This document shows, piece by piece, positions 1 to 64,000 of a DNA stretch of 64,000 nucleotides. The notes under the pieces were generated by a model. The model did not search any database. It was not told where the DNA came from and worked only from the letters and a program-made list of their open reading frames with translations. A program made the translations under genes and the position numbers. The stretch is from an uncultured Planctomycetia bacterium (GTDB lineage: Bacteria > Planctomycetota > MHYJ01 > WSZJ01 > CAZYRM01): positions 6,306 to 70,305 of the forward strand of contig CAZYRM010000006.1 in NCBI GenBank assembly GCA_964649705.1, in the 5' to 3' direction. Positions within the stretch are counted from its first letter, which is position 1, and every line of letters begins with the position of its first letter.

Positions 1-1
1 T

Positions 2-529
2 CGAGAGCTGGGCGAGCACGCCGCGGTCCGCTACGAGCGGTCGGACTGGCAGGCGTTCCTAGCGGCGTGGATCCCCTCCGCCGCCGCGGGCGACAAGCTC
101 GTCCCGACGCCGTTCGCCCCGCACGTCGCCTTCGAGTGGGTTCGCGGGTCGATTCCCGGCGCGGCGTGGGAGCCTCTCGATCCGCCGCGAGGGAGCGGGC
201 TACCGTTCGAGCGCATCGGCCGGACCGGCACGCTCTGCCTCTCCCACGCCGACTGGGTCTGCCCCGTCGATTGTTCGGAGCCGTCGACCTGCCCGGCGAT
301 CTCCGCGCCGCGGACGTGGGAGATGCGCGAAACCGTGCAGCGCCTCGGGGCCACGGATATCATCGTGAGCCGCCACGCCGTGGACGGGGTGGCCTGGATC
401 GACGTCGCGGACCTGCTCGCCCTGAGGACCCGCCTCGCCTCGCTCCGCGAGCCTACCCGCGTCGCCCTCGCTACCGTCTCCTCCTGTCACGGCGCGATGA
501 CGTGCGGCACCTGGCGCCCGGGCAAGTAG
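2..529 (+). CDS. hypothetical Cys-rich protein, 5'-partial (runs off window start); C-terminal CPVDC...TCP...CHGAMTCG motifs suggest metal binding
   Basis: Open frame from window edge to TAG at 527-529; GC3-rich codon usage; no recognisable family from motifs alone. Confidence 0.35.
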   Translation, partial: RELGEHAAVRYERSDWQAFLAAWIPSAAAGDKLVPTPFAPHVAFEWVRGSIPGAAWEPLDPPRGSGLPFERIGRTGTLCLSHADWVCPVDCSEPSTCPAISAPRTWEMRETVQRLGATDIIVSRHAVDGVAWIDVADLLALRTRLASLREPTRVALATVSSCHGAMTCGTWRPGK

Positions 530-533
530 ACAC

Positions 534-1289
534 GTGAATTCCAATCCCTCCATCGGGCTGTTCGCCTTCTCCCTCGGCGCGGGGTGGGTCGTTTCCCTCC
601 TGTTCGTCGCCTGGGGGAAGATCACGCGCAAGTTTTTCCTCATGAACGCCGCGTTCGCGGCCTTCTTCGCCGGGACCGGCGGCTGGCTCCTCTGGCGCGG
701 GGGCGCGGAGGCGTACGGGCCGCTGGGCGCCGGGGCCGCCTTCGCGCTCCTCCTCGCGGCGCTCCTCTTCCTCCCCGACGGCGCGGCCCGAGCCGGCCTG
801 TGGCTCGCCTCCGCTGTGTCCCTTGCGGGGATCGCCCTCGCCACGAAGGCGGTCTGGCCGGCACTCTCCATCGCCAGCGGCGGGATCGCCATGGGGACGG
901 TCTTGAGCGCCATGATCCTCGGCCACTGGTACCTCGCCGGGCCCGGCCTCTCGTTCGACCTGCTCGTCCGGGCCTCGAAGGTCTTCCTCGGGTCGCTCGT
1001 CGCGCGGCTCGTCCTGGTCCTCGTGGTCCTCGCCGTCTACCGGGACCTCGGGACGCTCGGAGGGGTCGTCTCGAACAGCTCCACGGCCGTCTTCCTCTCG
1101 GGCGTGCTCTGGACGCGGCTCGTGGCGGGGCTCGCGGCGCCCATCGTCTTCGCGTGGATGGTCTGGCAGTGCGCGCGGATCAAGAGCAACCAGTCGGCGA
1201 CGGGGATCCTCTACGCGACGATCGTGTTCGTCCTTGTCGGGGAGGCGCTGGCGCAGTATTACAGGGCCCAGACCGGGGTGCCGGTGTAG
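534..1289 (+). CDS. hypothetical polytopic membrane protein
   Basis: 251 aa ORF, multiple hydrophobic helices (GWVVSLLFVAW, LLLAALLFL, LVLVLVVLAV etc.). Confidence 0.5.
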   Translation: MNSNPSIGLFAFSLGAGWVVSLLFVAWGKITRKFFLMNAAFAAFFAGTGGWLLWRGGAEAYGPLGAGAAFALLLAALLFLPDGAARAGLWLASAVSLAGIALATKAVWPALSIASGGIAMGTVLSAMILGHWYLAGPGLSFDLLVRASKVFLGSLVARLVLVLVVLAVYRDLGTLGGVVSNSSTAVFLSGVLWTRLVAGLAAPIVFAWMVWQCARIKSNQSATGILYATIVFVLVGEALAQYYRAQTGVPV

Positions 1290-1303
1290 GAGGTGTGAGA
1301 GGA

Positions 1304-1572
1304 TGTCGTTCAAGCACGAGGTGCTTCAGCAAGCGTGGTGCCGGAGCGGGGCGCAGTGCGAGTGCAAGGTGAAGGACCACGGACACCCGGGGCGCTGCAC
1401 GAGGCAGATGATCCACCCGAAGAAGGGGAAGCAGACGCCTGGCGGCTGGGAGGCCAAGAAGCACGACCAGGCCAAGCCCGCCGACGTCGAGAACACCCTC
1501 TGCCTCTGCTGGCCGTGCTACGCGCACGGCAAGACCGCCGCGCCGGCGGATGCGGGGATGAAGCGCAAGTGA
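1304..1572 (+). CDS. small HNH-nuclease-like protein (YajD-like)
   Basis: AGGAGG RBS about 10 nt upstream of ATG 1304. Motifs CECK...HP..GK..GG...N.LCLCWPC fit the HNH C-C-H-N-C-C pattern. Confidence 0.45.
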
Positions 1573-2021
1573 GCGCACAGGTAGCCTGGAGCTGCGTCGG
1601 CTGCGGGGTCCGCCTCGAGACGGAGCCCGTCGCGACGATCCCGTCCTGCCCGAGGTGCGGGGCGACGAACCCCTGGGCCCCGAGCGAGGAGGTCCTCAAC
1701 GGAAGGGGGCCGGACCGCTGCGCGGTCTGCGGACGGAGCGAGCTGTACCGGGAGAAGGTCGTGAACCGCGCCCTGGGGCTGGGCATCGTGATCGTCGCGG
1801 CCGTCCTCGCGCCGTTCACGTACTACATCAGCCTCGCCGTCGCCGCGGTCATCGACGCGCTCCTGTACCGGTTCCTAAGCGAGCGGGGGGTCTGCTACCT
1901 GTGCCGGGCGGAGTATCGCGGGTTCCCCGGAATCCCCTCGCTGGGGAAGTTCGACCTGCACGTCGCCCAGGTGATGACCCGCTACAAGTGGCCTCCTCAG
2001 GAGGCCGAGAAGCATGCTTGA
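1569..2021 (+). CDS. zinc-ribbon domain membrane protein
   Basis: GTG start overlapping upstream stop (GTGA); two CxxC pairs (CVGCG, CPRCG, CAVCG) then two TM helices. Confidence 0.45.
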   Translation: MSAQVAWSCVGCGVRLETEPVATIPSCPRCGATNPWAPSEEVLNGRGPDRCAVCGRSELYREKVVNRALGLGIVIVAAVLAPFTYYISLAVAAVIDALLYRFLSERGVCYLCRAEYRGFPGIPSLGKFDLHVAQVMTRYKWPPQEAEKHA

Positions 2022-2397
2022 CGCCGAATACAACGCGCAGGTGATGGAGCACTTCCTCAACCCGAGGAACGTCGGGGAGCTGAAGGACGCCAACGCCATC
2101 GGGACCGCGGTCAACCCGGCCTGCGGCGACACGATGAAGCTCTACATCAGGGTCGACGCCGGGCGGATCGTCGACCTCCGCTTCAAGACCTTCGGCTGAG
2201 GGGCCGCGATCGCGACGTCCTCGATGGGGACGGAGATCTTCCGTGGGAAGACGATCGACGAGGCCCTCGCGGTGACGAACGACCAGATCGTCGGCGCCCT
2301 CGGCGGCCTCCCCGAGCGCAAGGTCGTCTGCAGCGTCCTCGCCGTCTCGGCCCTCCGCGCCGCCGTCGATGAACTGCGGAAACGCGCGGGTCAGTGA
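2014..2397 (+). CDS. iscU: IscU/NifU-like Fe-S cluster scaffold protein interrupted by in-frame TGA at 2197-2199 (conserved Cys position); candidate selenoprotein or pseudogene
   Basis: N-term NPRNVG...PACGDTMKL...RFKTFG[TGA]GAAIATSSMGTEI...VVCSVLA matches the IscU core (E. coli FKTYGCGSAIASSS); same reading frame before and after TGA; GGAGG RBS 9 nt upstream of ATG 2014. Confidence 0.7.
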
Positions 2398-3914
2398 CGG
2401 AGCTTCTCGTACGCCTCCTTCAGGCGGTCCCCCAGGGGCTTCGCGTCGCGGCCGTCGTGGCACTCCGCGCAGATCGACGGCGACCCTCGCCGGATCAGCC
2501 CCTCCTCCTCGGGTGAGGCCGAATGGCGGCGACCGGGCCCGTGGCAGGTCTCGCACCCGACGTCCCGGAGGGCGGCGGCGTTCGCGTCGCGGGGCGAGTA
2601 TCCCGTCGGGTAGCCGTAGCCGGTGCTGTGGCACGTGATGCAGCCCGGGTAGTAGTGACGGTCCATGTTCTCGAGGACCTTGGTCGCGCTGCCGTGGGGC
2701 GTGGAGCTCCACTGCCGTGCCTGGGGCTCGTGGCACTTCAGGCACGCGTCCTTCCCCACGTAGCCGTCCGTGGGGTCGTTCTCCCTCGGCTCACTCGCAA
2801 AGCGGCGGGGCGCCGGTCCGGCGAGCGAGGGGTCCTCGGCGATGCGCCGCATGAACGCCTCGACCTGATCCGAGGTCCGCGCGTCCAGTTCGATCTTCTG
2901 CGCGATCTGGAACATCCCGTATGCGACGGGCGCGCCGTCGGCGCCCAGGTCGACGTAGCGGATCCCGCCGAAGCTCGACGAGGACGTCCCGAACAGCAGG
3001 AGCGGACCCACGGGCTCCATGGGGTCCTCGTAGACGACCCGGGTCCGCTCGTCCGTCAGCAGGCGGGAGGCGGCCAGGGGCCGTCCCGTCAGCACCAGGT
3101 CGGGCGGCGCGGGGAGCGCCGCGATCCGCGCGACGTCCTCGCGAGAGAGGTCCCCGGTCAGGACGACGAGGTCGCCTCGGCCCTTGAGCGGGGCGACGGC
3201 GGCGGCCGCCTGCGCGGCGGCGTCGGGGTGGCCCCAGACGGGCGGCTTGGGGCCCGCGGGCGCGACGCGCATTCCCGGCGGGGGCTCGGGGGGGCTGTCG
3301 GCGCACACGACGGAGAGGGAGCGGCCGCCCAGCGCCAGGGTCACGGGGAGGCCTCCAATCGTCAGGAGGGGAGGGCCCGCCGCGGCGAGCGAGGACTGCA
3401 GGTCGGCCGTCAGGAACCCCCTCCCGCCGCCGACGGCGAAGGCCGAGAACGGAAGGTCCTTCAGGATCGCCGCGTAGACCCGCTGTCGCTCGCGATCGAG
3501 GGGGGAGTCGCCGTCGAGCGCCCCGCCGGCGTCGATCAGCGCGGTGCGCGGCGGCCCCTTCGCGAGCCGTCGAAGGAGCGCGGCCGAGTGGGCGAAGCGG
3601 ACGTTCTGCTTGCACGCGCAACTGTCCAGGCGGGACATCGTGCCGCCGATCCACACGAGGCGCAGCTCCGCGGGGGCCTCTCGGATGGTGACGCGGACCT
3701 CGAGGCGATCCGCCTCCTCGGTCATCCGTACCGTCCGCGGAGTCGTAGGCGCGGGGGGGCGCATCGGCGCGACGACGCGCGGCGGTGAGGGGGCCGGCGG
3801 TCGTGCGGGGCGCGGAGTCCAGGCGGGGCGGGTGCCCGGCAGCGCGAGGCACACGAGCACGCCGACGCCGACCAGCAAGCTGGCCCTGCCAGTGGCGACG
3901 ATCGACCATCCCAT
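2391..3914 (-). CDS. multiheme cytochrome c family protein (4 CxxCH) with N-terminal signal peptide and large N-terminal domain
   Basis: CLKCH, CITCH, CETCH, CAECH heme-binding motifs in C-terminal 120 aa; start chosen at MGWSIVATGRASLLVGVGVLVCLA (longest ORF reaches 3986). Confidence 0.65.
   Translation of the reverse strand: MGWSIVATGRASLLVGVGVLVCLALPGTRPAWTPRPARPPAPSPPRVVAPMRPPAPTTPRTVRMTEEADRLEVRVTIREAPAELRLVWIGGTMSRLDSCACKQNVRFAHSAALLRRLAKGPPRTALIDAGGALDGDSPLDRERQRVYAAILKDLPFSAFAVGGGRGFLTADLQSSLAAAGPPLLTIGGLPVTLALGGRSLSVVCADSPPEPPPGMRVAPAGPKPPVWGHPDAAAQAAAAVAPLKGRGDLVVLTGDLSREDVARIAALPAPPDLVLTGRPLAASRLLTDERTRVVYEDPMEPVGPLLLFGTSSSSFGGIRYVDLGADGAPVAYGMFQIAQKIELDARTSDQVEAFMRRIAEDPSLAGPAPRRFASEPRENDPTDGYVGKDACLKCHEPQARQWSSTPHGSATKVLENMDRHYYPGCITCHSTGYGYPTGYSPRDANAAALRDVGCETCHGPGRRHSASPEEEGLIRRGSPSICAECHDGRDAKPLGDRLKEAYEKLRH
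3870..3893 (-). repeat. copy 1 of 24-nt in-frame element (GACCAGCAAGCTGGCCCTGCCAGT), encodes TGRASLLV in cytochrome signal region
   Basis: 22/24 match to consensus GACCAGCAAGCTGGCCTTGCCAGG. Confidence 0.7.
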
Positions 3915-4272
3915 GCCTCGTGGTCGCGGCGGCTCGGTGGACCCCGCGGTCGGGGGGGGCGGCTTGTGGGGGCGCTTCTTGGACATCGGCCTGGGGAATC
4001 CTCCTCGACGACCATGCTATCGATCGGCGAACGGAGGCTCAATCCTGTCGTTCGGCGCGGCCGGTGTTCCATGTCGGACGCGCGGGCGCAATCCCACCTG
4101 GAACCCCTGGCCGGTCCGATTTCCCTTCGGGCGCTTAACCGCCGATCGGGCAAGGCGTTCCAGTGCGAGGGGATTCCGCGCCTCGGGTGCGAGGCTTGCA
4201 CACCAATCTCCTTGATGCCCGGCGCGCCGGAACGTACCATTCGCGTTCCGGAAGGCATCCAAGGAGGCTCGG

Positions 4273-4794
4273 ATGGGTCTCGACAAGGGCCCCGACAAGA
4301 TCAGCAACATCTTCATCGGGAAGTACGAGGAGGTCGTCAAGTGGGCCCGGAGCAATTCCGTCTGGCCCATGACGTTCGGCATCGCCTGCTGCGCGATCGA
4401 GATGATGGCGACGGGCGCCTCGCGCTATGACATCGACCGCTTCGGGTCGGGCGCCTTCCGCGGATCGCCGCGGCAGTCCGACCTCATGATCGTCGCGGGG
4501 ACCGTGACCGCGAAGATGGCCCTCGTCGTGAAGCGCCTCTACGAGCAGATGCCCGAGCCGAAGTACGTCCTCGCGATGGGGGCCTGCACGGTCGGAGGCG
4601 GCCCGTACTACAAGTGGGGCTATCACGTCGTGAAGGGGATCGACAAGTTCGTCCCCGTCGACGTCCACGTCCCCGGCTGACCCCCCCGGCCCGAGTCCCT
4701 GTTGGAGGGGCTCATGCGACTGCAGGAGAAGATCCGCGCCCGCAGCATGGCCGTGCCCACGCGGGAGCCCGAGAAGTCGGCCACCGCGTCGTAG
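4273..4794 (+). CDS. nuoB: NADH-quinone oxidoreductase subunit B (NuoB/Nqo6) with in-frame TGA at 4678-4680 at the position of the 4th N2-cluster cysteine; candidate selenoprotein or pseudogene
   Basis: [21 protein letters not shown], then VDVHVPG[TGA][18 protein letters not shown] matching conserved VDVY(I/V)PGCPPRPEAL; same frame through TGA; continues to TAG 4792-4794. Confidence 0.8.
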
Positions 4795-4802
4795 GAGGAG
4801 AG

Positions 4803-5939
4803 ATGCCCGAGCTGGTCGAACGAGCCCTCGACACGGAGGAGATGTTCCTCAACATGGGGCCGCAGCACCCCAGCACGCACGGGGTGCTCCGCCTCCTCCT
4901 CAAGACCGACGGCGAGATGGTGGAGGAGATCACGCCGTACATCGGCTACCTCCACCGCTGCGCCGAGAAGATCGGCGAGAACCTGACGTACCTCCAGTTC
5001 ATCCCGTACACCGACCGCACCGACTACCTCTCCTCGATGTCCGACAACCTCGGCTTCTGCCTCGCCGTCGAGAAGCTGATGAACATCGAGATCCCGCCGC
5101 GCGCGGTCTGGCTGCGCGTGATGATGGCGGAGCTTCAGCGGATTGCCAGCCACCTGCTCGCGCTCGGGACGTTCGGGATGGACGTCGGCGCCTTCACGCC
5201 GTTCCTCTACGCCTTCCGCGAGCGGGAGATCGTGCTCAACCTCTTCGAGCAGGCGAGCGGCGCCAGGCTCCTCTACAACTACGTGCGCCTCGGCGGCGTC
5301 GCGCGCGACATCACGCCGAAGTTCGTCAAGGAGCTCCAGGAGTTCATCGACATCTTCCCGGAGCGCGTGGACGAGTACAACCAGCTCCTCACGGAGAACT
5401 CGATCTTCATCCAGCGCGCGGCGAACGTCGGCGTGCTGCCCGCCGACGTGGGGATCGCCTACGGCTGCACGGGACCGACGCTCCGCGGGTCGGGGATCCC
5501 CTGGGACGTCCGGAGGGTCGACCCTTACAGCGGGTACGACCAGTTCCAGTTCGAGGTCTGCGTCGGGAAGGGGAAGAAGGGCGCGGTCGGCGACTGCTGG
5601 GACCGGTACGAGGTCCGCATCCTCGAGATGCTGGAGTCGCTCAAGATCGTCAAGCAGGCCCTCGACGGACTGCCCGCGGGGCCGATCATCTCCCCGAAGC
5701 TTCCGAAGACCGTGAAGCCGAACAAGGGGGAGGCCTACGCGCGGATCGAGAACCCGCGCGGCGAGATCGGCTACTACATCGCCTCGGACGGCAAGGAGAA
5801 GCCGTACCGGGTGAAGGTGCGCGCCCCCAGCTTCAGCAACCTGTGCGTGCTCCCCGTGCTCGCGCGGGGGTACCTGGTCGCCGACGTGGTCGCCATCCTG
5901 GGAAGCCTCGACATCGTCCTGGGGGAGATCGATCGCTGA
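4803..5939 (+). CDS. nuoD: NADH-quinone oxidoreductase subunit D (NuoD/Nqo4), 49 kDa subunit
   Basis: MGPQHPSTHGVLRL...YLHR.AEK...ends DIVLGEIDR (NuoD-type C-terminus, no NiFe CxxC motifs); AGGAGG RBS upstream. Confidence 0.85.
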   Translation: MPELVERALDTEEMFLNMGPQHPSTHGVLRLLLKTDGEMVEEITPYIGYLHRCAEKIGENLTYLQFIPYTDRTDYLSSMSDNLGFCLAVEKLMNIEIPPRAVWLRVMMAELQRIASHLLALGTFGMDVGAFTPFLYAFREREIVLNLFEQASGARLLYNYVRLGGVARDITPKFVKELQEFIDIFPERVDEYNQLLTENSIFIQRAANVGVLPADVGIAYGCTGPTLRGSGIPWDVRRVDPYSGYDQFQFEVCVGKGKKGAVGDCWDRYEVRILEMLESLKIVKQALDGLPAGPIISPKLPKTVKPNKGEAYARIENPRGEIGYYIASDGKEKPYRVKVRAPSFSNLCVLPVLARGYLVADVVAILGSLDIVLGEIDR

Positions 5940-6472
5940 TGGTGCTCGACTACTTCAAGCAGGTCGTCCACGGCCTCTACACGGTCCTGGTGGGGATGAA
6001 GATCACCTGGCGCTACCTCTGGGTGAAGCCGGTGACGCTCCAGTACCCCGAGGAGATCTGGCATGTGCCGGACGGGTACCGCGGCTACCACGAGTACAGC
6101 GAGGCGCGGTGCATCGGCTGCTTCATCTGCGTGAAGGCGTGCCCGGTCGACTGCATCAGCATGGACATCACGCGCCAGAGCGGCGGGAAAAAGGCGATCA
6201 TCCACTCGTACGTGATCGACTTCACGAAGTGCATCTTTTGCAACCTCTGCTGCGAGCCCTGCCCGACGGAGCCGAAGTCAATTTGGATGGGCAAGGCCTA
6301 CGATATGAGCGTCCTGGCGGAGGACAAGGACAAGCTCGTGGTGGACTACTGCAAGCTCAAGACCGAGTACATCCCGTGGGCCGTGGGGGAACACATCCCG
6401 CCGTACAAGCCGGGGTCGGACGACAAGGCGCCGGAGCCGAAGGCTGCCGTTCCTGCGGGGAAGGGCGCGTAG
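5939..6472 (+). CDS. nuoI: NADH-quinone oxidoreductase subunit I (NuoI), 2x[4Fe-4S] ferredoxin subunit
   Basis: CIGCFICVKACP and CIFCNLCCEPCP motifs; ATG overlaps nuoD stop (ATGA). Confidence 0.8.
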   Translation: MVLDYFKQVVHGLYTVLVGMKITWRYLWVKPVTLQYPEEIWHVPDGYRGYHEYSEARCIGCFICVKACPVDCISMDITRQSGGKKAIIHSYVIDFTKCIFCNLCCEPCPTEPKSIWMGKAYDMSVLAEDKDKLVVDYCKLKTEYIPWAVGEHIPPYKPGSDDKAPEPKAAVPAGKGA

Positions 6473-6477
6473 GGACC

Positions 6478-7317
6478 ATGCCCGAGGCCCAGCAAGCAGG
6501 CCTTGCCAGGACCCCCCGGACACGCGCCCGCTGGCTCTGGGACGGCCCGTGGGCGCTCACGGGGAACCTCGCCAAGATTCGCGTGCTCGAGGACCTCATC
6601 GGGGAGTTCCCGAAGGGAGGACCCTCGGGGCGGGCCCGGATCCTCGACGTCGGCTGCGCGGGTCCGAGCCCTCTCAACCTGTGGGAGCCGTTCTTCGCGA
6701 GTCCTGAGGCGCCGCCGATCGAGGTCCAGGGCGTGGACGTCGACGCGGCCGGCGTGGAGGCCGTGCGGAGGCTCGCCAGGGAGCGCGGTTGGCCGCAGGT
6801 GGCTCGCCTGGAGGTCGGCTCGGCGTACGACCTGCCGCGCCTCTTCGCGCCGGGGACGTTCGACGCGGTGGTTTCGACGCAGGTGCTCGAGCACCTGGCG
6901 CGACCTGAGGAGTTCCTGCGCGGGGCGGCGGAGGTGACGAGGCCGGGCGGCCTGTGCTACGTCACGTTCGACTCGGGGCACTTCCCGTCGCACGACGCGG
7001 CCTGGAAGCGCCTCGCGCGGCGCTTGCTCGTGGCGCTCGGCAAGGAGCGGTACCACGAGAGGGGCCTGACGGAGACCGAGGTCGAGCGGATGGCGCGCGC
7101 TTGCGGTCTCTCGACGGTCGAGACGAGGTTCTACAACCTGCACGACGTGAAGCGGATCCACAACCACGGCGTCTCGGCGGACCGGAAGAACCGCCTGGCC
7201 GAGGTGTGGATGGAGCTGGAGGACTTCCTGAACGACGACCGCGCCTTCCTCGAGAGGGGAAGGCACTGGTTCGCAGGGATCTACATCAAGCTTCGGAAGT
7301 CGGAGTCGCGCCCGTAA
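6478..7317 (+). CDS. class I SAM-dependent methyltransferase
   Basis: ILDVGCAGPSPL glycine-rich SAM motif, Methyltransf_11-like; contains element copy at codons 4-11. Confidence 0.65.
   Translation: MPEAQQAGLARTPRTRARWLWDGPWALTGNLAKIRVLEDLIGEFPKGGPSGRARILDVGCAGPSPLNLWEPFFASPEAPPIEVQGVDVDAAGVEAVRRLARERGWPQVARLEVGSAYDLPRLFAPGTFDAVVSTQVLEHLARPEEFLRGAAEVTRPGGLCYVTFDSGHFPSHDAAWKRLARRLLVALGKERYHERGLTETEVERMARACGLSTVETRFYNLHDVKRIHNHGVSADRKNRLAEVWMELEDFLNDDRAFLERGRHWFAGIYIKLRKSESRP
6488..6510 (+). repeat. copy 2 of 24-nt in-frame element (CCCAGCAAGCAGGCCTTGCCAGG), encodes QQAGLAR
   Basis: sequence identity to other copies. Confidence 0.7.
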
Positions 7318-7321
7318 GGGC
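7302..7321 (+). repeat. 20-nt repeat GGAGTCGCGCCCGTAAGGGC containing TAA stop inside a GNRA-type (GTAA) hairpin; copy 1
   Basis: identical 20-mer at 8833-8852; both genes end ...ESRP*. Confidence 0.6.
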
Positions 7322-7339
7322 CCCGGGAGGATCACCGCC

Positions 7340-8848
7340 ATGCCCGACCGCCACAGGAACTTCATCCACGGGGAGTGGCGCGACGCGCGCTCCGGCCTGA
7401 CGTTCCCCGACATCAACCCGTCCGACACGGACGACCTGATCGGCTTCTTTCCCCAGTCAGGGCCCGAGGACGTCGACGACGCCGTCACGGCCGCCGCGAA
7501 CGCCCTTCCCGCGTGGCGCAGGACGCCGGCGCCGAAGCGGGCGGAGCTCATGTTCCGCGTAGGCGAGATCATGACGCGGCGCAAGGAGGAGCTCTCGCGC
7601 CTCATGACGCGGGAGATGGGAAAGGTCCTCTCGGAGGCCCGCGGCGACGTCCAGGAGGCGATCGACACCGCCTACCACATCGCGGGGGAGGGGAGGCGGC
7701 TGCACGGGATCACGACCCCCTCGGAGCTGCCCGACAAGTGGGCGATGACGATCCGCCAGCCGATCGGCGTGGCGGGGCTCATCACGCCGTGGAACTTCCC
7801 GATCGCCATCCCGACGTGGAAGAGCTTCCCGGCCCTCGTCGCGGGGTGCACGGTCGTCCTCAAGCCCGCCGAGGACACGCCGCTCTGCGCGACGGAGCTG
7901 GTCAGGGTCTTCCACGAGGCCGGCTTCCCGGCGGGGACGGTGAACCTGGTCCACGGAGGCGGTCCGGACGTCGGCGCGCCGCTCGTGAGGCACAAGGATG
8001 TCGGCGTGGTGAGCTTCACCGGGTCGAGCGAGGTGGGCCGCCAGATCGCCGAGTCGTGCGGGCGGGCGCTCAAGCGGTGCTCGCTGGAGATGGGCGGGAA
8101 GAATGCGCAGATCGTGCTCGAGGACGCCGACCTCGACCTGGCGATCCAGGGCTCGCTCTGGGGGGCGTTCGCGACGACGGGCCAGCGCTGCACGGCGACG
8201 AGCCGGATCATCGTGCAGCGCTCGATCCACGACCGATACGTCGAGCGGCTGGCGGCCGAGGCGGCGAGGGTCCGCATCGGCTACGGCCTCGAAGATGGCA
8301 TCCAGATGGGCCCGCTCATCAACGAGGGGCAGCGGACCACGGTCGCGAAGTACGTCGACATCGGCAAGGCGGAGGGCGCGCGGCTCGTCTGCGGCGGTGC
8401 GGCGTACCGGGAGGGGCGCTGCGCGCGGGGCTTCTTCTTCCAGCCGACGGTGTTCGACCGGGTCACCCCGAGCATGCGCATCGCGCGCGAGGAGATCTTC
8501 GGGCCCGTCGCCTCGGTGATCGCGGTCGATGACCTCGATCAGGCGATCCAGGTCCTGAACGGGACCTCGTACGGCCTGTCGTCGAGCATCTACACGCGCG
8601 ACGTGGCCGGGGCCTTCCGCGCGATGAGCGAGATCGAGTGCGGGATTGTGTACGTGAACGGCCCGACGATCGGCGCGGAGACGCACCTGCCGTTCGGCGG
8701 GTGGAAGGACACGGGGAACGGGCACCGGGAGGGGGGCGTGAGCGCTTTCCAGGCGTTCACCGAGGAGAAGACCATCTACGTGGATTACAGCGGCCGCCTG
8801 CAGCGGGCGCAGATAGACAACCAACCCGCCTTGGAGTCGCGCCCGTAA
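7340..8848 (+). CDS. NAD(P)+-dependent aldehyde dehydrogenase family protein
   Basis: PWNFP, GGKNA... ELGGK-like (LEMGGKNAQIV), catalytic Cys region TGQRCTA, EEIFGPV; 502 aa. Confidence 0.85.
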   Translation: MPDRHRNFIHGEWRDARSGLTFPDINPSDTDDLIGFFPQSGPEDVDDAVTAAANALPAWRRTPAPKRAELMFRVGEIMTRRKEELSRLMTREMGKVLSEARGDVQEAIDTAYHIAGEGRRLHGITTPSELPDKWAMTIRQPIGVAGLITPWNFPIAIPTWKSFPALVAGCTVVLKPAEDTPLCATELVRVFHEAGFPAGTVNLVHGGGPDVGAPLVRHKDVGVVSFTGSSEVGRQIAESCGRALKRCSLEMGGKNAQIVLEDADLDLAIQGSLWGAFATTGQRCTATSRIIVQRSIHDRYVERLAAEAARVRIGYGLEDGIQMGPLINEGQRTTVAKYVDIGKAEGARLVCGGAAYREGRCARGFFFQPTVFDRVTPSMRIAREEIFGPVASVIAVDDLDQAIQVLNGTSYGLSSSIYTRDVAGAFRAMSEIECGIVYVNGPTIGAETHLPFGGWKDTGNGHREGGVSAFQAFTEEKTIYVDYSGRLQRAQIDNQPALESRP

Positions 8849-8852
8849 GGGC
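8833..8852 (+). repeat. 20-nt repeat GGAGTCGCGCCCGTAAGGGC, copy 2; hairpin GCGCCC-GTAA-GGGCGC at 8839-8854 with stop codon in loop
   Basis: identical to 7302-7321. Confidence 0.6.
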
Positions 8853-8896
8853 GCGGTGGATCGACGCCCGTGAGGGCGTCGTATGAGGTGAACGCC

Positions 8897-9961
8897 ATGC
8901 CTGTGACTGAAGCCGACGTCCTGAAGCACCTGTCCAAGGTCGCCGACCCTGAGTTGGGACGCGACATCGTCTCGCTCGGAATGGTGAAGGACGTCAAGAT
9001 CGACGGGGGCGTCCTCGCGTTCGAGTTCGAGCTGACGACGGCCGCCTGTCCCATCCGCGAGAAGTTCGAGGGGGACGTCCGGAAGGCCGCGGAGGCGATC
9101 CCGGGCATCCGAGAGGTCCGGATCAAGGTCACCGCTCGCCCGGCGGCCGCCGGCAAGGTCGGGGCAATGATCCCGGGCGTGCGCAACGTGATCGCCATCG
9201 CGAGCGGAAAAGGGGGCGTCGGGAAGTCGACCGTGACCGCGAACCTCGCCCTCGCCCTCGCGAACGCCGGTACGCGCGTCGGCCTCATGGACGCCGACGT
9301 CTACGGGCCGAGCATCCCGATCATGTTCGGCATCACGAAGGAGAAGCCCGTCGGCGTCGGGGACAAGATCACGCCGATCGAGCGCTACGGCATCAAGATC
9401 ATCTCCGCGGGGTTCTTCATCGCGGAGGGGGAGGCGCTGATCTGGCGCGGGCCGATGCTCGCGGGGATCGTGAAGCAGTTCCTGACCGACGTCGCGTGGG
9501 GGGAGCTCGACTACCTCCTCGTCGACCTGCCCCCGGGCACCGGAGACGTCCAGCTCACGCTCTCCCAGATGATCCCGCTCACCGGCTCGGTGATCGTGAG
9601 CACGCCTCAGGACGTGGCGCTGATGGTCGCCGCGAAGGCGATCTACATGTTCCAGAAGCTTAACGTCCCGATCCTCGGGATCATCGAGAACATGGCCTGG
9701 TTCTCCTGCCCGCACTGTCACGAGCGCACCGACATCTTCGGCAGCGGCGGGGCGCGGAAGGCGGCCGACCGGGCGGGATACGTCTTCCTCGGAGAGGTCC
9801 CGCTCGACTCGGAGATCCGCGAGGCGGGGGACAAGGGGAAGCCGATCGTCCTGGCGCAGCCCGACTCGACGCTGTCGAAGGCGTTCACGCAGGTCGCCTT
9901 CAACATGGCGGGCCAGGTCTCTGTGCGCAACCTGACGACGGAAGAGATCAAGGTAGGGTAG
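8897..9961 (+). CDS. apbC: Mrp/ApbC/NBP35 family Fe-S cluster carrier ATPase with N-terminal DUF59 (MIP18-like) domain
   Basis: Walker A AIASGKGGVGKST, CPHC (FSCPHCHE) motif, DUF59-like N-term; GAGGTG RBS. Confidence 0.85.
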   Translation: MPVTEADVLKHLSKVADPELGRDIVSLGMVKDVKIDGGVLAFEFELTTAACPIREKFEGDVRKAAEAIPGIREVRIKVTARPAAAGKVGAMIPGVRNVIAIASGKGGVGKSTVTANLALALANAGTRVGLMDADVYGPSIPIMFGITKEKPVGVGDKITPIERYGIKIISAGFFIAEGEALIWRGPMLAGIVKQFLTDVAWGELDYLLVDLPPGTGDVQLTLSQMIPLTGSVIVSTPQDVALMVAAKAIYMFQKLNVPILGIIENMAWFSCPHCHERTDIFGSGGARKAADRAGYVFLGEVPLDSEIREAGDKGKPIVLAQPDSTLSKAFTQVAFNMAGQVSVRNLTTEEIKVG

Positions 9962-10028
9962 TCCCACGGAACGGATCTACCTGGACCACGCCGCGACCAC
10001 GCGCCCGCGCCCGGAGGTCCTCTCCGCG

Positions 10029-11114
10029 ATGCGGGAGGCCGACGAGCGCGCCTGGGCGAACCCGTCGAGCCTCCACGCCGACGGGATGGCCGCGCGGAGG
10101 CTCGTCGAGGGGGCCCGAGAGACGGTCGCTCGCGTGGTCGGAGGCGATCCGCGGGAAATCGTGTTCACCAGCGGGGGGACCGAGAGCGACAACCTCGCGG
10201 TGATCGGGATGGCCCGGGCGCTCCGGGCCAGGGGGCGCCACGTGGTGACCTCGCGGATCGAGCACCACGCCGTGCTGCACGCCTGCGACGCGCTGGCCAG
10301 AGAGGGCTTCGAGATTGGTTTCGTCGGCGTCTCGCCCTCCGGGGCTGTCGACCCGGACGAGGTTGCCCGCGCGCTGCGGCCCGACACGGTCCTCGTCTCC
10401 GTGATGCAGGCGAACAACGAGACCGGGGCGATCCAGCCGATCGCGGAGATCGCGCGGCGCTGCCGCGAACGCGGCGTTCTCGTCCACACGGATGCGGTGC
10501 AGGGCGCCGGAAAGGTCGCCATCGACGCGCGTTCGCTCGGCGTGGACGCGCTCTCGATCTCGGCCCACAAGCTCCACGGGCCGAAGGGCGCGGGCGCGCT
10601 CTGGCTTCGCGCGGGGGTCCCGATCGAGCCTCTCCTGCACGGAGGGGGCCACGAGCGTCAGCTCCGCGCCGGGACGGAAAACGTGGCGGGAATCGTGGGC
10701 CTCGCGCGGGCGCTGGAGCTCGCGGAGGCGGATCGCGCCGCGGACGTGCCGCGGATCGCGGCGCTCCGCAATCGACTTGAAAAGGGGATCTTGGACCGCA
10801 TCCAGGGCGTCCGCGTGAACGGCGCGAACCGCGTCGCGGGCCTGCTCAACGTCTGCTTCGACGCGATCGAGGGGGAGGGCGTCGTCCTGATGCTCTCGCA
10901 CCAGGGGATTTCATGCTCCACGGGCTCGGCGTGCACCTCGTCGAGCCGCGAGCCCTCCCACGTCCTCGCCGCGATGGGCGTGCCCCCGCGGACGGCCCAG
11001 GGCAGCGTCCGCTTCTCGCTCGGCCGCGACAACGACGAGGCGCAAATCGACGCGACGCTCGACGCGCTCGTGTCCGTCGTGCAGCGTCTCCGCGCCATGA
11101 GCCCGTTCGCGTAG
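10029..11114 (+). CDS. iscS: cysteine desulfurase (NifS/IscS class I aminotransferase V); conserved N-terminus (IYLDHAATT) lies upstream of first ATG with no canonical start
   Basis: SAHKLHGPKG (PLP-Lys), SSGSACTS active-site Cys loop; conserved region begins at about 9975 in same frame after TAG at 9954. Confidence 0.8.
   Translation: MREADERAWANPSSLHADGMAARRLVEGARETVARVVGGDPREIVFTSGGTESDNLAVIGMARALRARGRHVVTSRIEHHAVLHACDALAREGFEIGFVGVSPSGAVDPDEVARALRPDTVLVSVMQANNETGAIQPIAEIARRCRERGVLVHTDAVQGAGKVAIDARSLGVDALSISAHKLHGPKGAGALWLRAGVPIEPLLHGGGHERQLRAGTENVAGIVGLARALELAEADRAADVPRIAALRNRLEKGILDRIQGVRVNGANRVAGLLNVCFDAIEGEGVVLMLSHQGISCSTGSACTSSSREPSHVLAAMGVPPRTAQGSVRFSLGRDNDEAQIDATLDALVSVVQRLRAMSPFA
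11088..11114 (+). repeat. direct repeat A (CTCCGCGCCATGAGCCCGTTCGCGTAG), 3' end of nifS
   Basis: 25/27 identical to 12581-12607. Confidence 0.7.
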
Positions 11115-11234
11115 AGCCGACTGCAACGCCCTTGGGTCCGAAGACGGCCAGGTCGTCCAGGTGGCCTTCCTGCAGGACCAGAAGCATAAGACTCTGGCCT
11201 TGACTGGAGGCCACCTGTCCGCGATACTTCCTCC

Positions 11235-12563
11235 ATGTCCCTGCACCCGGTCCTGGAGGAGAAGCTCAATGCCGCCCTTGCCCCGGCGCCGCCGGTCACG
11301 CTCACGCGGCGCGAGGCACGGCTCCCCGAGGTTCCAGGAAAGGTGAATGCCGTCATCGGGATGCGCCGCGTCGGTAAGACCACGTTCCTCCGTCAACGGC
11401 TCCAGGAACTCCGGGCCGATGTGCCGCCCGAGCGCGCACTCTACCTCGGTTTCGACGACGATCGGCTCGTTGGACTCGAATTGGACCAGCTCGGCTCCCT
11501 GATCGAGGAGCACTATCGACGGTACCCCGCGCTGCGCGGCCGTGAAACCGTGCACTGGTTCTTCGACGAGATCCAGTTCGTGTCCGGCTGGGAGCGTTTC
11601 GTGCGTCGCATCCTCGACTCCGAACGAGTCGAAGTCGTCGTCTCAGGATCCTCGTCGCGGATGCTGTCACGCGAGGTTCACACGTCGCTCCGCGGTCGGG
11701 GAATGGCGACGGTCATCCGGCCCTTCAGCTTTCGCGAGTTCCTCCGTCATCGTGGCGAAGAGCCTGCGAAGGAGCCCAGGCGCTGGACCGCCGCCGAGCG
11801 ATCGCTCGTGGAGAAGCGCTTCCGCGAGTTCCTGATCGAAGGGGGGTTTCCGGAGGTCCAGGGGCTGGCGCCGACACTACGCCTCGACCTGCTGCAGGGC
11901 TACGTGGACACCGTGGTCTTCCGCGACGTAGTGGAGCGCCACGGCGTGACGCAGGTGTCGGCTCTGCGGTGGCTCGTGCGCCACTGCCTGCGAAACTCCG
12001 CAGCGAGGTTCAGTGTCCACCGCCTGACCCAGGACCTCCGGTCACAGGGGCACGGCGTGGCGAGAGATGCGGTGCACGCCTTCCTGGGACAGCTCACGGA
12101 TGCCTTCCTTCTCACCGCGGTGCCGGTGGCGACTGATTCGGAGCGACGGCGCAATTCCAATCCGCGCAAGATCTACCTCGCCGACCCCGGGTTCATCGGG
12201 GCGTTCGACGTCAGCGGCCGCGCGAACACCGGCCATGCGCTCGAAACCGTCGTCCTGAACGAGCTGGAGCGGCGCGGTGCCGAGACGGGCTACGTGATCA
12301 CGGCGGAGGGGTTCGAGGTGGACTTCCTCGCCCGACACCGTTCGGCGGGCGAGGAGCTGCTGCAGGTGTGCGCGGACCCCACGACGACGGATACGGGCGC
12401 GCGCGAGCTGCGAGCGCTCGCCGGGGCCGCGAAGGAGCATCCGCGCGCGGCATTGCGGCTGCTCGTGCTCGATCGCGAGGGAGCTGTGCGCATGAAGGCG
12501 CCCGGGGTACGGGTCCAACCCGCCTACGAGTGGCTGCTGGGAGGGGAGGGCGTTTCCCCGTAG
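11235..12563 (+). CDS. AAA+ ATPase with DUF4143 domain (AAA_14/DUF4143 family)
   Basis: Walker A GMRRVGKTT, Walker B HWFFDEIQ, C-terminal DUF4143-like region; flanked by duplicated nifS 3' end. Confidence 0.7.
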   Translation: MSLHPVLEEKLNAALAPAPPVTLTRREARLPEVPGKVNAVIGMRRVGKTTFLRQRLQELRADVPPERALYLGFDDDRLVGLELDQLGSLIEEHYRRYPALRGRETVHWFFDEIQFVSGWERFVRRILDSERVEVVVSGSSSRMLSREVHTSLRGRGMATVIRPFSFREFLRHRGEEPAKEPRRWTAAERSLVEKRFREFLIEGGFPEVQGLAPTLRLDLLQGYVDTVVFRDVVERHGVTQVSALRWLVRHCLRNSAARFSVHRLTQDLRSQGHGVARDAVHAFLGQLTDAFLLTAVPVATDSERRRNSNPRKIYLADPGFIGAFDVSGRANTGHALETVVLNELERRGAETGYVITAEGFEVDFLARHRSAGEELLQVCADPTTTDTGARELRALAGAAKEHPRAALRLLVLDREGAVRMKAPGVRVQPAYEWLLGGEGVSP

Positions 12564-12580
12564 CCCCTGCCGTCCAGAGC

Positions 12581-12607
12581 CTCCGCGCGCTGAGCCCGTT
12601 CGCGTGA
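12581..12607 (+). repeat. direct repeat B (CTCCGCGCGCTGAGCCCGTTCGCGTGA), duplicate of nifS 3' end, encodes ...LRALSPFA*
   Basis: 25/27 identical to 11088-11114; extended similarity for about 40 nt. Confidence 0.7.
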
Positions 12608-12620
12608 CGCGGGTCCCGCC

Positions 12621-14693
12621 CTACAGGTGCGCGCGGAAGTACTCGACCACGCGCTCCTCCATGTTTCGCCGGTCCTTCTGGCTGCGCGGGACGTGGCGCT
12701 CCTCCGGGTAGAGGAGCAGGTCGACCTTGCGATTCGCCTTCGCGAGCGCGTCCAGGAACCGCGACGTGTGGCGGAAGTGCACGTTCTCGTCGATCATCCC
12801 GTGGACGATCAGGAGCTTCCCGCGGAGCTTCTCGGCGTGCGTCATCGCGCTGGCCTCCCGGTACCCCGCCGGGTTGTCCTGAGGCCGACGCATGTAGCGC
12901 TCGGTGTAGAACGTGTCGTAGCCGTCCCACGAGGTCACCGGCGCCCCGGCGACGCCGACCTTGAACACGTCGGACGCCTTGAGCAGGCAGAGGATCGTCA
13001 TGTACCCGCCGTAGGACCAGCCGTACATGCCGACGCGGTCGCCATCGACCCAGCCCCGGGACTGCGCGTATCGCACGCCATCCACCTGGTCGTCGACCTC
13101 CACGGTGCCCATGCGCCGCAGGATCTCGCCCTCGAACGCCAGCCCGCGCCGCGCGCTGCCGCGGTTGTCCACAGACATCACCACGAAACCCTGCGAGGCC
13201 AGGTACTGCGCGCGCAGGTCGACCGTCGTGCCCCAGGAGTCGAGCACGCTCTGCGCGTGCGGGCCCCCGTAGACGTCCACGATGAGCGGCGCCGGCAGGC
13301 GGGCGGGGAGGGTCACGACGCCGTGGAGCGTGACGCCGCTCCGGTTCCGGAACGTGAAGAGCTCCGGGGTTGCGAGGCGGACGTCGATCTCGGCGGGTTG
13401 GTGGAGCACGTGGATCGACCGGGCGTGGACCGTGATGGTCGGGGGGGCGAGCGTGGAGTGGAAGGTGTCGGCCCAGGCGGAAAGGTCCTTCGCGAACACC
13501 GCGCCGTGCATGCCAGGCTCGCTCGTCCAGGGCTCCGGCTCGCCGCCCTCGAGCGACGCGACGAGGACGTGACTCTCGACCGGTGAGGTCGCCGCGTGGA
13601 ACGCGACCCGCCGGTCTTCCTCGTCGAGCGTGACGCCTCCGCAGGGGAACATGGTCTCCGTCACGGGGCGGCACTCGCTACCGTCTGGCGAGTAGAGGTA
13701 GAGCTGCCGGTACCCGGTGCGCTCCGACGACCACAGGAACTCCCCGGTCGCGCGGACGAATCGGAGGTCGTCGTGGAGGTTGACCCAGATGACGCTTGCC
13801 TCGTTCAAGAGCGCCATCCGTCGCCCGGTCCGGGGCTCGTAGGCCCACAGATCGAGCCGCGTCTGGTCTCGGTCCATGGTCTGGACGAACAGGCGGCCGT
13901 CGGGGTGCCAGTCCACACGGCACAGGTACTCGGCGTCCTCCAGGTCGAGCCAGGTGACGGGCCCTCCGCGGGCGGCGACCACACCCAGGCGGGCCCGCGC
14001 GTTTTCGCCGCCGGCGAACGGGTAGCGGTGCTCCTCCAGGTCGTGCGGCTCGGCTGTCCCCCAGTGCGGGATGCGGAAGAGGGGGATGTGCCGCTCGTCG
14101 ACCTGCTCGAAGGCCAGACGCTCCCCGTCTCGGCTCCACCAGAAGCCCTGGGACCGGCCCATTTCCTCCTGGGCGACGTACTCGGCCAGCCCGTTCGTGA
14201 CTCCGGGCGCGGCGCCATGGGTCAGGCGTCGCTCCTGGCCGTCTGCCACGTCGAGGCACCAGAGCTCCCCGTCGCGGACGAAGGCGACCCGGCGGCCGTC
14301 CCGGGAGAGCCGAGGCGAGAGGGCATTCCCCCCGACGCGGCGCGCGCGGCCTCCCTCGACGACCCACAGCTCGCCGCGAAGGGGCACGAGGACGACCTCC
14401 GCGTCCTCGGCCCACTCGTAGTGCGTCACGCCCGTGTGGAGCAGCCGCTCGCGCTCGCGTCGAAGCTGCTCCTCGCGCGAGATGTTCTCCTCGGTGACGC
14501 CCGTCTCCGGGGCGAAGAACAGCGAGGTCTCACCGGTCGCGACATCCATGGACCACAGACGCCGATTCAGGCCGCCGTCGGGGTCGTGGAGGAAGGTCAG
14601 CAGCCGTCCGCTCGGGGAGAAGGCGAGCTTGGCGGGGACGGCCGTCCCTGGCGCGGGGATGTGCGCCACGAGGTCCAGCGTCAGCTCTCGCAT
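12621..14693 (-). CDS. S9 family peptidase (DPP-IV/prolyl oligopeptidase-like) with N-terminal beta-propeller
   Basis: GWSYGGYMT nucleophile elbow, C-terminal D...H triad region, TolB-like propeller repeats N-terminal. Confidence 0.8.
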   Translation of the reverse strand: MRELTLDLVAHIPAPGTAVPAKLAFSPSGRLLTFLHDPDGGLNRRLWSMDVATGETSLFFAPETGVTEENISREEQLRRERERLLHTGVTHYEWAEDAEVVLVPLRGELWVVEGGRARRVGGNALSPRLSRDGRRVAFVRDGELWCLDVADGQERRLTHGAAPGVTNGLAEYVAQEEMGRSQGFWWSRDGERLAFEQVDERHIPLFRIPHWGTAEPHDLEEHRYPFAGGENARARLGVVAARGGPVTWLDLEDAEYLCRVDWHPDGRLFVQTMDRDQTRLDLWAYEPRTGRRMALLNEASVIWVNLHDDLRFVRATGEFLWSSERTGYRQLYLYSPDGSECRPVTETMFPCGGVTLDEEDRRVAFHAATSPVESHVLVASLEGGEPEPWTSEPGMHGAVFAKDLSAWADTFHSTLAPPTITVHARSIHVLHQPAEIDVRLATPELFTFRNRSGVTLHGVVTLPARLPAPLIVDVYGGPHAQSVLDSWGTTVDLRAQYLASQGFVVMSVDNRGSARRGLAFEGEILRRMGTVEVDDQVDGVRYAQSRGWVDGDRVGMYGWSYGGYMTILCLLKASDVFKVGVAGAPVTSWDGYDTFYTERYMRRPQDNPAGYREASAMTHAEKLRGKLLIVHGMIDENVHFRHTSRFLDALAKANRKVDLLLYPEERHVPRSQKDRRNMEERVVEYFRAHL

Positions 14694-14748
14694 GTCGGCA
14701 CGCTTCCAAAACGAGCTCGAGGAGTCTAGCGTGCGGCCTCTCGTCGGC

Positions 14749-15615
14749 CTAGCGGTACTGCGCGGCCTGCATGCGGACGACCTTGAGGACCTCGATCGCG
14801 CGGCGGTACCGATCTTCCAGCCAGCGGTCGTTCGGCAGGATGTCGAAGACGCTCGCATAGCCGCCGGCCGCCTTTCGGATCTCGGCGAGGCAGGTCGTGA
14901 TCTCCTTGCCGCGCACGTCGTCGTTGCGTGATGCCCGGAACGCCTCGTGGTGGACCAGGCTCGCATCGAAGGCCTGGTTCGCCTCCTCGATCCTGGCCTT
15001 GATCGCGGGGTCGGCGTAGTCGGGCTGGGGGCCCTCCTTCGTGACCTCCCAGTCTCCGGTCAGGGGCGGCGCTTCTTCCTCGGGCGCGGCAGATCCGGTG
15101 GGCTCCTCGGGCGTGTCGGGCTGTTCGGGAGGGGCCGGCGTCGGGGGGCCCGGCTGCGGCGGGGCAGGGTCCTGCCCGGGCGGCGTAGGCTTCCGGGCGA
15201 CGGGGCGCTCCTTCTCCTCGATCCGGTCCATCTCCTCGCGACCGAACTTGACCATGCCAATCTTCATGAAGAGCTCCACGGTGTTCTTCCGCAGGACGAG
15301 GTCTCCCGCGAAGTGCCGTCCGTCCTTGAGGAAGAGGTCGCCGTAGACGGGGTCGATCTCCTCGACCGGCGCGAGGACCTTGTTCGCCGCGGGCTTCGCT
15401 TCGCCCTTCTGGATGGTCTCGATCTCCTCGGCCTTGAAGTGCGCGGAGCCGAACTTGAGCTCGACGTCGACGGAGGAGTCGGCGCGCACGGTGATCTTGC
15501 CCTCGATATGCCGCCCGTCCTTCAGGACGACCACGCCCTTGAACGGCGCCGCGGGGTCGTCGGCCGAGAGGAGTGCCACCGTGGTCAGGAGCAGGAGCGC
15601 GATTCGTCGTCCCAT
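14749..15615 (-). CDS. secreted hypothetical protein with duplicated LKDGRH motifs and Pro-rich linker
   Basis: signal peptide MGRRIALLLLTTVALLSA; two VLKDGRH/FLKDGRH repeats. Confidence 0.45.
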   Translation of the reverse strand: MGRRIALLLLTTVALLSADDPAAPFKGVVVLKDGRHIEGKITVRADSSVDVELKFGSAHFKAEEIETIQKGEAKPAANKVLAPVEEIDPVYGDLFLKDGRHFAGDLVLRKNTVELFMKIGMVKFGREEMDRIEEKERPVARKPTPPGQDPAPPQPGPPTPAPPEQPDTPEEPTGSAAPEEEAPPLTGDWEVTKEGPQPDYADPAIKARIEEANQAFDASLVHHEAFRASRNDDVRGKEITTCLAEIRKAAGGYASVFDILPNDRWLEDRYRRAIEVLKVVRMQAAQYR

Positions 15616-15949
15616 CTGTCTCACGGCATGCCCTCCCATCGGCGGCGGGTCCCATCGAGCGCGGAGATTGTATGGTCTCGACGCGAGTCGGGTCCAGCCG
15701 CGAGGTTGGTTGGTCCGCTATGCGCTCGGATCCCAGACCGGTCTGGAGTCATCTGTTTGATGGGCGTGCCGACCGTTCCGCAGCACCACCCTCAGAAGCC
15801 CGCTGACCGCCGCGTGCCCCGAGCCGCAACCGCATCGCGCGCAGTCTTGGCCATGGAGCCGCTGCGGCTCTCGGTACATCGCAAAACGGTACGGACCGAT
15901 TTACGATACCCCGTAAAACGGTCCGAGCGCGCGGAGGGGGCGCGCGCGG

Positions 15950-18733
15950 TCACTTCGCCTGGCCGAGCATGATGCAGCCCCAGGGGCCTGAGCCGCCCGC
16001 GCCCGCGTGCGTCCACTTCGCGTCCAGCATCGCCGCGTGCCTCGCCGCGTCCGCCAGCCACTCCTTGAAGATGTCGCCCGGCTTCTTCTCCTTCGAGGAG
16101 AGGAGCGCCACCTCGCCGAAGCCGTCCACTGCGGGCTTGTCCTCGGCCTTGCCGTTCTTCGCCAGCGCCGCCGCCTGCGTCGAGGCGGCCTTTCCCAGCG
16201 CCTCGTCGATCCGCAGCACGGGGCGGCCCATCAGCTCGCGATAGGCGTTCACGTCGGCCAGGATCTGCGGCACCCGCGCCTTCTTGTTCGCCGCCTCCGC
16301 CTCCGCCGACCGCCGCATCTGGTCCCGCTCGTCCTGGCACGTCGCAAATGTCTGCAGCGCCACCGCCTCCAGGTCCGCATTCGACCCCGCCAGCTTCAAC
16401 TGCGTCCGCCACGGGTCTACGCCGACGAAGAGCCCCTGCACCTCGTCCAGCTCCTTCGCAGCCTGCCGGACCTCCGCGGAGACCTTCACCTCCTTGCCCC
16501 TCGCCCCCCAGAGCTTCGCCACCGCCTTCTGCTTCTCAGGGGTCGGCGCCGCCTGCGCCTCCGCGCGCGCCGCGTCGAGCGCCTTCCGCGCCTCGGCGAG
16601 CGGCGCGAGGGACTTCTCCCACTCCGCCAGCTTCGCAAGGAGCGCCTGCCGCCGCTCGTCGAGCGCCTCCGACATCGCCGCTTTCACCTCTCGCGCGAGC
16701 CACGACGGCTTCGCCGGCAGACCCTTCGCGAAGGCGTCGACCTCAGATGGCTTGAGCCCCGAGGCCTTCTGTAGCAGCTCGACGAGCCGCCCGCCGTTCA
16801 CGCCGTAGCGCACGACGAGATCGGCCGGAGGGAGGAATCGGAGCATCGCGTGCGCCTCCGCGAAGGCCGACTTCGCCTCGGGCGCGGCATCCTTCCCCAG
16901 GCGGAACACCTCGATCGGCGTCAGGTCCTCCCAGCCGTCCGGGACCGTCCACGCGGGCTTCGCGCCCGGCGCGTCGTACCCGCCCGCGAAGTCCGACTGC
17001 TTCCACGCCGTCCCGTTCTTCTTTCCGTTCGCGTACCGGTCCATCCCGCCGAGGTCCAGGAAGATGCCGAAGTGTCGCTTCTCGCTGTCGGTCACCTGGC
17101 CGTCGCTGTTGTAGTCCTCGACCGTGTAGAACCGGCCGGACCCCGTGTTCCCGTCGGCCACACGGTAGTCGTCGTCGCCTCCCCGGTCCTGGAACAGGGC
17201 GATCCCCAGCCCCGTGGTCCACCCCAGCCCGCTCGCCGTCTTGATGTAGGTGTCGTTCCCAGCGTCGTCGAGGAAGAACCCCATTCCGTAGTCGACGCTC
17301 ATCCCCAGGCAATTCCAGCCGCCGATGTCGTAGACATCGTCCCCCGCGCGGTCGATGAAGCACCCGAACCCGCCGTGCGCCCCCGATCCCGTCGTGTACA
17401 CCCACGAGCGGTGCCGGTCGTCCCCCTCGTAGTCGACCAGCGCGCCGATTCCGAGGTAGTACCCGACGCCCATTGCCCAGCACCCCGACTCGTAGACGTC
17501 GTCCCCCTTCGCGTCGATCAGCATTCCGAGGCCGCCTCCTCGCCGACCCGGGTGATCGGGCGTGTTGTAGTCGTTGTCGCCCCATCCGCCCCCCATCCCC
17601 GAGCTCGCGTTGTGCTTCTCGTCCTGCGGCGCCTTGTTCGTGAGCGGGTCGCCGAAGTCCGGGTCGTTGAGGTGGTACTTGTCGTCCCCAGCGAGGTCCA
17701 GGAGCAGGGCGAACGCCGAGCAGTAGCCGAACCCCATGCACGCGCTGTCGCCGCGGTAGGAGTCGTTCCCAGCGCGGTCCACCAGCGCGCCGATCCCGAC
17801 GAGCGCGTACCCCTGCGCGCTCTCGTCGGCGACGTAGGTGTCGTCGCCCGCCTCGTCGATGAGCATCCCGACGCCCGCCGTGGCCGCGCCCTGGCACTCC
17901 TTCTTCCCCTCGTAGCGGTCGTTCCCGGCCAGGTCCCAGAGCACGGCGATGCCGTACTGCGCGCTCCCCTGGCCCTCGCCCCTGTAGGTGTCGTTCCCCC
18001 CGACGTCGACGAACACGCGGACGCAGTTCTGCGCCGTCGCGGTCGGCAGTTCGTGGACGTCGTCGCCTCCCAGGTCGACGACGAGCGGGACGCCCGTGTC
18101 CTTCGGCGTGCCGCTCGTCACGACGAGGAGGCCCTCGATGGAGAAGTCGACGTCGCCCTGGAAGGCGAGGAGCGCCGGCTTGGCCACCTCGACGGCACGG
18201 AGCACGATGCGGGAGGCGTTCCACAGGCGCGCCGTCATCTCGTCGTCGCTCGATCGCGAGTAGTCGCCCGCGCTGTTCCCCTGCGGGCGGCCCTTCGTGA
18301 ACGCGGCGGCGCGCTCCTTCTCGGCGGCCTCCACGGCCGCGACGAGGAGGCCGATTGGCGCGCGGAGCGGCTCCGGCAGGCCCGAGAGGTCGGCCGCGGA
18401 GGGAGGCGGCGCGGGCGGGTCGCCGGCGGGGCGGTCGAAAGCCGCGGCGAGAATCGGGATCAGGTCGTCGGGCGCCTTCGCCGCGATGCAGGGGTCCGAG
18501 ATCGCGAGCACGCGGTCGGGGAGCGAGAGCGGGTCCTTCTGCGACTCGCGATAGGCCTGCAGGTGGCCGAGCTCGTGATCGGTCCGAGCACCGTACGCCT
18601 GGTTCTTGTTGGGCATCGTGTTGAGGTGCTCGAAGTCGAACTCGACCTTCTTCCCCTCGATTGCCTTCTCCACGGCGCCCCGGTCGACAGCCCCTGCCTG
18701 CGCCAGGAGGACCGACAGGATCAAGCCCAGCAT
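15950..18733 (-). CDS. large secreted protein: signal peptide, HExxH motif, about 20 GxDxY beta-helix-like repeats, coiled-coil region, C-terminal CAP/SCP/PR-1-like domain
   Basis: HELGH near N-term; GNDRY/GDDTY/GNDSY/GDDVY repeats with about 23-aa period; C-term YRELMGRP...GEVALLS...KWTHAGAG...WGCIM resembles CAP motifs. Confidence 0.55.
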   Translation of the reverse strand: MLGLILSVLLAQAGAVDRGAVEKAIEGKKVEFDFEHLNTMPNKNQAYGARTDHELGHLQAYRESQKDPLSLPDRVLAISDPCIAAKAPDDLIPILAAAFDRPAGDPPAPPPSAADLSGLPEPLRAPIGLLVAAVEAAEKERAAAFTKGRPQGNSAGDYSRSSDDEMTARLWNASRIVLRAVEVAKPALLAFQGDVDFSIEGLLVVTSGTPKDTGVPLVVDLGGDDVHELPTATAQNCVRVFVDVGGNDTYRGEGQGSAQYGIAVLWDLAGNDRYEGKKECQGAATAGVGMLIDEAGDDTYVADESAQGYALVGIGALVDRAGNDSYRGDSACMGFGYCSAFALLLDLAGDDKYHLNDPDFGDPLTNKAPQDEKHNASSGMGGGWGDNDYNTPDHPGRRGGGLGMLIDAKGDDVYESGCWAMGVGYYLGIGALVDYEGDDRHRSWVYTTGSGAHGGFGCFIDRAGDDVYDIGGWNCLGMSVDYGMGFFLDDAGNDTYIKTASGLGWTTGLGIALFQDRGGDDDYRVADGNTGSGRFYTVEDYNSDGQVTDSEKRHFGIFLDLGGMDRYANGKKNGTAWKQSDFAGGYDAPGAKPAWTVPDGWEDLTPIEVFRLGKDAAPEAKSAFAEAHAMLRFLPPADLVVRYGVNGGRLVELLQKASGLKPSEVDAFAKGLPAKPSWLAREVKAAMSEALDERRQALLAKLAEWEKSLAPLAEARKALDAARAEAQAAPTPEKQKAVAKLWGARGKEVKVSAEVRQAAKELDEVQGLFVGVDPWRTQLKLAGSNADLEAVALQTFATCQDERDQMRRSAEAEAANKKARVPQILADVNAYRELMGRPVLRIDEALGKAASTQAAALAKNGKAEDKPAVDGFGEVALLSSKEKKPGDIFKEWLADAARHAAMLDAKWTHAGAGGSGPWGCIMLGQAK

Positions 18734-18811
18734 GCTGTTCGCTCCTTGCCGCGGTTGTCCGAGCGGTGGTAGAAGTGATGTCCATATCACCCCGGCGGGA
18801 AGAACACAAAG

Positions 18812-20047
18812 ATGAAGTCGCTCGCCGCCACGCTTCTCTTCCTCACCGGCGCAGCCCTCGCCGAGGACGACCTCGCCGCGCTCGTTCGCGATCTCGGGAG
18901 CGAGAACTACGATACCCGAGACGCCGCGACCGTCAGGCTGACCGAGATCGGCGAGCCCGCCCGCGCGCTCCTCGAGGCGGCCCGCTCCTCGGTGGACGCC
19001 GAGGTCCGGCTCCGCGCCGGGCGGGTCCTTGCGGTCCTGGACGTCCGACGGCGGGTGGATCAGGAGTACGAGGTCGCACGGGAGGCCTTCGACAGCGCGA
19101 CGCGCGAGGACGCCGCACGCCTAGCGTGGCTCGAGGTGCTGCGGCTGGTGGCCCGAGGGGAGGACGACAGGCTCGCGCCGCAGTTCGCCTCGGGCGCCGC
19201 TCCGGCACGGTTCTGGGAGTCGGCTCGGTACTGTCCCCTGGCGGCGATCGTCGACCTCTCGTGGGTCGAGGTCGTCCCCTCGCGCCGCCTGGGGTGGCTT
19301 GGGCTCGACGTCGGTCCGAACGACGTCCTGGTGATGGGGGCGGTCCCGGAGGAGGTCCCCGACCCGGAGTCCGTCCCCGAGACGTACGTCAGGGAGCCGC
19401 GCGCCTTGCTCCTGAGGCCCGTGGGTGAGGATTGGAGGGTCCGCCTCGCGCCACCCAGCGGGCGGCTCGTCCACCCCGCCTACGATGAACTTGCGCGGAC
19501 GGAGTCCCAGAAGCGCGAGTGGGCCGCTGGGGCACTCACCGTGGAGACCCTCGCCTCGGGTCACAATGGCATCATGTCGTACGGCCTCGCACAGGCCCTC
19601 GACGCGGTGGGGGACTTCCAGGGGGCCCTCCGCGCGTTTGCCCGGTGCCAGCCGACGGGGCAGTGGCCGGACTACTGCATCGTGCACCGGTACTTCGACC
19701 TGATGCGGCTCGGTCGGAGAGGCGATGCCGCGCGCGTGCTCCAGGAGGAGCCAGGCGGGGGCTCTTGCGAGTATCTGCTCAACGTCATCCGATGGCTGCG
19801 TGGGGAGATGACGGCCGAGGACCTGCAGAAGTACGCCGAGGGTCAGGGGGCCTACGAGACCGAGTCCTTCTACTACTATCTGGGGTTGGAGCGCCTGATC
19901 GCCGGCGATGTCGATCGCGCGAAGGAGCACCTCACGCGGTGCGCAGAGCAGGGGGGAGGGTGCTACGAGCAGGACTTCGCCGCGGACGCCCTATGGCTCC
20001 TGGAGCGGGGTCAAGAGGAGCAGATACCCTCCGGAGAAGGGCACTGA
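18812..20047 (+). CDS. secreted hypothetical protein (HEAT/PBS-lyase-like N-terminal repeat)
   Basis: signal peptide; LGSENYDTRDAATVRL repeat. Confidence 0.45.
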   Translation: MKSLAATLLFLTGAALAEDDLAALVRDLGSENYDTRDAATVRLTEIGEPARALLEAARSSVDAEVRLRAGRVLAVLDVRRRVDQEYEVAREAFDSATREDAARLAWLEVLRLVARGEDDRLAPQFASGAAPARFWESARYCPLAAIVDLSWVEVVPSRRLGWLGLDVGPNDVLVMGAVPEEVPDPESVPETYVREPRALLLRPVGEDWRVRLAPPSGRLVHPAYDELARTESQKREWAAGALTVETLASGHNGIMSYGLAQALDAVGDFQGALRAFARCQPTGQWPDYCIVHRYFDLMRLGRRGDAARVLQEEPGGGSCEYLLNVIRWLRGEMTAEDLQKYAEGQGAYETESFYYYLGLERLIAGDVDRAKEHLTRCAEQGGGCYEQDFAADALWLLERGQEEQIPSGEGH

Positions 20048-20084
20048 TCCTGGATGCGTTGACCGGGGAGCAGGAGACAACACC

Positions 20085-21134
20085 ATGACACTCAGGAGGG
20101 GTCTCATCGCAGCCGTCCTCCTCAGCGTTTCGTGCCTCGCCGGCGACGGCTGGATCGACACGCACGTCCACATCAAGCCGCCCACGGAGGGCCGCAAGCC
20201 CGGGGAGAACCCCTTCACGGCGTCCGCGCAGGCCCTGATCGACATGATGGACGCAAACGGCGTCGAGACGTCCCTCGTCATGCCTCCCCCCCGCGGGAGC
20301 GAGGAGCAACGTGCACTCCCCGAGGAGCAGATCGCCGCCGTCCTGTCGAAGCACAAGGGACGCCTGCTCTTCGTCGGCGGGGGGACGAGCCTCAACTGCG
20401 CGATTCACGAGACCGACCCCTCGAAGGTCACCAAGGAGGTTCGCGCGGCGTTCGAGCGCGACGCCGAGGGGCTCGTGAAGGCGGGGACGAGGGCCTTCGG
20501 CGAGATGTGCGCCCTGCACTTCGCGCTCGGGCCGGAGCACCCGTTCGAGCAGGTCCCTCCCGATCACCCGCTCTTCCTCCTCCTCGCCGACCTCGCCGCG
20601 AAGCACGACATCCCCATCGACCTGCACATCGAGATCGTCCCCGAGGACATGGACACGCCCGACTTCCTCCTGCGCGCCAGCGACAAGAACCCGAAGCGCC
20701 TGGAGGCCAACCTGGAGCGATTCGAGAAGCTCCTCTCTCACAACCGCAAGGCCCGGGTCGTCTGGCAGCACGTCGGCTGGGACAACACGGGGAGGCAGAC
20801 CCCGGAGCTCGTGCGCGGTCTCCTGGAGCGGAACCCGAACCTCTTCGCGGCGATCCACGGCGTCGGCGAGGCGAAGCTCACGAAGCTCGGGAGGCCCGGC
20901 GAGACGCTTCTGAACGACGAGAAGGGCGCCCTGCAGCCGGGCTGGAAGAAGCTGATCGAGGAGTTCCCCGACCGATTCCTGATCGGCAGCGACCAGTTCT
21001 TCGGCTCGGATGGCTACGCCGAGCGGATGCCCGTCAACTACGATCCGACCTGGGAGGTCCTCAAGCAGCTCCCCGCCGACCTCGCGAAGAAGGTCGGCCG
21101 CGGGAACGCGGCGCGGGTCTACGGCCTGAAGTAG
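20085..21134 (+). CDS. amidohydrolase-family (TIM-barrel metal-dependent hydrolase) protein, secreted
   Basis: signal peptide then DTHVHI metal-binding start, HIEIVPED, amidohydrolase-2 like. Confidence 0.6.
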   Translation: MTLRRGLIAAVLLSVSCLAGDGWIDTHVHIKPPTEGRKPGENPFTASAQALIDMMDANGVETSLVMPPPRGSEEQRALPEEQIAAVLSKHKGRLLFVGGGTSLNCAIHETDPSKVTKEVRAAFERDAEGLVKAGTRAFGEMCALHFALGPEHPFEQVPPDHPLFLLLADLAAKHDIPIDLHIEIVPEDMDTPDFLLRASDKNPKRLEANLERFEKLLSHNRKARVVWQHVGWDNTGRQTPELVRGLLERNPNLFAAIHGVGEAKLTKLGRPGETLLNDEKGALQPGWKKLIEEFPDRFLIGSDQFFGSDGYAERMPVNYDPTWEVLKQLPADLAKKVGRGNAARVYGLK

Positions 21135-21185
21135 CCCTCGCTTCCTTCTTGCTTTCACCCGCCGGCGGGCATACTGTTTCTCCCC

Positions 21186-22808
21186 ATGTCGAAGAAGGAC
21201 AAGACGAAGCTCGATCACCCGGAAGCGGGGATGGACGACCCGACCCCTCCCTTCGGCCTCAAGATCCTCGTGTTCACGGGGGGCGCCGTGCTCATGGGGC
21301 TCGAAATCGTCGGGAGCCGTGTGCTCGCCCCCCACTTCGGGAACTCGGTGTTCGTGTGGGGGAGCCTGATCAGCGTCTTCCTGATCGCCCTCTCGGCCGG
21401 GTACTACGTCGGAGGGCGCGTCGCGGACCGGAGGCCCTCCTTCGCGCTCCTCAACACGCTGTGCCTCGTGGCCGGGCTCCTCATCCTGCTCGTCCCCTAC
21501 GTGGGCCGAGGCCTCTGCGAGTCGCTCTACAAGGCGGGGTGGGGCGAGAAGGCGGGGCCGCTGCTCGCCACGGCGCTGCTGTTCCTCCCCGCGAGCGTCC
21601 TCATGGGGATGCTCTCGCCGTTCTCCGTGCGCCTCGCGGCGAGCGCATTGCACACGGTCGGATCGGCCGCGGGGACGCTGTACGCGCTGTCCACGGTCGG
21701 GAGCATCGCCGGGACGCTCGTGACGACGTTCGTCCTCATCCCGCAGTTCGGGGTGACGGGGATTCTGCGCGGCCTCGGCGCGGTCATGATCGCCGTCCCG
21801 TTCGTCATGCTCCTTTCCCGGCCGAAGCGGGCCGTCGCGATTGCGCCGATGTTCTTCCTGGGCGTCCTCGGGGCCGTGGCGCCCGCCCCCGCCTCGGTCA
21901 CGCTCAACCCGGGCGAGGAGATCGTCGTCGACGAGGACACCCCGTACCATCACATCCTCGTCATCGACTCGCAGCGCGGCAAGGCGCGCGTCGACGAAGA
22001 CGTCCCCGGCGCGTACCGGTACCTCCGGTTCGATCGGTACATCGAGAGCCTCATCGAGCTGGGAAAGCCGTACCGGAGCCGCGCGCAGTACACCGACTAC
22101 TTCCACCTCGCCTTCCTCGCGAAGCCGAAGATCTCTCGGGCCGTGTTCATCGGCGCCGGAGGCGGGATCGGGCCGCGCACGTTCGCCGAGGTCGATCCGG
22201 AGATGAGGATCGATGTCGTCGACATCGACCCGCGGATCCTCGAGGTCGCCCACGACCTCTTCAAGATGCCCGTGAACGAACGGGTCCGCACGCACGCCAT
22301 CGATGGGCGCATGTTCATGCGCAACGCCGCGGAGAAGTACGACTGCGTCGTGCTGGACGCCTTCACGATCGGCGGGCGGATCCCCTTCCATCTGACGACC
22401 CGCGAGTTCTTCGAGCTGTGCGCCTCGCGCATGACGGACGACGGCGTGTTCGTCATGAACGTGAACAGCGCGATGGAGGGGGAGTTCGGCGGGATCTTCC
22501 TCCACGTCGCGAAGACGCTCACCGAGGTCTTCCCGCGCGTGGACGTGTTCGCGAAGGAGCTGAGCAGCGAGAAGCCGCCCGACCGCGGGGACCATCGCAA
22601 CCAGATCGTCATCGCGAGGAAGGGCGGGGCGGAGATGAAGCGCGAGGAGTGGGAAAAGCGCATCTGGGACTACCGGGAGGGCAGCTACGTGACGAAGGCG
22701 ATGCTCTACCCGATGGTCAAGGACCTCGATCAGGAGTGGCGGGACGACATCGGTCCCTTCCCGACGCTCACCGACGACTTCGCCCCGATCGAGACGCTGA
22801 AGTTCTGA
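21186..22808 (+). CDS. fused polytopic membrane domain + spermidine synthase-like (polyamine aminopropyltransferase family) protein
   Basis: N-terminal MFS-like TM helices; C-terminal VFIGAGGG...VDIDP...VVLDAF spermine/spermidine synthase motifs. Confidence 0.65.
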   Translation: MSKKDKTKLDHPEAGMDDPTPPFGLKILVFTGGAVLMGLEIVGSRVLAPHFGNSVFVWGSLISVFLIALSAGYYVGGRVADRRPSFALLNTLCLVAGLLILLVPYVGRGLCESLYKAGWGEKAGPLLATALLFLPASVLMGMLSPFSVRLAASALHTVGSAAGTLYALSTVGSIAGTLVTTFVLIPQFGVTGILRGLGAVMIAVPFVMLLSRPKRAVAIAPMFFLGVLGAVAPAPASVTLNPGEEIVVDEDTPYHHILVIDSQRGKARVDEDVPGAYRYLRFDRYIESLIELGKPYRSRAQYTDYFHLAFLAKPKISRAVFIGAGGGIGPRTFAEVDPEMRIDVVDIDPRILEVAHDLFKMPVNERVRTHAIDGRMFMRNAAEKYDCVVLDAFTIGGRIPFHLTTREFFELCASRMTDDGVFVMNVNSAMEGEFGGIFLHVAKTLTEVFPRVDVFAKELSSEKPPDRGDHRNQIVIARKGGAEMKREEWEKRIWDYREGSYVTKAMLYPMVKDLDQEWRDDIGPFPTLTDDFAPIETLKF

Positions 22809-23779
22809 TGCGCGTCCGCCTGGCGCTCCTGTGCCTCGCCGCGGCGCTCGCGGTCCCCTCCGCGTGCAAGAAGCCCCCCGCCCCGCCCCCCCCGGCGACG
22901 CGCGAGCAGGCCTTCGACGAGGGCCGCTCGTGGAAGGACCTCCAGGCGCTCTGCGCGATGGGCCCGCGCTGCCACGGCAGCGAGGGGCACAAGAAGGCAC
23001 AGGCGTACCTCCGGGACACGCTCAAGGCGTGCGGCGCCGAGGTGAGAGACCTGCCCTTCGAGTACCGCGGCCGTGAGGACGGGACGCCGCGCCCCTTCAC
23101 GAACATCGCCGGGAGGTTCAAAGGGAAGCAGGACGAGCAAGCTGGCCTTGCCAGGAAGTGGGTCCTCTTGGGTACCCACTACGACACCAGGCTGTGGGGC
23201 GACGTGGACCACGACGAGGCCGCGCGCGGGAAGCCGATCGAGGGTGCAAACGACGGCGGGTCGGGGACCGCGGTGCTTCTCGAGGTCGTCCGCGTGCTCC
23301 AGGCGCACCCGCCCGACGTCGGAGTCGAGATCGTCTTCTTCGACGGGGAGGACTACGGCCGCCCCAGCAGCCCCGACTACTTCCTCGGGTCGAAGGACAT
23401 GGCGAGGAACTGGGACAAGCTCTACCCGGGGCCCAGGCCCGCGTGCGCGGTCATCCTCGACATGGTGGGGGACGCCGACTTTCGGCTATGGCGCGACGGG
23501 GTCTGCGAGCGGGCGCATCCGTGGCTCAACGAGCTTCTCTGGAAGGCAGGCTCCGAGCTCGGATCGCCGGCCTTCGTCGGATCGCCGCTCAAGGGGGTGA
23601 CCGACGACCAGACGGCGCTGATGGAAATCGGGATTCCGGCGACGCTGCTGATCGACTTCGACTATCCGCCCTGGCACACGTCGCGCGACACGATCGACCG
23701 GTGCTCCGCGAAGAGCCTGGGGATCACGGGACGGGCGCTCCTCCGGGCCCTGATCGATCGCCCCTTCGAGACGAAGTAG
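22808..23779 (+). CDS. M28 family peptidase (lipoprotein), with element copy inserted mid-protein
   Basis: lipobox LAVPSAC; HYDT...DDGSG...FFDGEDYG (Zn ligands of M28); start overlaps upstream stop (TGATG). Confidence 0.7.
   Translation: MRVRLALLCLAAALAVPSACKKPPAPPPPATREQAFDEGRSWKDLQALCAMGPRCHGSEGHKKAQAYLRDTLKACGAEVRDLPFEYRGREDGTPRPFTNIAGRFKGKQDEQAGLARKWVLLGTHYDTRLWGDVDHDEAARGKPIEGANDGGSGTAVLLEVVRVLQAHPPDVGVEIVFFDGEDYGRPSSPDYFLGSKDMARNWDKLYPGPRPACAVILDMVGDADFRLWRDGVCERAHPWLNELLWKAGSELGSPAFVGSPLKGVTDDQTALMEIGIPATLLIDFDYPPWHTSRDTIDRCSAKSLGITGRALLRALIDRPFETK
23132..23155 (+). repeat. copy 3 of 24-nt element (GACGAGCAAGCTGGCCTTGCCAGG), encodes DEQAGLAR inside M28 peptidase
   Basis: 23/24 match to consensus. 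Confidence 0.7.
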
Positions 23780-23782
23780 GGC

Positions 23783-24187
23783 TCACTTCGGCCTGGCCTT
23801 CTTCTCGATGGAAGCCTCCTGGGCGTCGAAGGTCTGCTCGCAGCCGCCCGTGCCGCGGGGGACCTTGCGCTCGATGTCCACGCCCACGACCGGCGACGCC
23901 GTGTAGACCATGATCGCCAGGTCCCCGATCTTCTTCATCTCCGTCGCGGGGTCCGCGACCGTCGGGTTCTCGCCCACGACGTAGCTGATCGAGAGCCGCG
24001 TCGCCTCCTTCGGACCCGTCTCCTTGATCGTGATCGCCCCGCAGCGGTACGAGTGGCGGATCTTCGACGCCAGCTCGATGTACGGCTTGAGCGCCGGTTC
24101 CTCCCCCGTGTCCATCATCCAGACGATGGGAGTCAGGACGAGGAGGGCGAGGAAGATCCAGAAGAACGCCCAGGTCGACCGCCGCAC
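23783..24187 (-). CDS. hypothetical membrane-anchored protein
   Basis: N-terminal TM helix WAFFWIFLALLVLTPIVWMM. Confidence 0.4.
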   Translation of the reverse strand: MRRSTWAFFWIFLALLVLTPIVWMMDTGEEPALKPYIELASKIRHSYRCGAITIKETGPKEATRLSISYVVGENPTVADPATEMKKIGDLAIMVYTASPVVGVDIERKVPRGTGGCEQTFDAQEASIEKKARPK

Positions 24188-24188
24188 G

Positions 24189-25073
24189 CTACCCCTTGAG
24201 CTGCATCGTGAGCTTGAGCAGGATGTCCCGCTGCATCTCCAGGTCGTAGCCGATCGACTCCCAGGTCGCCTTTCCGCCCCCCTTGGGGTGGACGGGCTCA
24301 GCGGTCATCTCCTGCCTCACCATCAGCTTCACGATCACATCGTACCGCGTCGGCTCCACCCGGACGATCACCTTCCGCCGTACCCAGTGGCCGTTCACGC
24401 CCTGCCGCTCCATCCACGGCGTCTCCATCTGACCCGACTTCCGGTCCTCCCCCTGGATCCCGTACTGCGCCAGCGCCCCCTTGACCGCGCTCCACACCGT
24501 CGGCGGGTCGGCGTGGAAAGGGCAGCTCTCCTCCCAGCGGTCCGTCTCCAGCGGCTCGGTCATCTCGATCTTGGCTTGCGAGGGCTTCTCGTTGCGCCGG
24601 CGGAAGTCCTCCGCCGCCTCCTTCGCATCGTCCCCCAGCTTGTGGCGCAGCTTGAAGATGAGCTTGATCTCCGCATCCGTGGCGCGCTCCAGCTCCTGCC
24701 ACTTCGCCTCCTTGACGTTCATCGGGTCCTCGATGTTCTTGTTGATCTCCTTGATCGCCGTGAGGTGGACGATCGAGCCCGTCCCCTTCTTCTCCAGCCG
24801 CATGCGCGCGAGGACCCGCGTCCCCTCGCGGTCGAACGACGAGGGCGAGATCACCTCCCCCTCGATGATTCCGGACTTCCGGTCGGCCTTCGTCACCTTG
24901 TAGTCTTCCTCCTCGAAGACCTTAGCGCAGGTCTCGAACATCACGTTCGGCGTCGCGGTGAAGACCGGGCTGTCCACCGGCTCCTTGTCCACGCTCCCTT
25001 CGCCCAGGTCCCTGAGGCTCGTGATGCAGCCCGCCAGGAGGACCAGCGCCGCCGCGAACCATGCCCTGTTCAT
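24189..25073 (-). CDS. hypothetical lipoprotein
   Basis: lipobox LLAGC. Confidence 0.45.
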   Translation of the reverse strand: MNRAWFAAALVLLAGCITSLRDLGEGSVDKEPVDSPVFTATPNVMFETCAKVFEEEDYKVTKADRKSGIIEGEVISPSSFDREGTRVLARMRLEKKGTGSIVHLTAIKEINKNIEDPMNVKEAKWQELERATDAEIKLIFKLRHKLGDDAKEAAEDFRRRNEKPSQAKIEMTEPLETDRWEESCPFHADPPTVWSAVKGALAQYGIQGEDRKSGQMETPWMERQGVNGHWVRRKVIVRVEPTRYDVIVKLMVRQEMTAEPVHPKGGGKATWESIGYDLEMQRDILLKLTMQLKG

Positions 25074-25074
25074 C

Positions 25075-27252
25075 CTATTCTCCTTCTTCGCCGCCCGGGC
25101 CCGCCGAGGGGACGCTCCCCGCGTCGGCCTGGAAATCCACGATCTCCATCCCCGGCCCTCCGGGGGTCGTCATCTTCACCAGCCCCACGTCGGGGGCGTA
25201 GAACAGCTCGGAGGTCATCGTCCCCCCGGAGGGGTCCACGCTCTCGTACAGCACCTTCAGGCAGTTCCGGAACGTCCCCATGCGGGTGTCGACCGTCTCG
25301 TTCGTCGACTGGTACGTCCGCCTGAGCTTGAGGCGCCCCGAGGACGACTCCCAGCTCCGCCCCGCGGCAATCGGGAGGACGAACCAGACGTCCCGCTTCC
25401 CCTCCCGCTCCTGCCAGACCTCCTGGGCCCCGACGAACAGCGTCACGGGCCGGTATCCGTCGTCGGCCCCGGACCGCGACTCGACGGCGACCTCCACCTT
25501 CGATCGGCTCCCCTGGTCCTCGACCGCGTCGACGCGCATGACGTCCTCCCGCCCGTCGCTCCAGGCGTAGACCCAGCGCATCCCGAGGTCGAGCGGGAAG
25601 TACCGCTCCCGCACGCGTCTCGTCGACACGACCTCGACCTCGGCGACCGTTCGCAGCTTCTCGATCTCCTCGCGCCCCCATGCCGCATGGGCCTCGCTCG
25701 TGGTTCCCTCGACGAAGGCCTGCAGGAGGGACTCCTTCTCCGAAGGGCCGCACGGTCCCGAGAGACGCTGCTGGAGCTTCCCGAATTCGGCCTCCTGGAT
25801 GGCAGCCGCGATCTCCTCGTCCTCGGGCAGGAGGGCCTGCGCGGTGCGCAGGTGGGAGACGGCGATCGGATAGTCGCCCTCGGAGAAGGCCGCCAGGCCG
25901 AGCCTCCGGGAGACCTCCGCGCACCTCGAGCGCCACTCGTCCGCGCGGTCCGTGTCGAGCGCCTCGAGCGCCTCGGCGGCCGCGACCGCGCCGGCCGAAT
26001 CTCCGTCCACGCGGGCCACGAACGCCTGGATCAGGCGCTCCCGCGTCGCGTCCCACTCCGGTTCCGCTCGCTGTGCGAGGAACCGGTGGACCGCCGCGAG
26101 GCCGTCGACGGAGGCCTCCGCGGGGATCGCCTCGATGGCCGCCGCCAGGAGGCCGCCGGCGTCCGCGGCCGCGTACCGCTGGGCAAGCCAGTCGAGGAAG
26201 CCCTCCAGTCCCGTCGCGTCCCCCTCCGCGAGGCGCCGGGCCAGCTCCTCGGAGCACGCCGTCGCCGACCGCTCGTGGAACGACTGCGCGCGGGCGGGCG
26301 CCATCCGGGCCATCGCGTCCAGCTCTTCGCAGGCCCGAGCGACGTCCCTCGACGCGAGCAGCCTCGCGACGGAGGAGTCCTGCACCTCGATGACGCGCGC
26401 CAGGGCCCGCTCGCGCTCGAGCGGGTTGTGCTGCATCAGGTCGTAGCAGCGCTCGATCGCCCTTGCACCCTGGCCGGACGCGGCGAAGGCCTCGGCCTCG
26501 GCCATCATCCGAGCCTCGACGTCCCACGGCGGCGGGGGAGACGGGCGGATCGCGAGGTAGCGGTTCCAGTGGGCGCAGGCGCGGTCGAGGTTGCCGCTCG
26601 CGAGGAAGTGTCGGGCCGAGCGGTACTCCGCCTCGGGCTCCGTGCACCGGGCGCGGAGCATGTCCAGGAGGAGGAGGTCCAGCTTCGACCGCTGGCCGGT
26701 CCGCTCGAAGAGCCCCTTGAGCGCAGAGAGTGCCCGGGCGCTTCCCGGGTCGACGGCGAGGACCTGCCTGAGCTCCCGTTCCGCCTCGTCGGCGTCTCCG
26801 CACGCCTCGCAGGCGCGTGCGAAGCCGAGACGGGCGTCTAGCGACCACGGGTCGAGCTGCTTCGCGCGCTCGAGCAGGGGGCGCGCGGCCTCGGGCTGCC
26901 CCGCGTCGAGCGCCGCTAGCCCGTCGGCATGGGCCTGCACGGCCTCGGGGGTCCTATCCTCGGGCTCGATCCACTGCTCCTGGGCGGGCGTCGATACGAC
27001 GGTCTCGTCCTCGACGACCTGCGAGGGGGCCGGGGCGATCGTGCGGATGTCGCGTTCGGGGACGCGCACGAGCTCCGCGCCGGTGCGGATGGTGTAGACG
27101 CCGCCCGAAAAGGCGGCAATCTCGCCGACGACGGTCCGTCCGTCCTTCAAGCGGAGCTCGACGGCGCTGGCAAGGCCAGCTTGCTGGTCGTCCGCGGAGG
27201 CGACGGTGGCGAGAGAGAGCAGGACCGTGGCCGCCCAGGTGGCGGTGCGCAT
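25075..27252 (-). CDS. secreted TPR-repeat protein
   Basis: signal peptide; multiple TPR-like helical repeats; element copy at codons 22-29. Confidence 0.5.
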   Translation of the reverse strand: MRTATWAATVLLSLATVASADDQQAGLASAVELRLKDGRTVVGEIAAFSGGVYTIRTGAELVRVPERDIRTIAPAPSQVVEDETVVSTPAQEQWIEPEDRTPEAVQAHADGLAALDAGQPEAARPLLERAKQLDPWSLDARLGFARACEACGDADEAERELRQVLAVDPGSARALSALKGLFERTGQRSKLDLLLLDMLRARCTEPEAEYRSARHFLASGNLDRACAHWNRYLAIRPSPPPPWDVEARMMAEAEAFAASGQGARAIERCYDLMQHNPLERERALARVIEVQDSSVARLLASRDVARACEELDAMARMAPARAQSFHERSATACSEELARRLAEGDATGLEGFLDWLAQRYAAADAGGLLAAAIEAIPAEASVDGLAAVHRFLAQRAEPEWDATRERLIQAFVARVDGDSAGAVAAAEALEALDTDRADEWRSRCAEVSRRLGLAAFSEGDYPIAVSHLRTAQALLPEDEEIAAAIQEAEFGKLQQRLSGPCGPSEKESLLQAFVEGTTSEAHAAWGREEIEKLRTVAEVEVVSTRRVRERYFPLDLGMRWVYAWSDGREDVMRVDAVEDQGSRSKVEVAVESRSGADDGYRPVTLFVGAQEVWQEREGKRDVWFVLPIAAGRSWESSSGRLKLRRTYQSTNETVDTRMGTFRNCLKVLYESVDPSGGTMTSELFYAPDVGLVKMTTPGGPGMEIVDFQADAGSVPSAGPGGEEGE
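27166..27189 (-). repeat. copy 4 of 24-nt element (GACCAGCAAGCTGGCCTTGCCAGC on minus strand), encodes DQQAGLAS
   Basis: 23/24 match; perfect GCTGGC-CTT-GCCAGC inverted repeat. Confidence 0.7.
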
Positions 27253-27358
27253 GGACTTCCCCCCTATGCCGGGCATCTACTAAGGTATCGGCACAGGGAG
27301 GGGGAGGGGTTGAGGGAACGCGCAAGGCTCAATGCGCAAGATGCAAGACGCGCGCGGG

Positions 27359-28246
27359 TCAGTCCCGGGCGGGTGTCGCTGGCGCCGGAACTGCCCAGAA
27401 CCGCTCGAACTCCTCGCGGCGCAGGCAGTCCCCGGCCGTCACGGCGCGCAGGCCGAGCTTCGAGGCGAGCGCGGCCGTCTCTTCGCCGAAGCCCCTGGAG
27501 GCCTCCGCGTCCGCGAAGGAGCGGTCGTACAGGTGGTAGGCGGACCAGGCGACCACGCCGCCCAGCCCCGCGGGGGCGAGGTCGGCGAGCATCTCCTCGA
27601 CCGAGAGGTCATGGTACGCCCCGGGGTGGGCGAGGACGGCGAAGCCCCCCGCGTCGAGGACGTCCCGGATCGCCGCCTTCGCGGAGGGGATCTCGCGGGC
27701 GGCACGCACGCCGCGCTCGGCCTGGTCGAAGAGCGACCAGGCCTCCCGCGAGTCGTGCGCGGCGCGGCGGCGGAGGAGGGCGCGGACGACGTGGCTCGCG
27801 CCGACCGAGACGCGCTCGGGTCGGAAGATCTCGCCCGCGAACGAGTCGGCCCGCCCCGCGCGGCGGGGGAGGCGCTTGAGGACCCCGTGGATGTGGTCCC
27901 GCCTCGCCCGCTGGGCATCGCGGAGCTTCCGGGCGAGGACGACGTTCTTCGGATCGATGTCGATCCCGAGGACCTCCACGGGCTGTCCCTTCCAGAGCGC
28001 GGCGAGCTCGACCGCCGGGTGCATCTTTACGCCCCGCATCCGGGCGTACTGCGCGTACCGGTCCCCGATGTGGACGTCGATGCAGTCCTGATCGGCGACG
28101 GCGATCTCCTTGACGCCCAGCTTCGCGGCGAGGTCGATCGCCTGGGGAGGCGTCATCTCGCCGTCCGAGAGCGAGGTGTGTACGGAGAAGTCGACCCGGT
28201 CGTCGGGCATGATCCGTTGGCGGTCGTCCATGGGTCCTTCCCTCAT
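27359..28246 (-). CDS. PHP domain (polymerase/histidinol-phosphatase-like) phosphoesterase
   Basis: DFSVHTSLSDG metal-binding start; ATGA overlap with tsaD stop. Confidence 0.6.
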   Translation of the reverse strand: MREGPMDDRQRIMPDDRVDFSVHTSLSDGEMTPPQAIDLAAKLGVKEIAVADQDCIDVHIGDRYAQYARMRGVKMHPAVELAALWKGQPVEVLGIDIDPKNVVLARKLRDAQRARRDHIHGVLKRLPRRAGRADSFAGEIFRPERVSVGASHVVRALLRRRAAHDSREAWSLFDQAERGVRAAREIPSAKAAIRDVLDAGGFAVLAHPGAYHDLSVEEMLADLAPAGLGGVVAWSAYHLYDRSFADAEASRGFGEETAALASKLGLRAVTAGDCLRREEFERFWAVPAPATPARD

Positions 28247-29268
28247 GCGGTCGGGATGGCGTCGAGGTCGAGCGCGGAGGTCCGCCCCGCGCGCGAGAGG
28301 TGCCAGGCGAGTCCGGCGATCATCGCCGCGTTGTCGGTGCAGAGCGGGAGGGGGGGGGCGAGGACGGCGCAGCCGACCCGCGCGCCGGCCTCCGCCATCT
28401 TCGCCCGCAGGCGCGTGTTGCAGGCGACGCCGCCTCCGAGGAGGATGCCCCTCGCGCGGGCGCGGCGCGCCGCGAGCGCCGTTCGATCCACCAGCATGTC
28501 GACGACCGCCTCCTGGAACCCCGCTGCCGCGTCCGCGACGTTCACTTCCGGGCGGATCGGGTCCCGGAGCGACGCGTTCTGGCCGCGGGCGTAGTAGAGG
28601 AGCCCCGTCTTGATCCCGCTGAAGCTGAAGTCCAGGTTGTCCCCCTTGGGATACGTCCGCGAGAAGTGGACCTTCGACGGGTCCCCCCCCGCTGCGGCCT
28701 TCTGAATCGCCGGTCCGCCCGGGTATCCGAGTCCCAGCACCGTCGCCGCCTTGTCGAAGGCCTCCCCGGCCGCGTCGTCCCGGGTCCTCCCGAGCAGCTC
28801 ATGCTCCAGAGGTCCCCGCGTCAGGTACAGGCTCGTGTGCCCCCCGCTGACCACCAGGCTCACCGCGGGAAGCGGCACCTCGTCGTGCGACAGCCACGCC
28901 GCGTAGGCGTGCGCCGCCAGATGGTCGACCCCGATGAGCGGCTTCCCCGCCGCCCACGCGATCGCCTTCGCCGTCGAGAGCCCGACGAGCAGGGCCCCGA
29001 CGAGCCCGGGCGTATGCGTCACCGCGATCGCGTCGACGCCCGAGAGCGTCGTCCCCGCCTCCGCAAGGGCCTGCGCGACCACGGGGAGGACCGTCTCCAC
29101 GTGGCTCCGGCACGCGATCTCCGGGACCACCCCCCCGAAGGCGCGGTGCAGGTCGACCTGCGACTGCACCACGCTCGACCGGATCCCCCGTCCGTCCGCG
29201 ACGACGGCGGCGGCCGTCTCGTCGCACGAGGTCTCGATTCCCAGGCAGAGGAACGGGACGTCGCCCAT
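28243..29268 (-). CDS. tsaD: tRNA N6-adenosine threonylcarbamoyltransferase TsaD (Kae1/Gcp)
   Basis: LGIETSCDETA, HLAAH, GGVACN motifs. Confidence 0.85.
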   Translation of the reverse strand: MGDVPFLCLGIETSCDETAAAVVADGRGIRSSVVQSQVDLHRAFGGVVPEIACRSHVETVLPVVAQALAEAGTTLSGVDAIAVTHTPGLVGALLVGLSTAKAIAWAAGKPLIGVDHLAAHAYAAWLSHDEVPLPAVSLVVSGGHTSLYLTRGPLEHELLGRTRDDAAGEAFDKAATVLGLGYPGGPAIQKAAAGGDPSKVHFSRTYPKGDNLDFSFSGIKTGLLYYARGQNASLRDPIRPEVNVADAAAGFQEAVVDMLVDRTALAARRARARGILLGGGVACNTRLRAKMAEAGARVGCAVLAPPLPLCTDNAAMIAGLAWHLSRAGRTSALDLDAIPTA

Positions 29269-29277
29269 GCCGACGGG

Positions 29278-30552
29278 CTACTTCTTTCCTTCGAGCGCCA
29301 GGAGGGCCCGCAAGACGTCGACGGCGCGCAGGAGCTGCACGTCCTCGAACTTGTCCTCGTCCTTCTTCTCGTTCGGGTTCGGGACGACGTCCTCGCTCGA
29401 TCGGTGCTTCTGGAGGTCCGTCATCTGCTGCGGGGTCAGCTCGATCTTGATGTCCGGCTCGATCCCCCACTTCTTCGCCGCGCGCTCCTTGTGGATGCAC
29501 TCGCCGCTCGGCGTGTAGTACTTCGCCGTCGTGAGCTTCACCGCGTCGTCGTCGTCGAAGGGGATGATCGTCTGCACCGACCCCTTGCCGTACGTGCGGG
29601 AGCCGACGATCACGCCGCGATGGTGGTCCCGGATCGCGCCCGCGAAGATCTCGCTCGCGCTGGCGCTGCTGTCGTTCACCAGGACGGCGAGCGGGACGTT
29701 CGGGAGGTCGTCCTCCTTCGTCGCGCGGAACACCTTGTTCTCCTTTTCGAGGCGCCCGCGGGTGCTCACGATGACGCCCTCGTTGATGAAGAGATCGACC
29801 AGGCTGATGGCCTCGTCGAGGAGCCCGCCGCCGTTGAAGCGGAGGTCGACGATGATCGCCTTCGCCCCCTGCGCGTGGAGGTCGCGCACGGCCTTCTCGA
29901 AGTTCGTCGTCGTGTCCTCCTGGAAGGCGGTCACGCGCACGTACCCGACGGTCTTCTCGGCGTCGACGAACCGCGCGCCCTTGATGCTCTTCAGCTTGAT
30001 GATGTCGCGCGTGATCGAGATCTTCTCGGGGGCGAGGCTGCCCTTGTGGTAGACGGTGATCGTCACGGAGGTGCCCGGCTTGCCGCGCAGGCGCTTCACG
30101 GCCATCGTCGTCGTGTACCCCTCCGTCGTCTCCCCCTCGATCTCGACGATGCGGTCTCCGGCGAGGACCCCCGCGCGGAAGGCCGGCGTGTCCTCGATCG
30201 GCGTGATGACGGTGAGCCAGGTGTCCTCGATCGAGATCTCGATCCCGAGCCCGCCGAACTCGCCCGTTGTGTCGATCTGCAGCTCCTTGTACTCGTCCGG
30301 CGTGAAGTACTCGCTGAACGGGTCGAGCTGCGAGAGCATCCCCTTCGCGGCGCCCTCGTAGATCTTCTCGCTCTCCACGTCGTTGACGTAGACCTCCTGG
30401 ATCAGGTCATGAAGCGTCTTCAGGCGGTCCACGCACTCCTCGTCGGACTTCGGGTTGGCCTGGAGGACGGACCCGCGGTAGAGGCTGGTCGCGAGGAACG
30501 CAGCGACGACGCAGGGCAGGACCCAACCGAGGACGATCCGGGTCTTCGACAT
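29278..30552 (-). CDS. C-terminal processing peptidase (S41, Ctp/Prc family) with PDZ domain
   Basis: signal anchor; PDZ; SASASEIFAGA...K catalytic region. Confidence 0.8.
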   Translation of the reverse strand: MSKTRIVLGWVLPCVVAAFLATSLYRGSVLQANPKSDEECVDRLKTLHDLIQEVYVNDVESEKIYEGAAKGMLSQLDPFSEYFTPDEYKELQIDTTGEFGGLGIEISIEDTWLTVITPIEDTPAFRAGVLAGDRIVEIEGETTEGYTTTMAVKRLRGKPGTSVTITVYHKGSLAPEKISITRDIIKLKSIKGARFVDAEKTVGYVRVTAFQEDTTTNFEKAVRDLHAQGAKAIIVDLRFNGGGLLDEAISLVDLFINEGVIVSTRGRLEKENKVFRATKEDDLPNVPLAVLVNDSSASASEIFAGAIRDHHRGVIVGSRTYGKGSVQTIIPFDDDDAVKLTTAKYYTPSGECIHKERAAKKWGIEPDIKIELTPQQMTDLQKHRSSEDVVPNPNEKKDEDKFEDVQLLRAVDVLRALLALEGKK

Positions 30553-30606
30553 GGACGACTCTCCAAAGGCCGGCAAGGCGACGTCAGACGTGCCACCACG
30601 GGGAGA

Positions 30607-30679
30607 TGGGCAGGGCCGGGATTGAACCGGCGACCCCCGGCTTTTCAGACCAGTGCTCTTCCAGCTGAGCTACCTGCCC
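30607..30679 (-). tRNA. tRNA-Phe (anticodon GAA)
   Basis: cloverleaf: acceptor GGGCAGG/CCTGCCC, D-arm GCTC-AGCTGGAA-GAGC, anticodon loop CTGAAAA, T-arm GCCGG-TTCAATC-CCGGC; CCA not encoded. Confidence 0.85.
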
Positions 30680-30698
30680 GTTCGGAGGGACTCGAATC

Positions 30699-31658
30699 CT
30701 AGCGGCCCTCCGGCGAACCCGTCAAGCAAATCGCTCCCGACTCGGCGAGGAGCGCGTCCTTGTCGCGGGCGATCTGCCTCGCGAGCTCCTGCGCGGAGGA
30801 AAAGGCGCGCTCGTCGCGGAGCTTCCTGTGGAACTCCACCTCGATTTCGGCTCCATAGAGGTCACCGCTGAAGCCCACGAGGTGCGCTTCCACGGATTCC
30901 GCGGCGTCGGGACCGTCGAACGTCGGGCGGCGGCCGACGTTCACGAGCGCGGGGTACTCGACCCCGCCGGCGCGGGCGAGCGCCGAATAGACGCCCGTGG
31001 GAGGGCAGACGACCCCCGAGAGGTCGAGGTTCGCGGTCGGGAAGCCGATCGTCCTGCCCCTCCCCGCGCCGCGCAGGACGCGGGCGAGGACGGAGACGGG
31101 CCGGCCCAGGAGCTCGGCGGCGTCGGCGAGGCGCCCCCCGAGGATCGCCTCGCGGATCCGCGTGCTCGAGATCGGCTGGCCCCGGTGCTGGACGGGGGAG
31201 GAGCCGTACACGGAGTAGCCGAATTTCGCGCCGAGGGACTCGAGGACCGTGCGGTTCCCCTCCCGGTTCCGCCCGAAGGCCGTGTTGTACCCCGCCACCA
31301 CGCCGCGTGCCGAGAGGGACTCCACGAGGACGCGCCGGACGAACTCCTCGGCCGAGAGGGCCGCGAAGTCCCGGTCGAACGGCAGGACGACCGCCGCGTC
31401 GAGGCCGAGGCGCTCGAGGAGGACGAGGCGGTGGGGGAGGGAGGTGATGAGCGGGGTGGACACCCCGGTCAGGACCGTGCGGGGGTGGCGGTCGAACGTG
31501 ACGACGCATGCCTCCCCGCCGACCTCTCTCGCGCGGGCGAGGGTGTCTCGGAGGATCTGCTGGTGGCCGCGATGCACGCCGTCGAAGACGCCCCAGGTGA
31601 CGACGGCGCCCTTCACGGCGCCGCGCGGGACGCTTTCAAGGCCTTGGAAGCGACGCAT
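30699..31658 (-). CDS. ribF: bifunctional riboflavin kinase / FMN adenylyltransferase
   Basis: GVFDGVHRGH, C-terminal riboflavin kinase GRRPT...E.H. Confidence 0.85.
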   Translation of the reverse strand: MRRFQGLESVPRGAVKGAVVTWGVFDGVHRGHQQILRDTLARAREVGGEACVVTFDRHPRTVLTGVSTPLITSLPHRLVLLERLGLDAAVVLPFDRDFAALSAEEFVRRVLVESLSARGVVAGYNTAFGRNREGNRTVLESLGAKFGYSVYGSSPVQHRGQPISSTRIREAILGGRLADAAELLGRPVSVLARVLRGAGRGRTIGFPTANLDLSGVVCPPTGVYSALARAGGVEYPALVNVGRRPTFDGPDAAESVEAHLVGFSGDLYGAEIEVEFHRKLRDERAFSSAQELARQIARDKDALLAESGAICLTGSPEGR

Positions 31659-31706
31659 CACTCCTTCGGTTCTCCAGACGCCATCCCCCGCCCGGAGAAA
31701 CCCATG

Positions 31707-32531
31707 CTAGCGGGGGGCCACGGCCGGGTCAAGCGGGGTCTGGGAAGCGACGGGGACCAGGAACCCTGTGATGTGCCGCGAGAAGACCTCCGGAGCCTCG
31801 AACATCGGGCAGTGTCCGCAGTCGGGGATGACCACGTGCGTCGCGCCGGGGATCTCGCGCGCGGCGAGGGCGTGCTGCGTGGTGTGGATCACCCCGTCCT
31901 TGTCGGTCCCGAGGACCAGCGTCGGGGCCTGGATCGACCTGAGGTGCGGGAGGACGTCGGTCGACTTGAGCGAGAGGACCGATCCGATGGAGCTCGCATA
32001 CGTCGTGGCGATGACGTCGTCGATCACGTCGTCGGCGAGGCGGACCTTGTACGTGAAGTCCCTCGAGACCCAATGGCGCACGAAGCGGACGTGCATGAAG
32101 ATCCACATGAGCCAGCGGAACACGGGCAGGAGCATCAGCTTCGCCTTGGCGAAGAGACTCGACGGCCCGTGGATGGGCGGGTTGACAACGACGAGGCGCT
32201 CGACGCGCTCGGGGTGCTGGGAGGCGAAGAGGCTGGAGATCATCCCTCCCATGCTGTGGCCGCAGAAGACGGCCTTCTGCCAGCCGAGGGCGTCGAGGAG
32301 CTTCCCGACGAATCCCGCGAACCACTCGATCGTGTAGGGGACGTCGGGCTTGTCGGACTCGCCGAAGCCCGGCAGGTCGATGGCGACGCAGCGATATCGG
32401 GCGGAGAGCGGGGGGAGCATCACGCGCCAGAACTTGAGCGTGGCGCCCCAGCCGTGGATGAGGAGGGCGGGTTCGCCGCTGCCGGCCTCCTCATAGTGGA
32501 CCTGGATCCCGTCGACCTGGATGAACGGCAT
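31707..32531 (-). CDS. alpha/beta hydrolase fold protein
   Basis: HGWG, GHSMGG nucleophile elbow, C-terminal D/H. Confidence 0.7.
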   Translation of the reverse strand: MPFIQVDGIQVHYEEAGSGEPALLIHGWGATLKFWRVMLPPLSARYRCVAIDLPGFGESDKPDVPYTIEWFAGFVGKLLDALGWQKAVFCGHSMGGMISSLFASQHPERVERLVVVNPPIHGPSSLFAKAKLMLLPVFRWLMWIFMHVRFVRHWVSRDFTYKVRLADDVIDDVIATTYASSIGSVLSLKSTDVLPHLRSIQAPTLVLGTDKDGVIHTTQHALAAREIPGATHVVIPDCGHCPMFEAPEVFSRHITGFLVPVASQTPLDPAVAPR

Positions 32532-32614
32532 GATTCCCCTCCCGAAAGGACGCGACAGGATAACCGCGGGCGAAGAACGATGCAAGCGGGGAGCGGGGCC
32601 GGTAGGATACGCGC

Positions 32615-33190
32615 ATGGCCGAGTTCCAATTCTACGGGACCTGGGACGACACGTGGAGGGCGCTCAAGGCGGTCCTCGGGCGCGAGGGGACGGCGTTCGT
32701 GGCGGACCTCGCGTACCACTATCCGAGGCCGGTCTGGATCCGCAGCCTGACGTCGCACGCGAGGGAGATGCTCCACCGCAGGCGGCGCGTGTACGTCTTC
32801 GGGGCGGAGTTCTCGACGCGCCCCCCGTGCCTGGTGCAGCAGATGACGGGATCGGTCGCGGGGAAGCACTTCGTGTACCTGGCGGGGGGAGGGCAGGGGC
32901 TCGAGCTGGCGCTCCCGAACAGCCACCTGGACGAGGGGGTGTGGCAGCTCGACGCGGGAAGGCTGACGTACCCGCACGAGTTCTGGAACGGGGAGCGCGG
33001 GCGCTGGGAGAAGCCCACGACGGCGCTCAAAGGGGCCTTCCTGGACGTGAAGGCGAGGCTGAGGGGCGAGCTGGAGCAGCACCTGCCGATCCGCGACCTG
33101 TGGATCGGCCCGCACGCCTGGGACCTGGTGAGGGACGGGAAGGCGCGGATTCGCGTCCTGACGCTCCCGCCGGGCGCACGGAACGCTTGA
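32615..33190 (+). CDS. hypothetical protein
   Basis: 191 aa ORF, coding-like GC3; no family recognised. Confidence 0.4.
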   Translation: MAEFQFYGTWDDTWRALKAVLGREGTAFVADLAYHYPRPVWIRSLTSHAREMLHRRRRVYVFGAEFSTRPPCLVQQMTGSVAGKHFVYLAGGGQGLELALPNSHLDEGVWQLDAGRLTYPHEFWNGERGRWEKPTTALKGAFLDVKARLRGELEQHLPIRDLWIGPHAWDLVRDGKARIRVLTLPPGARNA

Positions 33191-33252
33191 CCGGAATAAC
33201 GCATCGCGTTACTCTCGTACGTGGGCTGGAGGGGAGGCACTCGGGACCGCGG

Positions 33253-33924
33253 ATGCCGTCCGCACATCTCAAACCGACCCTCGTTGCGCACCAGATCGGG
33301 CGTCTCAAAGAGACCTACCGCGACTTCGTCTCCGACGAGTCGACGCGGACGCTCAGCGAGTTCTTCTTCGACCGGATCTACTCCACCGGCGACAAGGACA
33401 AGCGCGACGCCGACTTCAAGCGCATGTACGAGACCTTCAAGGACCGCCTGGGGGAGGAGATCGCGTCGCAGCTCCAGAAGCTGATCCACGTGAACGAGCT
33501 GACGGACGTGCTCGACGACCGGATGGTGGAGATGCTCGTCGACTACGGCGTCGACGGGAAGTTCACGAACGAGCAGTACGAGCGGGCCTACCGCGAGTGC
33601 GACAACTACGAGGAGCGTTCGGAGCAGATCGAGCTCCTGTGCGATGCGATGGTGTTCTTCCACACCATCTCGCACTGGAGGTCGATGGGGCTGGCGCTCA
33701 AGGTGATCAAGCTCGTCGCGCGGCTGAAGGGGGCCCGGGAGCTGGCGGAGTACCTGGACGAGGGGTACCACGCGTTCCGGACGCTGAACGACATCACGAG
33801 ATTCCGCGAGACGGTGTACGAGCGGGAGTTCGTCAGGCTGAATCGGATCTACGGCCTGCCCCAGGAGCCGCGGCCGTTGTCGCCGCGAAAGGGGAAGGCG
33901 GGCGCCACGAGGCGTATGAAATAG
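33253..33924 (+). CDS. hypothetical protein
   Basis: 223 aa ORF from ATG 33253; followed by GC-rich hairpin 33961-33981. Confidence 0.4.
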   Translation: MPSAHLKPTLVAHQIGRLKETYRDFVSDESTRTLSEFFFDRIYSTGDKDKRDADFKRMYETFKDRLGEEIASQLQKLIHVNELTDVLDDRMVEMLVDYGVDGKFTNEQYERAYRECDNYEERSEQIELLCDAMVFFHTISHWRSMGLALKVIKLVARLKGARELAEYLDEGYHAFRTLNDITRFRETVYEREFVRLNRIYGLPQEPRPLSPRKGKAGATRRMK

Positions 33925-34022
33925 CGGCCCGGTTCATGGCTCGGCCCGGCCAGCTTGTAGGGGCGACCCGCGGGGTCGCCCGAGGCGGCGAACTTGAGAC
34001 ACGCCGGTATCGGGGGTGCAGA

Positions 34023-34454
34023 ATGGGGGTCTTCCGCGACGCGGACCAGGCGTGGGAGTGCCTGGGCGGGCTGTTCGAGACGCTCTCGCGCGACCCGGAG
34101 GTGGGGCCGAAGCTCCGGGAGGCGGGGGTGGTGCTGCGCCTGAACTACACGGACCCGTCGCTCTCGGTCACGGTGGACGCGACGGCTCCGCAGGTGGACG
34201 GGGTGCACGTGGCGGTCCTGCGCGGGGACGGCGGGGGGCTGGTGCCGCAGGCGGAGCTGGACATGAGCGCGGACACGGCGCACCGCTTCTGGCTCGGGCG
34301 GCTGAATCCGATGATGGCGATGATGAAGCGGGAGATCGTGGCGCGCGGGCCGATCGGGCTGGTGATGAAGCTCCTGCCGATCGTGAAGCTCGCGCACTCG
34401 ATCTACCCGAAGCTCCTCGCGGAGCGGGGGCACGGGGCGCTCTTGGAGGCGTGA
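34023..34454 (+). CDS. SCP2 sterol-binding domain protein
   Basis: C-terminal RFWLGRLNPMMAMMKR...KLLP typical SCP-2. Confidence 0.55.
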   Translation: MGVFRDADQAWECLGGLFETLSRDPEVGPKLREAGVVLRLNYTDPSLSVTVDATAPQVDGVHVAVLRGDGGGLVPQAELDMSADTAHRFWLGRLNPMMAMMKREIVARGPIGLVMKLLPIVKLAHSIYPKLLAERGHGALLEA

Positions 34455-34486
34455 GAAAAAAGATCCATCCCGTTCCCGGATTCCTC

Positions 34487-34515
34487 TTGACGCTCATGAC
34501 GCACCGCGTTATATT
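34487..34515 (+). promoter_or_regulatory. sigma-70-like promoter TTGACG-17-TATATT upstream of phasin gene, overlapped by dyad ATGACGCACCGCG / ATGACGCGGTGCG (candidate PhaR operator)
   Basis: near-consensus -35/-10 with 17-nt spacer, 75 nt upstream of ATG 34591. Confidence 0.45.
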
Positions 34516-34590
34516 TCCCTCAGTCATGACGCGGTGCGGCATGTCTCACGGTGAGGCGGTCGCGGCGGAGCGTCGAAAGGAGGACGAACC

Positions 34591-34938
34591 ATGGCGAACA
34601 CGAACGGAAACGGAACCTGGAGCTCCCAGCTCCGCCGCATGGTCCTGGCGGGCGTCGGGGCGGTCAGCCTGGCGAAGGAAGAGGTCAAGTCGTTCGTCGA
34701 GAAGGCCGTCGAGCGGGGCGAGATGGCCGAGAAGGACGGGAAGAGCATCCTGAAGGACCTGGTCGCCAAGCAGAAGAAGAACCTGAAGGAGGGCACGACG
34801 AAGCTCGAGCACGGCCTGGACGGGCGGCTGGAGCGGCTCCTCGGCCGGATGCGGATCGCCACGAAGGGCGACATCCAGAACCTGACCGAGAAGGTCGAGG
34901 CCCTGGCGTCGAAGGTGGAGAAGAAGGGCCGGAAGTAG
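34591..34938 (+). CDS. phasin family protein (PHA granule-associated)
   Basis: small coiled-coil Lys/Glu-rich protein; adjacent to phaR; AGGAGG RBS. Confidence 0.6.
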   Translation: MANTNGNGTWSSQLRRMVLAGVGAVSLAKEEVKSFVEKAVERGEMAEKDGKSILKDLVAKQKKNLKEGTTKLEHGLDGRLERLLGRMRIATKGDIQNLTEKVEALASKVEKKGRK

Positions 34939-35073
34939 CCCTCGCAGCCTCGGAACCGAAAAACACCCCGGGGGTGTCCCCCTTGTTCCGGCGGCCCGCG
35001 AGTAGGCTCACTCCCGCCGCCGAAAAATCGGGGGCCCTCCGGGGCTTCTACTCGAGAAGGGTCGGTTCCGAGC

Positions 35074-35685
35074 ATGTCTGACGATCCCACGCCCGCGAAG
35101 TCCGTCGTCGTCAAGCGGTACTCCAACCGCAAGATGTACGACACGAGCGCCAAGCGCTACATCACCCTCGAGGAGATCTCCTCCCTGGTCCGCGACGGGG
35201 CCGAGGTCAAGGTCATCGACAACCAGACGGGCGAGGACATCACCGGGGTCACCCTCTCCCAGATCGTGGTGGAGAAGGAACGCCGCCACGAGGGGATCCT
35301 GCCGCGCACCTTCTTCACGGAGGTGCTTCAGAAGAGCGGCCGCACGATGATCGACACGGCGAAGCGCCTGGTCTCCGGCTGGTTCGGCACGGCGCTCCTC
35401 GACGAAGAGGAGATCAACCGCACGGTGGACGGCCTGGTCGAGGCGGGCAAGATCGCCCGCGCCCAGGCGGACGAGCTCAAGGACGCCCTGGTCGAGAAGG
35501 CCTCCCTCTCCTGGAAGAAGCTCGACGAGGCGATCAACAAGCGGATCGAGCAGAGCCTCTCCCGCCTCTCCCTCGCGACTCGCTCGGACGTGGAGCGCCT
35601 CAAGGAGACGATCGCCCGCCTCGAGGCGCAGGTCGCCCAGTCGGGCGGCAAGAAGCGCCGCTCTCGCAAGGGCGCGGCGGAGTAG
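35074..35685 (+). CDS. phaR: polyhydroxyalkanoate synthesis repressor PhaR
   Basis: N-terminal KRYSNRKMYDTSAKRYITLEEI (PHB_acc_N) domain. Confidence 0.8.
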   Translation: MSDDPTPAKSVVVKRYSNRKMYDTSAKRYITLEEISSLVRDGAEVKVIDNQTGEDITGVTLSQIVVEKERRHEGILPRTFFTEVLQKSGRTMIDTAKRLVSGWFGTALLDEEEINRTVDGLVEAGKIARAQADELKDALVEKASLSWKKLDEAINKRIEQSLSRLSLATRSDVERLKETIARLEAQVAQSGGKKRRSRKGAAE

Positions 35686-35735
35686 TCACCCCCCTCCCAG
35701 TCGTACGCCCTGCGGGGGAGATCCCGTCGTCCGGC

Positions 35736-36164
35736 TCAAGCGAGCGGGTTCGACCAGCGGAGGCCCTCGAAGCGGGCGAAGTCCGCGTCGCACGAGCACA
35801 GCTCCGCGCCGTGCTCCACCGCCACCGCGGCGAGGTGCGCGTCGGCGGTCAGGTTCCCAGCGGTGCCCAGGGGGCGCAAGAGCCCCGCCAGGATCTCGAG
35901 GTGCCGCTCGGTCGGCTGGACGACCGCGGCGCAGGGACGGGCGAGCCAGGTCTCGATCAGCGTCAGCGCCTCGTCGAGCGGAATCGGCGTGGCGAAGATC
36001 AGCGGGCGGGTCGCCAGGCGCAGGAAGGCGAGGAGCACCGTCCACTCGAAACCGACGGCCTCCGTCCCGGAGAGCGCCGCCTCGAACCACGGCTTCGCCT
36101 TGGCGTGGTGCGGCGAGTCCTCATTCACGGCGTACAGGAGGAGGTTGACGTCGAGGAGCTTCAT
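35736..36164 (-). CDS. vapC: type II toxin VapC (PIN domain ribonuclease)
   Basis: MKLLDVNLLLYA...D...E...D acidic PIN residues; 4-nt overlap with upstream antitoxin. Confidence 0.75.
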   Translation of the reverse strand: MKLLDVNLLLYAVNEDSPHHAKAKPWFEAALSGTEAVGFEWTVLLAFLRLATRPLIFATPIPLDEALTLIETWLARPCAAVVQPTERHLEILAGLLRPLGTAGNLTADAHLAAVAVEHGAELCSCDADFARFEGLRWSNPLA

Positions 36165-36424
36165 TTTCGCAGGCTCAGCCTTCTCGCGATCTCCTCGTCC
36201 TCGAGCGAGGCGGCGAGCGAGAGGGCCTTGTCGAGCCCCAGTTCGGGGCGGTACCCCATCCGGTAGGTCTTGAGGCGATAGGGACGGCCACCACGGGATG
36301 GCGGTCTCGCCAGCCCGCTCCGGATCGCTTCGTTCAGCGCGGCCTTGAACGAGATCCCCTTGTCGCGCATCGCGCGCTTCAGGAGGGCCACGACGTCAGG
36401 ATCGAGCGTCAGCGTAGTCCTCAT
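36161..36424 (-). CDS. vapB: type II antitoxin VapB (ribbon-helix-helix)
   Basis: 87 aa, MRTTLTLDPDVVALLKRA RHH-like N-term, immediately upstream of vapC. Confidence 0.65.
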   Translation of the reverse strand: MRTTLTLDPDVVALLKRAMRDKGISFKAALNEAIRSGLARPPSRGGRPYRLKTYRMGYRPELGLDKALSLAASLEDEEIARRLSLRK

Positions 36425-36599
36425 GACCGCATCATAGCATCAGAGACGATGCAGTCAAGATGCCGCTCCGCGAGCCAGAGGATCCCCGGCCATGTTCCGG
36501 GCTTGACGATCACGGCGTGAGGGGCCTACCATCGCGAAGGTCCCGAGGGCCTGCCATGCCTCTCACCCTCCCCGCCGATGGGCCCCCGCGCCACGACGA

Positions 36600-38666
36600 A
36601 TGGAGCCTAGCATGAACTGGGGAGGCTACCTGCGCGCAGCGCTCCGCGGGCTCGTTCAGGCGGTCCCGGTCGTCGGGCCGATGGTCGCCGAGTGCGCGAA
36701 GCACGCCGAGGAGGAGAGGTTCCAGGCCCACGTCGAGGCGCTCGCGCTCCGCGTCGCCCGGGGGGAGCGGGGGAGGACCCAGGGCCTCCTGCGGCTCACC
36801 GAGCAGGAGGTCGAGCAGTCCGTCGCGGACGCCGTTCGCGGCCTGTCTGGGCCCGATCGTGAACGCCTCGTGGCACCCCTCGCGCATCCGCCGGCGGGGG
36901 CGCCTGCCGATTCGGTGCGCGAGGCGTTGACGAGCGTGCTGGCGGGGCTCTCGGAGTCGCCTCGAGTCCGACACTCTCTTCTGACCTGCCTCTCCGCGCG
37001 CATCGAGCAGGGTCGACCTCTGAATCCTGGTACGCGTCTGGACAAGTACGAGGTTCTCGAGCTTATCGGCGTGGGCGGGATGGGCATGGTGTACCGCGCG
37101 AGGGACCTGGAGCTGGACCAGGACGTGGTGATGAAGCTCCTGAGGCCTCAGCTCGCGCAGGACCCTGCGTGCGTCCGTCGGTTCATCGAGGAGGCGAAGG
37201 TCGGGCTCGAGTTGACGCACGAGGGCATCGTCCGCGTGAGGGACGTTCGTCGGCACGATGGGACGCCCTATCTCACGATGGAGTGGGTGGACGGAGGGAC
37301 GCTTCGCGGACTGCTTGACGCGCGCGGGAAGTTGACCTGGGCCGATGCCGAGCCGATCGCACGGGGGTTCCTGCGGGCCCTGGCGTACGCGCATGGGAAG
37401 GGCGTGCTGCACCTCGACGTGAAGCCGGAGAACGTCCTCCTGCCGCGCCACGACGCGCCGAAGCTGTGCGACTTCGGCTTGGCGAGGGCCTTGGCGCGCC
37501 CTGGCGGCTTGTCGATGCTGCCCGGCGCTGGGACGCCCGACTACATGGCGCCCGAGCAGCGCGCGGGGGGCGCGGTGGACAAGCGGGCGGACGTGTACGC
37601 GGCGGGCGTGGTGCTCTACGAGTTGCTCGCCGGCGCCTTGCCTGATCGCCACTCCCCGACGCTGGCGGAGGGCCTCGGCGTGGAGGCGCACCTCTCGGAG
37701 GCGGTGGAGGCGGCGTTGCAGCGGAACCCCTCGCTCCGTCCCGCAGACGCACAGGCGCTTCTGGAACGGCTGGGTGCCCCTCGCGTCGAGGTCGTCGCTT
37801 CGCCACGGCAGGCGCCGATCGCTGCGAATGCGCCCAAGGTCGTGGATGCACCCAGGCCCGCGGAGCGCGTCCTCGTGTCGCGCCTCGTCATTCCAGGTCT
37901 GGTCTTCTTGCGTGTGAACGAGAAGGGGTACGAAGAGTACCGGCACGAGAAGACGGGGATGGAGCTAATCCACGTGCTGCCGGGGGAATTCATGATGGGG
38001 CTCAAGTCGATATGGACGGACAGGGAGCCCGTGCATCGCGTGGAGCTAGATGGTTACCTCATTGGCAAGTACCAACTAACGAACGGCGAATACCGGGCGT
38101 TCCACACGGCGACCAGGCACCCGGCGCCCTGGCCGCCAGAGCGGAGCTACCTGTATGAGTACTTCACAGACTCACGGTTTGATGCGCATCCGGTCGTTTA
38201 CCTCGGCTGGGAGGAGGCAAAGGCCTATTGCGATTGGGCGGGGCTCAGACTGCCGACGGAGGCGGAGTGGGAGTACGCGGCGAGGGGGAGAGACGGGAGG
38301 ATGTACCCATGGGGAAACGAGAAACCGGACCGATCGCGGACGAACTTCGGAGACCTGTCAGATCGTGATTATTACACGCGTGCCCGGGGCTCGTATCCGG
38401 CAGGGGCGAGCGCGTGCGGCGCGCAAGACATGGTAGGAAACGTGTGTGAGTGGTGCTCGGACTGGTACGATGAAACGTACTATGAGACCTGTGGTCACGG
38501 GGCAAGGAACCCGAGGGGGCCCGGTAGCGGCTCCTCCCGGGTGGTGCGGGGAGCCTCCTGGAACATGTATGGCGGGATCCGGCCCGTGACGAGTCGCGAG
38601 TGGCGGCACCCGGCGAACCGGGGCTACGTCGTCGGTTTCCGTGTTGCGAGGAGTCTAGCGCGCTGA
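36600..38666 (+). CDS. Ser/Thr protein kinase fused to C-terminal formylglycine-generating-enzyme (FGE/SUMF1) domain
   Basis: kinase: [33 protein letters not shown]; FGE: [45 protein letters not shown]. Confidence 0.75.
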
Positions 38667-38836
38667 TTGCTGCATTCTCTTTGCTGGCTTCCGTCTGCGG
38701 GTTTCTGCCCTGGGGGGTGCCGCCCTTCACGCCTGCGGGCGGCACAGGAGGCAAGCTCTCCCGCGATCCCCGCGAGGGGCTTGCTGCTCCTGGGTGGGCG
38801 GGCTAGAATTCGGACAGTGACGGGCTTGAGGAAGGA

Positions 38837-39472
38837 GTGAGCACTGTGGCAGTCACCTCTCCGGAACATGCGCGGGCACACATGCCACCCCTCGCACGCC
38901 TGGATGTCGACCAGTACCACGCGATGATCGAGGCCGGCATCCTGCGCGAGGGCAGTCCGTTCGAGTTGCTTGACGGGCTCCTGGTGCAAAAAGACCGGAG
39001 CGCGCGCGGGGAGGATTCGATGACGATCGGCAAGCGCCACAGGGCCGCCGTGGACCTGCTCGCCGGCCTGGATGCGCTGGTGAAGCCCCATGGCTGCTGG
39101 ATCATGAAACAAGGGCCTGTGACGCTGCTCCGTTCCCACGAGCCGGAACCCGACGGGCTCGTTGTCCGGGGTCAGACCCGCGACTACCTGGAGCGACACC
39201 CTGGACCCACGGACGTCTTCTGCGTCATCGAGGTGTCGGACGGCTCCCTGGACCACGATCGCACGAACAAGCTCCGGATCTACGCGGCCGCGGGGATCCC
39301 CCAGTACGTCATCGTCAATCTGGTCGACCTCCAGGTCGAGGTCTTCGAGTCGCCTGTCCCTGCGGAAGGGCGATACTCGCAGACCAAGGCGCTCCAGGCT
39401 GGAGCCACGCTCCCCCTCTACGTGGGCGAAGGCACGCGCGTCGATGTGCCCGTGCGCGACCTCCTGCCGTAG
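38837..39472 (+). CDS. Uma2 family endonuclease (DUF820)
   Basis: FELLDGLLV...D...E...K PD-(D/E)xK-like Uma2 pattern; GTG start with GGAAGGAG RBS. Confidence 0.65.
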   Translation: MSTVAVTSPEHARAHMPPLARLDVDQYHAMIEAGILREGSPFELLDGLLVQKDRSARGEDSMTIGKRHRAAVDLLAGLDALVKPHGCWIMKQGPVTLLRSHEPEPDGLVVRGQTRDYLERHPGPTDVFCVIEVSDGSLDHDRTNKLRIYAAAGIPQYVIVNLVDLQVEVFESPVPAEGRYSQTKALQAGATLPLYVGEGTRVDVPVRDLLP

Positions 39473-39518
39473 GGGCCTACAAGGGGGAGGGCGCCAGACG
39501 CGCCGCGATCCGTGCTCC

Positions 39519-40913
39519 CTACCTCGACTCGTGGGCCTCGATCCACTCGATGACCCTTCGCTCGAACTCCTGGGGCGCCCGTGCCCAGGCGCCGCAGTGC
39601 CAGGCGCCAGGGACGATCCACAGCTCGGCGTGCTCCGGGCTGGCGTCACGGATCGCCATCGAGTGCCAGGGCGGCGTCTCGACGTCGGCGTCACCGTGGA
39701 TGAGCAGCACCGGCGTGTCCGTCGCGGCCGCCGCCTGCGCGGGGCTCGCCTGCGCCAGATCGATGTCGTAGCGGAGCCTCACGTAGAGCACTCCCGATGC
39801 GATGATCGGGCGCGAAAGCAGGCGAGCGAACCACGACAGCGCGCCCGCCTTGGCGCCGATTCGATCCTGCGCGATGTCGGCGAAGCTCGAGTAGCTGGCC
39901 TCGGCGACCACGCCGTCGAACCTCGCCCCGGCTCGGGGCGCTTGGAGCAGGACGGCCGCACCTAGCGACGCCCCGAAACCGAACACGGCCCGGGCGCCGC
40001 GTTCGGTGAGCCAGCGCTGCCACACGACCACATCCTGGGCCTCGATGACGCCGTACGTCGAGATGTCCCCCTCGCTGTCGCCGTGGCCTCGCAGGTCGGC
40101 GAGCAGCACGCGGTAGCCGTGCCTCGCCAGCAGCTCGGCGTGGGCGACCATGGCGGATCGGCGGTCGGCGATCCCGTGCAGGGCGAGGACCGCGCGGCCG
40201 CAGTCGTTCGGCGGAACCAGGTACCAACCGCGCAACCGGGCGCCCCCCGGCGTCACCTCCACGTCCTCGAGCTTCCCCAAGGCGGCGAGTCGTTCCCGAG
40301 CGCCAGGGTCGTTCGCGAGACGCGCGGGTCTGATGGCGCCCTCCCCCAGGAAGACGCCGGCGATGCCGCACAGCAGCAGGTATCCCCCGGCGACCAGCGC
40401 GAGCCACCGAAACGGTCGCTTGCGTGTCAAGACGCCAACGAGCCAAGCCAACGCCACGAGGACAGCCCCTGCGACCAGCGCGCCGATCGTCTGCCAATGA
40501 TGACCCCAGTCGAGGATGGTCCACCGGGTCAGCAGGACCGCGGCCCAAGGCAGGAAGAGCCACGTCCGGGCGCGGCGCCGGGGCTCCCCGTCGAGGAGCG
40601 CCAGCCCGAGGACCGTCGTCAGGACAGTCATGTGCCCCGAGATTGGCACCTCGTACCTGATGCGCAGCCGTGCGATGGCGATCGCGCACGCGACCCCAAG
40701 GGCCAGAAGCATCGCAACGCGCCGCCGGTCCATGCCCGTCTGCCGCACGCGCACGACGGTCTGGACGAGGTAGCCGAACAGCCCGACGCCGAGCGACACG
40801 TCGTAGACGGCCGACGACCAGCTCTGCCACGAACCCAGCCAAACACAGAGGAGGGCCGTGGCCGCGGCGATCACGACCGCCTGGAGACACCGGTTCCGAG
40901 GGGTGTTGTACAC
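39519..40913 (-). CDS. membrane-anchored alpha/beta hydrolase
   Basis: N-terminal TM helices then HG...GASLG nucleophile (FGASLGAAV), D, H; start uncertain (GTG at 40913 chosen; longer ORF to 41207 would overlap divergent gene). Confidence 0.5.
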   Translation of the reverse strand: MYNTPRNRCLQAVVIAAATALLCVWLGSWQSWSSAVYDVSLGVGLFGYLVQTVVRVRQTGMDRRRVAMLLALGVACAIAIARLRIRYEVPISGHMTVLTTVLGLALLDGEPRRRARTWLFLPWAAVLLTRWTILDWGHHWQTIGALVAGAVLVALAWLVGVLTRKRPFRWLALVAGGYLLLCGIAGVFLGEGAIRPARLANDPGARERLAALGKLEDVEVTPGGARLRGWYLVPPNDCGRAVLALHGIADRRSAMVAHAELLARHGYRVLLADLRGHGDSEGDISTYGVIEAQDVVVWQRWLTERGARAVFGFGASLGAAVLLQAPRAGARFDGVVAEASYSSFADIAQDRIGAKAGALSWFARLLSRPIIASGVLYVRLRYDIDLAQASPAQAAAATDTPVLLIHGDADVETPPWHSMAIRDASPEHAELWIVPGAWHCGAWARAPQEFERRVIEWIEAHESR

Positions 40914-41061
40914 CGCGCAAGATCCTACCGAACCACGATCGCCGGCCGCAAGTTTGTGAAGCCTGCGGTCGATGTCGGTCCAGGCGCGCAGAGTCGGCGA
41001 GCCCCCAGAGTTCCTCGCCTCTGGACGCTTGTGCGCCACGGCGGCGACGGCGTAGGATCCC

Positions 41062-42459
41062 TTGTCAACGTGCTGGCGAGGGAACTCCATGCGTGGGAAC
41101 CGGCGGAGGATCTGGACTGTCTCGATCGTCGCTCTGGTCGTCACGGCGTTCGCGCTTGTGCGGTATGGCCTCGCGGAGGATCCCGACGCGGCAGCGAGTC
41201 GTCTCATTCAGGACACCCTGTTCCTCGATGGCGACGATCCAGAGCAATACGAGGCCGCATGGCGTCTGTCCGTCGCGGACGCCCCGGTCCGCGAGGCCTT
41301 CCTCGAAGCGGTATTCGAGACCGAGGACACTGCGGCGCGATTCAATGGGCGCGCCGAGGAACTCTGCGTCGCCGCGGTAGGGCTCGACCGCGAGACCCGC
41401 GATGCCGCCCTCCGGCGCCATGTCCTGCCGCACCTCGGCGAGGCCTCCGAGCCGACCTCGATCCTGGAGGCCCGTGCGCGGCTCGCGGTCGAGCTCGTCG
41501 ACACGGACGCCGACCCTGGAGTGGTCGGCTTCATCGTCCATGCCCTGACGCGCCGGATGGCGCTCGACGAGTCGCGATTCATGCTCGATCGCTACGTGCA
41601 GGTGCTGCGCGCCCTTCCTCCCCGGTTGCGGCATTCCGACGCGGCGGTCGCGCGAGAGTGCCTGATGGCCGCCGTCGGTCGCACACGGGAAGCGACACGG
41701 GACACTCCGTCGCCCTACATTCGGATCTTCTCCCTCGTCGATGCCCTGCAGGCGATCCAGACGGGAGTCCTGCCCGGTGAGGTCCCCTCGGACTTCGCCC
41801 CCTGGATCGGTACGCTCGACGCCGTCCAGAACCCCCGGCAATTCGAGCCCCTCCTGCGGTCCCTGATCGAGCTGCTGGCGAGGCTCCCGCAGGACGACGT
41901 GCGAAAGTCGTCGGACGTGCTCCTGGCTGCCGTCCTCCGCCTCGGCGTGACCCGGGCCCTGGTGGACTTCGCCGCCCTGGAGAGCCCGATGCCCGGTCAC
42001 GGGGAGGGAGTCTACCGTGCGTCGGTCCATCAGCGCTCGGAGACCCTCGGGCGGCTCGCAGGCATGGCGACCGAAGAGGCCCTGGGGCGCGCTCGATCGC
42101 AGACCCTCGCGGAGATACAAAAGACGCCCGATCCGGCCCTCCTCTGGTCGCTGGCGGACGTGTACGTGGCCCTGGGGGGACGACTCTCTCCCGAGGACGG
42201 CCGCCATGCAGCCACGCTGGCCCTGGAGGGAGTCCGGAAGTGCCGTGACCCGCGGTTGCTCTATGCTCCGGAGCGATCCCTCGTGTCCGTGGGCTGCGCG
42301 CTCTCTCCCGAGGCGGTTCAGCCCGTCCTCGGGCTCCTGCTGGAAACGCTCCGATCAACCGAGGACTTCTATCCAGACCCTCTGGCGGCTGGATTGAGAG
42401 CCGTCGCAACGAATCTCGCACCTCAGGATCTCGACTCGGCCTTCGACTCGCTCATGTAG
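41062..42459 (+). CDS. hypothetical secreted/anchored helical-repeat protein (part 1; in frame with next ORF across an amber codon)
   Basis: N-terminal hydrophobic segment; ends at TAG 42457-42459 followed by 43 stop-free GC3-rich codons into next ORF. Confidence 0.4.
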   Translation: MSTCWRGNSMRGNRRRIWTVSIVALVVTAFALVRYGLAEDPDAAASRLIQDTLFLDGDDPEQYEAAWRLSVADAPVREAFLEAVFETEDTAARFNGRAEELCVAAVGLDRETRDAALRRHVLPHLGEASEPTSILEARARLAVELVDTDADPGVVGFIVHALTRRMALDESRFMLDRYVQVLRALPPRLRHSDAAVARECLMAAVGRTREATRDTPSPYIRIFSLVDALQAIQTGVLPGEVPSDFAPWIGTLDAVQNPRQFEPLLRSLIELLARLPQDDVRKSSDVLLAAVLRLGVTRALVDFAALESPMPGHGEGVYRASVHQRSETLGRLAGMATEEALGRARSQTLAEIQKTPDPALLWSLADVYVALGGRLSPEDGRHAATLALEGVRKCRDPRLLYAPERSLVSVGCALSPEAVQPVLGLLLETLRSTEDFYPDPLAAGLRAVATNLAPQDLDSAFDSLM

Positions 42460-42588
42460 GCCCTCGCGAACGTCAACGAACGGGCGAGTGCGACGAGCGC
42501 GGACCAGGAACGGTGGCGGACCGCGCGCCTCGCGGAGGCGGCGGCAGGTGCTCTTCCGTGCCTCTCCGCCCGTCTCGCACCGTCCGAC

Positions 42589-43752
42589 GTGGAGAGCCGG
42601 GGCGGCCAGCTCGTTCAGGCCCTGCGTGCCACGCTCGACGCACGGGCAGCGAAGTCGATCGCCGAGGCCCTGCGGGAACTTCCCGGTGGCCCGTCTGGCG
42701 GGGACGTGCGAGACGCACACTCCATCCTCGTCGGACGCCTCTCGGACAAGCCCAAACCCTGGGACTTGGAACCCATCGCAGAGGCCATCCGCGAGGTGCC
42801 TGGGGACCTCTCCGCCAACGATGCGGGCAGGTGCCAGGTTGCCATCCTCTCCGCCCTGGAGTCCGAGGGGACGGACAGGCCATGGTTGATCGGCCGGGCG
42901 ACCGCCGTGATTGCGACCAAGCTGACCAGGGAGCAAGCGGATGGCGCGCTCCATCAGTGGATCGGAGCGGTTGCAGGGGCCACGGACCGCGGCAAGCTCT
43001 CGGTCGTGGCGGCCATGGTCGCCTCGTGCCCATGGGCGATGCCGGACGAGCTCGTGAGCGCCGCGTTTGCGAAACTCTGGTTGGAGGCCGCCGGTCCCCG
43101 CGAGAGCGACTCGCCCGAGGGGCGACCCCTCGACGATCAACGCGAGATACAAGGGCGATGGCAGGACGAGCAGTTGATGGCCGGTCTCTGCGCGGTTGCC
43201 CGCCGACTGGGGAGGGAGGATGCCGAGGGGGCACAGAGGGATGCCCTCCACGCATTGGGGGCGGCGAAGAGCCTCGCGCAATTCGAGAGGATCGCCATCG
43301 TCCTTTCCGCGATCCCCCGGGAGGTGCCACGCGGCATATGGAAGGCCGAGGCGCTTCGCTTGTTGGGCTCGCCCGCCGGATCGCCGATGGAGTCCCTCTC
43401 CGTCTTCAGCCGGCACGATGATGTGATCTGCAGGCTCGCGCGGAAGCTGTCGCCCGAGGAGGCGAACGAGGTGCTCCTGCGTGTCGCGGAAGTGGTCGAC
43501 CACGCCAGGGCGCAGTGCCAGTCCTCGCCCGTGAGGCAGGCGGTCCCAGACCTCGTTGAAAGGGTGGATGCCCAGAGTGCGATCGACTATCTCAAGTGGC
43601 CCTCTTGTGTCGGGGAGGTCCGGGCGAGCGCCCTTGCCGCCCTTGAGAAGCGCACCGGGCGCGCCTTCGGTGGCAACCTGTGGCAGGCCGTCGTCTGGGC
43701 GGAGGCGGCAGGGCTCGATGTGCGGACCCCGCCTCGGCGACCTGGCCGGTGA
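42589..43752 (+). CDS. hypothetical helical-repeat protein (part 2; possibly continuous with 41062-42459)
   Basis: same reading frame as upstream ORF; similar composition. Confidence 0.4.
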   Translation: MESRGGQLVQALRATLDARAAKSIAEALRELPGGPSGGDVRDAHSILVGRLSDKPKPWDLEPIAEAIREVPGDLSANDAGRCQVAILSALESEGTDRPWLIGRATAVIATKLTREQADGALHQWIGAVAGATDRGKLSVVAAMVASCPWAMPDELVSAAFAKLWLEAAGPRESDSPEGRPLDDQREIQGRWQDEQLMAGLCAVARRLGREDAEGAQRDALHALGAAKSLAQFERIAIVLSAIPREVPRGIWKAEALRLLGSPAGSPMESLSVFSRHDDVICRLARKLSPEEANEVLLRVAEVVDHARAQCQSSPVRQAVPDLVERVDAQSAIDYLKWPSCVGEVRASALAALEKRTGRAFGGNLWQAVVWAEAAGLDVRTPPRRPGR

Positions 43753-43755
43753 CGG

Positions 43756-44133
43756 CTACTTCTTCCGCTGGTAGAGGCGCGCCGCCGCGTCGAGGAGCGG
43801 CTTCAGGGAAATGAGCTTGAAAACCGATCCACGCACCTGGATCAGCCCCTTCCCGTACGCGTCCCCCAGCCCCGACTTCCCCGAGAGCACCTCGTGCAGG
43901 AGCGTCGCCGGCATCCCCAGGTCGAGGTCCGCGGGCCCGTCCGCCGCGCCGCACGCGACCTCCGCGGGAGACTTGCGGCAGTTCAGCTTCACCACCGCAT
44001 CGGGCTCCGTCAGGCGGAAGCGGATCACCGACCCCTTCGCCATCGACCCGTAGTCGGGGTCGTCCAGCAGGTCCCGAAAGAGCGCGCCGAGACGGTCGTA
44101 GACCGCCTTCGTGTCGCGGAAAGGCTTCGCCAT
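43756..44133 (-). CDS. SCP2 sterol-binding domain protein
   Basis: 125 aa; LGDAYGKGLIQVRGSVFKLISLKPLL SCP-2-like C-terminus. Confidence 0.55.
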   Translation of the reverse strand: MAKPFRDTKAVYDRLGALFRDLLDDPDYGSMAKGSVIRFRLTEPDAVVKLNCRKSPAEVACGAADGPADLDLGMPATLLHEVLSGKSGLGDAYGKGLIQVRGSVFKLISLKPLLDAAARLYQRKK

Positions 44134-44135
44134 GG

Positions 44136-45335
44136 CTACCAGAACACGCTCTTCCGTTCCGCGAGGAGCTCGTGGATCTTCTTCTGGATCGAGTCGCGGA
44201 CCTGGTTCGACACCTTCGACACCACGAGGAAGTTGTCCGCGTCCTCAGGCTTGTACCGGCTCGTCTGGACCGGGTCGCAGAAGTGGATCTTCCACTTCGA
44301 GGGAAGCGGAATCGTCCCGAAGATCCCCAGCCACGGGAACGTCGGCGTCATCGGCACGATCGGCAGGTTGAGGATCTTCTCCGCCAGGTGCAGCCTGCGG
44401 AAGTTCGGGTGAATCTCCTCCGCTCCCACCACAGCGCACGGGACGATCGGCGCCCCCGCGCGGATCGCCATCCGGGCGAACCCGCCCCGCCCGAAGCGCG
44501 CCAGCTTGTAGCGGTCCTTGAAGAGCTTCCCGACTCCCTTCAAACCCTCGGGGAAGACCGCCACGAGGCGGTCCTCGTGGAGCAGCCTCTCGCCGTTCTC
44601 CGGGTGCGCCAGGATCTGCCCCGTCCGCGTGAGCATCGGGGCCACCCACGGCACCTGCGTGAACCAGTCTAGGTAGAGCGTGCGGACGTAGCGCGGCTCC
44701 GCGTGCTCTTCCCAGATCGAGGTCATGATCATCGCGCCGTCCCAGGGGAGGACCCCCGAGTGGTTCGCGACGATCAGCGCCCGCCCCTGGCCCGGGACGT
44801 TCCCGATCCCCGTCGTGTCGACCCGCCAGTAGAAGCGGTACAGGAAGCGGAAGACCGGTCGGACCCAGTCCGTGAACTCCTCGTCGAGGCCGTACGGGTC
44901 GACCTCGTACTCGCCCCGCGCGCGCCGCGCGAGCATCGACTTCCACTGGTCCGACATCCCCGTGAGGAACGACCACGCGCTCTTCCAGGTGTCCGTCGCG
45001 AGCCAGGTCGCCTGGCGCATGAGGAAGTTCCGCGCCGCGCGGAGCAGCTCCTCGCGAGCCTGCGGGGCCACCTTCTCGATCCCCGAGCGGAAGGTCTCGA
45101 TCACGCTCGATGGCGTGACCGACGGGAAGAGGCGAGAGATCGGGAATCGCTCGACCGCGCCCCTGAGGAGTCCTTCCACCTCGTCGCGGAGGCTTCGCTC
45201 CACGCGCGGCGCCGGCGCCTCCTCCTCCGGAGGCTGGTGCTTGCGGCAGAAGCCCGTCTCGGCGACCGACCGACCGCGGCAGGGTCCACCCTTCGCCGTC
45301 GTCGCCGTGCAGCGCCCGTTCGTGCCTACGCCCAT
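44136..45335 (-). CDS. lysophospholipid/1-acyl-sn-glycerol-3-phosphate acyltransferase family (PlsC-like) with N-terminal Cys-rich zinc-ribbon-like segment
   Basis: HXXXXD motif (ANHSGVLPWD), FPEG motif (VFPEGLKG); start adjacent to upstream epimerase stop. Confidence 0.7.
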   Translation of the reverse strand: MGVGTNGRCTATTAKGGPCRGRSVAETGFCRKHQPPEEEAPAPRVERSLRDEVEGLLRGAVERFPISRLFPSVTPSSVIETFRSGIEKVAPQAREELLRAARNFLMRQATWLATDTWKSAWSFLTGMSDQWKSMLARRARGEYEVDPYGLDEEFTDWVRPVFRFLYRFYWRVDTTGIGNVPGQGRALIVANHSGVLPWDGAMIMTSIWEEHAEPRYVRTLYLDWFTQVPWVAPMLTRTGQILAHPENGERLLHEDRLVAVFPEGLKGVGKLFKDRYKLARFGRGGFARMAIRAGAPIVPCAVVGAEEIHPNFRRLHLAEKILNLPIVPMTPTFPWLGIFGTIPLPSKWKIHFCDPVQTSRYKPEDADNFLVVSKVSNQVRDSIQKKIHELLAERKSVFW

Positions 45336-45337
45336 CG

Positions 45338-46339
45338 CTACCACCAGTCCTCCTCGACCTCCTCGAGCATCCCTTCCACTTCCTCCGGCTCCATCGCCTC
45401 CGCGGGGCCCTTCCTCGTCAGCTCGTCGACGATCTCCGCGAGGCCGACGCGCGGGGAGAACTTCAGCTCCTCCTTCATCCGCTTCGTGTCCGCGACGCAG
45501 TTGAACTTCAGGCTGTCCACCTCGATCGGGATCTGCTTGAACGAGGCGAACCCCGGCGCGATCTTGAGCGCCAGGTTCGCGATCGGGGCGAACACGGAGA
45601 GGTAGGCCCGGTTCCCCTTGCGCAGGAGCTTGAGGAGGGGGATCACGCCGTCGGCCGCCACGTTCACGGCTCCCCGGACGTCCTGGCGGCAGGCCGCGAG
45701 GAGCGCCTCCACCGCGTCGTCCTCGTGGAGGAGCTGGAGGAGCGGGTCGAACCCCATCGCGGTCGGCGGGCTCGGGAGCCCGAGATACCGCGAGAGGGGG
45801 GAGTCGCTCGTCGGGCCGAGGAGCGGCGCGAAGCGGAGGATCGTCGTCACGAGCTTCGGGTGCGTCGCGACGAACTCCTTGGCGTACCGCTCGACCTCGA
45901 TGCGCTCCTTGAGCCACGCGAGGTGCGGGCGGCCCCTGAGCGGCCGCGTCTCGACCAGGTAGTTCGGGTTGTCGTAGACCGCCCCGTAGGCCCACGTCGT
46001 GCTCGCGAGGACGAGCTTCCGTGCCCCCGCCTCCGCGGCCGCCGCGGAGACGTTGAGCATCCCCATCACGTTCCGGTCGAAGACCTCCTCCTGGTGGCGG
46101 TACTCTTCCAGGAAGTCGAGGTGGACGACCGTGTCGACCTTCTTCTCGGAGATGAAGTCGACGAGCGCGGCGTCGCGCGGGTCGACCTCCTCGACCTCGA
46201 CCTTCTTCGGCGAGGGCGGCCCTTCCTCGGGGCCCGCGAGGCCGTAGACCTTGCGCGTGCCCGGGAGGGACCAGAGGCGGGAGGCAAGGGACCGGGCGAG
46301 GACGCCGTGGATCCCCGTGACGAGGTACACGCCTTTCAT
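45338..46339 (-). CDS. NAD-dependent epimerase/dehydratase family (SDR) protein
   Basis: N-terminal Rossmann VTGIHGVLARSL, YxxxK-type region. Confidence 0.7.
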   Translation of the reverse strand: MKGVYLVTGIHGVLARSLASRLWSLPGTRKVYGLAGPEEGPPSPKKVEVEEVDPRDAALVDFISEKKVDTVVHLDFLEEYRHQEEVFDRNVMGMLNVSAAAAEAGARKLVLASTTWAYGAVYDNPNYLVETRPLRGRPHLAWLKERIEVERYAKEFVATHPKLVTTILRFAPLLGPTSDSPLSRYLGLPSPPTAMGFDPLLQLLHEDDAVEALLAACRQDVRGAVNVAADGVIPLLKLLRKGNRAYLSVFAPIANLALKIAPGFASFKQIPIEVDSLKFNCVADTKRMKEELKFSPRVGLAEIVDELTRKGPAEAMEPEEVEGMLEEVEEDWW

Positions 46340-46419
46340 GCGAGGCTCCCTGAACGGCGGGGATCGTAGGGGCCGGACCGCCTGAAGTCAAGGCCGCCGC
46401 CTGCGGGCGCGGGGTCCCG

Positions 46420-47217
46420 CTACTTCTTCGGCGCGGGGCCCTCGCGCGTCTTCACGCCGAAGAAGATGGCGTCGCCGCGCTCGGACTTGCGCTCGTCGTA
46501 CTGCCTCGCCTGCTCGACGGTGAGGAGCGACTTGATCCGCTCGTCCGTCTTGCGGCCCATCTCCTGCATCTTCTCTTTCATGACCTCGGGCTCGGGAAGC
46601 TCGCCCGACCCGTCCCAGAAGGACTGCATCTCCTTCTCGCGCTCGTCCCAGACCTTCTGGATCTCGGCCTTCTGCGTCTCTGAGAGGGCGAGCTCCTTCG
46701 CGAGGGCGTCGATGTCGTTGAACCCTCCCATGACGGGCGCATGGAACGTCACGGCCGACATCGCCCCGGCCGGTTCCTCGGCCATCGTCTCTCGGACGAC
46801 GTCCTTGATCGCCTCGCGGGTCAGGTCGTCGAACGTCGGGCCTGCAGGCGCCGGGAGGCCTGCCCCTGCCGGGGCCCCGGCGGCGACGGGGCCGTCCGAG
46901 GAGGCCGCCGCGGAGGTCGAGGCGCCTCCGGCGAGGGCGCGGACGCGCGTGGAGAGGTCGGCCACCTGGCGGCGGAGGGCGTCGATCTCGGACGGCGCGG
47001 GGAGGGCCGCGGCGGGCGGCTGCCCCGCGGGCAGCCCGACCACCTCGCGCGCCGGCGCGGGCGCATCGGCCGCGGGGCGGCGCTCGATCTGCGAGACCTT
47101 CGCGGAGAGGGCCTGGAGGTCGGCGCGGATCTGCATGATCGCCCAGGCGGAGAAGCCCATGCCCGCGAGGGCGGCGAGAAGGAGGGTGGAGAAGACGACC
47201 TTGAGCGGCGTGGACAT
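46420..47217 (-). CDS. hypothetical membrane-anchored protein (Ala/Pro-rich linker)
   Basis: N-terminal TM LKVVFSTLLLAALAGMGFSAWAIM; longer ORF N-extension overlaps tRNA-Gly so rejected. Confidence 0.45.
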   Translation of the reverse strand: MSTPLKVVFSTLLLAALAGMGFSAWAIMQIRADLQALSAKVSQIERRPAADAPAPAREVVGLPAGQPPAAALPAPSEIDALRRQVADLSTRVRALAGGASTSAAASSDGPVAAGAPAGAGLPAPAGPTFDDLTREAIKDVVRETMAEEPAGAMSAVTFHAPVMGGFNDIDALAKELALSETQKAEIQKVWDEREKEMQSFWDGSGELPEPEVMKEKMQEMGRKTDERIKSLLTVEQARQYDERKSERGDAIFFGVKTREGPAPKK

Positions 47218-47280
47218 GGAGGGCCTCCCTTCGGCGCCCCCTCGGGGGCTCGGGAGGGGGTCAACGTCATCGCGGAGAAG

Positions 47281-47353
47281 AGCGGGCGATCGGGCTCGAA
47301 CCGACGACATCCACGTTGGCAACGTGGTGCTCTACCAACTGAGCTACGCCCGC
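47281..47353 (-). tRNA. tRNA-Gly (anticodon GCC)
   Basis: acceptor GCGGGCG/CGCCCGC, D-arm GCTC-AGTTGGTA-GAGC, anticodon loop TTGCCAA, T-arm GTCGG-TTCGAGC-CCGAT. Confidence 0.85.
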
Positions 47354-47493
47354 GTAGGGGCGGCATCATAGGAACTCGCCGAGGGGGGTGTCAAGCGTGA
47401 GGAGGCGGTTTCCGCTCCTCCCGCCGGGGCCGTGCACGGGGACGGTCGCGGGTTCGTGCTGACCTCCCGTTCGCATTCCTGTATCCTCTTGCG

Positions 47494-48783
47494 ATGCGGA
47501 TCCTTCAGGACCTCCCCGGCCGATCTCTGCACCTCCAGGAGACCCGCTCCGCCGGCATGCAGTTCGGCTGCGTCCTCCTGTTCCTCGCCCCGTTCTGGCT
47601 CGTCCCGCTGGTCCCTCTCGTCCTGATCCTGTCCGGGACGGCCGGTGCCACCCCCGACCGGGGCTCCACCGCCGGAATCCTCGGCTTCATGGTCTTCTGG
47701 TACGCCATCGTCGGCGTGATGACCGCGATCGTCCTCTACTCCTCACGGCGGCCCGTCCGCGTGACCCTCGACCGGGACGCGGGGGAGTGGACCGTCGAAG
47801 AGCGCGGGGTCCTCGGCCTCCTTCCCCGCACCCTCTCCGTCCCCCTCCTCGAGCTCAGCGAGCTCCAGCTCTCCACCACCCGCGGCCGCGGCGTCGTCCC
47901 CGGCGTCGGCCTCGGCCTCCAGGCGAGGCTCCGGCGCGACGGCGGCCGCGAGGAGGCCTTCCGCCTCGTCGTCGACGGCCTCGACAAGCGCGACGAGGTG
48001 ATGGACTTCGCCTTCCGCTGCGGTGCCATCGCGGGCCTGCGCGGGTACGCCATCGGGAGGAACGACCCGCGCGAGTTCGAAATCACGCTGACGCGCGACC
48101 TGGCGGGCCAGGAGGCGGTCCCGCCCGTCGAGCGGCCGTCGAATTACGCGATGGACGAGGTGAGCGTCCACGTCGAGCTTCCGCAGGAGGTGATCCCGTC
48201 CTTCGACCCCAAGGGATACAAGAGCTCCTTCCAGGTCCAGGCGTGGGAGCCGGGCCGCGAGATCCGCCTCTTCAAGCCGTTCCAGGCCGCGGCCGTCGGG
48301 TGCATCTCGGCCGTCCTGGTGCCGTTCGCGGGGTACGGCGCCTACGCGATGTTCACCTCGCGGATCACCGGCTCCGGGGACCCGCTCGGCAACTTCCTGG
48401 TCGGCCTCCTGTGGACCGGCATCCCGTTGGTCCTCCTCGCCGCGGTCGTGTGGCACTCACTCCCCGTCCTCTCGGTGATCGACTGGGCCTCTCGCACGGT
48501 CGTCGTTGCGCGCACGAGGCGGACGAGGTCGATGCCGTTCGACGAGCTGACCGGAGTCGAGTCGCGCGGAGTGCGGACCTACCACAGCGGCGGCAAGAAC
48601 CAGAGCTCGTACAACAGCTACAGGGTCCAGACCTGGATCCACGCCCACGGCGGGGCGGAGCTGCTCGCGGAGACGGACGACATGCGCGAGGACCCGACGA
48701 CGCCCTACCGCTGCGGAATGCCGCTCGGCGTCGACCTGGCCGGCGCGATGGGCCTCGATCACCGCTACACGGACTACAAGTGA
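47494..48783 (+). CDS. hypothetical membrane protein
   Basis: TM helices near N-term and middle; 429 aa. Confidence 0.45.
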
Positions 48784-48829
48784 GCGATCCTTGCCCTGCG
48801 GCGGCCGCGTGCATAGGATCGCGCGCACG

Positions 48830-50434
48830 ATGAGCACCAACCCCCCGCCCCCCGATGAGGAGCTGCGCGTCCTGCGCCGCCTGGTCGCCCTCGCGGGGCC
48901 GCTGAACGCGGAGCTGAACCTCACCGCCCTCCTCAACCTCGTCCTGGACACCACGATCGACGCGACGGGCGCGGAGCGCGGCCTCGTGATCCACGTCGAC
49001 GCGAACCAGCAGGCGCGCGTGCAGTCCGCGCGGAACTTCGGCGGGACGCAGGCGGAAGAGCGCGACCTCGCCTACAGCCGCACGGTCGTCCAGGAGGTGG
49101 TGAAGACGGGCCGCCCGCGGACCTCGGCGGATGCGATGGACGACGCGGGTCTGGCGGGGGTCGTGAGCGTCCAGAAGCTGGGCGTGAGGTCGCTCCTCTG
49201 CGTGCCGTTCCGGATCAAGGACCGGGTCGTCGGGGCGATCTACCTCGACCATCGGGAGAAGGCGGAGGCCTTCACGCCGCTCCACCTCTCGGCGGTCACG
49301 GCGCTGGGGGACCAGGCGGCGGTCGCCATCGGGAACGCGGCGCTCTTCGAGCGGCTCTCCCAGTCGATCGTCCAGCTCAACACCCGGGTCCGCCGCCTCG
49401 AGCAGGAGGTGAAGAAGAAGCCGGCGTTCGCCGCGATCCTCGGCGAGTCGGAGGCGCTCCTTGGCGCCCTGAAGACGGCGGGGCGCGTCGCGACGAGCAC
49501 GGCGCCGGTCCTGATCCTCGGCGAGACAGGGACGGGGAAGGAGCTGGTCGCGCGGGCCGTGCACGACTCCAGCAAGCGCGCGGAGGGGCCGTTCGTTCCG
49601 GTGAACTGCGCGGCGATCCCCGTGGACCTGGTCGCGAGCGCGCTCTTCGGCCACGTGAAAGGGGCGTTCACGGGGGCGTCGTCCGACCACTCGGGATACT
49701 TCGAGCAGGCGGACGGCGGGACGATCTTCCTCGACGAGGTGGGGGACCTGCCTCCCGACGTGCAGGCGGCGCTCCTCAGGGCGCTCGGGAACGGCGAAGT
49801 CCAGAAGCTGGGGGGGAGGAAGACCCAGAAGGTGGACGCGCGGGTCGTGGCGGCGACGAACCGGCCGCTCGAACGCATGGTGCAAGAGGGGAAGTTCCGC
49901 GAGGACCTCAAGGCGCGGCTGGAGGTGGTGACGATCGCGCTGCCGCCGCTGCGAGAGCGCCGCGGCGACATCCCGATCCTGCTGGACGCCTTCGTGAAGC
50001 GGATCGGCGAGGAGTGCGACAAGCCGGGCCTCTCGATCGACGAGGAGGCGCGCCGGGTGCTGGAGAACCACGACTACCCGCAAAACGTCAGGGAGCTGGA
50101 GAACGCGGTGCGGGCGGCGGTGGCGTACTGCGAGGGGACGACGATCACGCTGGAGGACCTCCCCCCGAAGTTCCGCGAGGCGGCGAAGGACGTGCGGATC
50201 CGGGTCCCTCGGACGAACGAGGAGCTCAAGGAGGCCCTGGGTCGTGCCCAGGCGGACATCGAGAAGGCCTTCATCGTCGAGGCCCTCCGCCGCGCGGCCG
50301 GCAACGCCTCGAAGGCGGCCGCGGAGACGGGAATGAACCGCGCGCTGATGCAGCGGAAGATGAAGGAGTACGGCGTCTCCTCCCGTGACTTCCGCCGTCC
50401 CGGCGACGCGGCTCCGGAGGGCGAGGAGGAGTAG
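48830..50434 (+). CDS. sigma-54-dependent transcriptional activator (GAF domain + AAA+ sigma54-interaction domain + Fis HTH)
   Basis: GETGTGKE Walker A, GAFTGA, RELEN, C-terminal HTH; N-terminal GAF. Confidence 0.85.
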
Positions 50435-50468
50435 CGCCGCTCTCGGACTTCGCCGACCTCGCGATGCC

Positions 50469-50876
50469 ATGGACACAGTGGCCGACAAGGCGTTCTACCT
50501 CCCCGACGGCGATGCCTTCGTCTCCACGGCGTCGACGCGAGGACCGTGGGACGTGCAGACGCAGCACGGCGGTCCGCCCAGCGCGCTGATGGCGCGGGCG
50601 GTCGACGCGTTGCTCGGCGACGAGCGCTCGATGTGGGTCCCCGCACGGACGACGATCGAGCTGCGCACCCGCGACGCCTGGCCCTCCGCGCGCTTCACGT
50701 CGTGGTCGCGGATGCGCATCCCGCTCGTCCCCGGCGAGACGCCCGACGGCTGGCAGCGCGCGCTGGTCTTCGCCGACGCCGCGCACGGCGACGAGGCGCC
50801 CGGGAGACCGCCACAGGCACCCGAACGGCACGCGATCAGCGGGGAGACACCGGATCGCGGACGGCGTGAGGACTGA
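50469..50876 (+). CDS. possible hotdog-fold thioesterase-like protein
   Basis: weak: DGDAFVSTASTRGPWDVQTQHGGP...; C-terminal part low complexity and overlaps convergent secretin gene. Confidence 0.3.
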   Translation: MDTVADKAFYLPDGDAFVSTASTRGPWDVQTQHGGPPSALMARAVDALLGDERSMWVPARTTIELRTRDAWPSARFTSWSRMRIPLVPGETPDGWQRALVFADAAHGDEAPGRPPQAPERHAISGETPDRGRRED

Positions 50877-52080
50877 CGAAGATGAAGTGACGGGTCTTCG
50901 CCGACTTCTCCGCCAGGCGCCTGAACATCTGGCCGAGGACCGAGGTCTCCCTGACAAAGGGGAACCTCCGAGGCGTCGGACGCGCTCCTTCCGGATGTGG
51001 CCACGCCAGGACCACGGTCTGGCCGCTCTCGATGAGCACGTGCGTCACGATGGTTGCCGGGCGCTTGCGTGCCGACGTCCCTGTGATGGCGACGCTCGAC
51101 GGGTCGTTGGACTCCTCCAAACCCCCGGCTTGCGACGCGCTCCCCATCAGGGTCTCGTCCGGCGGAATGACCGTGAGGATGAACTTGTCCGTCCCGACGA
51201 CGAGATGGGGAACGAAGCTGAGCCAGACCGCGGCGTTCGAGGCGTCGCCCCGGCGCTCTCCCATCGTGATCTGGAGCACCCCGGGCGGGGGCGGCGATCC
51301 CTGGGGCTGACTGCCCGCTCCATCCGCACCGTGTATCTGGCGATCTCGCAGGGTGCCGGTGTCGTGGATCTCCTCGCCGATAGAGTACCCAATCGAAATC
51401 CCGGTCCCCGCCTCGTGCCGGATGGCGAGGTTCGGCCGCATGATGAACTCCGTGTCGGCGTCCTGGGCGAAGAGACGGAGGGTCGCCGCCATGTCGTTGC
51501 CGGTCAGGAACGCCGGCACGCCCGCGCCGGGTGCGGAGCCCGACGGCGCGGATCCGATGTTGAACGGGAACCTCCCGCTCGTCTGGCATGCGCCGTCGCT
51601 GTTCGGGTCGCTCGGTCCGTGACCTATCGTGATTCCGCAGTCGTTGCGGCTCGACCAGTTCGCGCACATCTGGATCAGGTCCTCGTTGCTCGTCTTGACG
51701 GACGTAACGTCGAGCAGGACCTGCACGGGCTCCACGTCGATGGCGCGGATGACCTGCTCTATGTCGTCGAGCACCGCCTTCGTGTCCAACACGACGATGT
51801 GGTTCCTGGACTTGTCGTAGTCGAGTCGGCCCAGGGTCGGGAGCGGGAAGTTCGCGTCCGCCTCCTCCGCGATCAGGTGGATGACCTCGACCAGCTCCGC
51901 CCGCCTGAACTCCATCGTCACCCGCGGGGGCTTTGACACGACGATGGAGTCCCCGCTCCGCCGCGCCACGCACCGGGTCAGGTCAGCGACCTCGTCGACG
52001 GCCTGCACGTAGTGAAGGTCTTCGAATCGGACGCTGACCTTGTCGTCGATCCCGTCGTCCAGCGTGATGGCCTTGCCCAC
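50836..52080 (-). CDS. secretin family protein (T2SS/T4P/Tad-type outer-membrane channel), orphan
   Basis: secretin N-domain (NHIVVLDTKAVLDDIEQVIRAIDVEPVQVLLDV) and C-terminal secretin domain (TVVLAW...FPFVRETSVLGQMFRR...HFIFVSPHAV); start uncertain (GTG 52080). Confidence 0.5.
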   Translation of the reverse strand: MGKAITLDDGIDDKVSVRFEDLHYVQAVDEVADLTRCVARRSGDSIVVSKPPRVTMEFRRAELVEVIHLIAEEADANFPLPTLGRLDYDKSRNHIVVLDTKAVLDDIEQVIRAIDVEPVQVLLDVTSVKTSNEDLIQMCANWSSRNDCGITIGHGPSDPNSDGACQTSGRFPFNIGSAPSGSAPGAGVPAFLTGNDMAATLRLFAQDADTEFIMRPNLAIRHEAGTGISIGYSIGEEIHDTGTLRDRQIHGADGAGSQPQGSPPPPGVLQITMGERRGDASNAAVWLSFVPHLVVGTDKFILTVIPPDETLMGSASQAGGLEESNDPSSVAITGTSARKRPATIVTHVLIESGQTVVLAWPHPEGARPTPRRFPFVRETSVLGQMFRRLAEKSAKTRHFIFVSPHAVRDPVSPR

Positions 52081-52110
52081 GCGGCGCGTACGGGATAGGA
52101 TCCTCCGCGC

Positions 52111-54009
52111 ATGGCTACCCGGCTCACACGGCGACGGACCGCGCAGACCGGCCTCCTCGACCTCGGGGCGGCCCGCCAGGCGATCCTCGACCTCGCGCGA
52201 CAGCGGCAGGAGTCCGACGCCGAGGGCCGTGCGCGCCTGCAGCGGGTCGGCGAGGCGATCGTCGGCGCGTTCCGCCAGTCCACGCACCTCCACGCGGCGC
52301 TCCGGCCCTTCCTGCAGGAGAACGCTCCGGAGCTGGTCCCCGCATGGCTGCGCGAGCGCGAGACCGCGCACGCGACCGAGCCCGCGGCGGTCGTCCGCGC
52401 GCACGCGATCGCGTCGTTCCTCCCCGAGGAGCGGGCCGCCGCGATCGCGCACGAGGGAGAGGCGCTCCTGAAGGAGCTCGCGGCGCTCGGGCGCGACAGC
52501 CTGGTGGCGCAGCTCCTGGAGACTCCCGTCTCGCTCCTCTCGGACCGCTCCGCGCGATGCCGCGCGGCGGCCTGCGAGGCGATCCTCCAGCTACGCGGGG
52601 CGTTCGAGTCGGAGGCGGCCTCGGAGCCCCGTCGAAGGCTCGAGGAGGCGCTCCGCCAGGCGCTCGAGACGGAGGACGATGCGGCCGCTTATCCGCTCCT
52701 CGCCTCGGTCGCGGCGGTGCTGGTCGACGCGCGGATCCGCCAGGGCTCCTTCTCCGAAGCGATGCCGATGCTCGACCTGCTTCGACGCCATGGGCAGGTG
52801 AAGGAGGGCGGCTCCTCCCGTCGCTCCGAGGACGCCTTCCAGGCGCTCGAGCGGATCGCCTCGGGCGTGGGTTTCGCGGTGGTGCAGGAGCGCTTCCGCG
52901 AGGGGGACCCCGACGCGATGCGGGTGGTGGAGAGCCTCGACGTGGCGGCCACGCGGTTCCTCGTGGGACAGATCCGGGCGACGGAGGGCATGGCCACGCG
53001 CGTCCGCTATGCGAGGACGATCGCCCGCGGGGGGCCGGATGCCGCGGCGATCCTGATCGACGCCACGCAGCAGACGAGTTCCCCATCGGACGTGCTTCGC
53101 CTGATGCAGGTCCTCCCCAGCGCCGCGCCCGAGAAGATGATGGAGGGGGCGCTCGACGGCCTCCTTCGTCACTCGGCGATCGCCGTCCGGAAGCGGGCGG
53201 CCCTCATGCTGTCCGAACTCGCGACCCCCCGCGCGGGGAGCCTGATCCTCGGCGCGCTCCGCGAGGAGAAGGAGCCCACGGTCCGAGCGACCCTCGCGGA
53301 GGCACTCGGGGAGCTGCGGCACAAGGAGGCCGTGCAGGTATTGCTCGACCTCGCCGACGGGAGGAACGAGGCGGACGACGTGCGGAGCGAGGCGTGCATC
53401 GCGCTCGGGAGGATCGCCGATCGCGCCGCGATCCCCGCCCTGGTGCGGCACTCCTCAGGGGGAGGAGGGGGCCTCGCGAGCCTCTTCCGCGCGACGGTGA
53501 AGGAGGTGCGCGTCGCGGCGACGCGAGCGCTCGGCAGCTACCCGACGGACCTGTCCGCGCGCGAGGCGCTCCGTCGCGCGCTCGACGACCCGCTTCCGGC
53601 GGTCCGCGGCGCGGCCAAAGACGCGCTGGAGAAGCCGCTCCACGTTCGCCCGGCGACCCGCATCGCGCCGGTGGACCCCCGTGCCGTCTCCTGGAAGCTC
53701 GCGGGGGCGCTCGGGGAGGTCCCGCTCGACCAGATCTGCCAGCTCATCGCGGCGGCCTCGAGGTCGGGCCTGCTGACGCTCCATTTCGACCAGCAGAAGG
53801 CCCTCGTCTGGTTCGATGAGGGGATCGTCGTCGCGGCCGACTTCGAGGGGAAGAAGGACCAGGCGGCCTTCAACGCCTTCTGTCGGTTGGCGGGTGGGAG
53901 TTTCTCCTTCCGCCCCAATCAGGCGGCGCCGGAGAACCGGATCCGGACGCCCGTCGCGCAGGTCCTGCTGGAGGCGTTCCGCGTCGCGGACGAGGCCGGA
54001 CGCGAGTGA
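52111..54009 (+). CDS. HEAT/PBS-lyase repeat protein with C-terminal DUF4388 domain
   Basis: VRATLAEALGEL, VRSEACIALGRI, VRVAATRALG, VRGAAKDAL repeats; C-term PLDQICQLIAAASRSGLLTLHF DUF4388-like. Confidence 0.55.
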   Translation: MATRLTRRRTAQTGLLDLGAARQAILDLARQRQESDAEGRARLQRVGEAIVGAFRQSTHLHAALRPFLQENAPELVPAWLRERETAHATEPAAVVRAHAIASFLPEERAAAIAHEGEALLKELAALGRDSLVAQLLETPVSLLSDRSARCRAAACEAILQLRGAFESEAASEPRRRLEEALRQALETEDDAAAYPLLASVAAVLVDARIRQGSFSEAMPMLDLLRRHGQVKEGGSSRRSEDAFQALERIASGVGFAVVQERFREGDPDAMRVVESLDVAATRFLVGQIRATEGMATRVRYARTIARGGPDAAAILIDATQQTSSPSDVLRLMQVLPSAAPEKMMEGALDGLLRHSAIAVRKRAALMLSELATPRAGSLILGALREEKEPTVRATLAEALGELRHKEAVQVLLDLADGRNEADDVRSEACIALGRIADRAAIPALVRHSSGGGGGLASLFRATVKEVRVAATRALGSYPTDLSAREALRRALDDPLPAVRGAAKDALEKPLHVRPATRIAPVDPRAVSWKLAGALGEVPLDQICQLIAAASRSGLLTLHFDQQKALVWFDEGIVVAADFEGKKDQAAFNAFCRLAGGSFSFRPNQAAPENRIRTPVAQVLLEAFRVADEAGRE

Positions 54010-54094
54010 GCAGTCAACCCGTCTCCTGGCAGTAGCCGTTCCCGTACCCGTGCACGGGATGCTTGACGCGGGCGCATCGTGGGGGTAACGTGCT

Positions 54095-54775
54095 TTGTAT
54101 CGTAAAGTCTCCAGGGGGATCTGGCCGATGACTGAGCACGATGCCGCGCGGGCGCTCGAGACGATCCGGACGCTCATGGAGCGCGGGACGAAGTACCAGC
54201 ACCTCTCGGGGCGGTCCGCGATCGCGGCGGGCGTCTTTGCCCTGGCGGGGAGCGCGCTCCTGGCGTTCCCCCCGCCGGGCGTCGACCCGGCGCGCGCGTT
54301 CCTCCCCGTCTGGGCCGGCGTCTTCGTCCTGGCCCTCTCGGCCGACGTGGCGTTCACGGTGCGCATGGCGCGGGGCCGCGGGGAGCCGGTCTGGAGCCGA
54401 CAGGCTCGGACCGTCGTCCTCGCGCTGCTGCCAAACTTCCTCGCCGCAATCGCGGTCACGGCGTGGCTCGTGCGAACGGGGCAGCAGGATCAGGTCCCCG
54501 CGGCGTGGATGATCCACTACGGCTGCGGGGCCCTGGCGACCTCGTTCTTCGCCCCGCGCGGGATCGGAGGGCTCGGGATCGCGTTCCTGGCCGCCGGGGC
54601 GGCGGCCCTCTTCCTGCCCCCCTCGTGGGGGACCGCAGGGCTGGCCGCGACGTTCGGAGGGTTCCACCTGGTCTACGGCACGCTCTCGCTCGGCTGGGAA
54701 CGCCGCAGGGCCGCCGGCCTGGAGGGCGCCCCGCGGCCGCTCGTCGACGCCCGCGTCGGGGCAGTGGAGGAGTAG
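54095..54775 (+). CDS. hypothetical membrane protein
   Basis: 4-5 TM helices. Confidence 0.4.
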   Translation: MYRKVSRGIWPMTEHDAARALETIRTLMERGTKYQHLSGRSAIAAGVFALAGSALLAFPPPGVDPARAFLPVWAGVFVLALSADVAFTVRMARGRGEPVWSRQARTVVLALLPNFLAAIAVTAWLVRTGQQDQVPAAWMIHYGCGALATSFFAPRGIGGLGIAFLAAGAAALFLPPSWGTAGLAATFGGFHLVYGTLSLGWERRRAAGLEGAPRPLVDARVGAVEE

Positions 54776-54778
54776 GAC

Positions 54779-55141
54779 ATGGCAACCGCGAAACACCAGC
54801 AAGTCGGCCCTGCCAGGATGAAGAGGACGGCGCTCCCCGGGCTCGTCTTCGAGCCCGTCGATCCCGTCATCCACCAGCCGGCCCGGCTCTCCATCCTCTC
54901 CGTCCTTGCCGCCTCGGAGTCGATGACGTTCTGCGAGGTGAAGGAGCTGACGGGCCTCACCGACGGGAACCTCTCCATCCACGTCCGCAACCTGGAGACG
55001 CACGGGCTCGTCAAGGTGGACAAGTCGTTCGTCGACCGCCGCCCCCAGACGCGCTACTCGCTCACCCCGAAGGGGCGAAAGGCCTTCGCCCAGTACCTCG
55101 GGCAGCTCGAGGAGTTCCTCAGGAGACAGAAGGGCCACTAA
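54779..55141 (+). CDS. winged-helix transcriptional regulator
   Basis: ARLSILSVLA...MTFCEVKELTGLTDGNLSIHVRNLETHGLV...RYSLTPKG wHTH; element copy at codons 6-13. Confidence 0.55.
   Translation: MATAKHQQVGPARMKRTALPGLVFEPVDPVIHQPARLSILSVLAASESMTFCEVKELTGLTDGNLSIHVRNLETHGLVKVDKSFVDRRPQTRYSLTPKGRKAFAQYLGQLEEFLRRQKGH
54794..54817 (+). repeat. copy 5 of 24-nt element (CACCAGCAAGTCGGCCCTGCCAGG), encodes HQQVGPAR
   Basis: 20/24 match to consensus. Confidence 0.6.
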
Positions 55142-55213
55142 CCGCGCACGTGAAGCGCGCCCGTCGCGCCGAATGCTTTGCCTGACAAAGGACTCATAGG
55201 GGGGAAGCCGACC

Positions 55214-56134
55214 ATGCGGATCGTCCTCGCGGAGGCCATGGGGATGTGCTTCGGCGTGCGGGACGCGATTGAGATCGCGCTGAGGGAGGCGTCCCGCGGG
55301 CCGATCACCGTCCTCGGCGAGCTCGTCCACAACCCCGTCGTCGTCTCGCGCCTCCGCGCCGCGGGCGTTGCGACCGCGCGGACCCCCGAGGAGGTCGGAA
55401 CGCCGCGCGTCCTCGTGAGCGCGCACGGCGCATGCGAGGCCGTGCGCGAGGCCCTCCGCGCCCGGGGACACGAGGTCCTCGAGGCCACCTGTCCGCTCGT
55501 GTCCCGAGTGCACCTCGCCGCGGCGCGGCTCCACGCGGAGGGGTACCACGTCGCGATCGTCGGACTGGAGGGGCACACGGAGGTCCGCGGCGTCGTCGGA
55601 GACCTGCCGGAGTCGACCGTGGTCCTCTCCGACGACGACGTCGAGCGCCTGAGGGGGAGGGCGCGGATCGGGGTCGTCGCCCAGACGACCCAGCCTCTCC
55701 CGCGCGTCCTTGCGCTCGTCCGGACGATGCGCGAGAGGCTCCCCGGCGCCGAGGTCCGCCTCGTCGACACCGTCTGCCAGCCGACGAAGGACCGTCAGCT
55801 TGCGGCCGAGAGGCTGGCTGCGCAGGTGCAGGCGGTCTTCGTCGTGGGCGCGGCCCACAGCAACAACGCGAGGGAGCTCGCGGCGACCTGCGAGCGGATG
55901 GGGGCGAGGGTCCATCGCGTCGCGGGAGCCGACGAGGTGCGGGAGGAGTGGACCGAGGGCCTCGACGCCGTGGGCCTCACGGCGGGGACGAGCGTCCCGG
56001 ACGACGTGATCGACGCGGTCGTCCTACGACTATTTGAAGGCGCTCGCCGCGCAGATGAGCAGGCAGGGCGACAGGACCATGAGCCCGTTCAGGATGAGGC
56101 CGGCAATCGCGAGCCCCTTGCGGACGTTGCTTAG
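55214..56134 (+). CDS. ispH: 4-hydroxy-3-methylbut-2-enyl diphosphate reductase
   Basis: three cluster cysteines (GMCFGV, ATCPLV, DTVCQPT), VGAAHSNNARE. Confidence 0.85.
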   Translation: MRIVLAEAMGMCFGVRDAIEIALREASRGPITVLGELVHNPVVVSRLRAAGVATARTPEEVGTPRVLVSAHGACEAVREALRARGHEVLEATCPLVSRVHLAAARLHAEGYHVAIVGLEGHTEVRGVVGDLPESTVVLSDDDVERLRGRARIGVVAQTTQPLPRVLALVRTMRERLPGAEVRLVDTVCQPTKDRQLAAERLAAQVQAVFVVGAAHSNNARELAATCERMGARVHRVAGADEVREEWTEGLDAVGLTAGTSVPDDVIDAVVLRLFEGARRADEQAGRQDHEPVQDEAGNREPLADVA

Positions 56135-56650
56135 GCAGACGCCGATGATGGAGAGGATCAGCCCGGCGAGGATGAACAGCACGGGGCCGCAGATGCCGAT
56201 GGTCATCGCCCCGGCCTCCTTCTCATGGTTCTTCGCCCACTCCTCCATCTTCTTCTGGTTGGCGGCCTGATCGTTCGGGTTCTGCTGGATCTCCTCCATC
56301 AGCTTCACGAATTCGCCCATGGCGCCTCGCGCGCTGAGGGCGAAGAAGAGCATGCAGAGGACGGAGAGGATGGCGCACGAGAAGCCGAGCAGTCCGCAGG
56401 TGTTGAAGCCCGGCGCCTGCGGGGCATAGGCCGCCGGGGCGCCCGGAAACCCTCCCGGGGCCGCCGGATAGGCCGCCGGCACGCCGGGCTGGGGCGCCAG
56501 CCCGGCGACGGGCACCGGGGGCGCCGCCTGGGCGGCGTAGCACCGTGCGCAGACGATCTGCTGGCCGAAGAGGTACGATCCGTCGCGGTAGTAGCTCACC
56601 TGGCCGCAGCGGCTGCAGGTGAAGGTGTCGGTCGCCATGTCATGCTCCAC
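56030..56650 (-). CDS. hypothetical protein: N-terminal zinc ribbon (CSRCG...CARC), Pro/Ala-rich linker, C-terminal TM helices
   Basis: 206 aa ORF; overlaps 3' end of ispH by about 100 nt. Confidence 0.4.
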   Translation of the reverse strand: MEHDMATDTFTCSRCGQVSYYRDGSYLFGQQIVCARCYAAQAAPPVPVAGLAPQPGVPAAYPAAPGGFPGAPAAYAPQAPGFNTCGLLGFSCAILSVLCMLFFALSARGAMGEFVKLMEEIQQNPNDQAANQKKMEEWAKNHEKEAGAMTIGICGPVLFILAGLILSIIGVCLSNVRKGLAIAGLILNGLMVLSPCLLICAASAFK

Positions 56651-56775
56651 GTGCGGGACCGGTCCCGGGGCTCACGCCGTGATGATAGCGGGCCGGCCGC
56701 AGGGCTGTCAAAGGGCTGCGACTTGATCCCGCCGCCTCGCGCCCGTATCCTCACCGCTTCGCGGAGGAGATTCCA

Positions 56776-57606
56776 GTGCGCGTCCACGTCTCGGTCCTGG
56801 GGAGCGGCTCGAAGGGGAACTGCACCGCGGTCTGGACCGAGGGCACCGCCCTCGTCGTGGACGCCGGCGCCCTGCCGATTTCCTACATCGAGCGCCACCT
56901 CGCCGAGCTCAGCCTCGCCCCCGGACGCGTCGCCGGCGTGCTCATCACGCACGCCCACCGCGACCACATCGACCTCACCACGTACAACCTCTGTCACCGG
57001 TACCACGTGCCGCTCTATACGCATCCGCTCACCTGGGAGGTCGCCGTCAGCAAGACGAAGCGCCTCAAACGGCTCTCGGAGGCCGGCCTCGTACACTTCT
57101 TCCGGACGCGCACGATCGGCGTCGGAGACTTCGCAATCACGCCGTTCCGAGTGCCCCACGGCGTGCCCGAGAAGGTCGGGACGCCGGTGGGCTTCCAGAT
57201 CGCGACGAGGGAGGCCTCGCCGATGCGCCTCTTCTACGCGACCGACCTCGGCCACGTCCCCGAGCGCGTCGTGAGGCGGATGTCGGAGGCGGACCTCGTG
57301 GTCCTCGAATCGAACCACGACGTCGAGATGGAGATCGCGAGCTCGAGGCACCCCGACCACATCGACTGGGTCCTCTCCGACCGCGGGCACCTCTCGAACG
57401 CGCAGGCCTCCCAGGCGCTGGGACAGGCCCTCGCGGGGCGGAACGGCCGCGGGGCGACCGTGGTCCTCGCGCACCTCTCCGAGGAGTGCAACACGCCGGA
57501 CCTCGCGCTCGTCGCGGCCCAGCGGGCCACGCTCGGCATCGAGGGGGTCCGCATCGTCCTCGCGCGGCAGAGGGAACGCACGCCGACGCTCACGATCGGC
57601 CTGTAG
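56776..57606 (+). CDS. MBL-fold metallo-hydrolase
   Basis: VLGSGSKGN, LITHAHRDH metallo-beta-lactamase motifs. Confidence 0.7.
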   Translation: MRVHVSVLGSGSKGNCTAVWTEGTALVVDAGALPISYIERHLAELSLAPGRVAGVLITHAHRDHIDLTTYNLCHRYHVPLYTHPLTWEVAVSKTKRLKRLSEAGLVHFFRTRTIGVGDFAITPFRVPHGVPEKVGTPVGFQIATREASPMRLFYATDLGHVPERVVRRMSEADLVVLESNHDVEMEIASSRHPDHIDWVLSDRGHLSNAQASQALGQALAGRNGRGATVVLAHLSEECNTPDLALVAAQRATLGIEGVRIVLARQRERTPTLTIGL

Positions 57607-57736
57607 CCGCCGCCCCGACTGCCGTCCGCCAGGGCGGAAATGCCACGTTGGCAGACGGCCGCCGGGCCTCCTGGAAGCCGCGGGCTCATGTCATTCGCCG
57701 TCCTCGGGTTGCGAAGAGGCCTCGCGGACGGGGCGT

Positions 57737-57752
57737 TGGCGTGGCGGTTGCA
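57737..57752 (+). promoter_or_regulatory. sigma-54 promoter TGGCgtggcggTTGCA (-24 GG / -12 GC) upstream of Hsp20 gene
   Basis: exact TGGC-N7-TTGC spacing; 37 nt upstream of ATG 57790; sigma-54 activator encoded at 48830-50434. Confidence 0.5.
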
Positions 57753-57789
57753 TCATCGTGGGGCGTCTCTTTTTCATGGAGGTGTACCG

Positions 57790-58203
57790 ATGTTCGGACT
57801 GATGAGTCGACCGGCCGACCTGGGGTTCGAGGTCCTCTCGAACCGCTTCCGCACCATCCTCGACGGGCTCGAGGGCGCTCCGGCGATCGACCTCTATGAG
57901 GGCGCCGAGGGGTGGACGGCGTACGTCGAGCTGCCGGGCGTGCGCCCGGAGGACGTGAACATGCACGTCGAGAACGGCGTGCTGGCGATCGAGGTGAAGA
58001 AGGCCGCGCCGGCCGGGGCGAAGGACCTGGCGCCCGTCCTGCGCGAGCGCGTCTACGGGACGTTCCGCCGCGAGGTGGCGCTGCCCGAGGGCGTGGACGC
58101 CGAGCGGATCGACGCGGGCTTCCAGGACGGCGTGCTCGTCCTGACGCTCGCGAAGCGCGAGGACGCCAAGCCGAAGAGGATCGAGATCCGGGTGAAGGCG
58201 TAG
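57790..58203 (+). CDS. Hsp20/alpha-crystallin family small heat shock protein
   Basis: alpha-crystallin domain (DLYEGAEGWTAYVELPGV...VLVLTLAK); GGAGGTG RBS. Confidence 0.85.
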   Translation: MFGLMSRPADLGFEVLSNRFRTILDGLEGAPAIDLYEGAEGWTAYVELPGVRPEDVNMHVENGVLAIEVKKAAPAGAKDLAPVLRERVYGTFRREVALPEGVDAERIDAGFQDGVLVLTLAKREDAKPKRIEIRVKA

Positions 58204-58258
58204 GCGAGAAGCGTGGCGAGGGGCGGCCCGTCGGGTCGCTCCTGCCGCTTCCATGGGG

Positions 58259-59341
58259 CTATCCTCCGCACTGCCCCCGGTGCCGGAGCCAGTGATCGGC
58301 CAGCACCAGGGCCATCATCGCCTCGACCATCGGGACCGCCCTCGGCAGCACGCACGGGTCGTGCCGGCCGCGGCCCGTCACCTTCGCCTTCCGAGGCGTC
58401 CGGTCCACCGTGTCCTGCTCCCGCATGATGGTCGCGGGGGGCTTGAAGGCCACGCGGATCACGACGTCCTCTCCGTTCGAGATCCCCCCCTGGACCCCGC
58501 CCGAGCGGTTCGTTAGCGTCCTCACGCGCCCGCCGCGTACCGTGAACGCGTCGTTGTGCTCCGATCCCGTCATCGTCACGCAGCCGAACCCAGAGCCGAT
58601 CTCGAAGGCCTTCGTCGCGGGGAGCGACAGCATCGCCTTGGCGAGGTCCGCCTCCAGCTTGTCGAACACGGGCTCCCCCAGGCCGACCGGGACTCTCCGT
58701 GCCACCGCCTCGACGACGCCTCCGACGCTGTCCCCCTGCTTCCGGACGCGCTCGATCAGCCTGAGCATCCGCTCCGCGGTCCGCGCGTCGGGGCACCGCA
58801 CGATGTTCGCCTCCACGTCGCGCGGGCGGACCTTCGACGGGTCGACCTCCGCGACGATCCGGTGGATCTGCTTCACGTACGCGATGACCTCGGTCTTGTG
58901 CCTGATCCTCAGCACCTTCTTCGCGATCGCCCCCGCCGCGACGCGGCCGATGGTCTCGCGGGCGCTCGCCCGTCCGCCTCCCTGCCAGTTGCGGATCCCG
59001 TACTTCGCCTCGTACGTGAAGTCCGCGTGGGACGGTCGGAACTTCTCGGCGAACGGCTTGTAGTCCTCGGGGCGCGCGTCCTTGTTGAACACGACGAGCG
59101 CGATCGGCGTGCCGAGCGTCCTTCCTTCGAAGACCCCCGAGAGGATCTGGACGCGGTCCTCCTCCTGCCGCTGCGTCACGATCCGGCTCTGCCCGGGCCG
59201 ACGGCGGTCGAGGTCCGGCTGGATGTCGGCCTCGGACAGGGGGACCCTCGGCGGGCAGCCGTCCACGACGACGCCGACGGCGCCGCCATGCGATTCGCCG
59301 AATGTCGTGACGCGGAACAGTCGGCCGAAGGTGCTTCCCAT
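58259..59341 (-). CDS. aroC: chorismate synthase
   Basis: [40 protein letters not shown] signatures. Confidence 0.9.
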
Positions 59342-59342
59342 G

Positions 59343-59921
59343 CTACGTGGTCCGCTCCGCAAGGAGGGTCGAGAAGGAGACGCTTCCGTCGTCCGTCTCC
59401 TTGTAGTCGATCACGCGGAGCGTCGGGAACAGCGTCGGCAGCTCCCCCGCCTTCAGGAGGAACTCGCGCCGGAAGTCCGGCTTGTACTTGAGATGCCCCA
59501 CGTTCCACGCCTCGAAGAAGAGGACCCCGCCCGGCGCGAGGGCCCTGGCGAGGGCGGGGCAGTGCCCCCGCTCGAGGTAGTTCGCGTCGACCACGAGGGC
59601 GTAGGCGTCGGGCACGGGGACCCAGGTCGTCGCGTCCGCGTGGAGGGCCTGGATCGGGAGGCGCTCGAGCGCGGCGACGGCGCGGAGGACGCCTATGGCG
59701 ATCGCGGAAGCGTCGACGGCGTCGACGGTGTACCCCTTCTGCGCGAGGAGGCGGGCGTGCCGCCCGTGGCCCGCGGCGACGTCGAGCGCGCGGCCCCGGG
59801 GCAGGTCGGGGAGGGCCCGCAGCAGCCTCGGGCTCGGGGTCCAGTCCCAGTCGAACGCGGGGTCGAGGTACCTCGCGTCCCACCGCGACCGGTCCGGGTG
59901 ATCGACGGATACGCCGCTCAT
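59343..59921 (-). CDS. class I SAM-dependent methyltransferase (TehB-like)
   Basis: [29 protein letters not shown]-binding motif. Confidence 0.6.
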
Positions 59922-60000
59922 CGCAGGATAGTAGACCACACGACGGGCCCAGTTAGCAATGGACGCCCCGCGGCGCTTCTGGCATAACGCCGCTGATTCC

Positions 60001-61182
60001 ATGAAGCCCGGCGCGCTCAAGAAGGTCCTGTCGCTCGTGCTCCGCCTCGCCGTGAGCGCGGGACTGATCGCCTACGTCATCCACATCATCCCGTTCCTGG
60101 ACGTGGTCCCCCGGGTCGGCCAGGAGCCCCTCCGCGGGCGCGTCGTGTCGGAGACCCCTCAGGCCCTGACCGTGCTCGTGGAAGACAAGGACGACAAGAC
60201 GCAGGTCGTCCCCGTCGAGCAGATCGAGGAGCGGCCCGACAAGCCGCTCTACGACAAGGGCTTCCTGCACATCGTGAGGGAGATCCGCCTCGGCGTCTAC
60301 CTGCCGACTCTCCTCCTCATCCTCGCCGTCATCCTGATCGACGTCGTCCGCTGGAAGGTCCTCCTGCGCGTCCAGGGGATCGACCTCGCGTACGGCCCGG
60401 CCCTCGCGCTCACCTACGGCGGGATCTTCTGCAACAGCTTCATGCTCGGGTCGACCGGGGGCGACGTCATCAAGGCCGTCCTCGTGGCGCGCCACACGTC
60501 GCGCAAGGCCCGCGCCGTGCTCACCGTCTTCCTGGACCGAGTCATCGGCCTCGTGGCGCTCATCATCGTCGCCGGCGCCGTGATCCCGTTCGAGATCGAC
60601 CGCGTCGAGGTCCGCCGCCTCGCCTGGGGCGTCTACGGCTTCCTCGCCGCCTTTCTCGCGGGGTGCCTCGTCTACTTCCACCCCGCCTTCCGCGCCTCGC
60701 GCCTCTTCCGGTGGCTCATGGCGAGGCTCCATCTGAAGGTCTTCCACGAATTGGATGCCGCCTTCTACGCCTACCGAGGCCAGCCGCGCGCGCTGGCAAT
60801 CGCATTCGGCATCTCGTTCGTCGCCCACATGTGCGGGATCTTCGCGATCGTCGGGTTCGGGAAGGCGCTCGGGATCACGGAGGCCTCGATCGCGCACTAC
60901 TTCGTCTTCTTCCCCATCATCGCCGTGATCAGCTCGATCCCCATCTCGATCTCGGGGTGGGGCGTCGGGGAGGCGGCCTTCATCGCCCTCTTCGGGGCCG
61001 TGGGCGTCACGGAGCCGGCCGCGGTCTCCCTGTCGATCCTCTCGCGGCTATCGACGCTTCTCGTGGGACTGCCGGGCGGCCTCGTGTTCCTGCTCGGGAT
61101 CGAGGACTTGAAGGTCAAGGAGTCCGAGGTCGCCGAGGTGGAGCGCGCCGAAGAGGGCGGCGACGGGCCGAGCGCCGGATGA
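60001..61182 (+). CDS. lysylphosphatidylglycerol synthase TM-region-like / UPF0104 flippase-like membrane protein
   Basis: 8 TM helices, conserved GGDVIKA motif. Confidence 0.55.
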   Translation: MKPGALKKVLSLVLRLAVSAGLIAYVIHIIPFLDVVPRVGQEPLRGRVVSETPQALTVLVEDKDDKTQVVPVEQIEERPDKPLYDKGFLHIVREIRLGVYLPTLLLILAVILIDVVRWKVLLRVQGIDLAYGPALALTYGGIFCNSFMLGSTGGDVIKAVLVARHTSRKARAVLTVFLDRVIGLVALIIVAGAVIPFEIDRVEVRRLAWGVYGFLAAFLAGCLVYFHPAFRASRLFRWLMARLHLKVFHELDAAFYAYRGQPRALAIAFGISFVAHMCGIFAIVGFGKALGITEASIAHYFVFFPIIAVISSIPISISGWGVGEAAFIALFGAVGVTEPAAVSLSILSRLSTLLVGLPGGLVFLLGIEDLKVKESEVAEVERAEEGGDGPSAG

Positions 61183-62027
61183 TCCGGACCGGCAGAGCCA
61201 GCTTGCTGGTCCGCGGCCTGACGTTCCACCCCCCCGGCGTCGAGACCCCGGTCCTCGACCGGTTCTACTCCGACGTCCCCGCGGGGAGGCTCCTCGTCGT
61301 GACCGGGCCCGCCGCGGGCGGGAAGACGGTCCTCCTGCGCCTCCTCGCCACGCTGCTCTCCCCGACCGCGGGCACGGCCGAGGTCGACGGTGCCGACCTG
61401 CGCGACGACCCGGTCGCGGTGCGCGAGCGGATCGGCTGGCTCGCGGCGGGCGCGCTGGGGTCCGAGCGCGACACGCCGCGGAGCAGGGTCGTCACCGAGC
61501 TCAGGCTCCGCGGGTGGGGGAAGGCCGAGGCGCTCTCGCGGGCGGAGGCGGTCCTCGGCGCGGTGGGCTCCCGCAGCGAGGGGGACACGCCGCTCGGCGC
61601 CCTCGCCCCGGGCGCGCGCCGTCGGGCGCTGCTCGCGCGCGCGATCGCGCACGACCCGCCGGTCCTCCTGCTCGACGAGCCGCTGGAGCATCTGGACCTG
61701 ATCGAGCGGGAGGTCGGCTGGGCGGTCCTCCGCGCGGCGAAGCGGGCGGGGAGGGCGATCGTCTGCGCGACGAGGTTCCCCTCGGGGCTCGAGCCGGTCG
61801 CGGACGGCGTCGCGGTGCTGCGCGACGGGAGGTGCCTGGCGCGCGGGGAGTGCGCGATGGTGAGGGAGAGTACGCGGGCCCCTTCGCTCGAGGAGGCGGT
61901 CCTCAGGGTCCTCGCCGCGGACGGCCTGCCGGGGGCCCAGGATACGCTGGACGCGCGAGCTACGCCGGGGCCGGAGGGGCCGCCGGGACCGCCTGAGGCT
62001 CCGCCTTCTTCCGGATCACCTCCTTGA
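61179..62027 (+). CDS. ABC transporter ATP-binding protein
   Basis: Walker A GPAAGGKT, signature-like LAPGARRRALLARA, Walker B LLLDEP; ATGA overlap with upstream stop; element copy at codons 4-11. Confidence 0.65.
   Translation: MIRTGRASLLVRGLTFHPPGVETPVLDRFYSDVPAGRLLVVTGPAAGGKTVLLRLLATLLSPTAGTAEVDGADLRDDPVAVRERIGWLAAGALGSERDTPRSRVVTELRLRGWGKAEALSRAEAVLGAVGSRSEGDTPLGALAPGARRRALLARAIAHDPPVLLLDEPLEHLDLIEREVGWAVLRAAKRAGRAIVCATRFPSGLEPVADGVAVLRDGRCLARGECAMVRESTRAPSLEEAVLRVLAADGLPGAQDTLDARATPGPEGPPGPPEAPPSSGSPP
61189..61211 (-). repeat. copy 6 of 24-nt element (GACCAGCAAGCTGGCTCTGCCGG on minus strand), encodes TGRASLLV on plus strand in ABC ATPase N-terminus
   Basis: 21/23 match to consensus. 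Confidence 0.65.
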
Positions 62028-63063
62028 GCACGTAGTGGAAGAGGTAGTAGCAGATCGGCACGCCGAGGATCAGGCCCCAGAGCCCGAAGTAGTGCTCGGA
62101 GAAGAGCAGGATGCCGAGCACGACAATCGGGTTCATCTTCATGTGCGCGCCCACGATCCTCGGGTTGAGGACGTAGGCCTCGATCGCGTGGACGATGCAC
62201 ACCATCCCGACCACGCCCAGCATGAGGCCGACGCCCCCCCCGGAGGCGGAGAGCGAGACGAGGCACATCGGCACCGATGAGATGATCACGCCGACCACGG
62301 GGATGAAGCTGCAGATGAACACGACGATCGAGAGGAGGATCACGGAGTCGAGCCCGAGGAGGAGCATCCCGACGGCGGTCAGGGCGGTGTTCGCCACCGC
62401 GATCATCGCCTGGGCCTGGAACACCCTCCCCATGACGTGCCCGAACTCCGAGGCCTCGGGGGCGACCTCGTCGTAGAGGCCGTGCAGGCGCGTCTCCCGG
62501 AGCTTCGCGAGCTCCGTCCCGAGCCGGTGGATGTCGAACGTGATGAGGAAGCTGAAGAGGATGGCCAGGAGGAACTGCACGCCGATGTTGAAGATGTTCA
62601 CGACGAGCTTCACGGCGTACGGCTTCGCGAACTCGCGCAGCATCTCCACCTGCTCCTCGAAGTCGTAGTCCTTGGGAAAGCCCCATCGCAGGACAGGCTT
62701 CTTCTGCATTTCCTGGAGGTTCTTCGTGATCTGGTTGATCGTCTCCTGCTTGAACATCCCCTTCGCCTGCGTGATCGTGCGCGGCACGAACAGGAAGCCG
62801 ATGGCGACCCAGGCGAGGATCATGAGCAGGAACATGTAGGCGATGATCCGCTTCCGCGTGTAGCGGTGCTCCAGCCGCGGCAGGAGCCACTCCGCGACGT
62901 TGTGGGCGATGTACGCGAAGACGAAGGTGAGGAAGAAGAGGGGGTAGAAGGGCCTGAGCGCCACCAGGAGGATGAGGATGAAGCCCCAGATGACGAACTT
63001 CTGGAGGGGGACCTCCTCGATCGGGGCGTAGATGCTCGTCGGCTCGTCCTTCGTCTCGGTCAT
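61960..63063 (-). CDS. AI-2E family transporter (PerM-like permease)
   Basis: 8 TM helices, conserved AI-2E pattern (FxxxFxLxxDxxR..., HAIEAYVLNPRIVG). Confidence 0.7.
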   Translation of the reverse strand: MTETKDEPTSIYAPIEEVPLQKFVIWGFILILLVALRPFYPLFFLTFVFAYIAHNVAEWLLPRLEHRYTRKRIIAYMFLLMILAWVAIGFLFVPRTITQAKGMFKQETINQITKNLQEMQKKPVLRWGFPKDYDFEEQVEMLREFAKPYAVKLVVNIFNIGVQFLLAILFSFLITFDIHRLGTELAKLRETRLHGLYDEVAPEASEFGHVMGRVFQAQAMIAVANTALTAVGMLLLGLDSVILLSIVVFICSFIPVVGVIISSVPMCLVSLSASGGGVGLMLGVVGMVCIVHAIEAYVLNPRIVGAHMKMNPIVVLGILLFSEHYFGLWGLILGVPICYYLFHYVLKEVIRKKAEPQAVPAAPPAPA

Positions 63064-63078
63064 GCGAGTCCTCGTGGG

Positions 63079-64000
63079 CTAGCGGATCACCGGGGTCTCG
63101 TCGAGCCACTTTCCGATGTTCGGCGGGAGGGGCCGCCCCTCGAGGAGGTCCTCCACGACGCGCACGAACGACGGCTCGATGGAGACGTGCTCGTCCTTCG
63201 TCGTAGGCTTGCGCCTGAGGACCCCCTCCTTCACAAGCAGCTCGACCCCCTCCTTTGCGTCGCCGCGGACGTGGTCGGGGAGACCCTGGTAGAGGTTGTG
63301 GATCTCGGTGTGCTTCCCGCCGATCTCCTTCTTCGCGAGCATGCGGCGGAGCATCCTGCCGATCAGGTCGCGGCGCGTCCAGGTGCGACGGGCATCCTGG
63401 GCGTCCGTGGACGACCTCGCGCGGTCCTGAGGGGTCGAGGACGGCTTGTCTTCGACCGTCCAGATCGGCTCCCACTCCTCCCCCTCGAGCAGGTCGCGGT
63501 ACGGGCCGCACGCGGAGCGGAGGTCGTGGCCCAGCCGCTTCGCGAACTTCAGGCACCCCCGCGCGGCCTCGCGGAAGGCGCGCACGCCGTCGGGGTCCTC
63601 GGGGAGGCAGAAGTTCACGGGGACGGCCTTGAGGCGGTTGAGGTGCTCGTAGGCCTCCTCGTCCCGCTTGATCGCCTTCGTCTCCTCTTCCTTGCGGCGC
63701 GCGTGGACCTCGACGGCCCGCGTGCGCGGGGGGCGGAACTTCAGGCGCAGTTTGGAGAGGAGCGTCTCGGCGTCGGCGAGCTCCTTGGGCCAGTCGCCCT
63801 TCTCCTTCGGGTTGAAGGCGCGGAGGAAGGGGACGTCGGGGACGCTCTTGCGCGCCTCCATGAGCTGCGCGTAGGCCCAGGAGAGGATCCCCATCGCGGA
63901 GGGGAGCTCGCGCTCGGCGCGCTCGCGGAGGAGGCGCCAGCGGAAGGACCAGATGTTGAAGCGCGTGTTGCGGAGGTCGGTCGGCTCGGCGGGGAGGGAG
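63079..64000 (-). CDS. hypothetical protein, possibly 5'-partial (open frame continues to window end)
   Basis: first ATG at 63894 but frame stays open upstream to position 64000. Confidence 0.35.
   Translation of the reverse strand, partial: SLPAEPTDLRNTRFNIWSFRWRLLRERAERELPSAMGILSWAYAQLMEARKSVPDVPFLRAFNPKEKGDWPKELADAETLLSKLRLKFRPPRTRAVEVHARRKEEETKAIKRDEEAYEHLNRLKAVPVNFCLPEDPDGVRAFREAARGCLKFAKRLGHDLRSACGPYRDLLEGEEWEPIWTVEDKPSSTPQDRARSSTDAQDARRTWTRRDLIGRMLRRMLAKKEIGGKHTEIHNLYQGLPDHVRGDAKEGVELLVKEGVLRRKPTTKDEHVSIEPSFVRVVEDLLEGRPLPPNIGKWLDETPVIR

Follow-up and report, generated by a model that had tools for sequence, protein, structure and literature searches.

The stretch of DNA analysed here (64,000 nucleotides, in the following referred to as the window) contains an iscU gene for an Fe-S scaffold protein whose reading frame is interrupted by a TGA at the position of a cluster-binding cysteine. 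This raises the question of whether the codon terminates a truncated protein, reflects an error, or is decoded as an amino acid, and if so, as which one. A sequence-only reading of the window had proposed a selenocysteine (Sec) site and had referred to a second case in the nearby gene nuoB. The features of both genes and of their surroundings are compiled below.

Table. Features of the iscU-nuoB region; positions refer to the window.
Feature	Position	Strand	Remarks
iscU, IscU/NifU_N-type Fe-S scaffold gene	2014..2397	+	127 codons including the in-frame UGA; own terminator an ordinary TGA, 2395-2397
Candidate Sec62 of iscU, in-frame UGA	2197..2199	+	Second cluster ligand, corresponding to E. 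coli IscU Cys63
SECIS-like element of iscU	2208..2238	+	Upper stem 2216-2222/2226-2232; loop 2223-2225; lower stem 2208-2211/2235-2238
nuoB, complex I 20-kDa/PSST subunit	4273..4794	+	173 codons including the in-frame UGA; TAG stop 4792-4794
Candidate Sec136 of nuoB, in-frame UGA	4678..4680	+	VPG-C-PP cysteine, fourth and last ligand of cluster N2
SECIS-like element of nuoB	4689..4717	+	Upper stem 4693-4700/4706-4713; loop 4701-4705; lower stem 4689-4690/4716-4717
nuoD	4803-5939	+	Ordinary TGA stop at the family-profile end; directly downstream of nuoB
nuoI	5939-6472	+	Follows nuoD
ApbC carrier gene	8870-9961		Same cluster as NifS
NifS-type cysteine desulfurase	10029..11114	+	TIGR03402, E=1.3e-137, below its cut-off

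Translation of positions 2014-2400 yielded a single frame (...DLRFKTFG-stop-GAAIATSSMGTEIFRGKTIDEA...; also given as ...DLRFKTFG-stop-GAAIATSSMGTEIFRGK...), which is broken solely by this TGA. With a cysteine placed at the stop, the 127-residue IscU matched the Pfam family NifU_N (PF01592) over residues 5-125 with 148 bits (E=1.7e-43; cut-off 22 bits), and its top NCBIfam match was TIGR03419 (NifU_clost) with 163 bits, which is under the equivalog cut-off of 188. Alignment to solved IscU/NifU chains placed the stop on the Cys of FQTFGCAAAIATSS in the IscU of A. fulgidus (4eb5); the equivalence to Cys63 of E. coli is by motif. In the set of three ligands (Cys37, Cys63 and Cys106 in E. coli), the first and the third are encoded by ordinary Cys codons in the motifs PACGD and VVCSV, and the middle one by UGA. 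Both the continuous frame with the TGA at the ligand cysteine of FKTFG-C-GAAIA and the ordinary codons of the other two ligands had been claimed from the letters of the window, and translation and structure-chain alignment bear this out.

The case cited from nuoB also exists. The TGA is located 2.5 kb downstream of that in iscU, in the context VPG-stop-PP, and aligns with the cysteine in VPGCPP of the solved PSST/Nqo6 chains. NuoB, a member of family PF01058, matched the profile TIGR01957 with 237 bits (cut-off 143). The four ligands of cluster N2 follow the pattern CC ... C ... CPP, in which IACC and GAC are present as Cys, while UGA occupies the place of the CPP cysteine. Even the nearest other NuoB sequences do not exceed 81% identity, and every one of them is full length. 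In a frame-aware scan of the 64 kb, no in-frame TGA other than these two was flanked by coding-like sequence on both sides. A possible third in-frame TGA at 43750 was rejected, as its extension reads as non-coding antisense of another ORF.

Relatives of both genes carry cysteine at these positions. The nearest IscU homologue (P0001) originates from a sister groundwater lineage and shows 82% protein identity, and this sister lineage (L001) possesses TGC at both the iscU and the nuoB site. Cysteine was likewise found at the position of the iscU stop in all 72 motif-bearing loci of the genome collection, the best of which is only 64% identical, and in the top protein matches inspected. The Sec/Cys pairing that an alignment of homologues should reveal is therefore seen with P0001 as well as with 72/72 loci of the genome collection. 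The Cys-form orthologues (P0001/P0131; L001-L005) share the gene order of the window, i.e. cytochrome c (opposite strand), iscU, nuoB, nuoD, nuoI, methyltransferase, aldehyde dehydrogenase, ApbC and NifS, with 82% identity for IscU (protein) and approximately 92% for nuoB (DNA); they differ from the window in carrying TGC at either site and in lacking the hairpins downstream. The C-terminal tail of NuoB (window 4747-4755) reads SMAVPTRE in most UGA forms, SMQVPTRE in L100 and SMQCPTRE in the Cys form, so that the Cys-form NuoB (L001) has one extra cysteine, 25 residues past the ligand position.

The hairpins were compared in six DNA variants of iscU (window, L096, L098, L099, L101 and L102) and four of nuoB (window, L011, L096 and L100). 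Downstream of the iscU TGA, a hairpin with a 5-bp stem and a 7-nt loop had been described at 2215-2231. The hairpin is present, but it occupies 2216-2232 and is better drawn with a 7-bp upper stem (CGUCCUC/GGGGACG, including one G-U pair) and a 3-nt apical loop GAU (GGU in L096), starting 16 nt after the UGA, above a lower stem of 4 bp. In the RNAalifold consensus of the six variants, numbered from the U of UGA, the lower stem comprises nt 12-15/39-42, the upper stem nt 20-26/30-36 and the apical loop G27-A/G-U. The element in nuoB consists of an upper stem of 8 bp and a lower stem of 2 bp, with the apical loop GUUGG at 4701-4705; in the consensus of its variants, the upper stem comprises nt 16-23/29-36 and the loop is G24-U-U-G-G. 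The nuoB hairpin (-13.0 kcal/mol) is identical in 4/4 UGA forms, and the upper stem of iscU is invariant in 6/6. Since the stems are invariant, no covariation occurs, and RNAalifold detected no compensatory changes in either hairpin among the six iscU and four nuoB sequences. The support for the hairpins comes from conservation and thermodynamics, not from covariation.

The conservation of the hairpins follows the UGA. Within the 42-48 nt after the codon, the UGA forms share 90-100% identity among themselves and 71-76% with the Cys form, whereas outside this zone the distance to the Cys form is similar to that of the most diverged UGA forms. Synonymous differences to the Cys form were found in 7 of 8 nuoB codons after the UGA compared to 16 of 135 upstream (Fisher p=8e-6), and in 7 of 11 iscU codons compared to 9 of 61 (p=0.0015). 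This cluster of mostly synonymous changes destroys the upper stems in the Cys form, where no qualifying hairpin exists in iscU and one of only -0.5 kcal/mol in nuoB. The observations that would refute the Sec site according to the sequence-only reading were not made in the form given there: a relative with an intact Cys codon exists, but it lacks the hairpin, which all UGA forms keep. If the same peptides were recoded synonymously with the codon usage of the window, a hairpin at least as good arose within the allowed spacing in 1.6% (iscU) and 1.9% (nuoB) of the cases. The signal stands out less against the plain background: control codons in this DNA of 70% GC were followed by a hairpin as good as that of iscU (-8.5 kcal/mol) in about 10% and as good as that of nuoB (-13 kcal/mol) in 1.6%, and the nuoB hairpin is the strongest one after any TGA-terminated segment in the window. 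The MFE z-scores of 64-nt stretches were unremarkable; in sequence of 70% GC they are uninformative, and codon-aware controls were used instead.

It is almost certain that the UGA is recoded in iscU and nuoB, and both codons are very probably Sec codons with SelB/SECIS-dependent insertion. The proposal of a Sec site in iscU is supported by the alignment with cysteine, by the conservation among the variants, by the purifying selection described below and by the hairpin specific for the UGA forms; Sec as the inserted residue, SelB as the responsible factor and any biochemical effect are what we infer from these features. The hairpin would recruit SelB with Sec-tRNA(Sec) to the UGA, and Sec would be inserted in place of termination. 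As a consequence, the second cluster ligand of IscU, at the position of E. coli Cys63, and the fourth N2 ligand of NuoB, the cysteine of CPP, would each become a selenolate. The selenol in IscU, being more nucleophilic and having a lower pKa, could hasten persulfide capture or the release of the cluster. A selenolate on N2 could shift the potential or raise the stability or the oxidative robustness of this cluster. It weighs against Sec that a Sec as Fe-S ligand in two core housekeeping proteins is unusual, that the hairpins show neither compensatory changes nor a bulged U of the E. coli type, that hairpins like that of iscU are frequent in this DNA, that no sel genes were found in the window and that the trait has a narrow distribution.

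The codons might also be read through, depending on the hairpin, with insertion of Cys instead of Sec, so that both proteins would be chemically ordinary. Such a decoding could employ a Cys-charged tRNA resembling tRNA(Sec), or Cys-tRNA(Sec) formed under selenium scarcity. Systems with Cys-inserting tRNA(Sec)-like molecules exist, and all evidence for recoding fits them equally well. It is also consistent with this explanation that selA and selD were not found in the window. Family scans gave no match to SelA, SelB or SelD among the approximately 50 ORFs of the window, and Rfam searches at gathering and permissive thresholds retrieved two tRNAs and chance-level matches only, but no tRNA-Sec and no SECIS family. 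However, the lack of selA, selB, selD and tRNA-Sec in the window is uninformative because 64 kb are only a part of a genome. Cys-inserting systems are rare, and a UGA with a hairpin that yields Cys offers no obvious gain over the TGC of the sister lineage; nevertheless, UGA and hairpin have been retained at two loci across species-level divergence. Insertion of Cys is therefore regarded as improbable. A further ORF of the window (36600-38666) encodes a Ser/Thr protein kinase with a fused C-terminal domain, which matched EgtB, SenA (selenoneine synthase) and GldK below the threshold (NF041186, E=3e-21, 76 bits, cut-off 420); the SenA-type match does not count as evidence for selenium metabolism.

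It is very unlikely that both genes are truly split and that their N- and C-terminal parts are synthesised as separate proteins, working without the ligand residue. An ATG at 2224 does follow the UGA of iscU, and gene callers report a C-terminal fragment of 57 amino acids. However, L096 has GTG where iscU of the window has this ATG. Furthermore, the IscU codons 63-69 (GAAIATSS), which extend from the UGA to the ATG, are conserved at the protein level and show synonymous change only. In nuoB, the first start lies 12 codons past the UGA, yet these codons are conserved as well. The dN/dS values 3' of the UGA are approximately 0.1-0.25 and the same as 5' of it; together with the exclusively synonymous change in GAAIATSS, this shows that the frame is translated through the UGA. 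Separate pieces would also be devoid of an essential cluster ligand.

That nonsense mutations or assembly errors account for the TGAs, and that iscU and nuoB are pseudogenes, is extremely unlikely. Gene callers do split iscU and nuoB at the TGAs. However, the identical truncated products (61 amino acids for IscU, 135 for NuoB) occur in the Hainich groundwater assemblies H51 R1/R2/R3 and H43, and the same products were also detected in Logan assemblies of other runs. The protein collection contains eight distinct N-terminal IscU fragments of 61 amino acids in one 90% cluster, a further cluster of such fragments at 82% identity, nine variants of the C-terminal IscU fragment and three variants of the NuoB product of 135 amino acids. 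On the DNA level, the TGA is kept in 6/6 iscU variants, which come from different samples, and in 4/4 nuoB variants; outside the post-UGA zone, the variants are 83-94% (iscU) and 93-98% (nuoB) identical. L096, a JGI contig of 153 kb, shares 87% identity with the window along 4.4 kb and retains both TGAs. With a sequence divergence of 13-17% among assemblies, a shared systematic assembly artefact is excluded. The purifying selection downstream of the TGAs likewise speaks against pseudogenes, as do the precise coincidence of both TGAs with ligand Cys codons and the conserved hairpin behind each of them. The argument of the sequence-only reading against a random error is confirmed by the same TGAs in independent assemblies and diverged variants and by the selection 3' of them.

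TGAs in iscU that look like errors do occur elsewhere. A scan of the whole JGI metagenome collection with the motif K-T-[FY]-G-TGA-G-[AS]-A-I-A gave four matches, of which L096 is a true relative and three are unrelated singletons with the TGA at the same cysteine (L094, 2543-2545; L095, 19-21; L097, minus strand, approximately 3672-3674). Their GC contents are 51%, 58% and 32%, respectively. The downstream hairpin is absent in L094 and L097; in L095, the TGA is located 19 nt from the contig end, and a hairpin of -8.1 kcal/mol is present. These three TGAs, near contig ends and in two cases without a hairpin, are probably errors. The UGA trait has a narrow distribution, being limited to a single groundwater lineage of Planctomycetota.

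A use of UGA as a general sense codon, to which the prevalence of TAG among the stops of this 70% GC window might point, is already contradicted within the window and of negligible probability, because TGA terminates approximately 17 other genes, including nuoD, whose TGA falls exactly at the family-profile end, iscU itself ends in TGA, and there are just two in-frame TGAs with coding sequence to either side. The approximately 51 predicted genes use TAG about 31 times, TGA 17 times and TAA 3 times. At about 70% G+C, TGA is usually the dominant stop.

A desulfurase partner is present near iscU: the NifS-type enzyme, encoded in the same gene cluster together with the ApbC carrier, is likely the sulfur donor to the IscU scaffold. 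Upstream of iscU (window 534-2021), small conserved ORFs without a family match were observed, coding for a membrane protein of 251 amino acids followed by proteins of approximately 90 and 150 amino acids with CxxC pairs, the latter of which overlaps the start of iscU. These ORFs accompany iscU in every relative (L006, L098 and L102), where they are located behind ferredoxin and Zn-ribbon genes.

In contrast to a complete nuo operon, only nuoB, nuoD and nuoI occur together; scans with family profiles found none of nuoA/C/H/J-N in the 64-kb window. The remaining subunits of complex I may be encoded elsewhere in the genome, and the three genes may belong to a complex I whose genes are split or form a module of their own. 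In L001, L006 and L096, nuoB, nuoD and nuoI are also found without other nuo genes nearby. They adjoin a divergently oriented gene for a multihaem cytochrome c of 531 amino acids on the minus strand (2391-3986). The genes for the methyltransferase, the aldehyde dehydrogenase, ApbC and NifS are located downstream of the three nuo genes, and this order is kept in the Cys-form relative.

Whether the conversions in IscU and NuoB are functionally linked, with thiolate replaced by selenolate both on the scaffold and on the terminal N2 cluster, is doubtful. A Sec scaffold could serve a Sec client, or both proteins could have been exposed to a common redox or oxidative pressure in groundwater. In case of such a link, a natural selenium-ligated N2 and a natural Sec-IscU would be available to probe the roles of the ligands. 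The residue at the position of IscU Cys63 was seen to form a disulfide with Cys328 of the desulfurase and was proposed as persulfide or sulfur acceptor that relays sulfur to Cys106 (PMC2854127). A natural Sec at this position would be relevant to the debate on the order in which sulfur is transferred, and with a selenolate, N2, the cluster from which quinone receives its electrons, would exist in a natural variant. If Sec is confirmed, scaffolds of the IscU/NifU type and NuoB would constitute two further bacterial selenoprotein families, with selenium at an Fe-S ligand of core housekeeping proteins and not in a typical thiol-redox motif. Current annotation pipelines split or discard iscU and nuoB in the UGA lineage.

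The putative elements resemble those of SelB/SECIS-dependent genes of the E. coli fdhF type in that an in-frame UGA is paired with Cys in relatives and a stem-loop is located within the coding sequence. In E. coli, the upper stem-loop comprises nt 15-31, begins 11 nt after the UGA and carries G23/U24 in the loop (PMC8659212). In comparison, the upper helix starts here 12-16 nt after the UGA, and a G (and U) is present at the 5' side of the loop, namely at nt 24 in nuoB (GU at 24-25) and at nt 27 in iscU. Unlike in E. coli, both hairpins lack a bulged U, and the loop of iscU (GAU/GGU) is only 3 nt long, that of nuoB being GUUGG; SECIS elements differ among bacteria (PMC12013277). A further difference to the fdhF type is that IscU and NuoB are absent from known lists of selenoproteins and that SelA, SelB, SelD and tRNA-Sec were not found in the 64-kb window.

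Several selenoproteins are predicted to bind Fe-S clusters or metals, such as a UxxC Fe-S cluster domain protein, a 2Fe-2S CopZ-like protein, a HesB-like protein, HdrA and FrhD/VhuD (PMC13188914, PMC9312934). As in IscU and NuoB, Sec replaces in these a cysteine that is expected to bind or neighbour an Fe-S cluster, but they belong to other protein families. The listed 'NADH:ubiquinone oxidoreductase subunit E' is a protein of PF02508 (Rnf/Nqr type) and not NuoB. The family table of the 2026 review (PMC13188914) contains neither NifU, IscU, PF01592, PF01058, Nuo nor 'complex I', IscU does not occur in the 2022 review (PMC9312934), and NifU and IscU are absent from the GOS study of 2008 and from the BSepDB and deep-Sep papers. 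Full-text literature searches for selenoproteins with NuoB or NifU gave nothing relevant, and nothing was found for Sec-IscU, Sec-NifU or Sec-NuoB; in NCBIfam release 20, the models matched were the ordinary ones for NifU and NuoB, and none was specific for selenoproteins. The decoding mechanism would be the known one, and IscU and NuoB appear to be new as selenoprotein families.

The [NiFeSe] hydrogenases, redox enzymes of a family related to complex I, are a known case in which Sec serves as metal ligand. NuoB and NuoD are related to hydrogenase subunits, and in the [NiFeSe] hydrogenases Sec is located on the large subunit, where it binds Ni. The candidate Sec of NuoB, in contrast, is found on the homologue of the small subunit, at the position of a [4Fe-4S] ligand.

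Follow-up and report, generated by a model that had tools for sequence, protein, structure and literature searches.

A 21-bp quasi-palindromic mobile DNA unit in an uncultivated Planctomycetota lineage

Short repeats resembling the unit

Among the closest described systems are the REP and REPIN sequences with their RAYT partners (REPtrons). These repeats cover a size range of 21–65 nt and are palindromic, non-autonomous and present in high copy number, as is the 21-bp unit described here, and with their HuH mechanism no target duplication is expected, the unit likewise being inserted without one. A passage in one article still describes the dissemination of REPs as poorly understood (PMC8266576). 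However, the canonical REP tags GTAG or CGTC are absent from the unit and its flank profiles, canonical REPs are predominantly extragenic whereas 83% of the unit sites lie in genes, and, compared to REPINs, inverted doublets of the unit are rare and its folding is weak. Intragenic REPs have been reported in Opitutus terrae and other species, where they lie in frame in apparently functional genes (Di Nocera et al. 2013, PMC3733652). These REPs, tagged with GTAG or CGTC, are the minority within families that are mostly intergenic, whereas the unit is gene-internal as a rule and forms a seven-residue insert. Rickettsia palindromic elements (RPEs) resemble the unit as selfish palindromic repeats that are located in frame inside apparently functional genes, and many RPEs and intragenic REPs (PMC3733652) are found near N-termini or in loops, as is the unit. 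With their 100–150 bp, other sequence families and other host, RPEs are nonetheless distinct from the 21-bp unit, which is thus not an RPE. Fungal mitochondrial genes contain mobile GC clusters and 'byp' elements, which likewise enter coding sequence as short hairpins rich in GC; unlike the unit, these are organellar and variable in length, and byp is skipped by the ribosome rather than translated. DDE-type MITEs are characterized by terminal inverted repeats plus target-site duplication, a description that does not fit a unit with 8-nt quasi-inverted termini and no target duplication.

The IS200/IS605 elements move as single-stranded DNA and recognise a conserved target tetranucleotide flanking their left end (PMC6006769). 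Elements such as IS608 and ISDra2 share with the unit the insertion 3' of a short specific sequence without target-site duplication, and we count their reliance on DNA hairpins instead of terminal inverted repeats as a further likeness. Yet they are autonomous, 1–2 kb long and equipped with two distinct subterminal hairpins and a fixed orientation, whereas the unit is 21 nt long, encodes nothing and occurs in both orientations. The class 3 TnpA-Y1 group is known mainly from Planctomycetes and Acidobacteria, and its genes are surrounded by hairpin repeats that occur in high copy number and have CnGA at the 5' foot (PMC6006769). Like the unit, these repeats occur in the phylum Planctomycetes and are short, hairpin-capable and present in high copy number (hundreds per genome in their case), and their foot matches the 5' flank of the unit, the likeness being to the description of the foot rather than to a repeat sequence. 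High copy number in a host from the Planctomycetes, Acidobacteria or Proteobacteria, which is used to recognise class 3, also applies to the unit with its six copies per 64 kb. Unlike in the class 3 repeats, the CnGA at the unit belongs to the target, since it is already there in empty sites, and the unit inserts in frame within genes, which the class 3 paper does not report (PMC6006769).

Sequence of the unit and its six copies in the window

The initial annotation of the window (the whole 64-kb stretch of DNA that was analysed) described six copies of a 24-nt element. All six are present, with one to four mismatches to the 24-mer consensus, and no match was obtained in 100 dinucleotide-preserving shuffles. 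However, the part that is conserved and inserted measures 21 nt, the leading 'GA' being pre-existing target sequence. The quasi-palindromic unit so delimited is CCAGCAAGCTGGCCYTGCCAG, both strands of which read 5'-CYRGCAAG...CTTGCYRG-3' with 8-nt quasi-inverted termini. A weight-matrix scan of the window returned exactly six copies with 31–38 bits, compared to 11 bits for the next best site and 7–16 bits for shuffled sequence. Two suspected degenerate copies (33945–33963 and 11186–11204) scored at background (at most 6.7 bits) and are chance matches. The unit can form three mutually exclusive hairpins of 4–5 bp, but it folds weakly (minimum free energy −4.1 kcal/mol, z = −0.5 versus shuffles). 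No stop codon occurs in any of its six frames, which is likewise true of 62.5% of all 21-mers (70% GC window), and its codon usage is atypical for the host genome. Beyond the unit, the flanks in the window showed no similarity. A larger parent element was considered and rejected, as an all-against-all BLAST of 300-nt flanks returned no repeat common to the sites, the only matches being paralogues and overlaps between neighbours. A sigma-54 promoter on the reverse strand (TGGCA-N-TTGC) was dismissed on inspection, as it would need 10 nt between GG and GC instead of the 12 nt present. Rfam and tRNA scans of the window gave tRNA-Phe and tRNA-Gly, to which the unit is unrelated, and nothing else. 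A literature search for its sequence string gave no match in the papers searched, the keyword matches being confined to the RPE, REP and MITE literature, and an exact look-up of one protein yielded no entry.

The host genes had been correctly identified at first reading, as was confirmed by Pfam. In consensus orientation copies 1 to 6 read + + + − + −, which corrects the minus strand originally assigned to copy 1. This copy (3872–3892, plus strand, CCAGCAAGCTGGCCCTGCCAG) is adjoined by CCGA and located in a multihaem cytochrome c gene on the minus strand (2391–3986), which reads it in reverse as TGRASLL within the N-terminal membrane anchor. The claim that every copy lies inside a coding sequence holds for copy 1 only with the start ATG at 3986, since the public gene call has its start further downstream, at 3725; the cytochrome c homologues begin with MSKKR, as does the window gene from the ATG at 3986. 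In a relative with 85% identity (L144/L145) there is no unit at this site, but one in the opposite orientation lies further downstream by about 20 codons. Copy 2 (6489–6509, plus strand, one mismatch) occupies codons 4–11 of a class I methyltransferase gene (6478–7317) and encodes AQQAGLAR; it is present in a 91% identical orthologue (P0121), while an 84% identical one (P0122) is seven residues shorter there.

Copy 3 (23134–23154, plus strand, one mismatch, CGAG for CCAG) lies in a loop of an M28 peptidase gene (22808–23779), where the sequence is QDEQAGLAR and that of the orthologues GE. Sixteen homologues, one of them 87% identical, have seven residues fewer at this site, the net difference to the DNA of L007/L008 is +21 nt, and another relative (L097) carries an unmutated unit there. 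The M28 insertion is identical in five independent assemblies (ENA and Logan), with a related copy in a JGI assembly, which indicates that the six copies are not an assembly artefact. We also give hardly any credence to the view that the copies reflect a shared protein motif in the form of a heptapeptide module. Tandem (QQAGPAS)n stretches in some proteins do resemble protein repeats, but the same DNA read in six frames gives six unrelated peptides, and the atypical codon usage of the unit is a further argument against a module of this kind.

Copy 4 (27167–27187, minus strand, exact) directly follows the signal peptide of a TPR protein encoded on the minus strand (25075–27276) and is read as QQAGLAS; the corresponding site in a 76% identical relative (L010) reads GCGGACGA followed at the junction by CCCACC, and is exactly 21 nt (seven residues) shorter. 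Copy 5 (54796–54816, plus strand, two mismatches) covers codons 6–13 of a winged-helix (HTH_34) regulator gene (54779–55141), giving HQQVGPAR. It is an older insertion because it is shared with the relative L131, in which the unit still has the consensus sequence. Copy 6 (61189–61209, minus strand, two mismatches), adjoined by CGGA, is read in reverse as TGRASLLV by codons 4–11 of an ABC ATPase gene on the plus strand (61179–62027). The same site in L131 is of equal length, with differences at 5 of the 21 unit positions and flanks that diverge by 9–17%, and copy 6 is thus an old copy that decays about as fast as its flanks.

Insertion, target context and distribution

Comparisons with relatives showed that copies 1 to 4 are absent from their sites in sequences that are 76–91% identical (76–87% for the orthologues without copies 2, 3 and 4), and that copies 5 and 6 are common to one relative (82–88% identical). 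The alignable gaps amount to exactly 7 residues in protein alignments, or to a net 21 nt where the DNA of the relatives was read (copies 3 and 4). For the M28 peptidase, this bears out the early suggestion that the encoded residues are additions relative to the family consensus. In the reverse direction, four syntenic relatives (L104, L071, L080 and L131) carry units at places where the window, between conserved flanks, cleanly lacks 21, 42 or 63 nt. Independent insertions were found in two orthologous kinases, where the units are 23 nt apart and in different frames, and in cytochrome c orthologues, where they occupy different sites in different orientations. The junctions are base-exact in every clean case, without small deletions or filler. 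Target-site duplications, which had been raised as something to look for, were not found, the gaps being clean 21-nt gaps and direct repeats in the flanks being at chance level; nor was there target deletion at alignable gaps or complementarity between flanks. A palindromic target was rejected in the flank analysis. The repeat is mobile but non-autonomous, a quasi-palindrome of 21 bp that has reached high copy number in one uncultivated Planctomycetota lineage, and each event adds exactly 21 bp in either orientation without target duplication or deletion. The classification of the repeat as a mobile insertion element is, in our estimate, at the least highly probable. The miniature mobile element inserting in multiples of 3 nt and surviving at permissive coding sites, which was one of the two readings initially offered, is thus upheld by the 21-nt gaps and the independent insertions in orthologues.

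Arrays and nested copies document what happens after insertion. Tandem arrays of the unit have an exact 21-nt period, and in one array five units have a private variant in common, which points to slippage in situ. Nested insertions were found five or six times at the unit's own GCAA^G position (^ marking the point of insertion), and once more with the inserted unit inverted. Shared orthologous copies differ at 6 of 84 positions, compared to 10.7% pooled in the flanks. After insertion, local slippage turns copies into tandem arrays, and point mutation lets them decay. These observations also bear on the idea that the motif is an uptake-sequence-like or Chi-like word, generated by point mutation together with biased uptake or gene conversion. 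DUS and USS words occur in high copy number, mostly in coding sequence and in several reading frames, and the unit resembles them in these respects. Nevertheless, in every informative comparison 21 nt or a multiple thereof were cleanly missing instead of being substituted at equal length, and the nested insertions and tandem arrays are likewise at odds with such a word, so that we consider this origin very improbable.

A scan of JGI metagenomes yielded matches on at least 120 contigs, about 10 of the JGI matches being low-GC and at chance level. The 111 high-GC sequences analysed (110 of the JGI contigs listed plus the window) contain 229 units at 175 sites among the matches listed. The carrier lineage belongs to groundwater Planctomycetota. 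In GTDB species representatives, a 20-mer pattern gave six single matches in unrelated taxa, which is the chance level, and viral contigs gave two low-GC single matches, one of them on the contig of a JGI locus, that are probably due to chance.

Insertion is sequence-directed: the unit prefers to land directly behind an A that ends an nSRA motif, with CCGA and CGGA as the most frequent forms. An A adjoins the unit at 77% of the sites (28.5% expected, p = 1e-38), and 23% have no adjoining A on either strand. The flank is nnGA at 53% of the sites compared to 15% expected, and CnGA at 46 of 169 (27%; 3.9% expected, p = 1e-25), with CCGA (16) and CGGA (15) as the commonest sequences, and the target context can be written as nSRA^S. 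An A at position −1 and a T at position +1 are anticorrelated (Fisher p = 1.5e-4), which implies one A^ per site on either strand; relative to this A^ the unit lies forward in 65 cases and in reverse in 44. The preference is seen in different codon phases and therefore operates on the DNA. At four clean empty sites the target tetranucleotide is already there.

Among the matches listed, 145 of the 175 sites (83%) are within called genes, with a coding density of 86%, and 30 (17%) are intergenic, with 24 expected. The enrichment in coding sequence that the window had suggested is thus not seen. In the window the units are read in two frames only, as was first noted, but in the wider family all six are used, as judged by a codon-usage log-odds test on each flank, the two frames that encode Cys plus Trp being the rarest. 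Together with the coding density, this shows that neither coding sequence nor a frame is targeted. The other initial reading was a cis site near gene 5' ends that a DNA- or RNA-binding factor recognises, in which case the unit would primarily be a functional element (such as an operator, RNA hairpin or protein-binding site near translation starts) kept by selection. In line with this, five of the six window copies are located within the first ~40 codons, and across the family the first 20 codons contain 21 sites instead of the expected 8.4, an about 2.5-fold excess that lends this reading slight support and is missing from the last 20 codons (6 versus 7.9). However, 55% of the sites listed are deep inside genes and others are intergenic, the units occur in either orientation and in every frame, the hairpin does not exceed shuffled sequence in stability, and orthologous copies diverge about as much as their flanks, as outlined above also for copy 6. 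Moreover, origin by insertion is directly shown, and the tolerance of N-termini for additional residues can account for the excess at the 5' end. A cis element is therefore improbable as an explanation for the family. As its 21 nt are divisible by 3 and no frame contains a stop, a unit inserted within a gene only lengthens the protein by seven residues, and the survivors are copies at tolerant places such as N-terminal tails, signal-peptide edges and surface loops.

Candidate enzymes and consequences for host genes

Taken as a whole, the data are best explained by a REP-like non-autonomous element that is moved by a HuH-Y1-type enzyme, a reading to which we assign a probability of roughly 0.55. 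For the enzyme class on its own, which is proposed by analogy, we place HuH-Y1 slightly short of an even chance. In this view, the unit would owe its mobility to a single-strand-DNA enzyme of the HuH-Y1 type from the IS200/IS605-RAYT superfamily that acts in trans, with the class 3 TnpA-Y1 group as the likeliest candidate. Such an enzyme would cut 3' of a CnGA-like tetranucleotide and paste the folded unit into single-stranded DNA, and both orientations at the A^ target would require that either strand of the quasi-palindrome can serve as substrate.

Several observations do not fit a HuH-Y1 enzyme easily and would instead favour some other mover. For example, an abundant 21-bp duplex with blunt ends could be captured at double-strand breaks, insertion could be templated by a reverse transcriptase, or the unit could depend on a system of the serine-recombinase type or similar to IS91 that leaves no target duplication. 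The unit folds weakly, its 21 nt cannot hold the two subterminal hairpins of IS200/IS605, and it is found in either orientation at A^, whereas IS200/IS605 insertion is orientation-specific. In addition, no HuH-Y1 gene was detected when 9,748 six-frame ORFs from the window and ~1.1 Mb of related DNA were searched by phmmer with E. coli RayT, a weak probe that misses IS608 TnpA in the PDB. Three motif scans of the same DNA for a class 3 tnpA ORF (NHVH ... YV[VI]xEQ) gave none either, these scans being insensitive and one gene per multi-megabase genome being easily missed. On the other hand, the base-exact junctions lack the small deletions or filler expected from end-joining, the target context is defined, and homogeneous direct-repeat arrays with common private mutations fit slippage and not random ligation. 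A realigning template would produce a period of 17 nt, whereas the arrays show 21, and the CnGA match to class 3 HuH-Y1 repeats of the same phylum would have to be a coincidence. We therefore regard a mobile unit with a mover outside HuH-Y1 as unlikely.

With the HuH-Y1 reading, the unit becomes a concrete candidate substrate for the orphan class 3 enzymes, which, if this is true, would gain their first defined substrate, target (CnGA^) and product. The present data also provide many exact pairs of filled and empty sites for a REP-like element, in which the junctions are resolved to the base, a target motif and nested hits are seen, and target duplication is absent. If the enzyme were found, it would be a tool for pasting 21 bp without target duplication, which is of biotechnological interest. 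Among REP-like mobile elements that have colonised coding sequence, the unit may be the smallest seen so far. In a more far-reaching version, no smaller transposable unit has been described, and its length and lack of stops allow it to spread randomly within coding sequence; it would then be a natural mutagen that inserts heptapeptides across the proteome of the lineage, driven by the uncharacterised class 3 HuH-Y1 enzymes or by a novel insertion mechanism. We put this version forward as a tentative and rather doubtful proposal. With a length of 21 nt and no stop codon, a selfish repeat has no need to stay out of genes, and its insertions constitute a natural map of seven-residue tolerance in hundreds of proteins. 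In the AlphaFold model of the M28 peptidase, residues 108–116 lie between strands 95–104 and 118–124, where the confidence is lowest within the folded core. The insertions are also a source of annotation errors, as illustrated by the cytochrome c gene, the start of which was shifted downstream of the insert by gene callers.

Recognisable copies in the window and their host genes

A search of the window with the 24-mer consensus gave six matches, starting at positions 3870, 6487, 23132, 27166, 54794 and 61188 and carrying 1–4 mismatches each, and no match was obtained in shuffled window sequence. We then scored the window with a weight matrix derived from these six matches. The copies scored 31–38 bits compared to 11 bits for the next best window site and 7–16 bits for shuffled sequence, and this gap shows that the window contains exactly six recognisable copies, in agreement with the initial annotation. 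The strand labels assigned there have been corrected, and the proposed degenerate copies at 33945 and 11186 were rejected, as their weight-matrix scores correspond to background. No similarity was detected between the flanks of the six copies outside the repeat, and the GC content of the window is 68–72%. The host genes were named correctly, since Pfam identified a multihaem cytochrome c (copy 1), a class I methyltransferase (copy 2), an M28 peptidase (copy 3), a TPR protein (copy 4), an HTH_34 regulator (copy 5) and an ABC ATPase (copy 6). The M28 protein of the window is 100% identical to 'MAG: M28 family peptidase [Planctomycetota bacterium]'. The peptidase with its insert was found in five independent assemblies, namely two of Hain_H51 (ENA; one record is also in NCBI) and three Logan runs, which rules out the possibility that the copies are an artefact. 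The public call of the cytochrome c gene (2391–3986, minus strand) begins at 3725 (444 aa) and omits the N-terminal membrane anchor with copy 1. The homologues P0196 and P0198 begin with MSKKR, as does translation from the window ATG at 3986, and start-codon prediction appears to have been misled by the insert.

Presence and absence of the repeat in orthologues

The proposal that the repeat is a mobile element is supported by orthologues without the encoded residues, clean alignment gaps and independent insertions. For copy 3, 16 homologues, one of them 87% identical, are missing seven residues, and the gap coincides exactly with the repeat. In the DNA, the relatives have aag-GGSGAG-aagtgg and the window has aag-CAGGACGAGCAAGCTGGCCTTGCCAGG-aagtgg, the window having gained a net 21 nt. 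At copy 4, a 76% identical relative reads GCGGACGA joined directly to CCCACC and is shorter by exactly 21 nt. The insert of copy 2 is present in a 91% identical orthologue, and an 84% identical one is 7 aa shorter. In the cytochrome c gene, an 85% identical relative lacks a unit at the site of copy 1 but has another one, oppositely oriented, about 20 codons downstream. The syntenic JGI contig L131 (82–88% identical) also contains copies 5 and 6. Copy 5 still matches the consensus in L131, and 5 of the 21 positions of copy 6 differ between L131 and the window at a flank divergence of 9–17%, which indicates an old copy undergoing roughly neutral decay. Several JGI contigs syntenic to the window have units where the window has none, and the alignments show conserved sequence on both sides of gaps of exactly 21, 42 or 63 nt. 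The inserted unit is thus CCAGCAAGCTGGCCYTGCCAG, 21 nt long and not 24 as initially annotated, and it is inserted without target duplication or deletion. Moreover, the units of two orthologous kinases (91% identical) are offset by 23 nt and read in different frames, proof that they were inserted independently into the same loop.

Two further configurations were observed. The window gene at 36600–38666 (plus strand) encodes a Ser/Thr kinase fused to an FGE-sulfatase domain, and in its orthologue on contig L071 the kinase domain contains three units, one forward and two reverse, that form a 63-nt composite (L071:5090–5153), with a further single unit upstream. Two paralogous genes on contig L039 (L039:6015 and L039:12802; 86% identical over 277 nt) both have a unit at codon 5, the second with 4 mismatches, and therefore the gene duplication postdates the insertion.

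Target sites and genic location in the wider family

GTDB species representatives gave only single matches at chance level, and at least 120 contigs matched in JGI metagenomes. Most of the matches listed came from six metagenome sets. From among these matches we analyzed 111 high-GC sequences (110 JGI contigs and the window), which contain at least 229 units (within 4 mismatches) at 175 or more non-redundant sites. Low-GC contigs (44–58%) with a single 19-mer pattern match (L035, L038, L040, L053, L072, L074, L091, L092, L096, L101, L138 and L139; two are IMG/VR 'viral' contigs) are probably not family members, their number being close to chance for the collection size.

Among the matches listed, 77% of the sites have an A directly next to the unit on one strand (28.5% expected), 62% have nSRA there, and 27% have CnGA (3.9% expected, p = 1e-25). 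The empty site was reconstructed as nSRA^SnnG, where ^ marks the insertion point, and the tetranucleotide pre-existed in four clean empty sites. The preference for A was present with this base at codon position 1 or 2 and is hence a preference for DNA sequence. Five or six independent nested insertions, with a unit lying between CCAGCAA and GCTGGCCYTGCCAG, plus one inverted case, show that the unit's own GCAA^G is also a target. Both orientations relative to A^ occur (65 versus 44 among the matches listed); this is possible since CYRGCAAG...CTTGCYRG describes either strand.

The initial annotation had restricted the repeat to coding sequences and to two reading frames, neither of which holds for the wider family. 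At the robustly intragenic sites among the matches listed, all six frames are used (WQGQLAG 27, QQAGLA 21, SKLALP 10, GKASLL 10, PASWPCQ 7 and LARPACW 5). A codon-usage gene caller placed 145 of the 175 listed sites within genes at a coding density of 86%, leaving 30 intergenic sites (24 expected), so coding sequence is not targeted as such. The unit is tolerated in genes owing to its length of 21 nt, which is divisible by 3, and to its lack of stop codons, a property shared by 62.5% of 21-mers in this genome. The sole positional bias among these 175 sites concerns the first 20 codons, which are overrepresented (21 sites, 8.4 expected; last 20 codons 6 sites, 7.9 expected), and the alternative that the unit is a regulatory site is a weak one. 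For the M28 peptidase, the AlphaFold model (mean pLDDT 88.5) has the insert in a connection between two strands, the lowest-confidence part of the folded core, which fits survival of insertions at tolerant sites.

Tandem arrays of 4–6 direct repeats with an exact 21-nt period (L113:1872–1997, L044:10417–10521 and L050:4084–4167) are homogeneous within each array. Five units of the L113 array share a private CGAACTGG variant, and array copy number varies by strain (two units in L020, one in L093). These features favour local slippage over repeated insertion as the origin of the arrays. The L050 array is situated about 30 nt before a start codon, in a 5' leader.

Relation to known systems and other features of the window

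The unit sequence had no match in the literature searched. REPs are palindromes of 20–40 bp that bear GTAG or CGTC as a tag and are mainly intergenic; known intragenic cases include those of Opitutus terrae, and Rickettsia RPEs are in-frame (PMC3733652). Class 3 of the HuH-Y1 proteins is a small group found chiefly in Planctomycetes, and hairpin repeats of high copy number with CnGA at their 5' foot surround its genes; the IS200/IS605 relatives, which act on single-stranded DNA and bind subterminal hairpins, recognise as their target a conserved tetranucleotide flanking the left end (Quentin et al. 2018, PMC6006769). This class 3 system is the closest known match to the unit, with which it agrees in phylum, copy number and flanking tetranucleotide. 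The 21-mer would accordingly resemble a REP and serve as a non-autonomous substrate of a class 3-type HuH-Y1 enzyme. We infer this enzyme assignment, since searches of low sensitivity did not detect the HuH-Y1 gene itself in the window or in related contigs totalling about 1.1 Mb. No larger parent element was found in the flanks around units, and the unit alone folds weakly (−4.1 kcal/mol, z = −0.5). The unit belongs with the REP/RPE-like selfish repeats, among which its 21-bp size, its base-precise insertion beside CnGA without target duplication and its spread through coding sequence almost at random are unusual.

Rfam and ARAGORN detected only tRNA-Phe(GAA) (30607–30679) and tRNA-Gly(GCC) (47280–47353) in the window, both on the minus strand and unrelated to the repeat. 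An IscU/NifU_N-like ORF (2014–2397, plus strand), publicly called as two ORFs of 61 and 57 aa, has an in-frame TGA at 2197–2199, exactly at the family's conserved Cys (..RFKTFG*GAAIATSS..). This TGA may be a selenocysteine codon, or the ORF may be a pseudogene; the 60 nt starting at the TGA fold no better than shuffled sequence. Finally, a PIN-domain gene (35736–36164, minus strand) and a small upstream ORF (36161–36424), which overlap by 4 nt and in which Pfam matched the PIN domain only, look from their arrangement like a VapBC-type toxin-antitoxin pair.

Follow-up and report, generated by a model that had tools for sequence, protein, structure and literature searches.

A candidate selenocysteine codon at the fourth cluster N2 ligand position of the complex I subunit NuoB

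Cluster N2 is the last iron-sulfur cluster of complex I. It passes electrons to quinone at the interface of NuoB and NuoD, and hypotheses on coupling attach central importance to its unusual potential and pH dependence. NuoB is related to the small subunit of [NiFe] hydrogenases and NuoD to the large one, and the weak NCBIfam matches of the NuoB studied here to hydrogenase small subunits agree with that kinship. The cluster is held by four cysteines of a single subunit, including a tandem pair; in NUKM of Y. lipolytica these are C85, C86, C150 and C180 (PMC8042128).

Selenocysteine (Sec) in the place of a metal ligand is known from a number of selenoproteins, including FdhA, the large subunit of [NiFeSe] hydrogenase, FrhD/VhuD, HdrA, HgcB, and the HesB-like, '(2Fe-2S)-binding' and 'Fe-S cluster domain' families (PMC13188914). 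The nuoB gene described below shares with them the pairing of UGA with Cys, a stem-loop close downstream, and a position that is a metal-binding residue in the Cys homologs. However, the Sec of [NiFeSe] hydrogenase belongs to the large subunit and sits at nickel, whereas the proposed Sec of NuoB would belong to the homolog of the small subunit and sit at a [4Fe-4S] cluster.

The gene is located in the window, by which we mean the whole 64-kb stretch of DNA, from an uncultured groundwater planctomycete, that was analyzed (Table 1); related loci are designated by L numbers. The window NuoB resembles the Cys-type members of its family (NuoB, Nqo6 and NDUFS7, i.e. PSST and NUKM) in its CC...C...(C)PP ligand pattern and in the adjoining nuoD, but the fourth ligand codon, UGY in the Cys-type genes, is UGA. 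The initial annotation had reported a TGA at the fourth N2 cysteine, and alignments with the solved PSST, NUKM and Nqo6 chains bear this out: the UGA falls opposite the Cys of VPGCPP (E ~1e-58 against PDB chains), and the alignment offsets equate residue 136 with C180 of Y. lipolytica. Among the matches listed, 118 of 120 database homologs have Cys at the UGA-aligned position, as do all characterized NuoB proteins. The other three ligands, C39 and C40 of the tandem pair and C105 of GACTV, are specified by ordinary Cys codons, again as annotated. When the site is modelled as Cys, NuoB scores 240.5 bits against NCBIfam NF005012 (cut-off 116) and 236.7 bits against TIGR01957 (cut-off 142.7), and it is matched by Pfam PF01058. 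The motif VDVY(I/V)PGCPPRPEAL, previously described as universal, turned out not to be so, since the mitochondrial and alphaproteobacterial forms among the solved chains read PPTAEAL.

Table 1. Features of the nuoB region of the window, and two Cys-type nuoB genes of other loci (positions within those loci)
Feature	Position	Strand	Remarks
iscU/nifU-type Fe-S scaffold gene	2014..2397	+	own TGA stop at 2395-2397
In-frame UGA of iscU	2197-2199	+	at second cluster-ligand Cys, FKTFG-[TGA]-GAAIA
Candidate SECIS of iscU, CGUCCUC-GAU-GGGGACG	2216..2232	+	7 bp; G at loop start; UGA-to-loop distance 23 nt; -8.5 kcal/mol
UGA-spanning peptide of IscU, TFG-U-GAAIATSSMGTEIFR			U, proposed Sec; from translation
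Multihaem cytochrome c	2391-3986	-	beside the iscU-nuoB region
nuoB CDS	4273..4794	+	173 codons counting the putatively recoded UGA; ATG at 4273, TAG at 4792-4794; from translation
Proposed Sec codon of nuoB (in-frame UGA)	4678..4680	+	residue 136, at the fourth N2 Cys
Candidate bacterial SECIS of nuoB, GAGUCCCU-GUUGG-AGGGGCUC	4693..4713	+	8 bp; apical loop 4701-4705 starts with GU; UGA-to-loop distance 20 nt
nuoD	4803..5939	+	378 aa; shares the N2/quinone site with NuoB; PF00346; TIGR01962 480.9 (cut-off 459.35); NF008974 matched to its last position
NuoD database entry			MEK7866811.1, Planctomycetota MAG
nuoI-like 2x[4Fe-4S] ferredoxin subunit	5939..6472	+	177 aa; Pfam Fer4 families; TIGR01971 NuoI 98.3, below the cut-off of 113
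SAM methyltransferase	6475-7317		after nuoI
apbC/mrp	8870-9961		Fe-S biogenesis
nifS	10029-11114		Fe-S biogenesis
Cys-type nuoB of L089	8001-8540		compliant hairpin after TGT
Cys-type nuoB of L090	8001-8498		compliant hairpin after TGC

We consider it about 80% probable that this UGA is a selenocysteine codon and NuoB a Sec-containing protein. In the proposed mechanism, the hairpin behind the UGA would serve as a bacterial SECIS during translation of the nuoB mRNA and would bring SelB-GTP-Sec-tRNA(Sec) to a ribosome with the UGA in its A site. Sec would be inserted as residue 136, and translation would continue for 37 codons to the TAG. Sec136 would replace the fourth Cys ligand (VPG-C-PP) of the [4Fe-4S] cluster N2, leaving one N2 iron with a selenolate rather than a thiolate. 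The organism would be expected to possess selA, selB, selC and selD, and we infer both the actual insertion of selenium and the binding of Sec to the cluster. Plausible functional effects would be that N2 has a different potential or pH dependence, or that oxidative damage is better resisted or recovered from.

Gene callers and public databases give NuoB as a truncated protein of 135 aa. If they were right and the UGA a real stop, the product would be a 135-residue NuoB without the C-terminal helix and the fourth ligand, or nuoB would be a pseudogene in decay, and either is highly improbable in view of what follows the codon. The frame does continue past the TGA as first described: 37 further codons lead to the TAG, a 19-residue part of them is conserved among relatives, and synonymous changes that keep the frame occur among relatives on the 3' side of the TGA as well. 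Purifying selection evidently acts on the nuoB frame downstream of the putative Sec codon. Moreover, tblastn alignments to Cys-type NuoB cross the TGA in 20 loci, three diverged clades retain the TGA, and the downstream nuoD and nuoI are intact.

The window lineage itself carries the nuoB TGA in at least six independent assemblies from differing samples and projects, with sequences that differ elsewhere. The 135-aa product is identical in the Hainich groundwater assemblies (L002-L004 and L098), and the TGA is kept in two close variants, L001 (GCA_040960315.1) and L086 (a 153-kb JGI contig). Upstream of the TGA, L001 departs from the window at 20 of 130 third codon positions; 19 codon changes are synonymous and 2 are non-synonymous. 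Such recurrence, together with the like behavior of the TGA of iscU in at least six sequences, makes it extremely unlikely that the codon arose as an error of sequencing or assembly or as a nonsense mutation at strain level. Metagenomic nuoB sequences are so many, though, that a few C/T-to-A errors at this one base are to be expected, and several matches outside the three clades are singles with a weak hairpin or none (L074, L081, L083, L084 and L087) that could be errors of this kind.

The nearest Cys form is P0122, a protein of 172 aa that clusters with the truncated NuoB at 90% identity; it is 97% identical and has Cys at the site. Its contigs (L094-L097) come from four groundwater assemblies, encode a full-length NuoB with TGC, and share the window's gene order: cytochrome c, iscU, nuoB, nuoD, nuoI, methyltransferase, aldehyde dehydrogenase, apbC and nifS. 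In this sister lineage nuoB and iscU are both full length with TGC, whereas in the window lineage both have TGA. The TGA is thus inherited across diverged relatives and is exchanged for Cys in the nearest sister jointly with that of iscU, which matches the prediction for gain or loss of a Sec trait.

The in-frame TGA of iscU is likewise real, in keeping with the initial annotation. With Cys modelled at the site, the best NCBIfam match is TIGR03419 NifU_clost at 163.1 bits, below its cut-off of 187.9, followed by TIGR01999 IscU (122.5 versus 192.4, also below). Databases contain the gene as two fragments of 61 aa and 57 aa, both with precomputed matches to Pfam NifU_N (PF01592). The TGA is kept in L002, L086, L098 and L100-L103. 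The hairpin behind it passes 4/4 criteria of the bacterial SECIS (bSECIS) model described below, as do 1.6% of synonymous recodings, and its stem is invariant in six sequences (the window, L086, L100 and L101-L103), with GAU or GGU as the loop. The iscU orthologs of L094 and L089 have Cys and are without the hairpin. A soil contig (L074) contains a Cys-type iscU (2-256) some 3 kb upstream of a UGA-type nuoB (3105-3542); the recodings of the two genes are therefore not always coupled outside the window lineage.

In the bSECIS model of Zhang and Gladyshev, as summarized in PMC13188914, a stem of 4-16 bp bears a loop of 3-9 nt, a G is present at loop position 1 or 2, the UGA-to-loop distance is 16-37 nt and the energy is <= -7.5 kcal/mol. 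The nuoB hairpin passes 4/4 of these criteria with a loop of 5 nt, a stem of 8 bp, a distance of 20 nt and -13.0 kcal/mol. The initial annotation had placed the hairpin correctly, but the 7-bp stem and 7-nt loop drawn there give way to a better structure with 8 bp and a 5-nt loop. As a null, the downstream peptide was recoded at random with the window's own codon usage; 7.2% of the synonymous recodings of nuoB pass the model and 1.8% are as stable as the observed hairpin. The loop makes use of UUG, which accounts for 2.8% of Leu codons in the window, and the whole hairpin does not vary among the window, L001, L004 and L086, the four members of the clade that were compared. In the Cys sister L094, the same peptide is encoded with UCG-CUC-CUC in place of UCC-CUG-UUG, with the result that the stem acquires a G-G mismatch, the loop G is gone, and the best hairpin reaches only -0.5 kcal/mol. 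Relative to this nearest Cys sister, the candidate SECIS is specific to the UGA-bearing lineage. The remaining three Cys codons of nuoB have no compliant hairpin behind them.

On its own, however, the hairpin carries less weight than had been implied. Two distant Cys-type nuoB genes, L089 (TGT) and L090 (TGC), have equivalent compliant hairpins after the Cys codon (GAGGCCCU-GAUGG-AGGGCUUC and AGGCCCU-GUUGG-AGGGUCU, respectively), because the codons of E-A-L-x-E-G-L (GAG-GCC-CUN...GAG-GGC-YUN) are self-complementary; the bSECIS model accepts 14% of the recodings of the consensus peptide EALLEGL. The hairpin is therefore supporting evidence for a SECIS, short of proof. We rejected its use as proof on account of these equivalents and turned instead to the contrast with the nearest Cys sister and to the synonymous-recoding null. 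The hairpins of L089 and L090 could be latent or fossil SECIS elements, which might favor repeated switches from Cys to Sec; if so, a single TGY-to-TGA mutation would suffice in any Sec-decoding host. As the reason why only the fourth Cys is recoded, a latent SECIS was given little credit, its pass rate being 8-14% here versus ~10% at the tandem Cys.

Plain folding energy gives no signal, and only the model-based, position-specific hairpin test discriminates: compared with codon-shuffled sequences, the overall folding energy on the 3' side of the UGA has z = -0.04 in the window and a mean z of 0.1 in 16 UGA-type nuoB genes. Neither UGA matched a SECIS or any other Rfam family, whether in a scan of the whole window at the gathering threshold or in one of positions 1900-4900 at a permissive E-value.

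The initial annotation had also proposed a comparison with other nuoB orthologs, and this places a TGA at the same codon in several other phyla. A search of one genome per GTDB species with the degenerate pattern [VI]PG-TGA-PPRP[ED] returned 69 matches, five of which are true nuoB genes with TGA at this Cys; they belong to Desulfarculaceae (L007), Acidobacteriota (L024), Thermoanaerobaculia (L028), Fidelibacterota (L036) and Dormiibacterota (L056). With a more specific pattern, 14 of 15 matches in JGI metagenomes were of this type. At least two other diverged clades and about ten single sequences have TGA in place of this Cys codon. The Acidobacteriota clade (L024, L028, L077, L079 and L088) keeps the TGA despite differences at 25-39 of 95 third positions. 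Its hairpin, GCGGUCC-UGUAY-GGACUGC, contains a rare GGA or GCA codon and is obtained in 1.8% of recodings of its peptide. Covariation in this hairpin was not significant, with one compensatory C-G to G-C pair (L088) among five sequences and 110 of 500 shuffles as good. In the second robust clade, L080 and L085, the TGA is kept through differences at 24 of 95 third positions.

The genomic context of these genes differs from that of the window. Most UGA-type nuoB genes elsewhere are found in nuoA-nuoB-nuoC-nuoD(-nuoH) operons, whereas the nuoB-nuoD-nuoI group of the window lineage seems to stand apart from nuoA, C, H and J-N. The Dormiibacterota locus (L056, 1399-3031) has nuoD directly after nuoB and is without nuoC. 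An alphaproteobacterial or mitochondrial-type nuoB with TGA at this Cys was seen in L084 (28-62, Ga0105239_10648773), a short single contig that has no compliant hairpin and may be an error.

An explanation that dispenses with selenium is programmed or tolerated readthrough, in which a near-cognate tRNA for Trp or Cys would occasionally read the UGA and give a little full-length NuoB. All UGA-type nuoB genes read UGA-C, as forced by the Pro codon that follows, and in E. coli no stop context is leakier than UGA-C. Sec machinery was seen neither in the window nor in the 10 kb beyond its left end, and while the strict bSECIS model is passed by 12 of 22 UGA-type nuoB genes, about ten are without a compliant hairpin. 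Trp, on the other hand, would be unable to ligate the cluster, and misreading by Cys is inefficient. A single change from TGA to TGC or TGT would restore full expression, yet the TGA has lasted through the third-position divergence of the Acidobacteriota clade. The hairpins behind both UGAs of the window, improbable under recoding by the percentages given above and lost in the Cys sister, also speak against readthrough, as does the concerted change of state of nuoB and iscU. We regard readthrough as improbable, and Sec insertion remains the preferred reading.

A further rival is that UGA has become a sense codon for Cys, Trp or Gly throughout the lineage. For DNA of 69.6% G+C, TGA is under-used as a stop in the window (TAG 29, TGA 16 and TAA 2 in 47 crude ORFs); at such a high G+C content TGA usually dominates. 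However, nuoD (TGA at 5937-5939) and iscU both end at TGA, exactly where the family profiles or canonical C-termini end, and no suppressor-type tRNA was found in the window. In the 64 kb, in-frame TGAs with coding-like third-position G+C on both sides and recognizable protein context number only two, those of nuoB and iscU, and both are at Cys positions; a third match, at 56268, seems from its sequence context and G+C to resemble an antisense frame of a minus-strand gene. Global reassignment was rejected on these grounds and has hardly any probability left. Judged from the DNA of the window, the putative recoding of UGA is position-specific, and UGA remains a stop elsewhere. The argument of the initial annotation that two TGAs at Fe-S ligand cysteines are unlikely to coincide by chance holds as well, given that this is the sole such pair in the window, that both members fall on invariant Fe-S ligand cysteines and that it recurs in independent assemblies.

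Pfam scans of 40 window proteins, of the 10 kb beyond the left end (in L098) and of related loci found no SelA, SelB or SelD. Similarly, ARAGORN detected no tRNA-Sec in the window, where it reports tRNA-Phe and tRNA-Gly, in 20 related loci or in the 10 kb to the left of the window. Such absence is expected because the window is so small a sample of the genome.

Neither NuoB (PF01058) nor IscU/NifU_N (PF01592) is included in the May 2026 catalog of 119 prokaryotic selenoprotein families, whose only 'NADH:ubiquinone oxidoreductase' entry is NqrE of Na+-NQR. NCBIfam has no Sec-specific model for the NuoB or IscU family, and a full-text literature search retrieved no prior report of selenocysteine in NuoB, complex I, cluster N2 or IscU. 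NuoB would therefore constitute a new selenoprotein family that works by a known mechanism, namely a Sec/Cys pair at a metal-binding residue combined with a bSECIS. If this is true, the complex I concerned would be the first to contain selenium, and it would provide both a natural experiment on the tuning of N2 by ligand chemistry and a handle for 77Se spectroscopy. NuoB and IscU would join the prokaryotic selenoproteome as members that serve core energy and Fe-S metabolism, not thiol redox defense. The UGA-type families are found among Planctomycetota, Acidobacteriota and other phyla of soil and groundwater, and public databases presently list their genes as truncated proteins, as is the case with the 135-aa NuoB and the 61-aa IscU. 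More tentatively, the ligation of Fe-S clusters by selenium may be coordinated at the level of the lineage, with IscU and the N2 site of complex I switched jointly, and the selenolate-ligated N2 may have arisen independently in at least three phyla, perhaps favored by the latent SECIS of E-A-L-x-E-G-L in G+C-rich genomes; we hold this wider view to be possible but rather doubtful.

The nuoB-nuoD-nuoI-like trio of the window stands among Fe-S biogenesis genes (2391-11114, with iscU, apbC/mrp and nifS). None of nuoA, C, H and J-N was found among the window genes scanned, which reach to 58.2 kb of the 64 kb; these genes may lie elsewhere. The gene order of the nuoB-nuoD-nuoI region is kept in L001, L003, L089 and L094. 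The order in L089 is iscU-PSP1-nuoB-nuoD-nuoI, and L090 has a classical nuoA-B-C-D-H-J-K-L-M operon. In mitochondria, NDUFAF7 methylates NDUFS2; the Pfam families of the window methyltransferase differ from those of NDUFAF7. A stand-alone Cys-type nuoB was also observed in L092 (8001-8630), beside sufBD, sufC and Rieske genes.

What the first reader, a model, noticed from the sequence alone, without database searches (positions are those of the whole stretch)
11088..12607. AAA+ (DUF4143) ATPase gene flanked by a direct duplication of the nifS 3' end: insertion signature
The last 27 nt of nifS (CTCCGCGCCATGAGCCCGTTCGCGTAG, 11088-11114) recur at 12581-12607 (25/27 identical; similarity extends about 40 nt, encoding ...VQSLRALSPFA* vs nifS ...VQRLRAMSPFA*) immediately after the ATPase gene. 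The 1.5-kb segment between the repeats carries only the DUF4143 AAA+ ATPase plus a 120-bp leader with an 11-bp inverted repeat (CAGGTGGCCT ... AGGCCACCTG at about 11163-11218). This looks like site-specific insertion at the 3' end of nifS that regenerates the gene end, i.e. a minimal integrated cassette, although no integrase is present in the window.
Basis: seen in the sequence. Interest (0 to 1): 0.6.

Follow-up and report, generated by a model that had tools for sequence, protein, structure and literature searches.

The report
Mobile ATPase-nuclease gene inserted after nifS
A single horizontally travelling gene (an AAA+ ATPase fused to a nuclease-like domain, listed as the untested defence candidate PDC-S01) has been inserted between a cysteine desulfurase gene and a peptidase gene, copying the last 43 bases of the desulfurase gene in the process, and other copies of the same gene elsewhere show the same kind of scar, though no enzyme that could move it is evident.

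Summary
The nifS 3' end (11072-11114) recurs at 12565-12607. A relative (L175) has nifS and the same peptidase adjacent, with one nifS end and no ATPase. Two closer nifS relatives also lack it. So this is an insertion.

The insert is a compact cassette: a palindromic operator pair, a sigma-70-like promoter giving a leaderless mRNA, and one ORF (AAA_14 + DUF4143; PADLOC PDC-S01). Homologues 74-80% identical occur as solo genes in four phyla in unrelated contexts, whereas nifS finds nothing above 59% outside its own lineage.

Six of 33 non-redundant cassette loci carry flanking direct repeats (20-61 nt; controls 6/800, p=2e-6). These include the 3' ends of an AraC-type gene, an unnamed gene and a tRNA-Arg.

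Targets differ, repeat lengths vary, cassette ends are imprecise, and no recombinase is present. "Site-specific integration" is therefore not supported. I favour insertion-coupled duplication of the target, filtered by selection for intact host genes. The enzymology is unknown.

The parts
9963..11114 (+). Host cysteine desulfurase gene (nifS/IscS-like, Aminotran_5). It remains intact up to its TAG stop.
   Evidence: Pfam Aminotran_5, E 4e-83. Relatives 79-91% identical end in ...RLR(A/S)MSPFA*. The annotated ATG is at 10029; the conserved IYLDHAATT motif starts upstream at 9975, where there is no canonical start codon.
11072..11114 (+). Direct repeat copy 1: the functional last 43 nt of nifS, including the TAG stop.
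   Evidence: It encodes the family consensus ...VVQRLRAMSPFA*.
11115..11157 (+). A 43-nt spacer between nifS and the conserved cassette. It is not conserved in any other cassette locus and is probably DNA carried along with the cassette.
   Evidence: Upstream alignments lose all similarity to the left of about -87 to -100 from the ATG. The first 12 nt or so weakly resemble the post-nifS sequence of L175; this is unresolved.
11158..11180 (.). Upstream operator-like palindrome O1 (TGGCCT-N7-GGACCA, imperfect).
   Evidence: (I10). A half-site or full palindrome lies about 35 nt upstream of O2 in most loci; it is complete in L123, L127 and L130.
11195..11213 (.). Operator-like palindrome O2, TGGCCT-TGACTGG-AGGCCA. 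It overlaps the -35 box.
   Evidence: A 6+7+6 palindrome lies about 40 nt before the start codon in 34 of 39 non-redundant loci. Its two arms change together: TGTCCT/AGGACA, TGGCCT/AGGCCA, TGGCCC/GGGCCA.
11200..11228 (+). Sigma-70-like promoter TTGACT-17 nt-GATACT. The -10 box ends 6 nt before the ATG, so the mRNA is predicted to be leaderless.
   Evidence: This is the only promoter-like site in 10900-12800, against 0.1 expected. The same layout is conserved across loci. No Shine-Dalgarno sequence is present.
11235..12563 (+). The cassette gene: a 442-aa AAA+ ATPase (AAA_14) with a helical middle part and a C-terminal DUF4143 (PD-(D/E)XK-like) domain. It matches the PADLOC candidate PDC-S01.
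   Evidence: Pfam. PADLOC PDC-S01, E 6e-89. More than 100 homologues at 74-80% identity from four phyla. The model shows an ORC/Cdc6/RFC/McrB-like AAA+ fold and a helix/three-strand/helix/strand C-terminus. GC3 is 0.83, against 0.90-0.96 in the neighbouring genes.
12565..12607 (+). Direct repeat copy 2: the displaced, untranslated remnant of the nifS 3' end (...AVQSLRALSPFA, TGA). It is contiguous with the native downstream sequence.
   Evidence: It aligns to the single nifS end of L175 over 12565-12610. It carries substitutions at residues conserved in all relatives. It shares the lineage-specific Q codon with copy 1 and L175.
12621..14693 (-). Host S9/DPP-IV peptidase gene, convergent with nifS. 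It forms the right flank of the insertion site.
   Evidence: Pfam DPPIV_N and Peptidase_S9. The 690-aa gene call appears in L093. Its 90%-identical homologue in L175 lies next to nifS with no ATPase between them.

Best explanation
The 1.45-kb segment 11115-12564 is a horizontally acquired single-gene cassette that was inserted at the junction of two convergent host genes, nifS and an S9 peptidase.

The cassette consists of two palindromic operators, a promoter that gives a leaderless mRNA, and one gene. That gene encodes an AAA+ ATPase with a PD-(D/E)XK-like DUF4143 domain and matches the abundant but unvalidated defence candidate PDC-S01.

The insertion duplicated about 43 bp of the target, namely the end of nifS with its stop codon. 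The left copy keeps nifS intact. The right copy is a decaying remnant.

The same scar recurs at other copies of the cassette. There it involves different host sequences, different repeat lengths and imprecise cassette ends. The duplication is therefore made from the target at each insertion, not by a site-specific recombinase acting on a fixed att site.

Inferred mechanism: non-site-specific joining of the incoming DNA at two breaks or template-switch points tens of bases apart, followed by fill-in. Selection then keeps only insertions whose duplicated stretch spans a gene's 3' end. Whether the cassette's own nuclease-ATPase makes the breaks is unknown.

What is shown: the insertion, the duplication, horizontal spread of the cassette, the conserved promoter and operator layout, and the recurrence of flanking repeats. 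What is inferred: the way the duplication arises, autoregulation through the operators, and any role of the protein in its own mobility or in defence.
For: Repeat:
- It is real and unique in the window.

Empty sites:
- L175 has peptidase, 278 nt of intergenic sequence, then nifS, with one nifS end and no ATPase.
- L088 (nifS 91% aa identical) and L089 (86%) also lack the ATPase.

Which copy is functional:
- Copy 1 encodes the family consensus, and copy 2 has changes at conserved residues.
- Both copies and L175 share a Q codon that is absent from the more distant relatives, so the duplicated sequence is local rather than from a distant donor.

Foreign origin of the gene:
- ATPase homologues are 74-80% identical in Planctomycetota, Acidobacteriota, Coriobacteriia and Verrucomicrobiales.
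- nifS drops to 59% or less outside its own lineage.
- GC3 is 0.83 against 0.90-0.96 in the neighbours.
- Every locus examined has different neighbouring genes.

Cassette limits:
- Similarity between loci starts 87-100 nt before the ATG and ends within about 30 nt after the stop.
- The operator and promoter are conserved in 34 of 39 loci, with symmetrical changes in the two arms.

Recurrence of flanking repeats:
- 6 of 33 non-redundant loci against 6 of 800 same-geometry controls, Fisher p = 1.9e-6. The four control hits inspected include three pairs of tandem nifS paralogues.
- L110: 58/61 nt, the 3' end of an AraC/PocR gene.
- L108: 46/49 nt, the 3' end of a 203-aa gene.
- L116: 31/34 nt core, the 3' part of tRNA-Arg(CCG) plus downstream sequence.
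- The cassette lies in either orientation relative to the preserved host gene.

Independent assemblies give the identical structure.
Against: - No enzyme for insertion has been identified, so the mechanism rests on anatomy alone.
- The two copies differ by 8 of 39 nt, about as much as either differs from L175. On this evidence, an old in-situ duplication cannot be told apart from a gene end imported from a related donor.
- Twenty-seven of 33 loci show no flanking repeat. This may reflect decay, or it may mean that duplication is not obligatory.
- I could not test whether other recently acquired genes in such genomes show similar repeats. The scar may be a general signature of illegitimate insertion rather than a property of this cassette.
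- L099 (20/20) and L114 (21/22) are close to the control tail.
- No empty sites could be obtained for the other repeat-bearing loci.
- One locus (L116) has a short tyrosine-recombinase gene 1.3 kb away, on the other side of the tRNA.
Confidence: 0.6

Rival explanations
1. Endonuclease-driven invasion of gene 3' ends, as in fungal mitochondrial mobile ORFs. The ATPase-nuclease cuts the target, and the cassette is copied in together with a ready-made replacement gene end. On this reading copy 1 is imported and copy 2 is the displaced native end.
For: - The architecture is the same as in the atp6, atp9, cox2 and nad3 hybrids of Allomyces and Glomus: host gene, inserted C-terminus, endonuclease ORF, native C-terminus (PMC3630166).
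- The protein carries a PD-(D/E)XK-like domain (PMC3424549).
- Copy 2 keeps several states shared with L175 (CCCC, C at the third position of the R/S codon, GCGCG, post-stop CGC) where copy 1 differs.
- The imperfect repeats (79-95%) fit a diverged donor.
Against: - Copy 1 is no more foreign than copy 2 by identity to L175 or L088.
- At L108 and L110 the preserved gene end lies on the stop-codon side of the cassette, whereas in the window it lies on the promoter side. A gene-end mimic would therefore have to be acquired anew, on either side, at every new target.
- There is no in-frame fusion.
- Nuclease activity is untested.
Confidence: 0.15
2. Campbell-type integration. A circular DNA carrying the cassette plus a short piece of a relative's nifS 3' end recombined with the resident nifS by homologous recombination, duplicating the shared segment.
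For: - The variable repeat lengths are what single crossovers on arbitrary homologous segments would give. These run from 20 nt to 61 nt, and possibly to 1.6 kb or more in L180, where the cassette lies between two 92%-identical copies of a protease gene.
- Mismatches are spread along the repeats.
- Extra non-conserved DNA travels with the cassette.
Against: - The donor would already need to carry the cassette next to the same gene, so the first insertion at each new target remains unexplained.
- Homology of 20-49 nt at 90-95% identity is near or below the usual lower limit for RecA-mediated exchange (established knowledge, not tested here).
- The L180 flanks may simply be an ordinary tandem gene duplication.
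Confidence: 0.12
3. A remnant or cis-mobilisable mini-island of an integrase-type element that targets gene 3' ends. The repeats would be attL and attR, and the recombinase is lost or acts in trans.
For: - Direct repeats that include the 3' end of a protein gene or a tRNA gene are the classic island signature.
- One locus has a Phage_integrase-domain gene nearby.
Against: - The repeat-bounded unit is the same single gene at six unrelated targets, which random decay of larger islands would not produce.
- The repeats share no core (by inspection).
- There is no identical crossover core within the window's repeats.
- No integrase was found in the cassette, in the 25 window ORFs scanned, or (by similarity to the L177 integrase) in the other loci.
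- The cassette ends are imprecise.
Confidence: 0.1
4. Chance GC-rich similarity or an assembly chimera; no real duplication.
For: The genome is about 70% G+C, and short GC-rich matches are common (one search lists many families at 70-80% identity).
Against: - 0 matches expected against 2 observed for the 25-nt core.
- Copy 2 aligns to a relative's nifS end over 46 nt, in frame and ending in a stop codon.
- Three independent assemblies are identical.
Confidence: 0.01

Closest known systems
PADLOC phage-defence candidate PDC-S01 (AAA_14 + DUF4143 ATPases, COG1373)
   Same: There is a strong HMM match (E 6e-89) and the same two-domain architecture. Many relatives lie directly next to DUF499/HEPN_Swt1 or DUF1156 genes. 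This fits the way PDCs were found, as genes embedded in BREX, DISARM and type I RM systems (bioRxiv 10.1101/2024.01.29.577857).
   Different: Here the gene stands alone between housekeeping genes. No defence activity has been shown for the family: the one PDC-S01 tested gave no protection against T4, T5 or T7. In the papers I could search, the insertion scars, the cross-phylum near-identity and the conserved operator and leaderless promoter are not described for PDC-S01.
Fungal mitochondrial mobile ORFs (free-standing LAGLIDADG/GIY-YIG endonuclease genes) with carboxy-terminal duplications of atp6, atp9, cox2 and nad3
   Same: A nuclease-type ORF is inserted at the 3' end of a host gene. The gene keeps a working end, and a diverged duplicate of that end lies beyond the ORF (PMC3630166).
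   Different: The protein family is different (AAA+ with PD-(D/E)XK). There is no in-frame fusion. The cassette has its own promoter and sits in either orientation. It is not shown that the working gene end is imported.
Integrase-mediated genomic islands at tRNA or protein-gene 3' ends, and their integrase-less derivatives (cis-mobilisable elements)
   Same: Direct repeats consisting of the target gene's 3' end flank the inserted DNA. One related locus uses a tRNA-Arg gene.
   Different: There is no recombinase, no shared att core, imperfect repeats with no identical crossover segment, variable distance between repeat and cargo, and only 1.45 kb with one gene.
Transposons and insertion sequences with target-site duplications
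   Same: A discrete DNA segment found at many unrelated sites, with flanking duplication of target sequence.
   Different: No transposase and no terminal inverted repeats. The duplications are 20-61 nt or longer and variable, rather than short and fixed. The ends are imprecise and carry along 0-200 nt of earlier flanks, including the first 22-46 nt of a former downstream DUF499 gene.

Membership tests
PDC-S01 / AAA_14-DUF4143 (COG1373) ATPases | Significant match to the PDC-S01 profile HMMs | tested here: met
   PDLC04787, E 5.7e-89, covering residues 36-436, plus six further PDC-S01 models.
PDC-S01 / AAA_14-DUF4143 (COG1373) ATPases | N-terminal AAA_14 P-loop domain followed by a C-terminal DUF4143 (PD-(D/E)XK-like) domain | tested here: met
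   PF13173, E 4.9e-32, residues 36-170. PF13635, E 2.8e-13, residues 230-369. Walker A GxxxxGKT and the DEIQ motif are invariant in the alignment. The C-terminal fold is modelled with good confidence, but the middle part is poor.
PDC-S01 / AAA_14-DUF4143 (COG1373) ATPases | Anti-phage activity | not testable with these tools
   From the literature only: it is a candidate, and one representative gave no protection against T4, T5 or T7 in E. coli.
Integrase-type integrative island | Direct repeats (attL/attR) that include the 3' end of the target gene | tested here: met
   also at L110, L108 and L116.
Integrase-type integrative island | A tyrosine or serine recombinase encoded within the element | tested here: not met
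   The only ORF between the repeats is the ATPase. None was found among the 25 window ORFs scanned. tblastn with the L177 integrase found nothing in the window or in the other loci.
Integrase-type integrative island | The same att core at different integrations of related elements, with an identical crossover segment in attL and attR | tested here: not met
   The repeats at the window, L110, L108, L116, L099 and L114 are unrelated sequences of 20-61 nt. Mismatches are spread along them.
Transposon / insertion sequence | An encoded transposase and defined termini (terminal inverted repeats or equivalent) | tested here: not met
   No transposase domain. The palindromes lie only at the promoter end and are operators overlapping the -35 box. 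The breakpoints between near-identical cassettes differ between pairs: -87, -95 and -100 on the left, +22 and +34 on the right.
Transposon / insertion sequence | Target-site duplication of fixed length | tested here: not met
   Lengths of 20, 22, 34 or more, 43, 49 and 61 nt.
Mobile endonuclease ORF with C-terminal duplication (mitochondrial mORF type) | A nuclease ORF inserted at a host gene's 3' end, with a duplicated C-terminal coding segment downstream | tested here: met
   The nuclease assignment rests on the domain family only (PMC3424549).
Mobile endonuclease ORF with C-terminal duplication (mitochondrial mORF type) | The working C-terminus is foreign, and the displaced one matches close relatives | tested here: inconclusive
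   Copy 1 against L175 is 36/43 identical. Copy 2 against L175 has about 8 differences and 1 indel in 44. Both are equally close to L088.
Mobile endonuclease ORF with C-terminal duplication (mitochondrial mORF type) | LAGLIDADG or GIY-YIG homing endonuclease, often fused in frame to the host gene | tested here: not met
   The protein family is different and it has its own promoter; a 120-nt gap with stop codons separates it from nifS.

The most novel reading that the evidence does not exclude
PDC-S01 ATPase-nuclease genes are autonomous selfish elements of a kind not yet described in prokaryotes. On this reading the protein binds its own palindromic operators and uses its PD-(D/E)XK domain to break target DNA. 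This drives insertion of its own 1.4-kb gene at gene and tRNA 3' ends, with long and variable target duplications. If so, the frequent 'embedding' of PDC-S01 inside BREX, DISARM, RM and DUF499/DUF1156 systems, and its rank as the fourth most common 'defence system', would reflect mobility rather than, or as well as, defence.
Probability: 0.15. Interest if true: 0.8.

Novelty: new variant of a known kind. Interest (0 to 1): 0.55.

Why it matters
PDC-S01 is reported as the fourth most common "defence system" across prokaryotes, with about 39,000 instances in one survey (PMC12988326). It has no demonstrated function, and it was nominated only because it is found inserted inside other systems.

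This locus and its relatives show three things about the gene. It is a self-contained, operator-controlled, leaderless cassette. It crosses phylum boundaries with little sequence change. It leaves long target duplications at the 3' ends of genes and of a tRNA, without any recombinase of its own.

This offers a concrete and testable alternative reason for its "embedding": it may simply be insertion-prone. It also provides a defined substrate for experiments, namely filled and empty nifS-peptidase sites, the operator sequence and the cassette limits. Finally, it adds a prokaryotic counterpart to the gene-end duplications known from mitochondrial mobile endonuclease ORFs.

If the duplication instead proves to be a general scar of illegitimate insertion, it would still be a useful marker for dating and delimiting recent gene acquisitions in metagenome-assembled genomes.

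Tried and rejected
- **Genome-contig scan with nifS.** The best hits were 57% identical or less, so it gave no usable relative. The empty sites came instead from protein searches plus contig look-ups.
- **L163.** Its 115-nt flanking repeat looked like the best case, but it has a third copy in the locus. It is a dispersed repeat and was excluded.
- **High-scoring controls in Binatia loci.** These turned out to be tandem nifS paralogues, not insertion scars.
- **Structure prediction.** The model was mediocre (pLDDT 64, poor for residues 221-330). Foldseek against the PDB gave only generic AAA+ matches (ORC/Cdc6, RFC, McrB, PCH-2), which say nothing about transposition or defence. A sequence search of the PDB found nothing.
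- **Plasmid and phage collections.** They hold only distant homologues (33% identity or less), so they gave no annotated context for this subfamily.
- **The single IMG/VR hit.** It is the same DNA as L116.
- **Operator search.** My first operator pattern used the wrong spacing and found nothing. The correct 6+7+6 layout was scored.
- **Rfam.** No family matched 10900-12800. The single-strand fold of the leader is only marginally better than shuffles (z = -2.2), and the palindrome lies upstream of the predicted transcription start, so a DNA operator is the better reading.
- **Which repeat copy is resident.** Diagnostic positions against L175, L088 and L090 were inconclusive.
- **Shared motif among the repeats.** Only CCCTTCAAA is shared, by L110 and L116, and I did not judge that meaningful.
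Full report
**1. The observation**

The region contains, from left to right:
- an Mrp/ParA-type Fe-S carrier gene (8870-9961);
- a class-V aminotransferase (nifS/IscS-like) ending at 11114;
- a 442-aa ORF at 11235-12563 with AAA_14 and DUF4143 domains;
- a convergent S9/DPP-IV peptidase gene (12621-14693, minus strand).

Its 25-nt core occurs only at these two places in the 64-kb window, with none expected in 100 shuffles. The 39 nt up to the stop codons are 31/39 identical. The inverted repeat is real, with 10-nt perfect arms at 11158-11167 and 11209-11218. The whole structure is 100% identical in two further assemblies from other sequencing runs, so it is not an assembly artefact.

**2. It is an insertion**

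The window's ATPase is annotated as coming from a Planctomycetota metagenome-assembled genome. Five nifS relatives at 79-91% amino-acid identity all end in ...RLR(A/S)MSPFA*, as copy 1 does. Copy 2 would read ...SLRALSPFA*, with changes at two conserved residues.

- **L088** (nifS 91% identical): nifS is followed 8 nt later by the homologue of the window's gene 14749-15639. Both the ATPase and the peptidase are absent there.
- **L089** (86% identical): the ATPase is also absent.
- **L175**: this is the decisive case. It carries a peptidase 90% identical to the window's, followed by 278 nt of hairpin-rich intergenic DNA and then, convergently, a single nifS end (...VVQRLRAMSPFT*). There is no ATPase.

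Both window copies align to that single end. Copy 2 aligns over 12565-12610, which begins one base after the ATPase stop codon and runs 3 nt past its own stop. The duplicated unit is therefore about 43 nt (11072-11114 and 12565-12607), and the inserted DNA is 11115-12564.

Both copies and L175 share a glutamine codon that more distant relatives lack. The duplicated sequence therefore comes from this lineage, not from a distant donor.

**3. What was inserted**

The ATPase matches the PADLOC candidate PDC-S01 (E 6e-89). More than 100 database proteins are 74-80% identical to it. Those with names come from Planctomycetota, Acidobacteriota, Coriobacteriia and Verrucomicrobiales. By contrast, nifS finds nothing above 59% outside its own small lineage. 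The gene's GC3 is 0.83, against 0.90-0.96 in its neighbours.

In every locus I fetched, the gene stands between different neighbours. Alignment of about 40 loci shows that similarity begins 87-100 nt before the start codon and ends within about 30 nt after the stop.

The conserved leader has a clear structure:
- A 6+7+6 palindrome lies about 40 nt before the ATG in 34 of 39 non-redundant loci. It is usually TGTCCT-TGACAGA-AGGACA, and here TGGCCT-TGACTGG-AGGCCA. Its two arms change together.
- The spacer of the palindrome supplies a TTGACA-type -35 box.
- A -10-like hexamer ends 6 nt before the ATG, and there is no Shine-Dalgarno sequence.
- The promoter scan found exactly this site and no other: TTGACT-17-GATACT, 11200-11228.
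- A second half-site or full palindrome lies about 35 nt further upstream.

I infer autoregulation from this layout; it is not shown.

The structural model is only partly confident. It gives an ORC/Cdc6/RFC/McrB-like AAA+ module and a C-terminal helix/three-strand/helix/strand unit consistent with the PD-(D/E)XK assignment of DUF4143 (PMC3424549).

**4. The scar recurs**

I scored the best direct repeat between 330 nt upstream of the leader and 330 nt downstream of the stop codon.

- Mismatched locus pairs reach a score of 14.5 at most.
- In 800 same-geometry controls from unrelated loci, the 99th percentile is 17.5. Six score 19 or more; of the four I inspected, three are pairs of tandem nifS paralogues.
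- Among 33 non-redundant cassette loci, six score 19.5-53.5 (Fisher p = 1.9e-6).

| Locus | Repeat | What is duplicated |
|---|---|---|
| L110 | 58/61 nt | last codons and stop of a convergent AraC/PocR regulator gene |
| L108 | 46/49 nt | last 15 codons and stop of a convergent 203-aa gene |
| L116 | 31/34 nt core, weaker similarity on both sides | last 14 nt of tRNA-Arg(CCG) (about 35 nt in a weaker, extended alignment) and what follows it |
| window | 43 nt | nifS 3' end and stop |
| L099 | 20/20 nt | not assigned; near the control tail |
| L114 | 21/22 nt | not assigned; near the control tail |

A seventh candidate, L163, was rejected because its repeat has a third copy in the locus.

The preserved host gene lies on the promoter side of the cassette in the window and L116, and on the stop-codon side in L108 and L110. 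The repeat abuts the cassette on one side and is separated from it by non-conserved DNA on the other: 1-106 nt beyond the stop, and 0 to about 200 nt before the leader. Near-identical cassettes break from each other at different points in different pairs:
- L096 and L097 (99.7% identical) break at -87;
- L117 and L125 break at -95 and +22;
- L114 and L121 break at -100.

Several cassettes carry the first 22-46 nt of a DUF499/HEPN_Swt1 gene. In other loci that gene is the intact downstream neighbour.

**5. Mechanism**

The features to be explained are these:
- one and the same gene at many unrelated sites;
- duplications made of local target sequence;
- repeat lengths from 20 to more than 60 nt;
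- imprecise ends that drag along earlier flanks;
- either orientation relative to the host gene;
- no recombinase.

These rule out membership of the integrase-island and transposon families on their defining features (see the membership table). They also argue against a fixed att site.

The most economical reading is insertion-coupled target duplication. The incoming DNA is joined at two points tens of bases apart, either staggered breaks that are then filled in or a template switch that re-enters upstream of where it left. Selection then removes insertions that truncate a gene. The surviving duplications therefore tend to span a stop codon or a tRNA 3' end.

I cannot say which enzymes do this, nor whether the cassette's own nuclease-ATPase takes part. 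Three rivals remain open:
- a mitochondrial-mORF-like mechanism in which the working gene end is imported with the nuclease gene (PMC3630166);
- Campbell-type integration of a circle carrying a relative's gene end;
- mobilisation in trans by an integrase.

The first is disfavoured because the gene end would have to be re-acquired on either side at each new target, and because copy 1 is no more foreign than copy 2. The second does not explain first insertions. The third fails the att-core and recombinase tests.

**6. Relation to what is known, and limits**

PDC-S01 was nominated as a defence candidate because such genes are found embedded within BREX, DISARM and type I RM systems. It is reported as the fourth most common system across prokaryotes, with transfers between the two domains. 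The one representative tested did not protect E. coli against T4, T5 or T7.

I found no description of its insertion scars, operator and leaderless promoter, or cross-phylum near-identity in the searchable literature. That library is incomplete.

The data here do not show defence and do not show self-mobility. They show a compact, frequently transferred cassette with a recurrent and unusual insertion scar.

Main limits:
- only one locus has a true empty-site comparison;
- 27 of 33 loci show no repeat;
- there is no control set of other recently acquired genes;
- the age of the window's insertion (8/39 differences between the copies) blurs the junctions.

Noticed in passing
window 9954-10031: nifS has no canonical start codon upstream of its conserved N-terminal motif IYLDHAATT (from 9975). 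A TAG stop lies in frame at 9954-9956, and the first ATG is at 10029, which would remove about 20 conserved residues. Relatives start MSDRIYLDHAATT. Either a rare start codon is used (for example ATC at 9975) or the gene is N-terminally shortened.
   Followed up: partly
L096 2514-, L106 4348-, L126 4346-; L122 and L172 just after the ATPase stop: In many loci the cassette lies directly upstream of a large HEPN_Swt1-like/DUF499-type P-loop gene (MAITNHERVGKALELL...) or a DUF1156-type gene (MNQKLIEVALPLDAIN...). These family assignments come from my own recognition of the N-terminal sequences and were not tested with a profile search.
   Followed up: partly
L117 3566-3587, L125 1778-1799, L180 3850-3895: Solo cassettes in unrelated contexts still carry the first 22-46 nt of that DUF499-type gene (MAFTNQKRV, MAITNRKRV, MAISNQERVGKAMEL). 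The subfamily therefore seems to have escaped repeatedly from a home upstream of such a gene, with imprecise right ends.
   Followed up: partly
L180 2-1655 and 4673-6326: The cassette lies between two tandem copies, 91.7% identical, of a 672-aa Asp_protease_2/PDZ gene. The repeat runs off both ends of the DNA I hold. This could be an ordinary tandem duplication or a kilobase-scale version of the flanking duplication.
   Followed up: partly
L175 (reverse strand) 121-398: In the relative, the nifS-peptidase intergenic region is 278 nt and is packed with GC-rich hairpin repeats (GCCCCGAAGGGGCG, CCAGGGGCxxxGCCCCTGG, GAGCCCTGAAxGGGCGAC). In the window only 13 nt separate the nifS remnant from the peptidase stop.
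   Followed up: no
window 11115-20047 compared with L088 and L089: The DNA downstream of nifS varies between relatives. L088 lacks the peptidase as well as the ATPase. L089 lacks the ATPase, the peptidase and the 296-aa gene, keeps only fragments of the 946-aa gene, and has a DUF2891 gene instead.
   Followed up: partly
window 36600-44412, especially 38837-39472: This stretch of genes has lower GC3 (0.81-0.86). It includes a solo Uma2-family putative restriction endonuclease (PD-(D/E)XK), a kinase/FGE-sulfatase fusion and three ORFs with no Pfam match. It may be another acquired segment.
   Followed up: partly
L059, L066, L072 (Binatia) about 6000-8700: Two cysteine desulfurase paralogues lie in tandem. 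They produced the highest scores in my control set.
   Followed up: yes
L163 970-1079, 2422-2536, 4343-4457: A dispersed repeat of about 115 nt is present in three copies around a distant (50% identical) ATPase homologue. Copies of it also occur in L174.
   Followed up: partly
L116/L177: L177 1742-2383: A short (213-aa) Phage_integrase-domain gene lies about 1.3 kb upstream of the tRNA-Arg whose 3' end is duplicated around the cassette. IMG/VR labels the contig as viral.
   Followed up: partly
L090 6762-6863 compared with window 8827-8882: The short segment between the aldehyde dehydrogenase and Mrp genes is present in several overlapping tandem copies in the relative L090.
   Followed up: no
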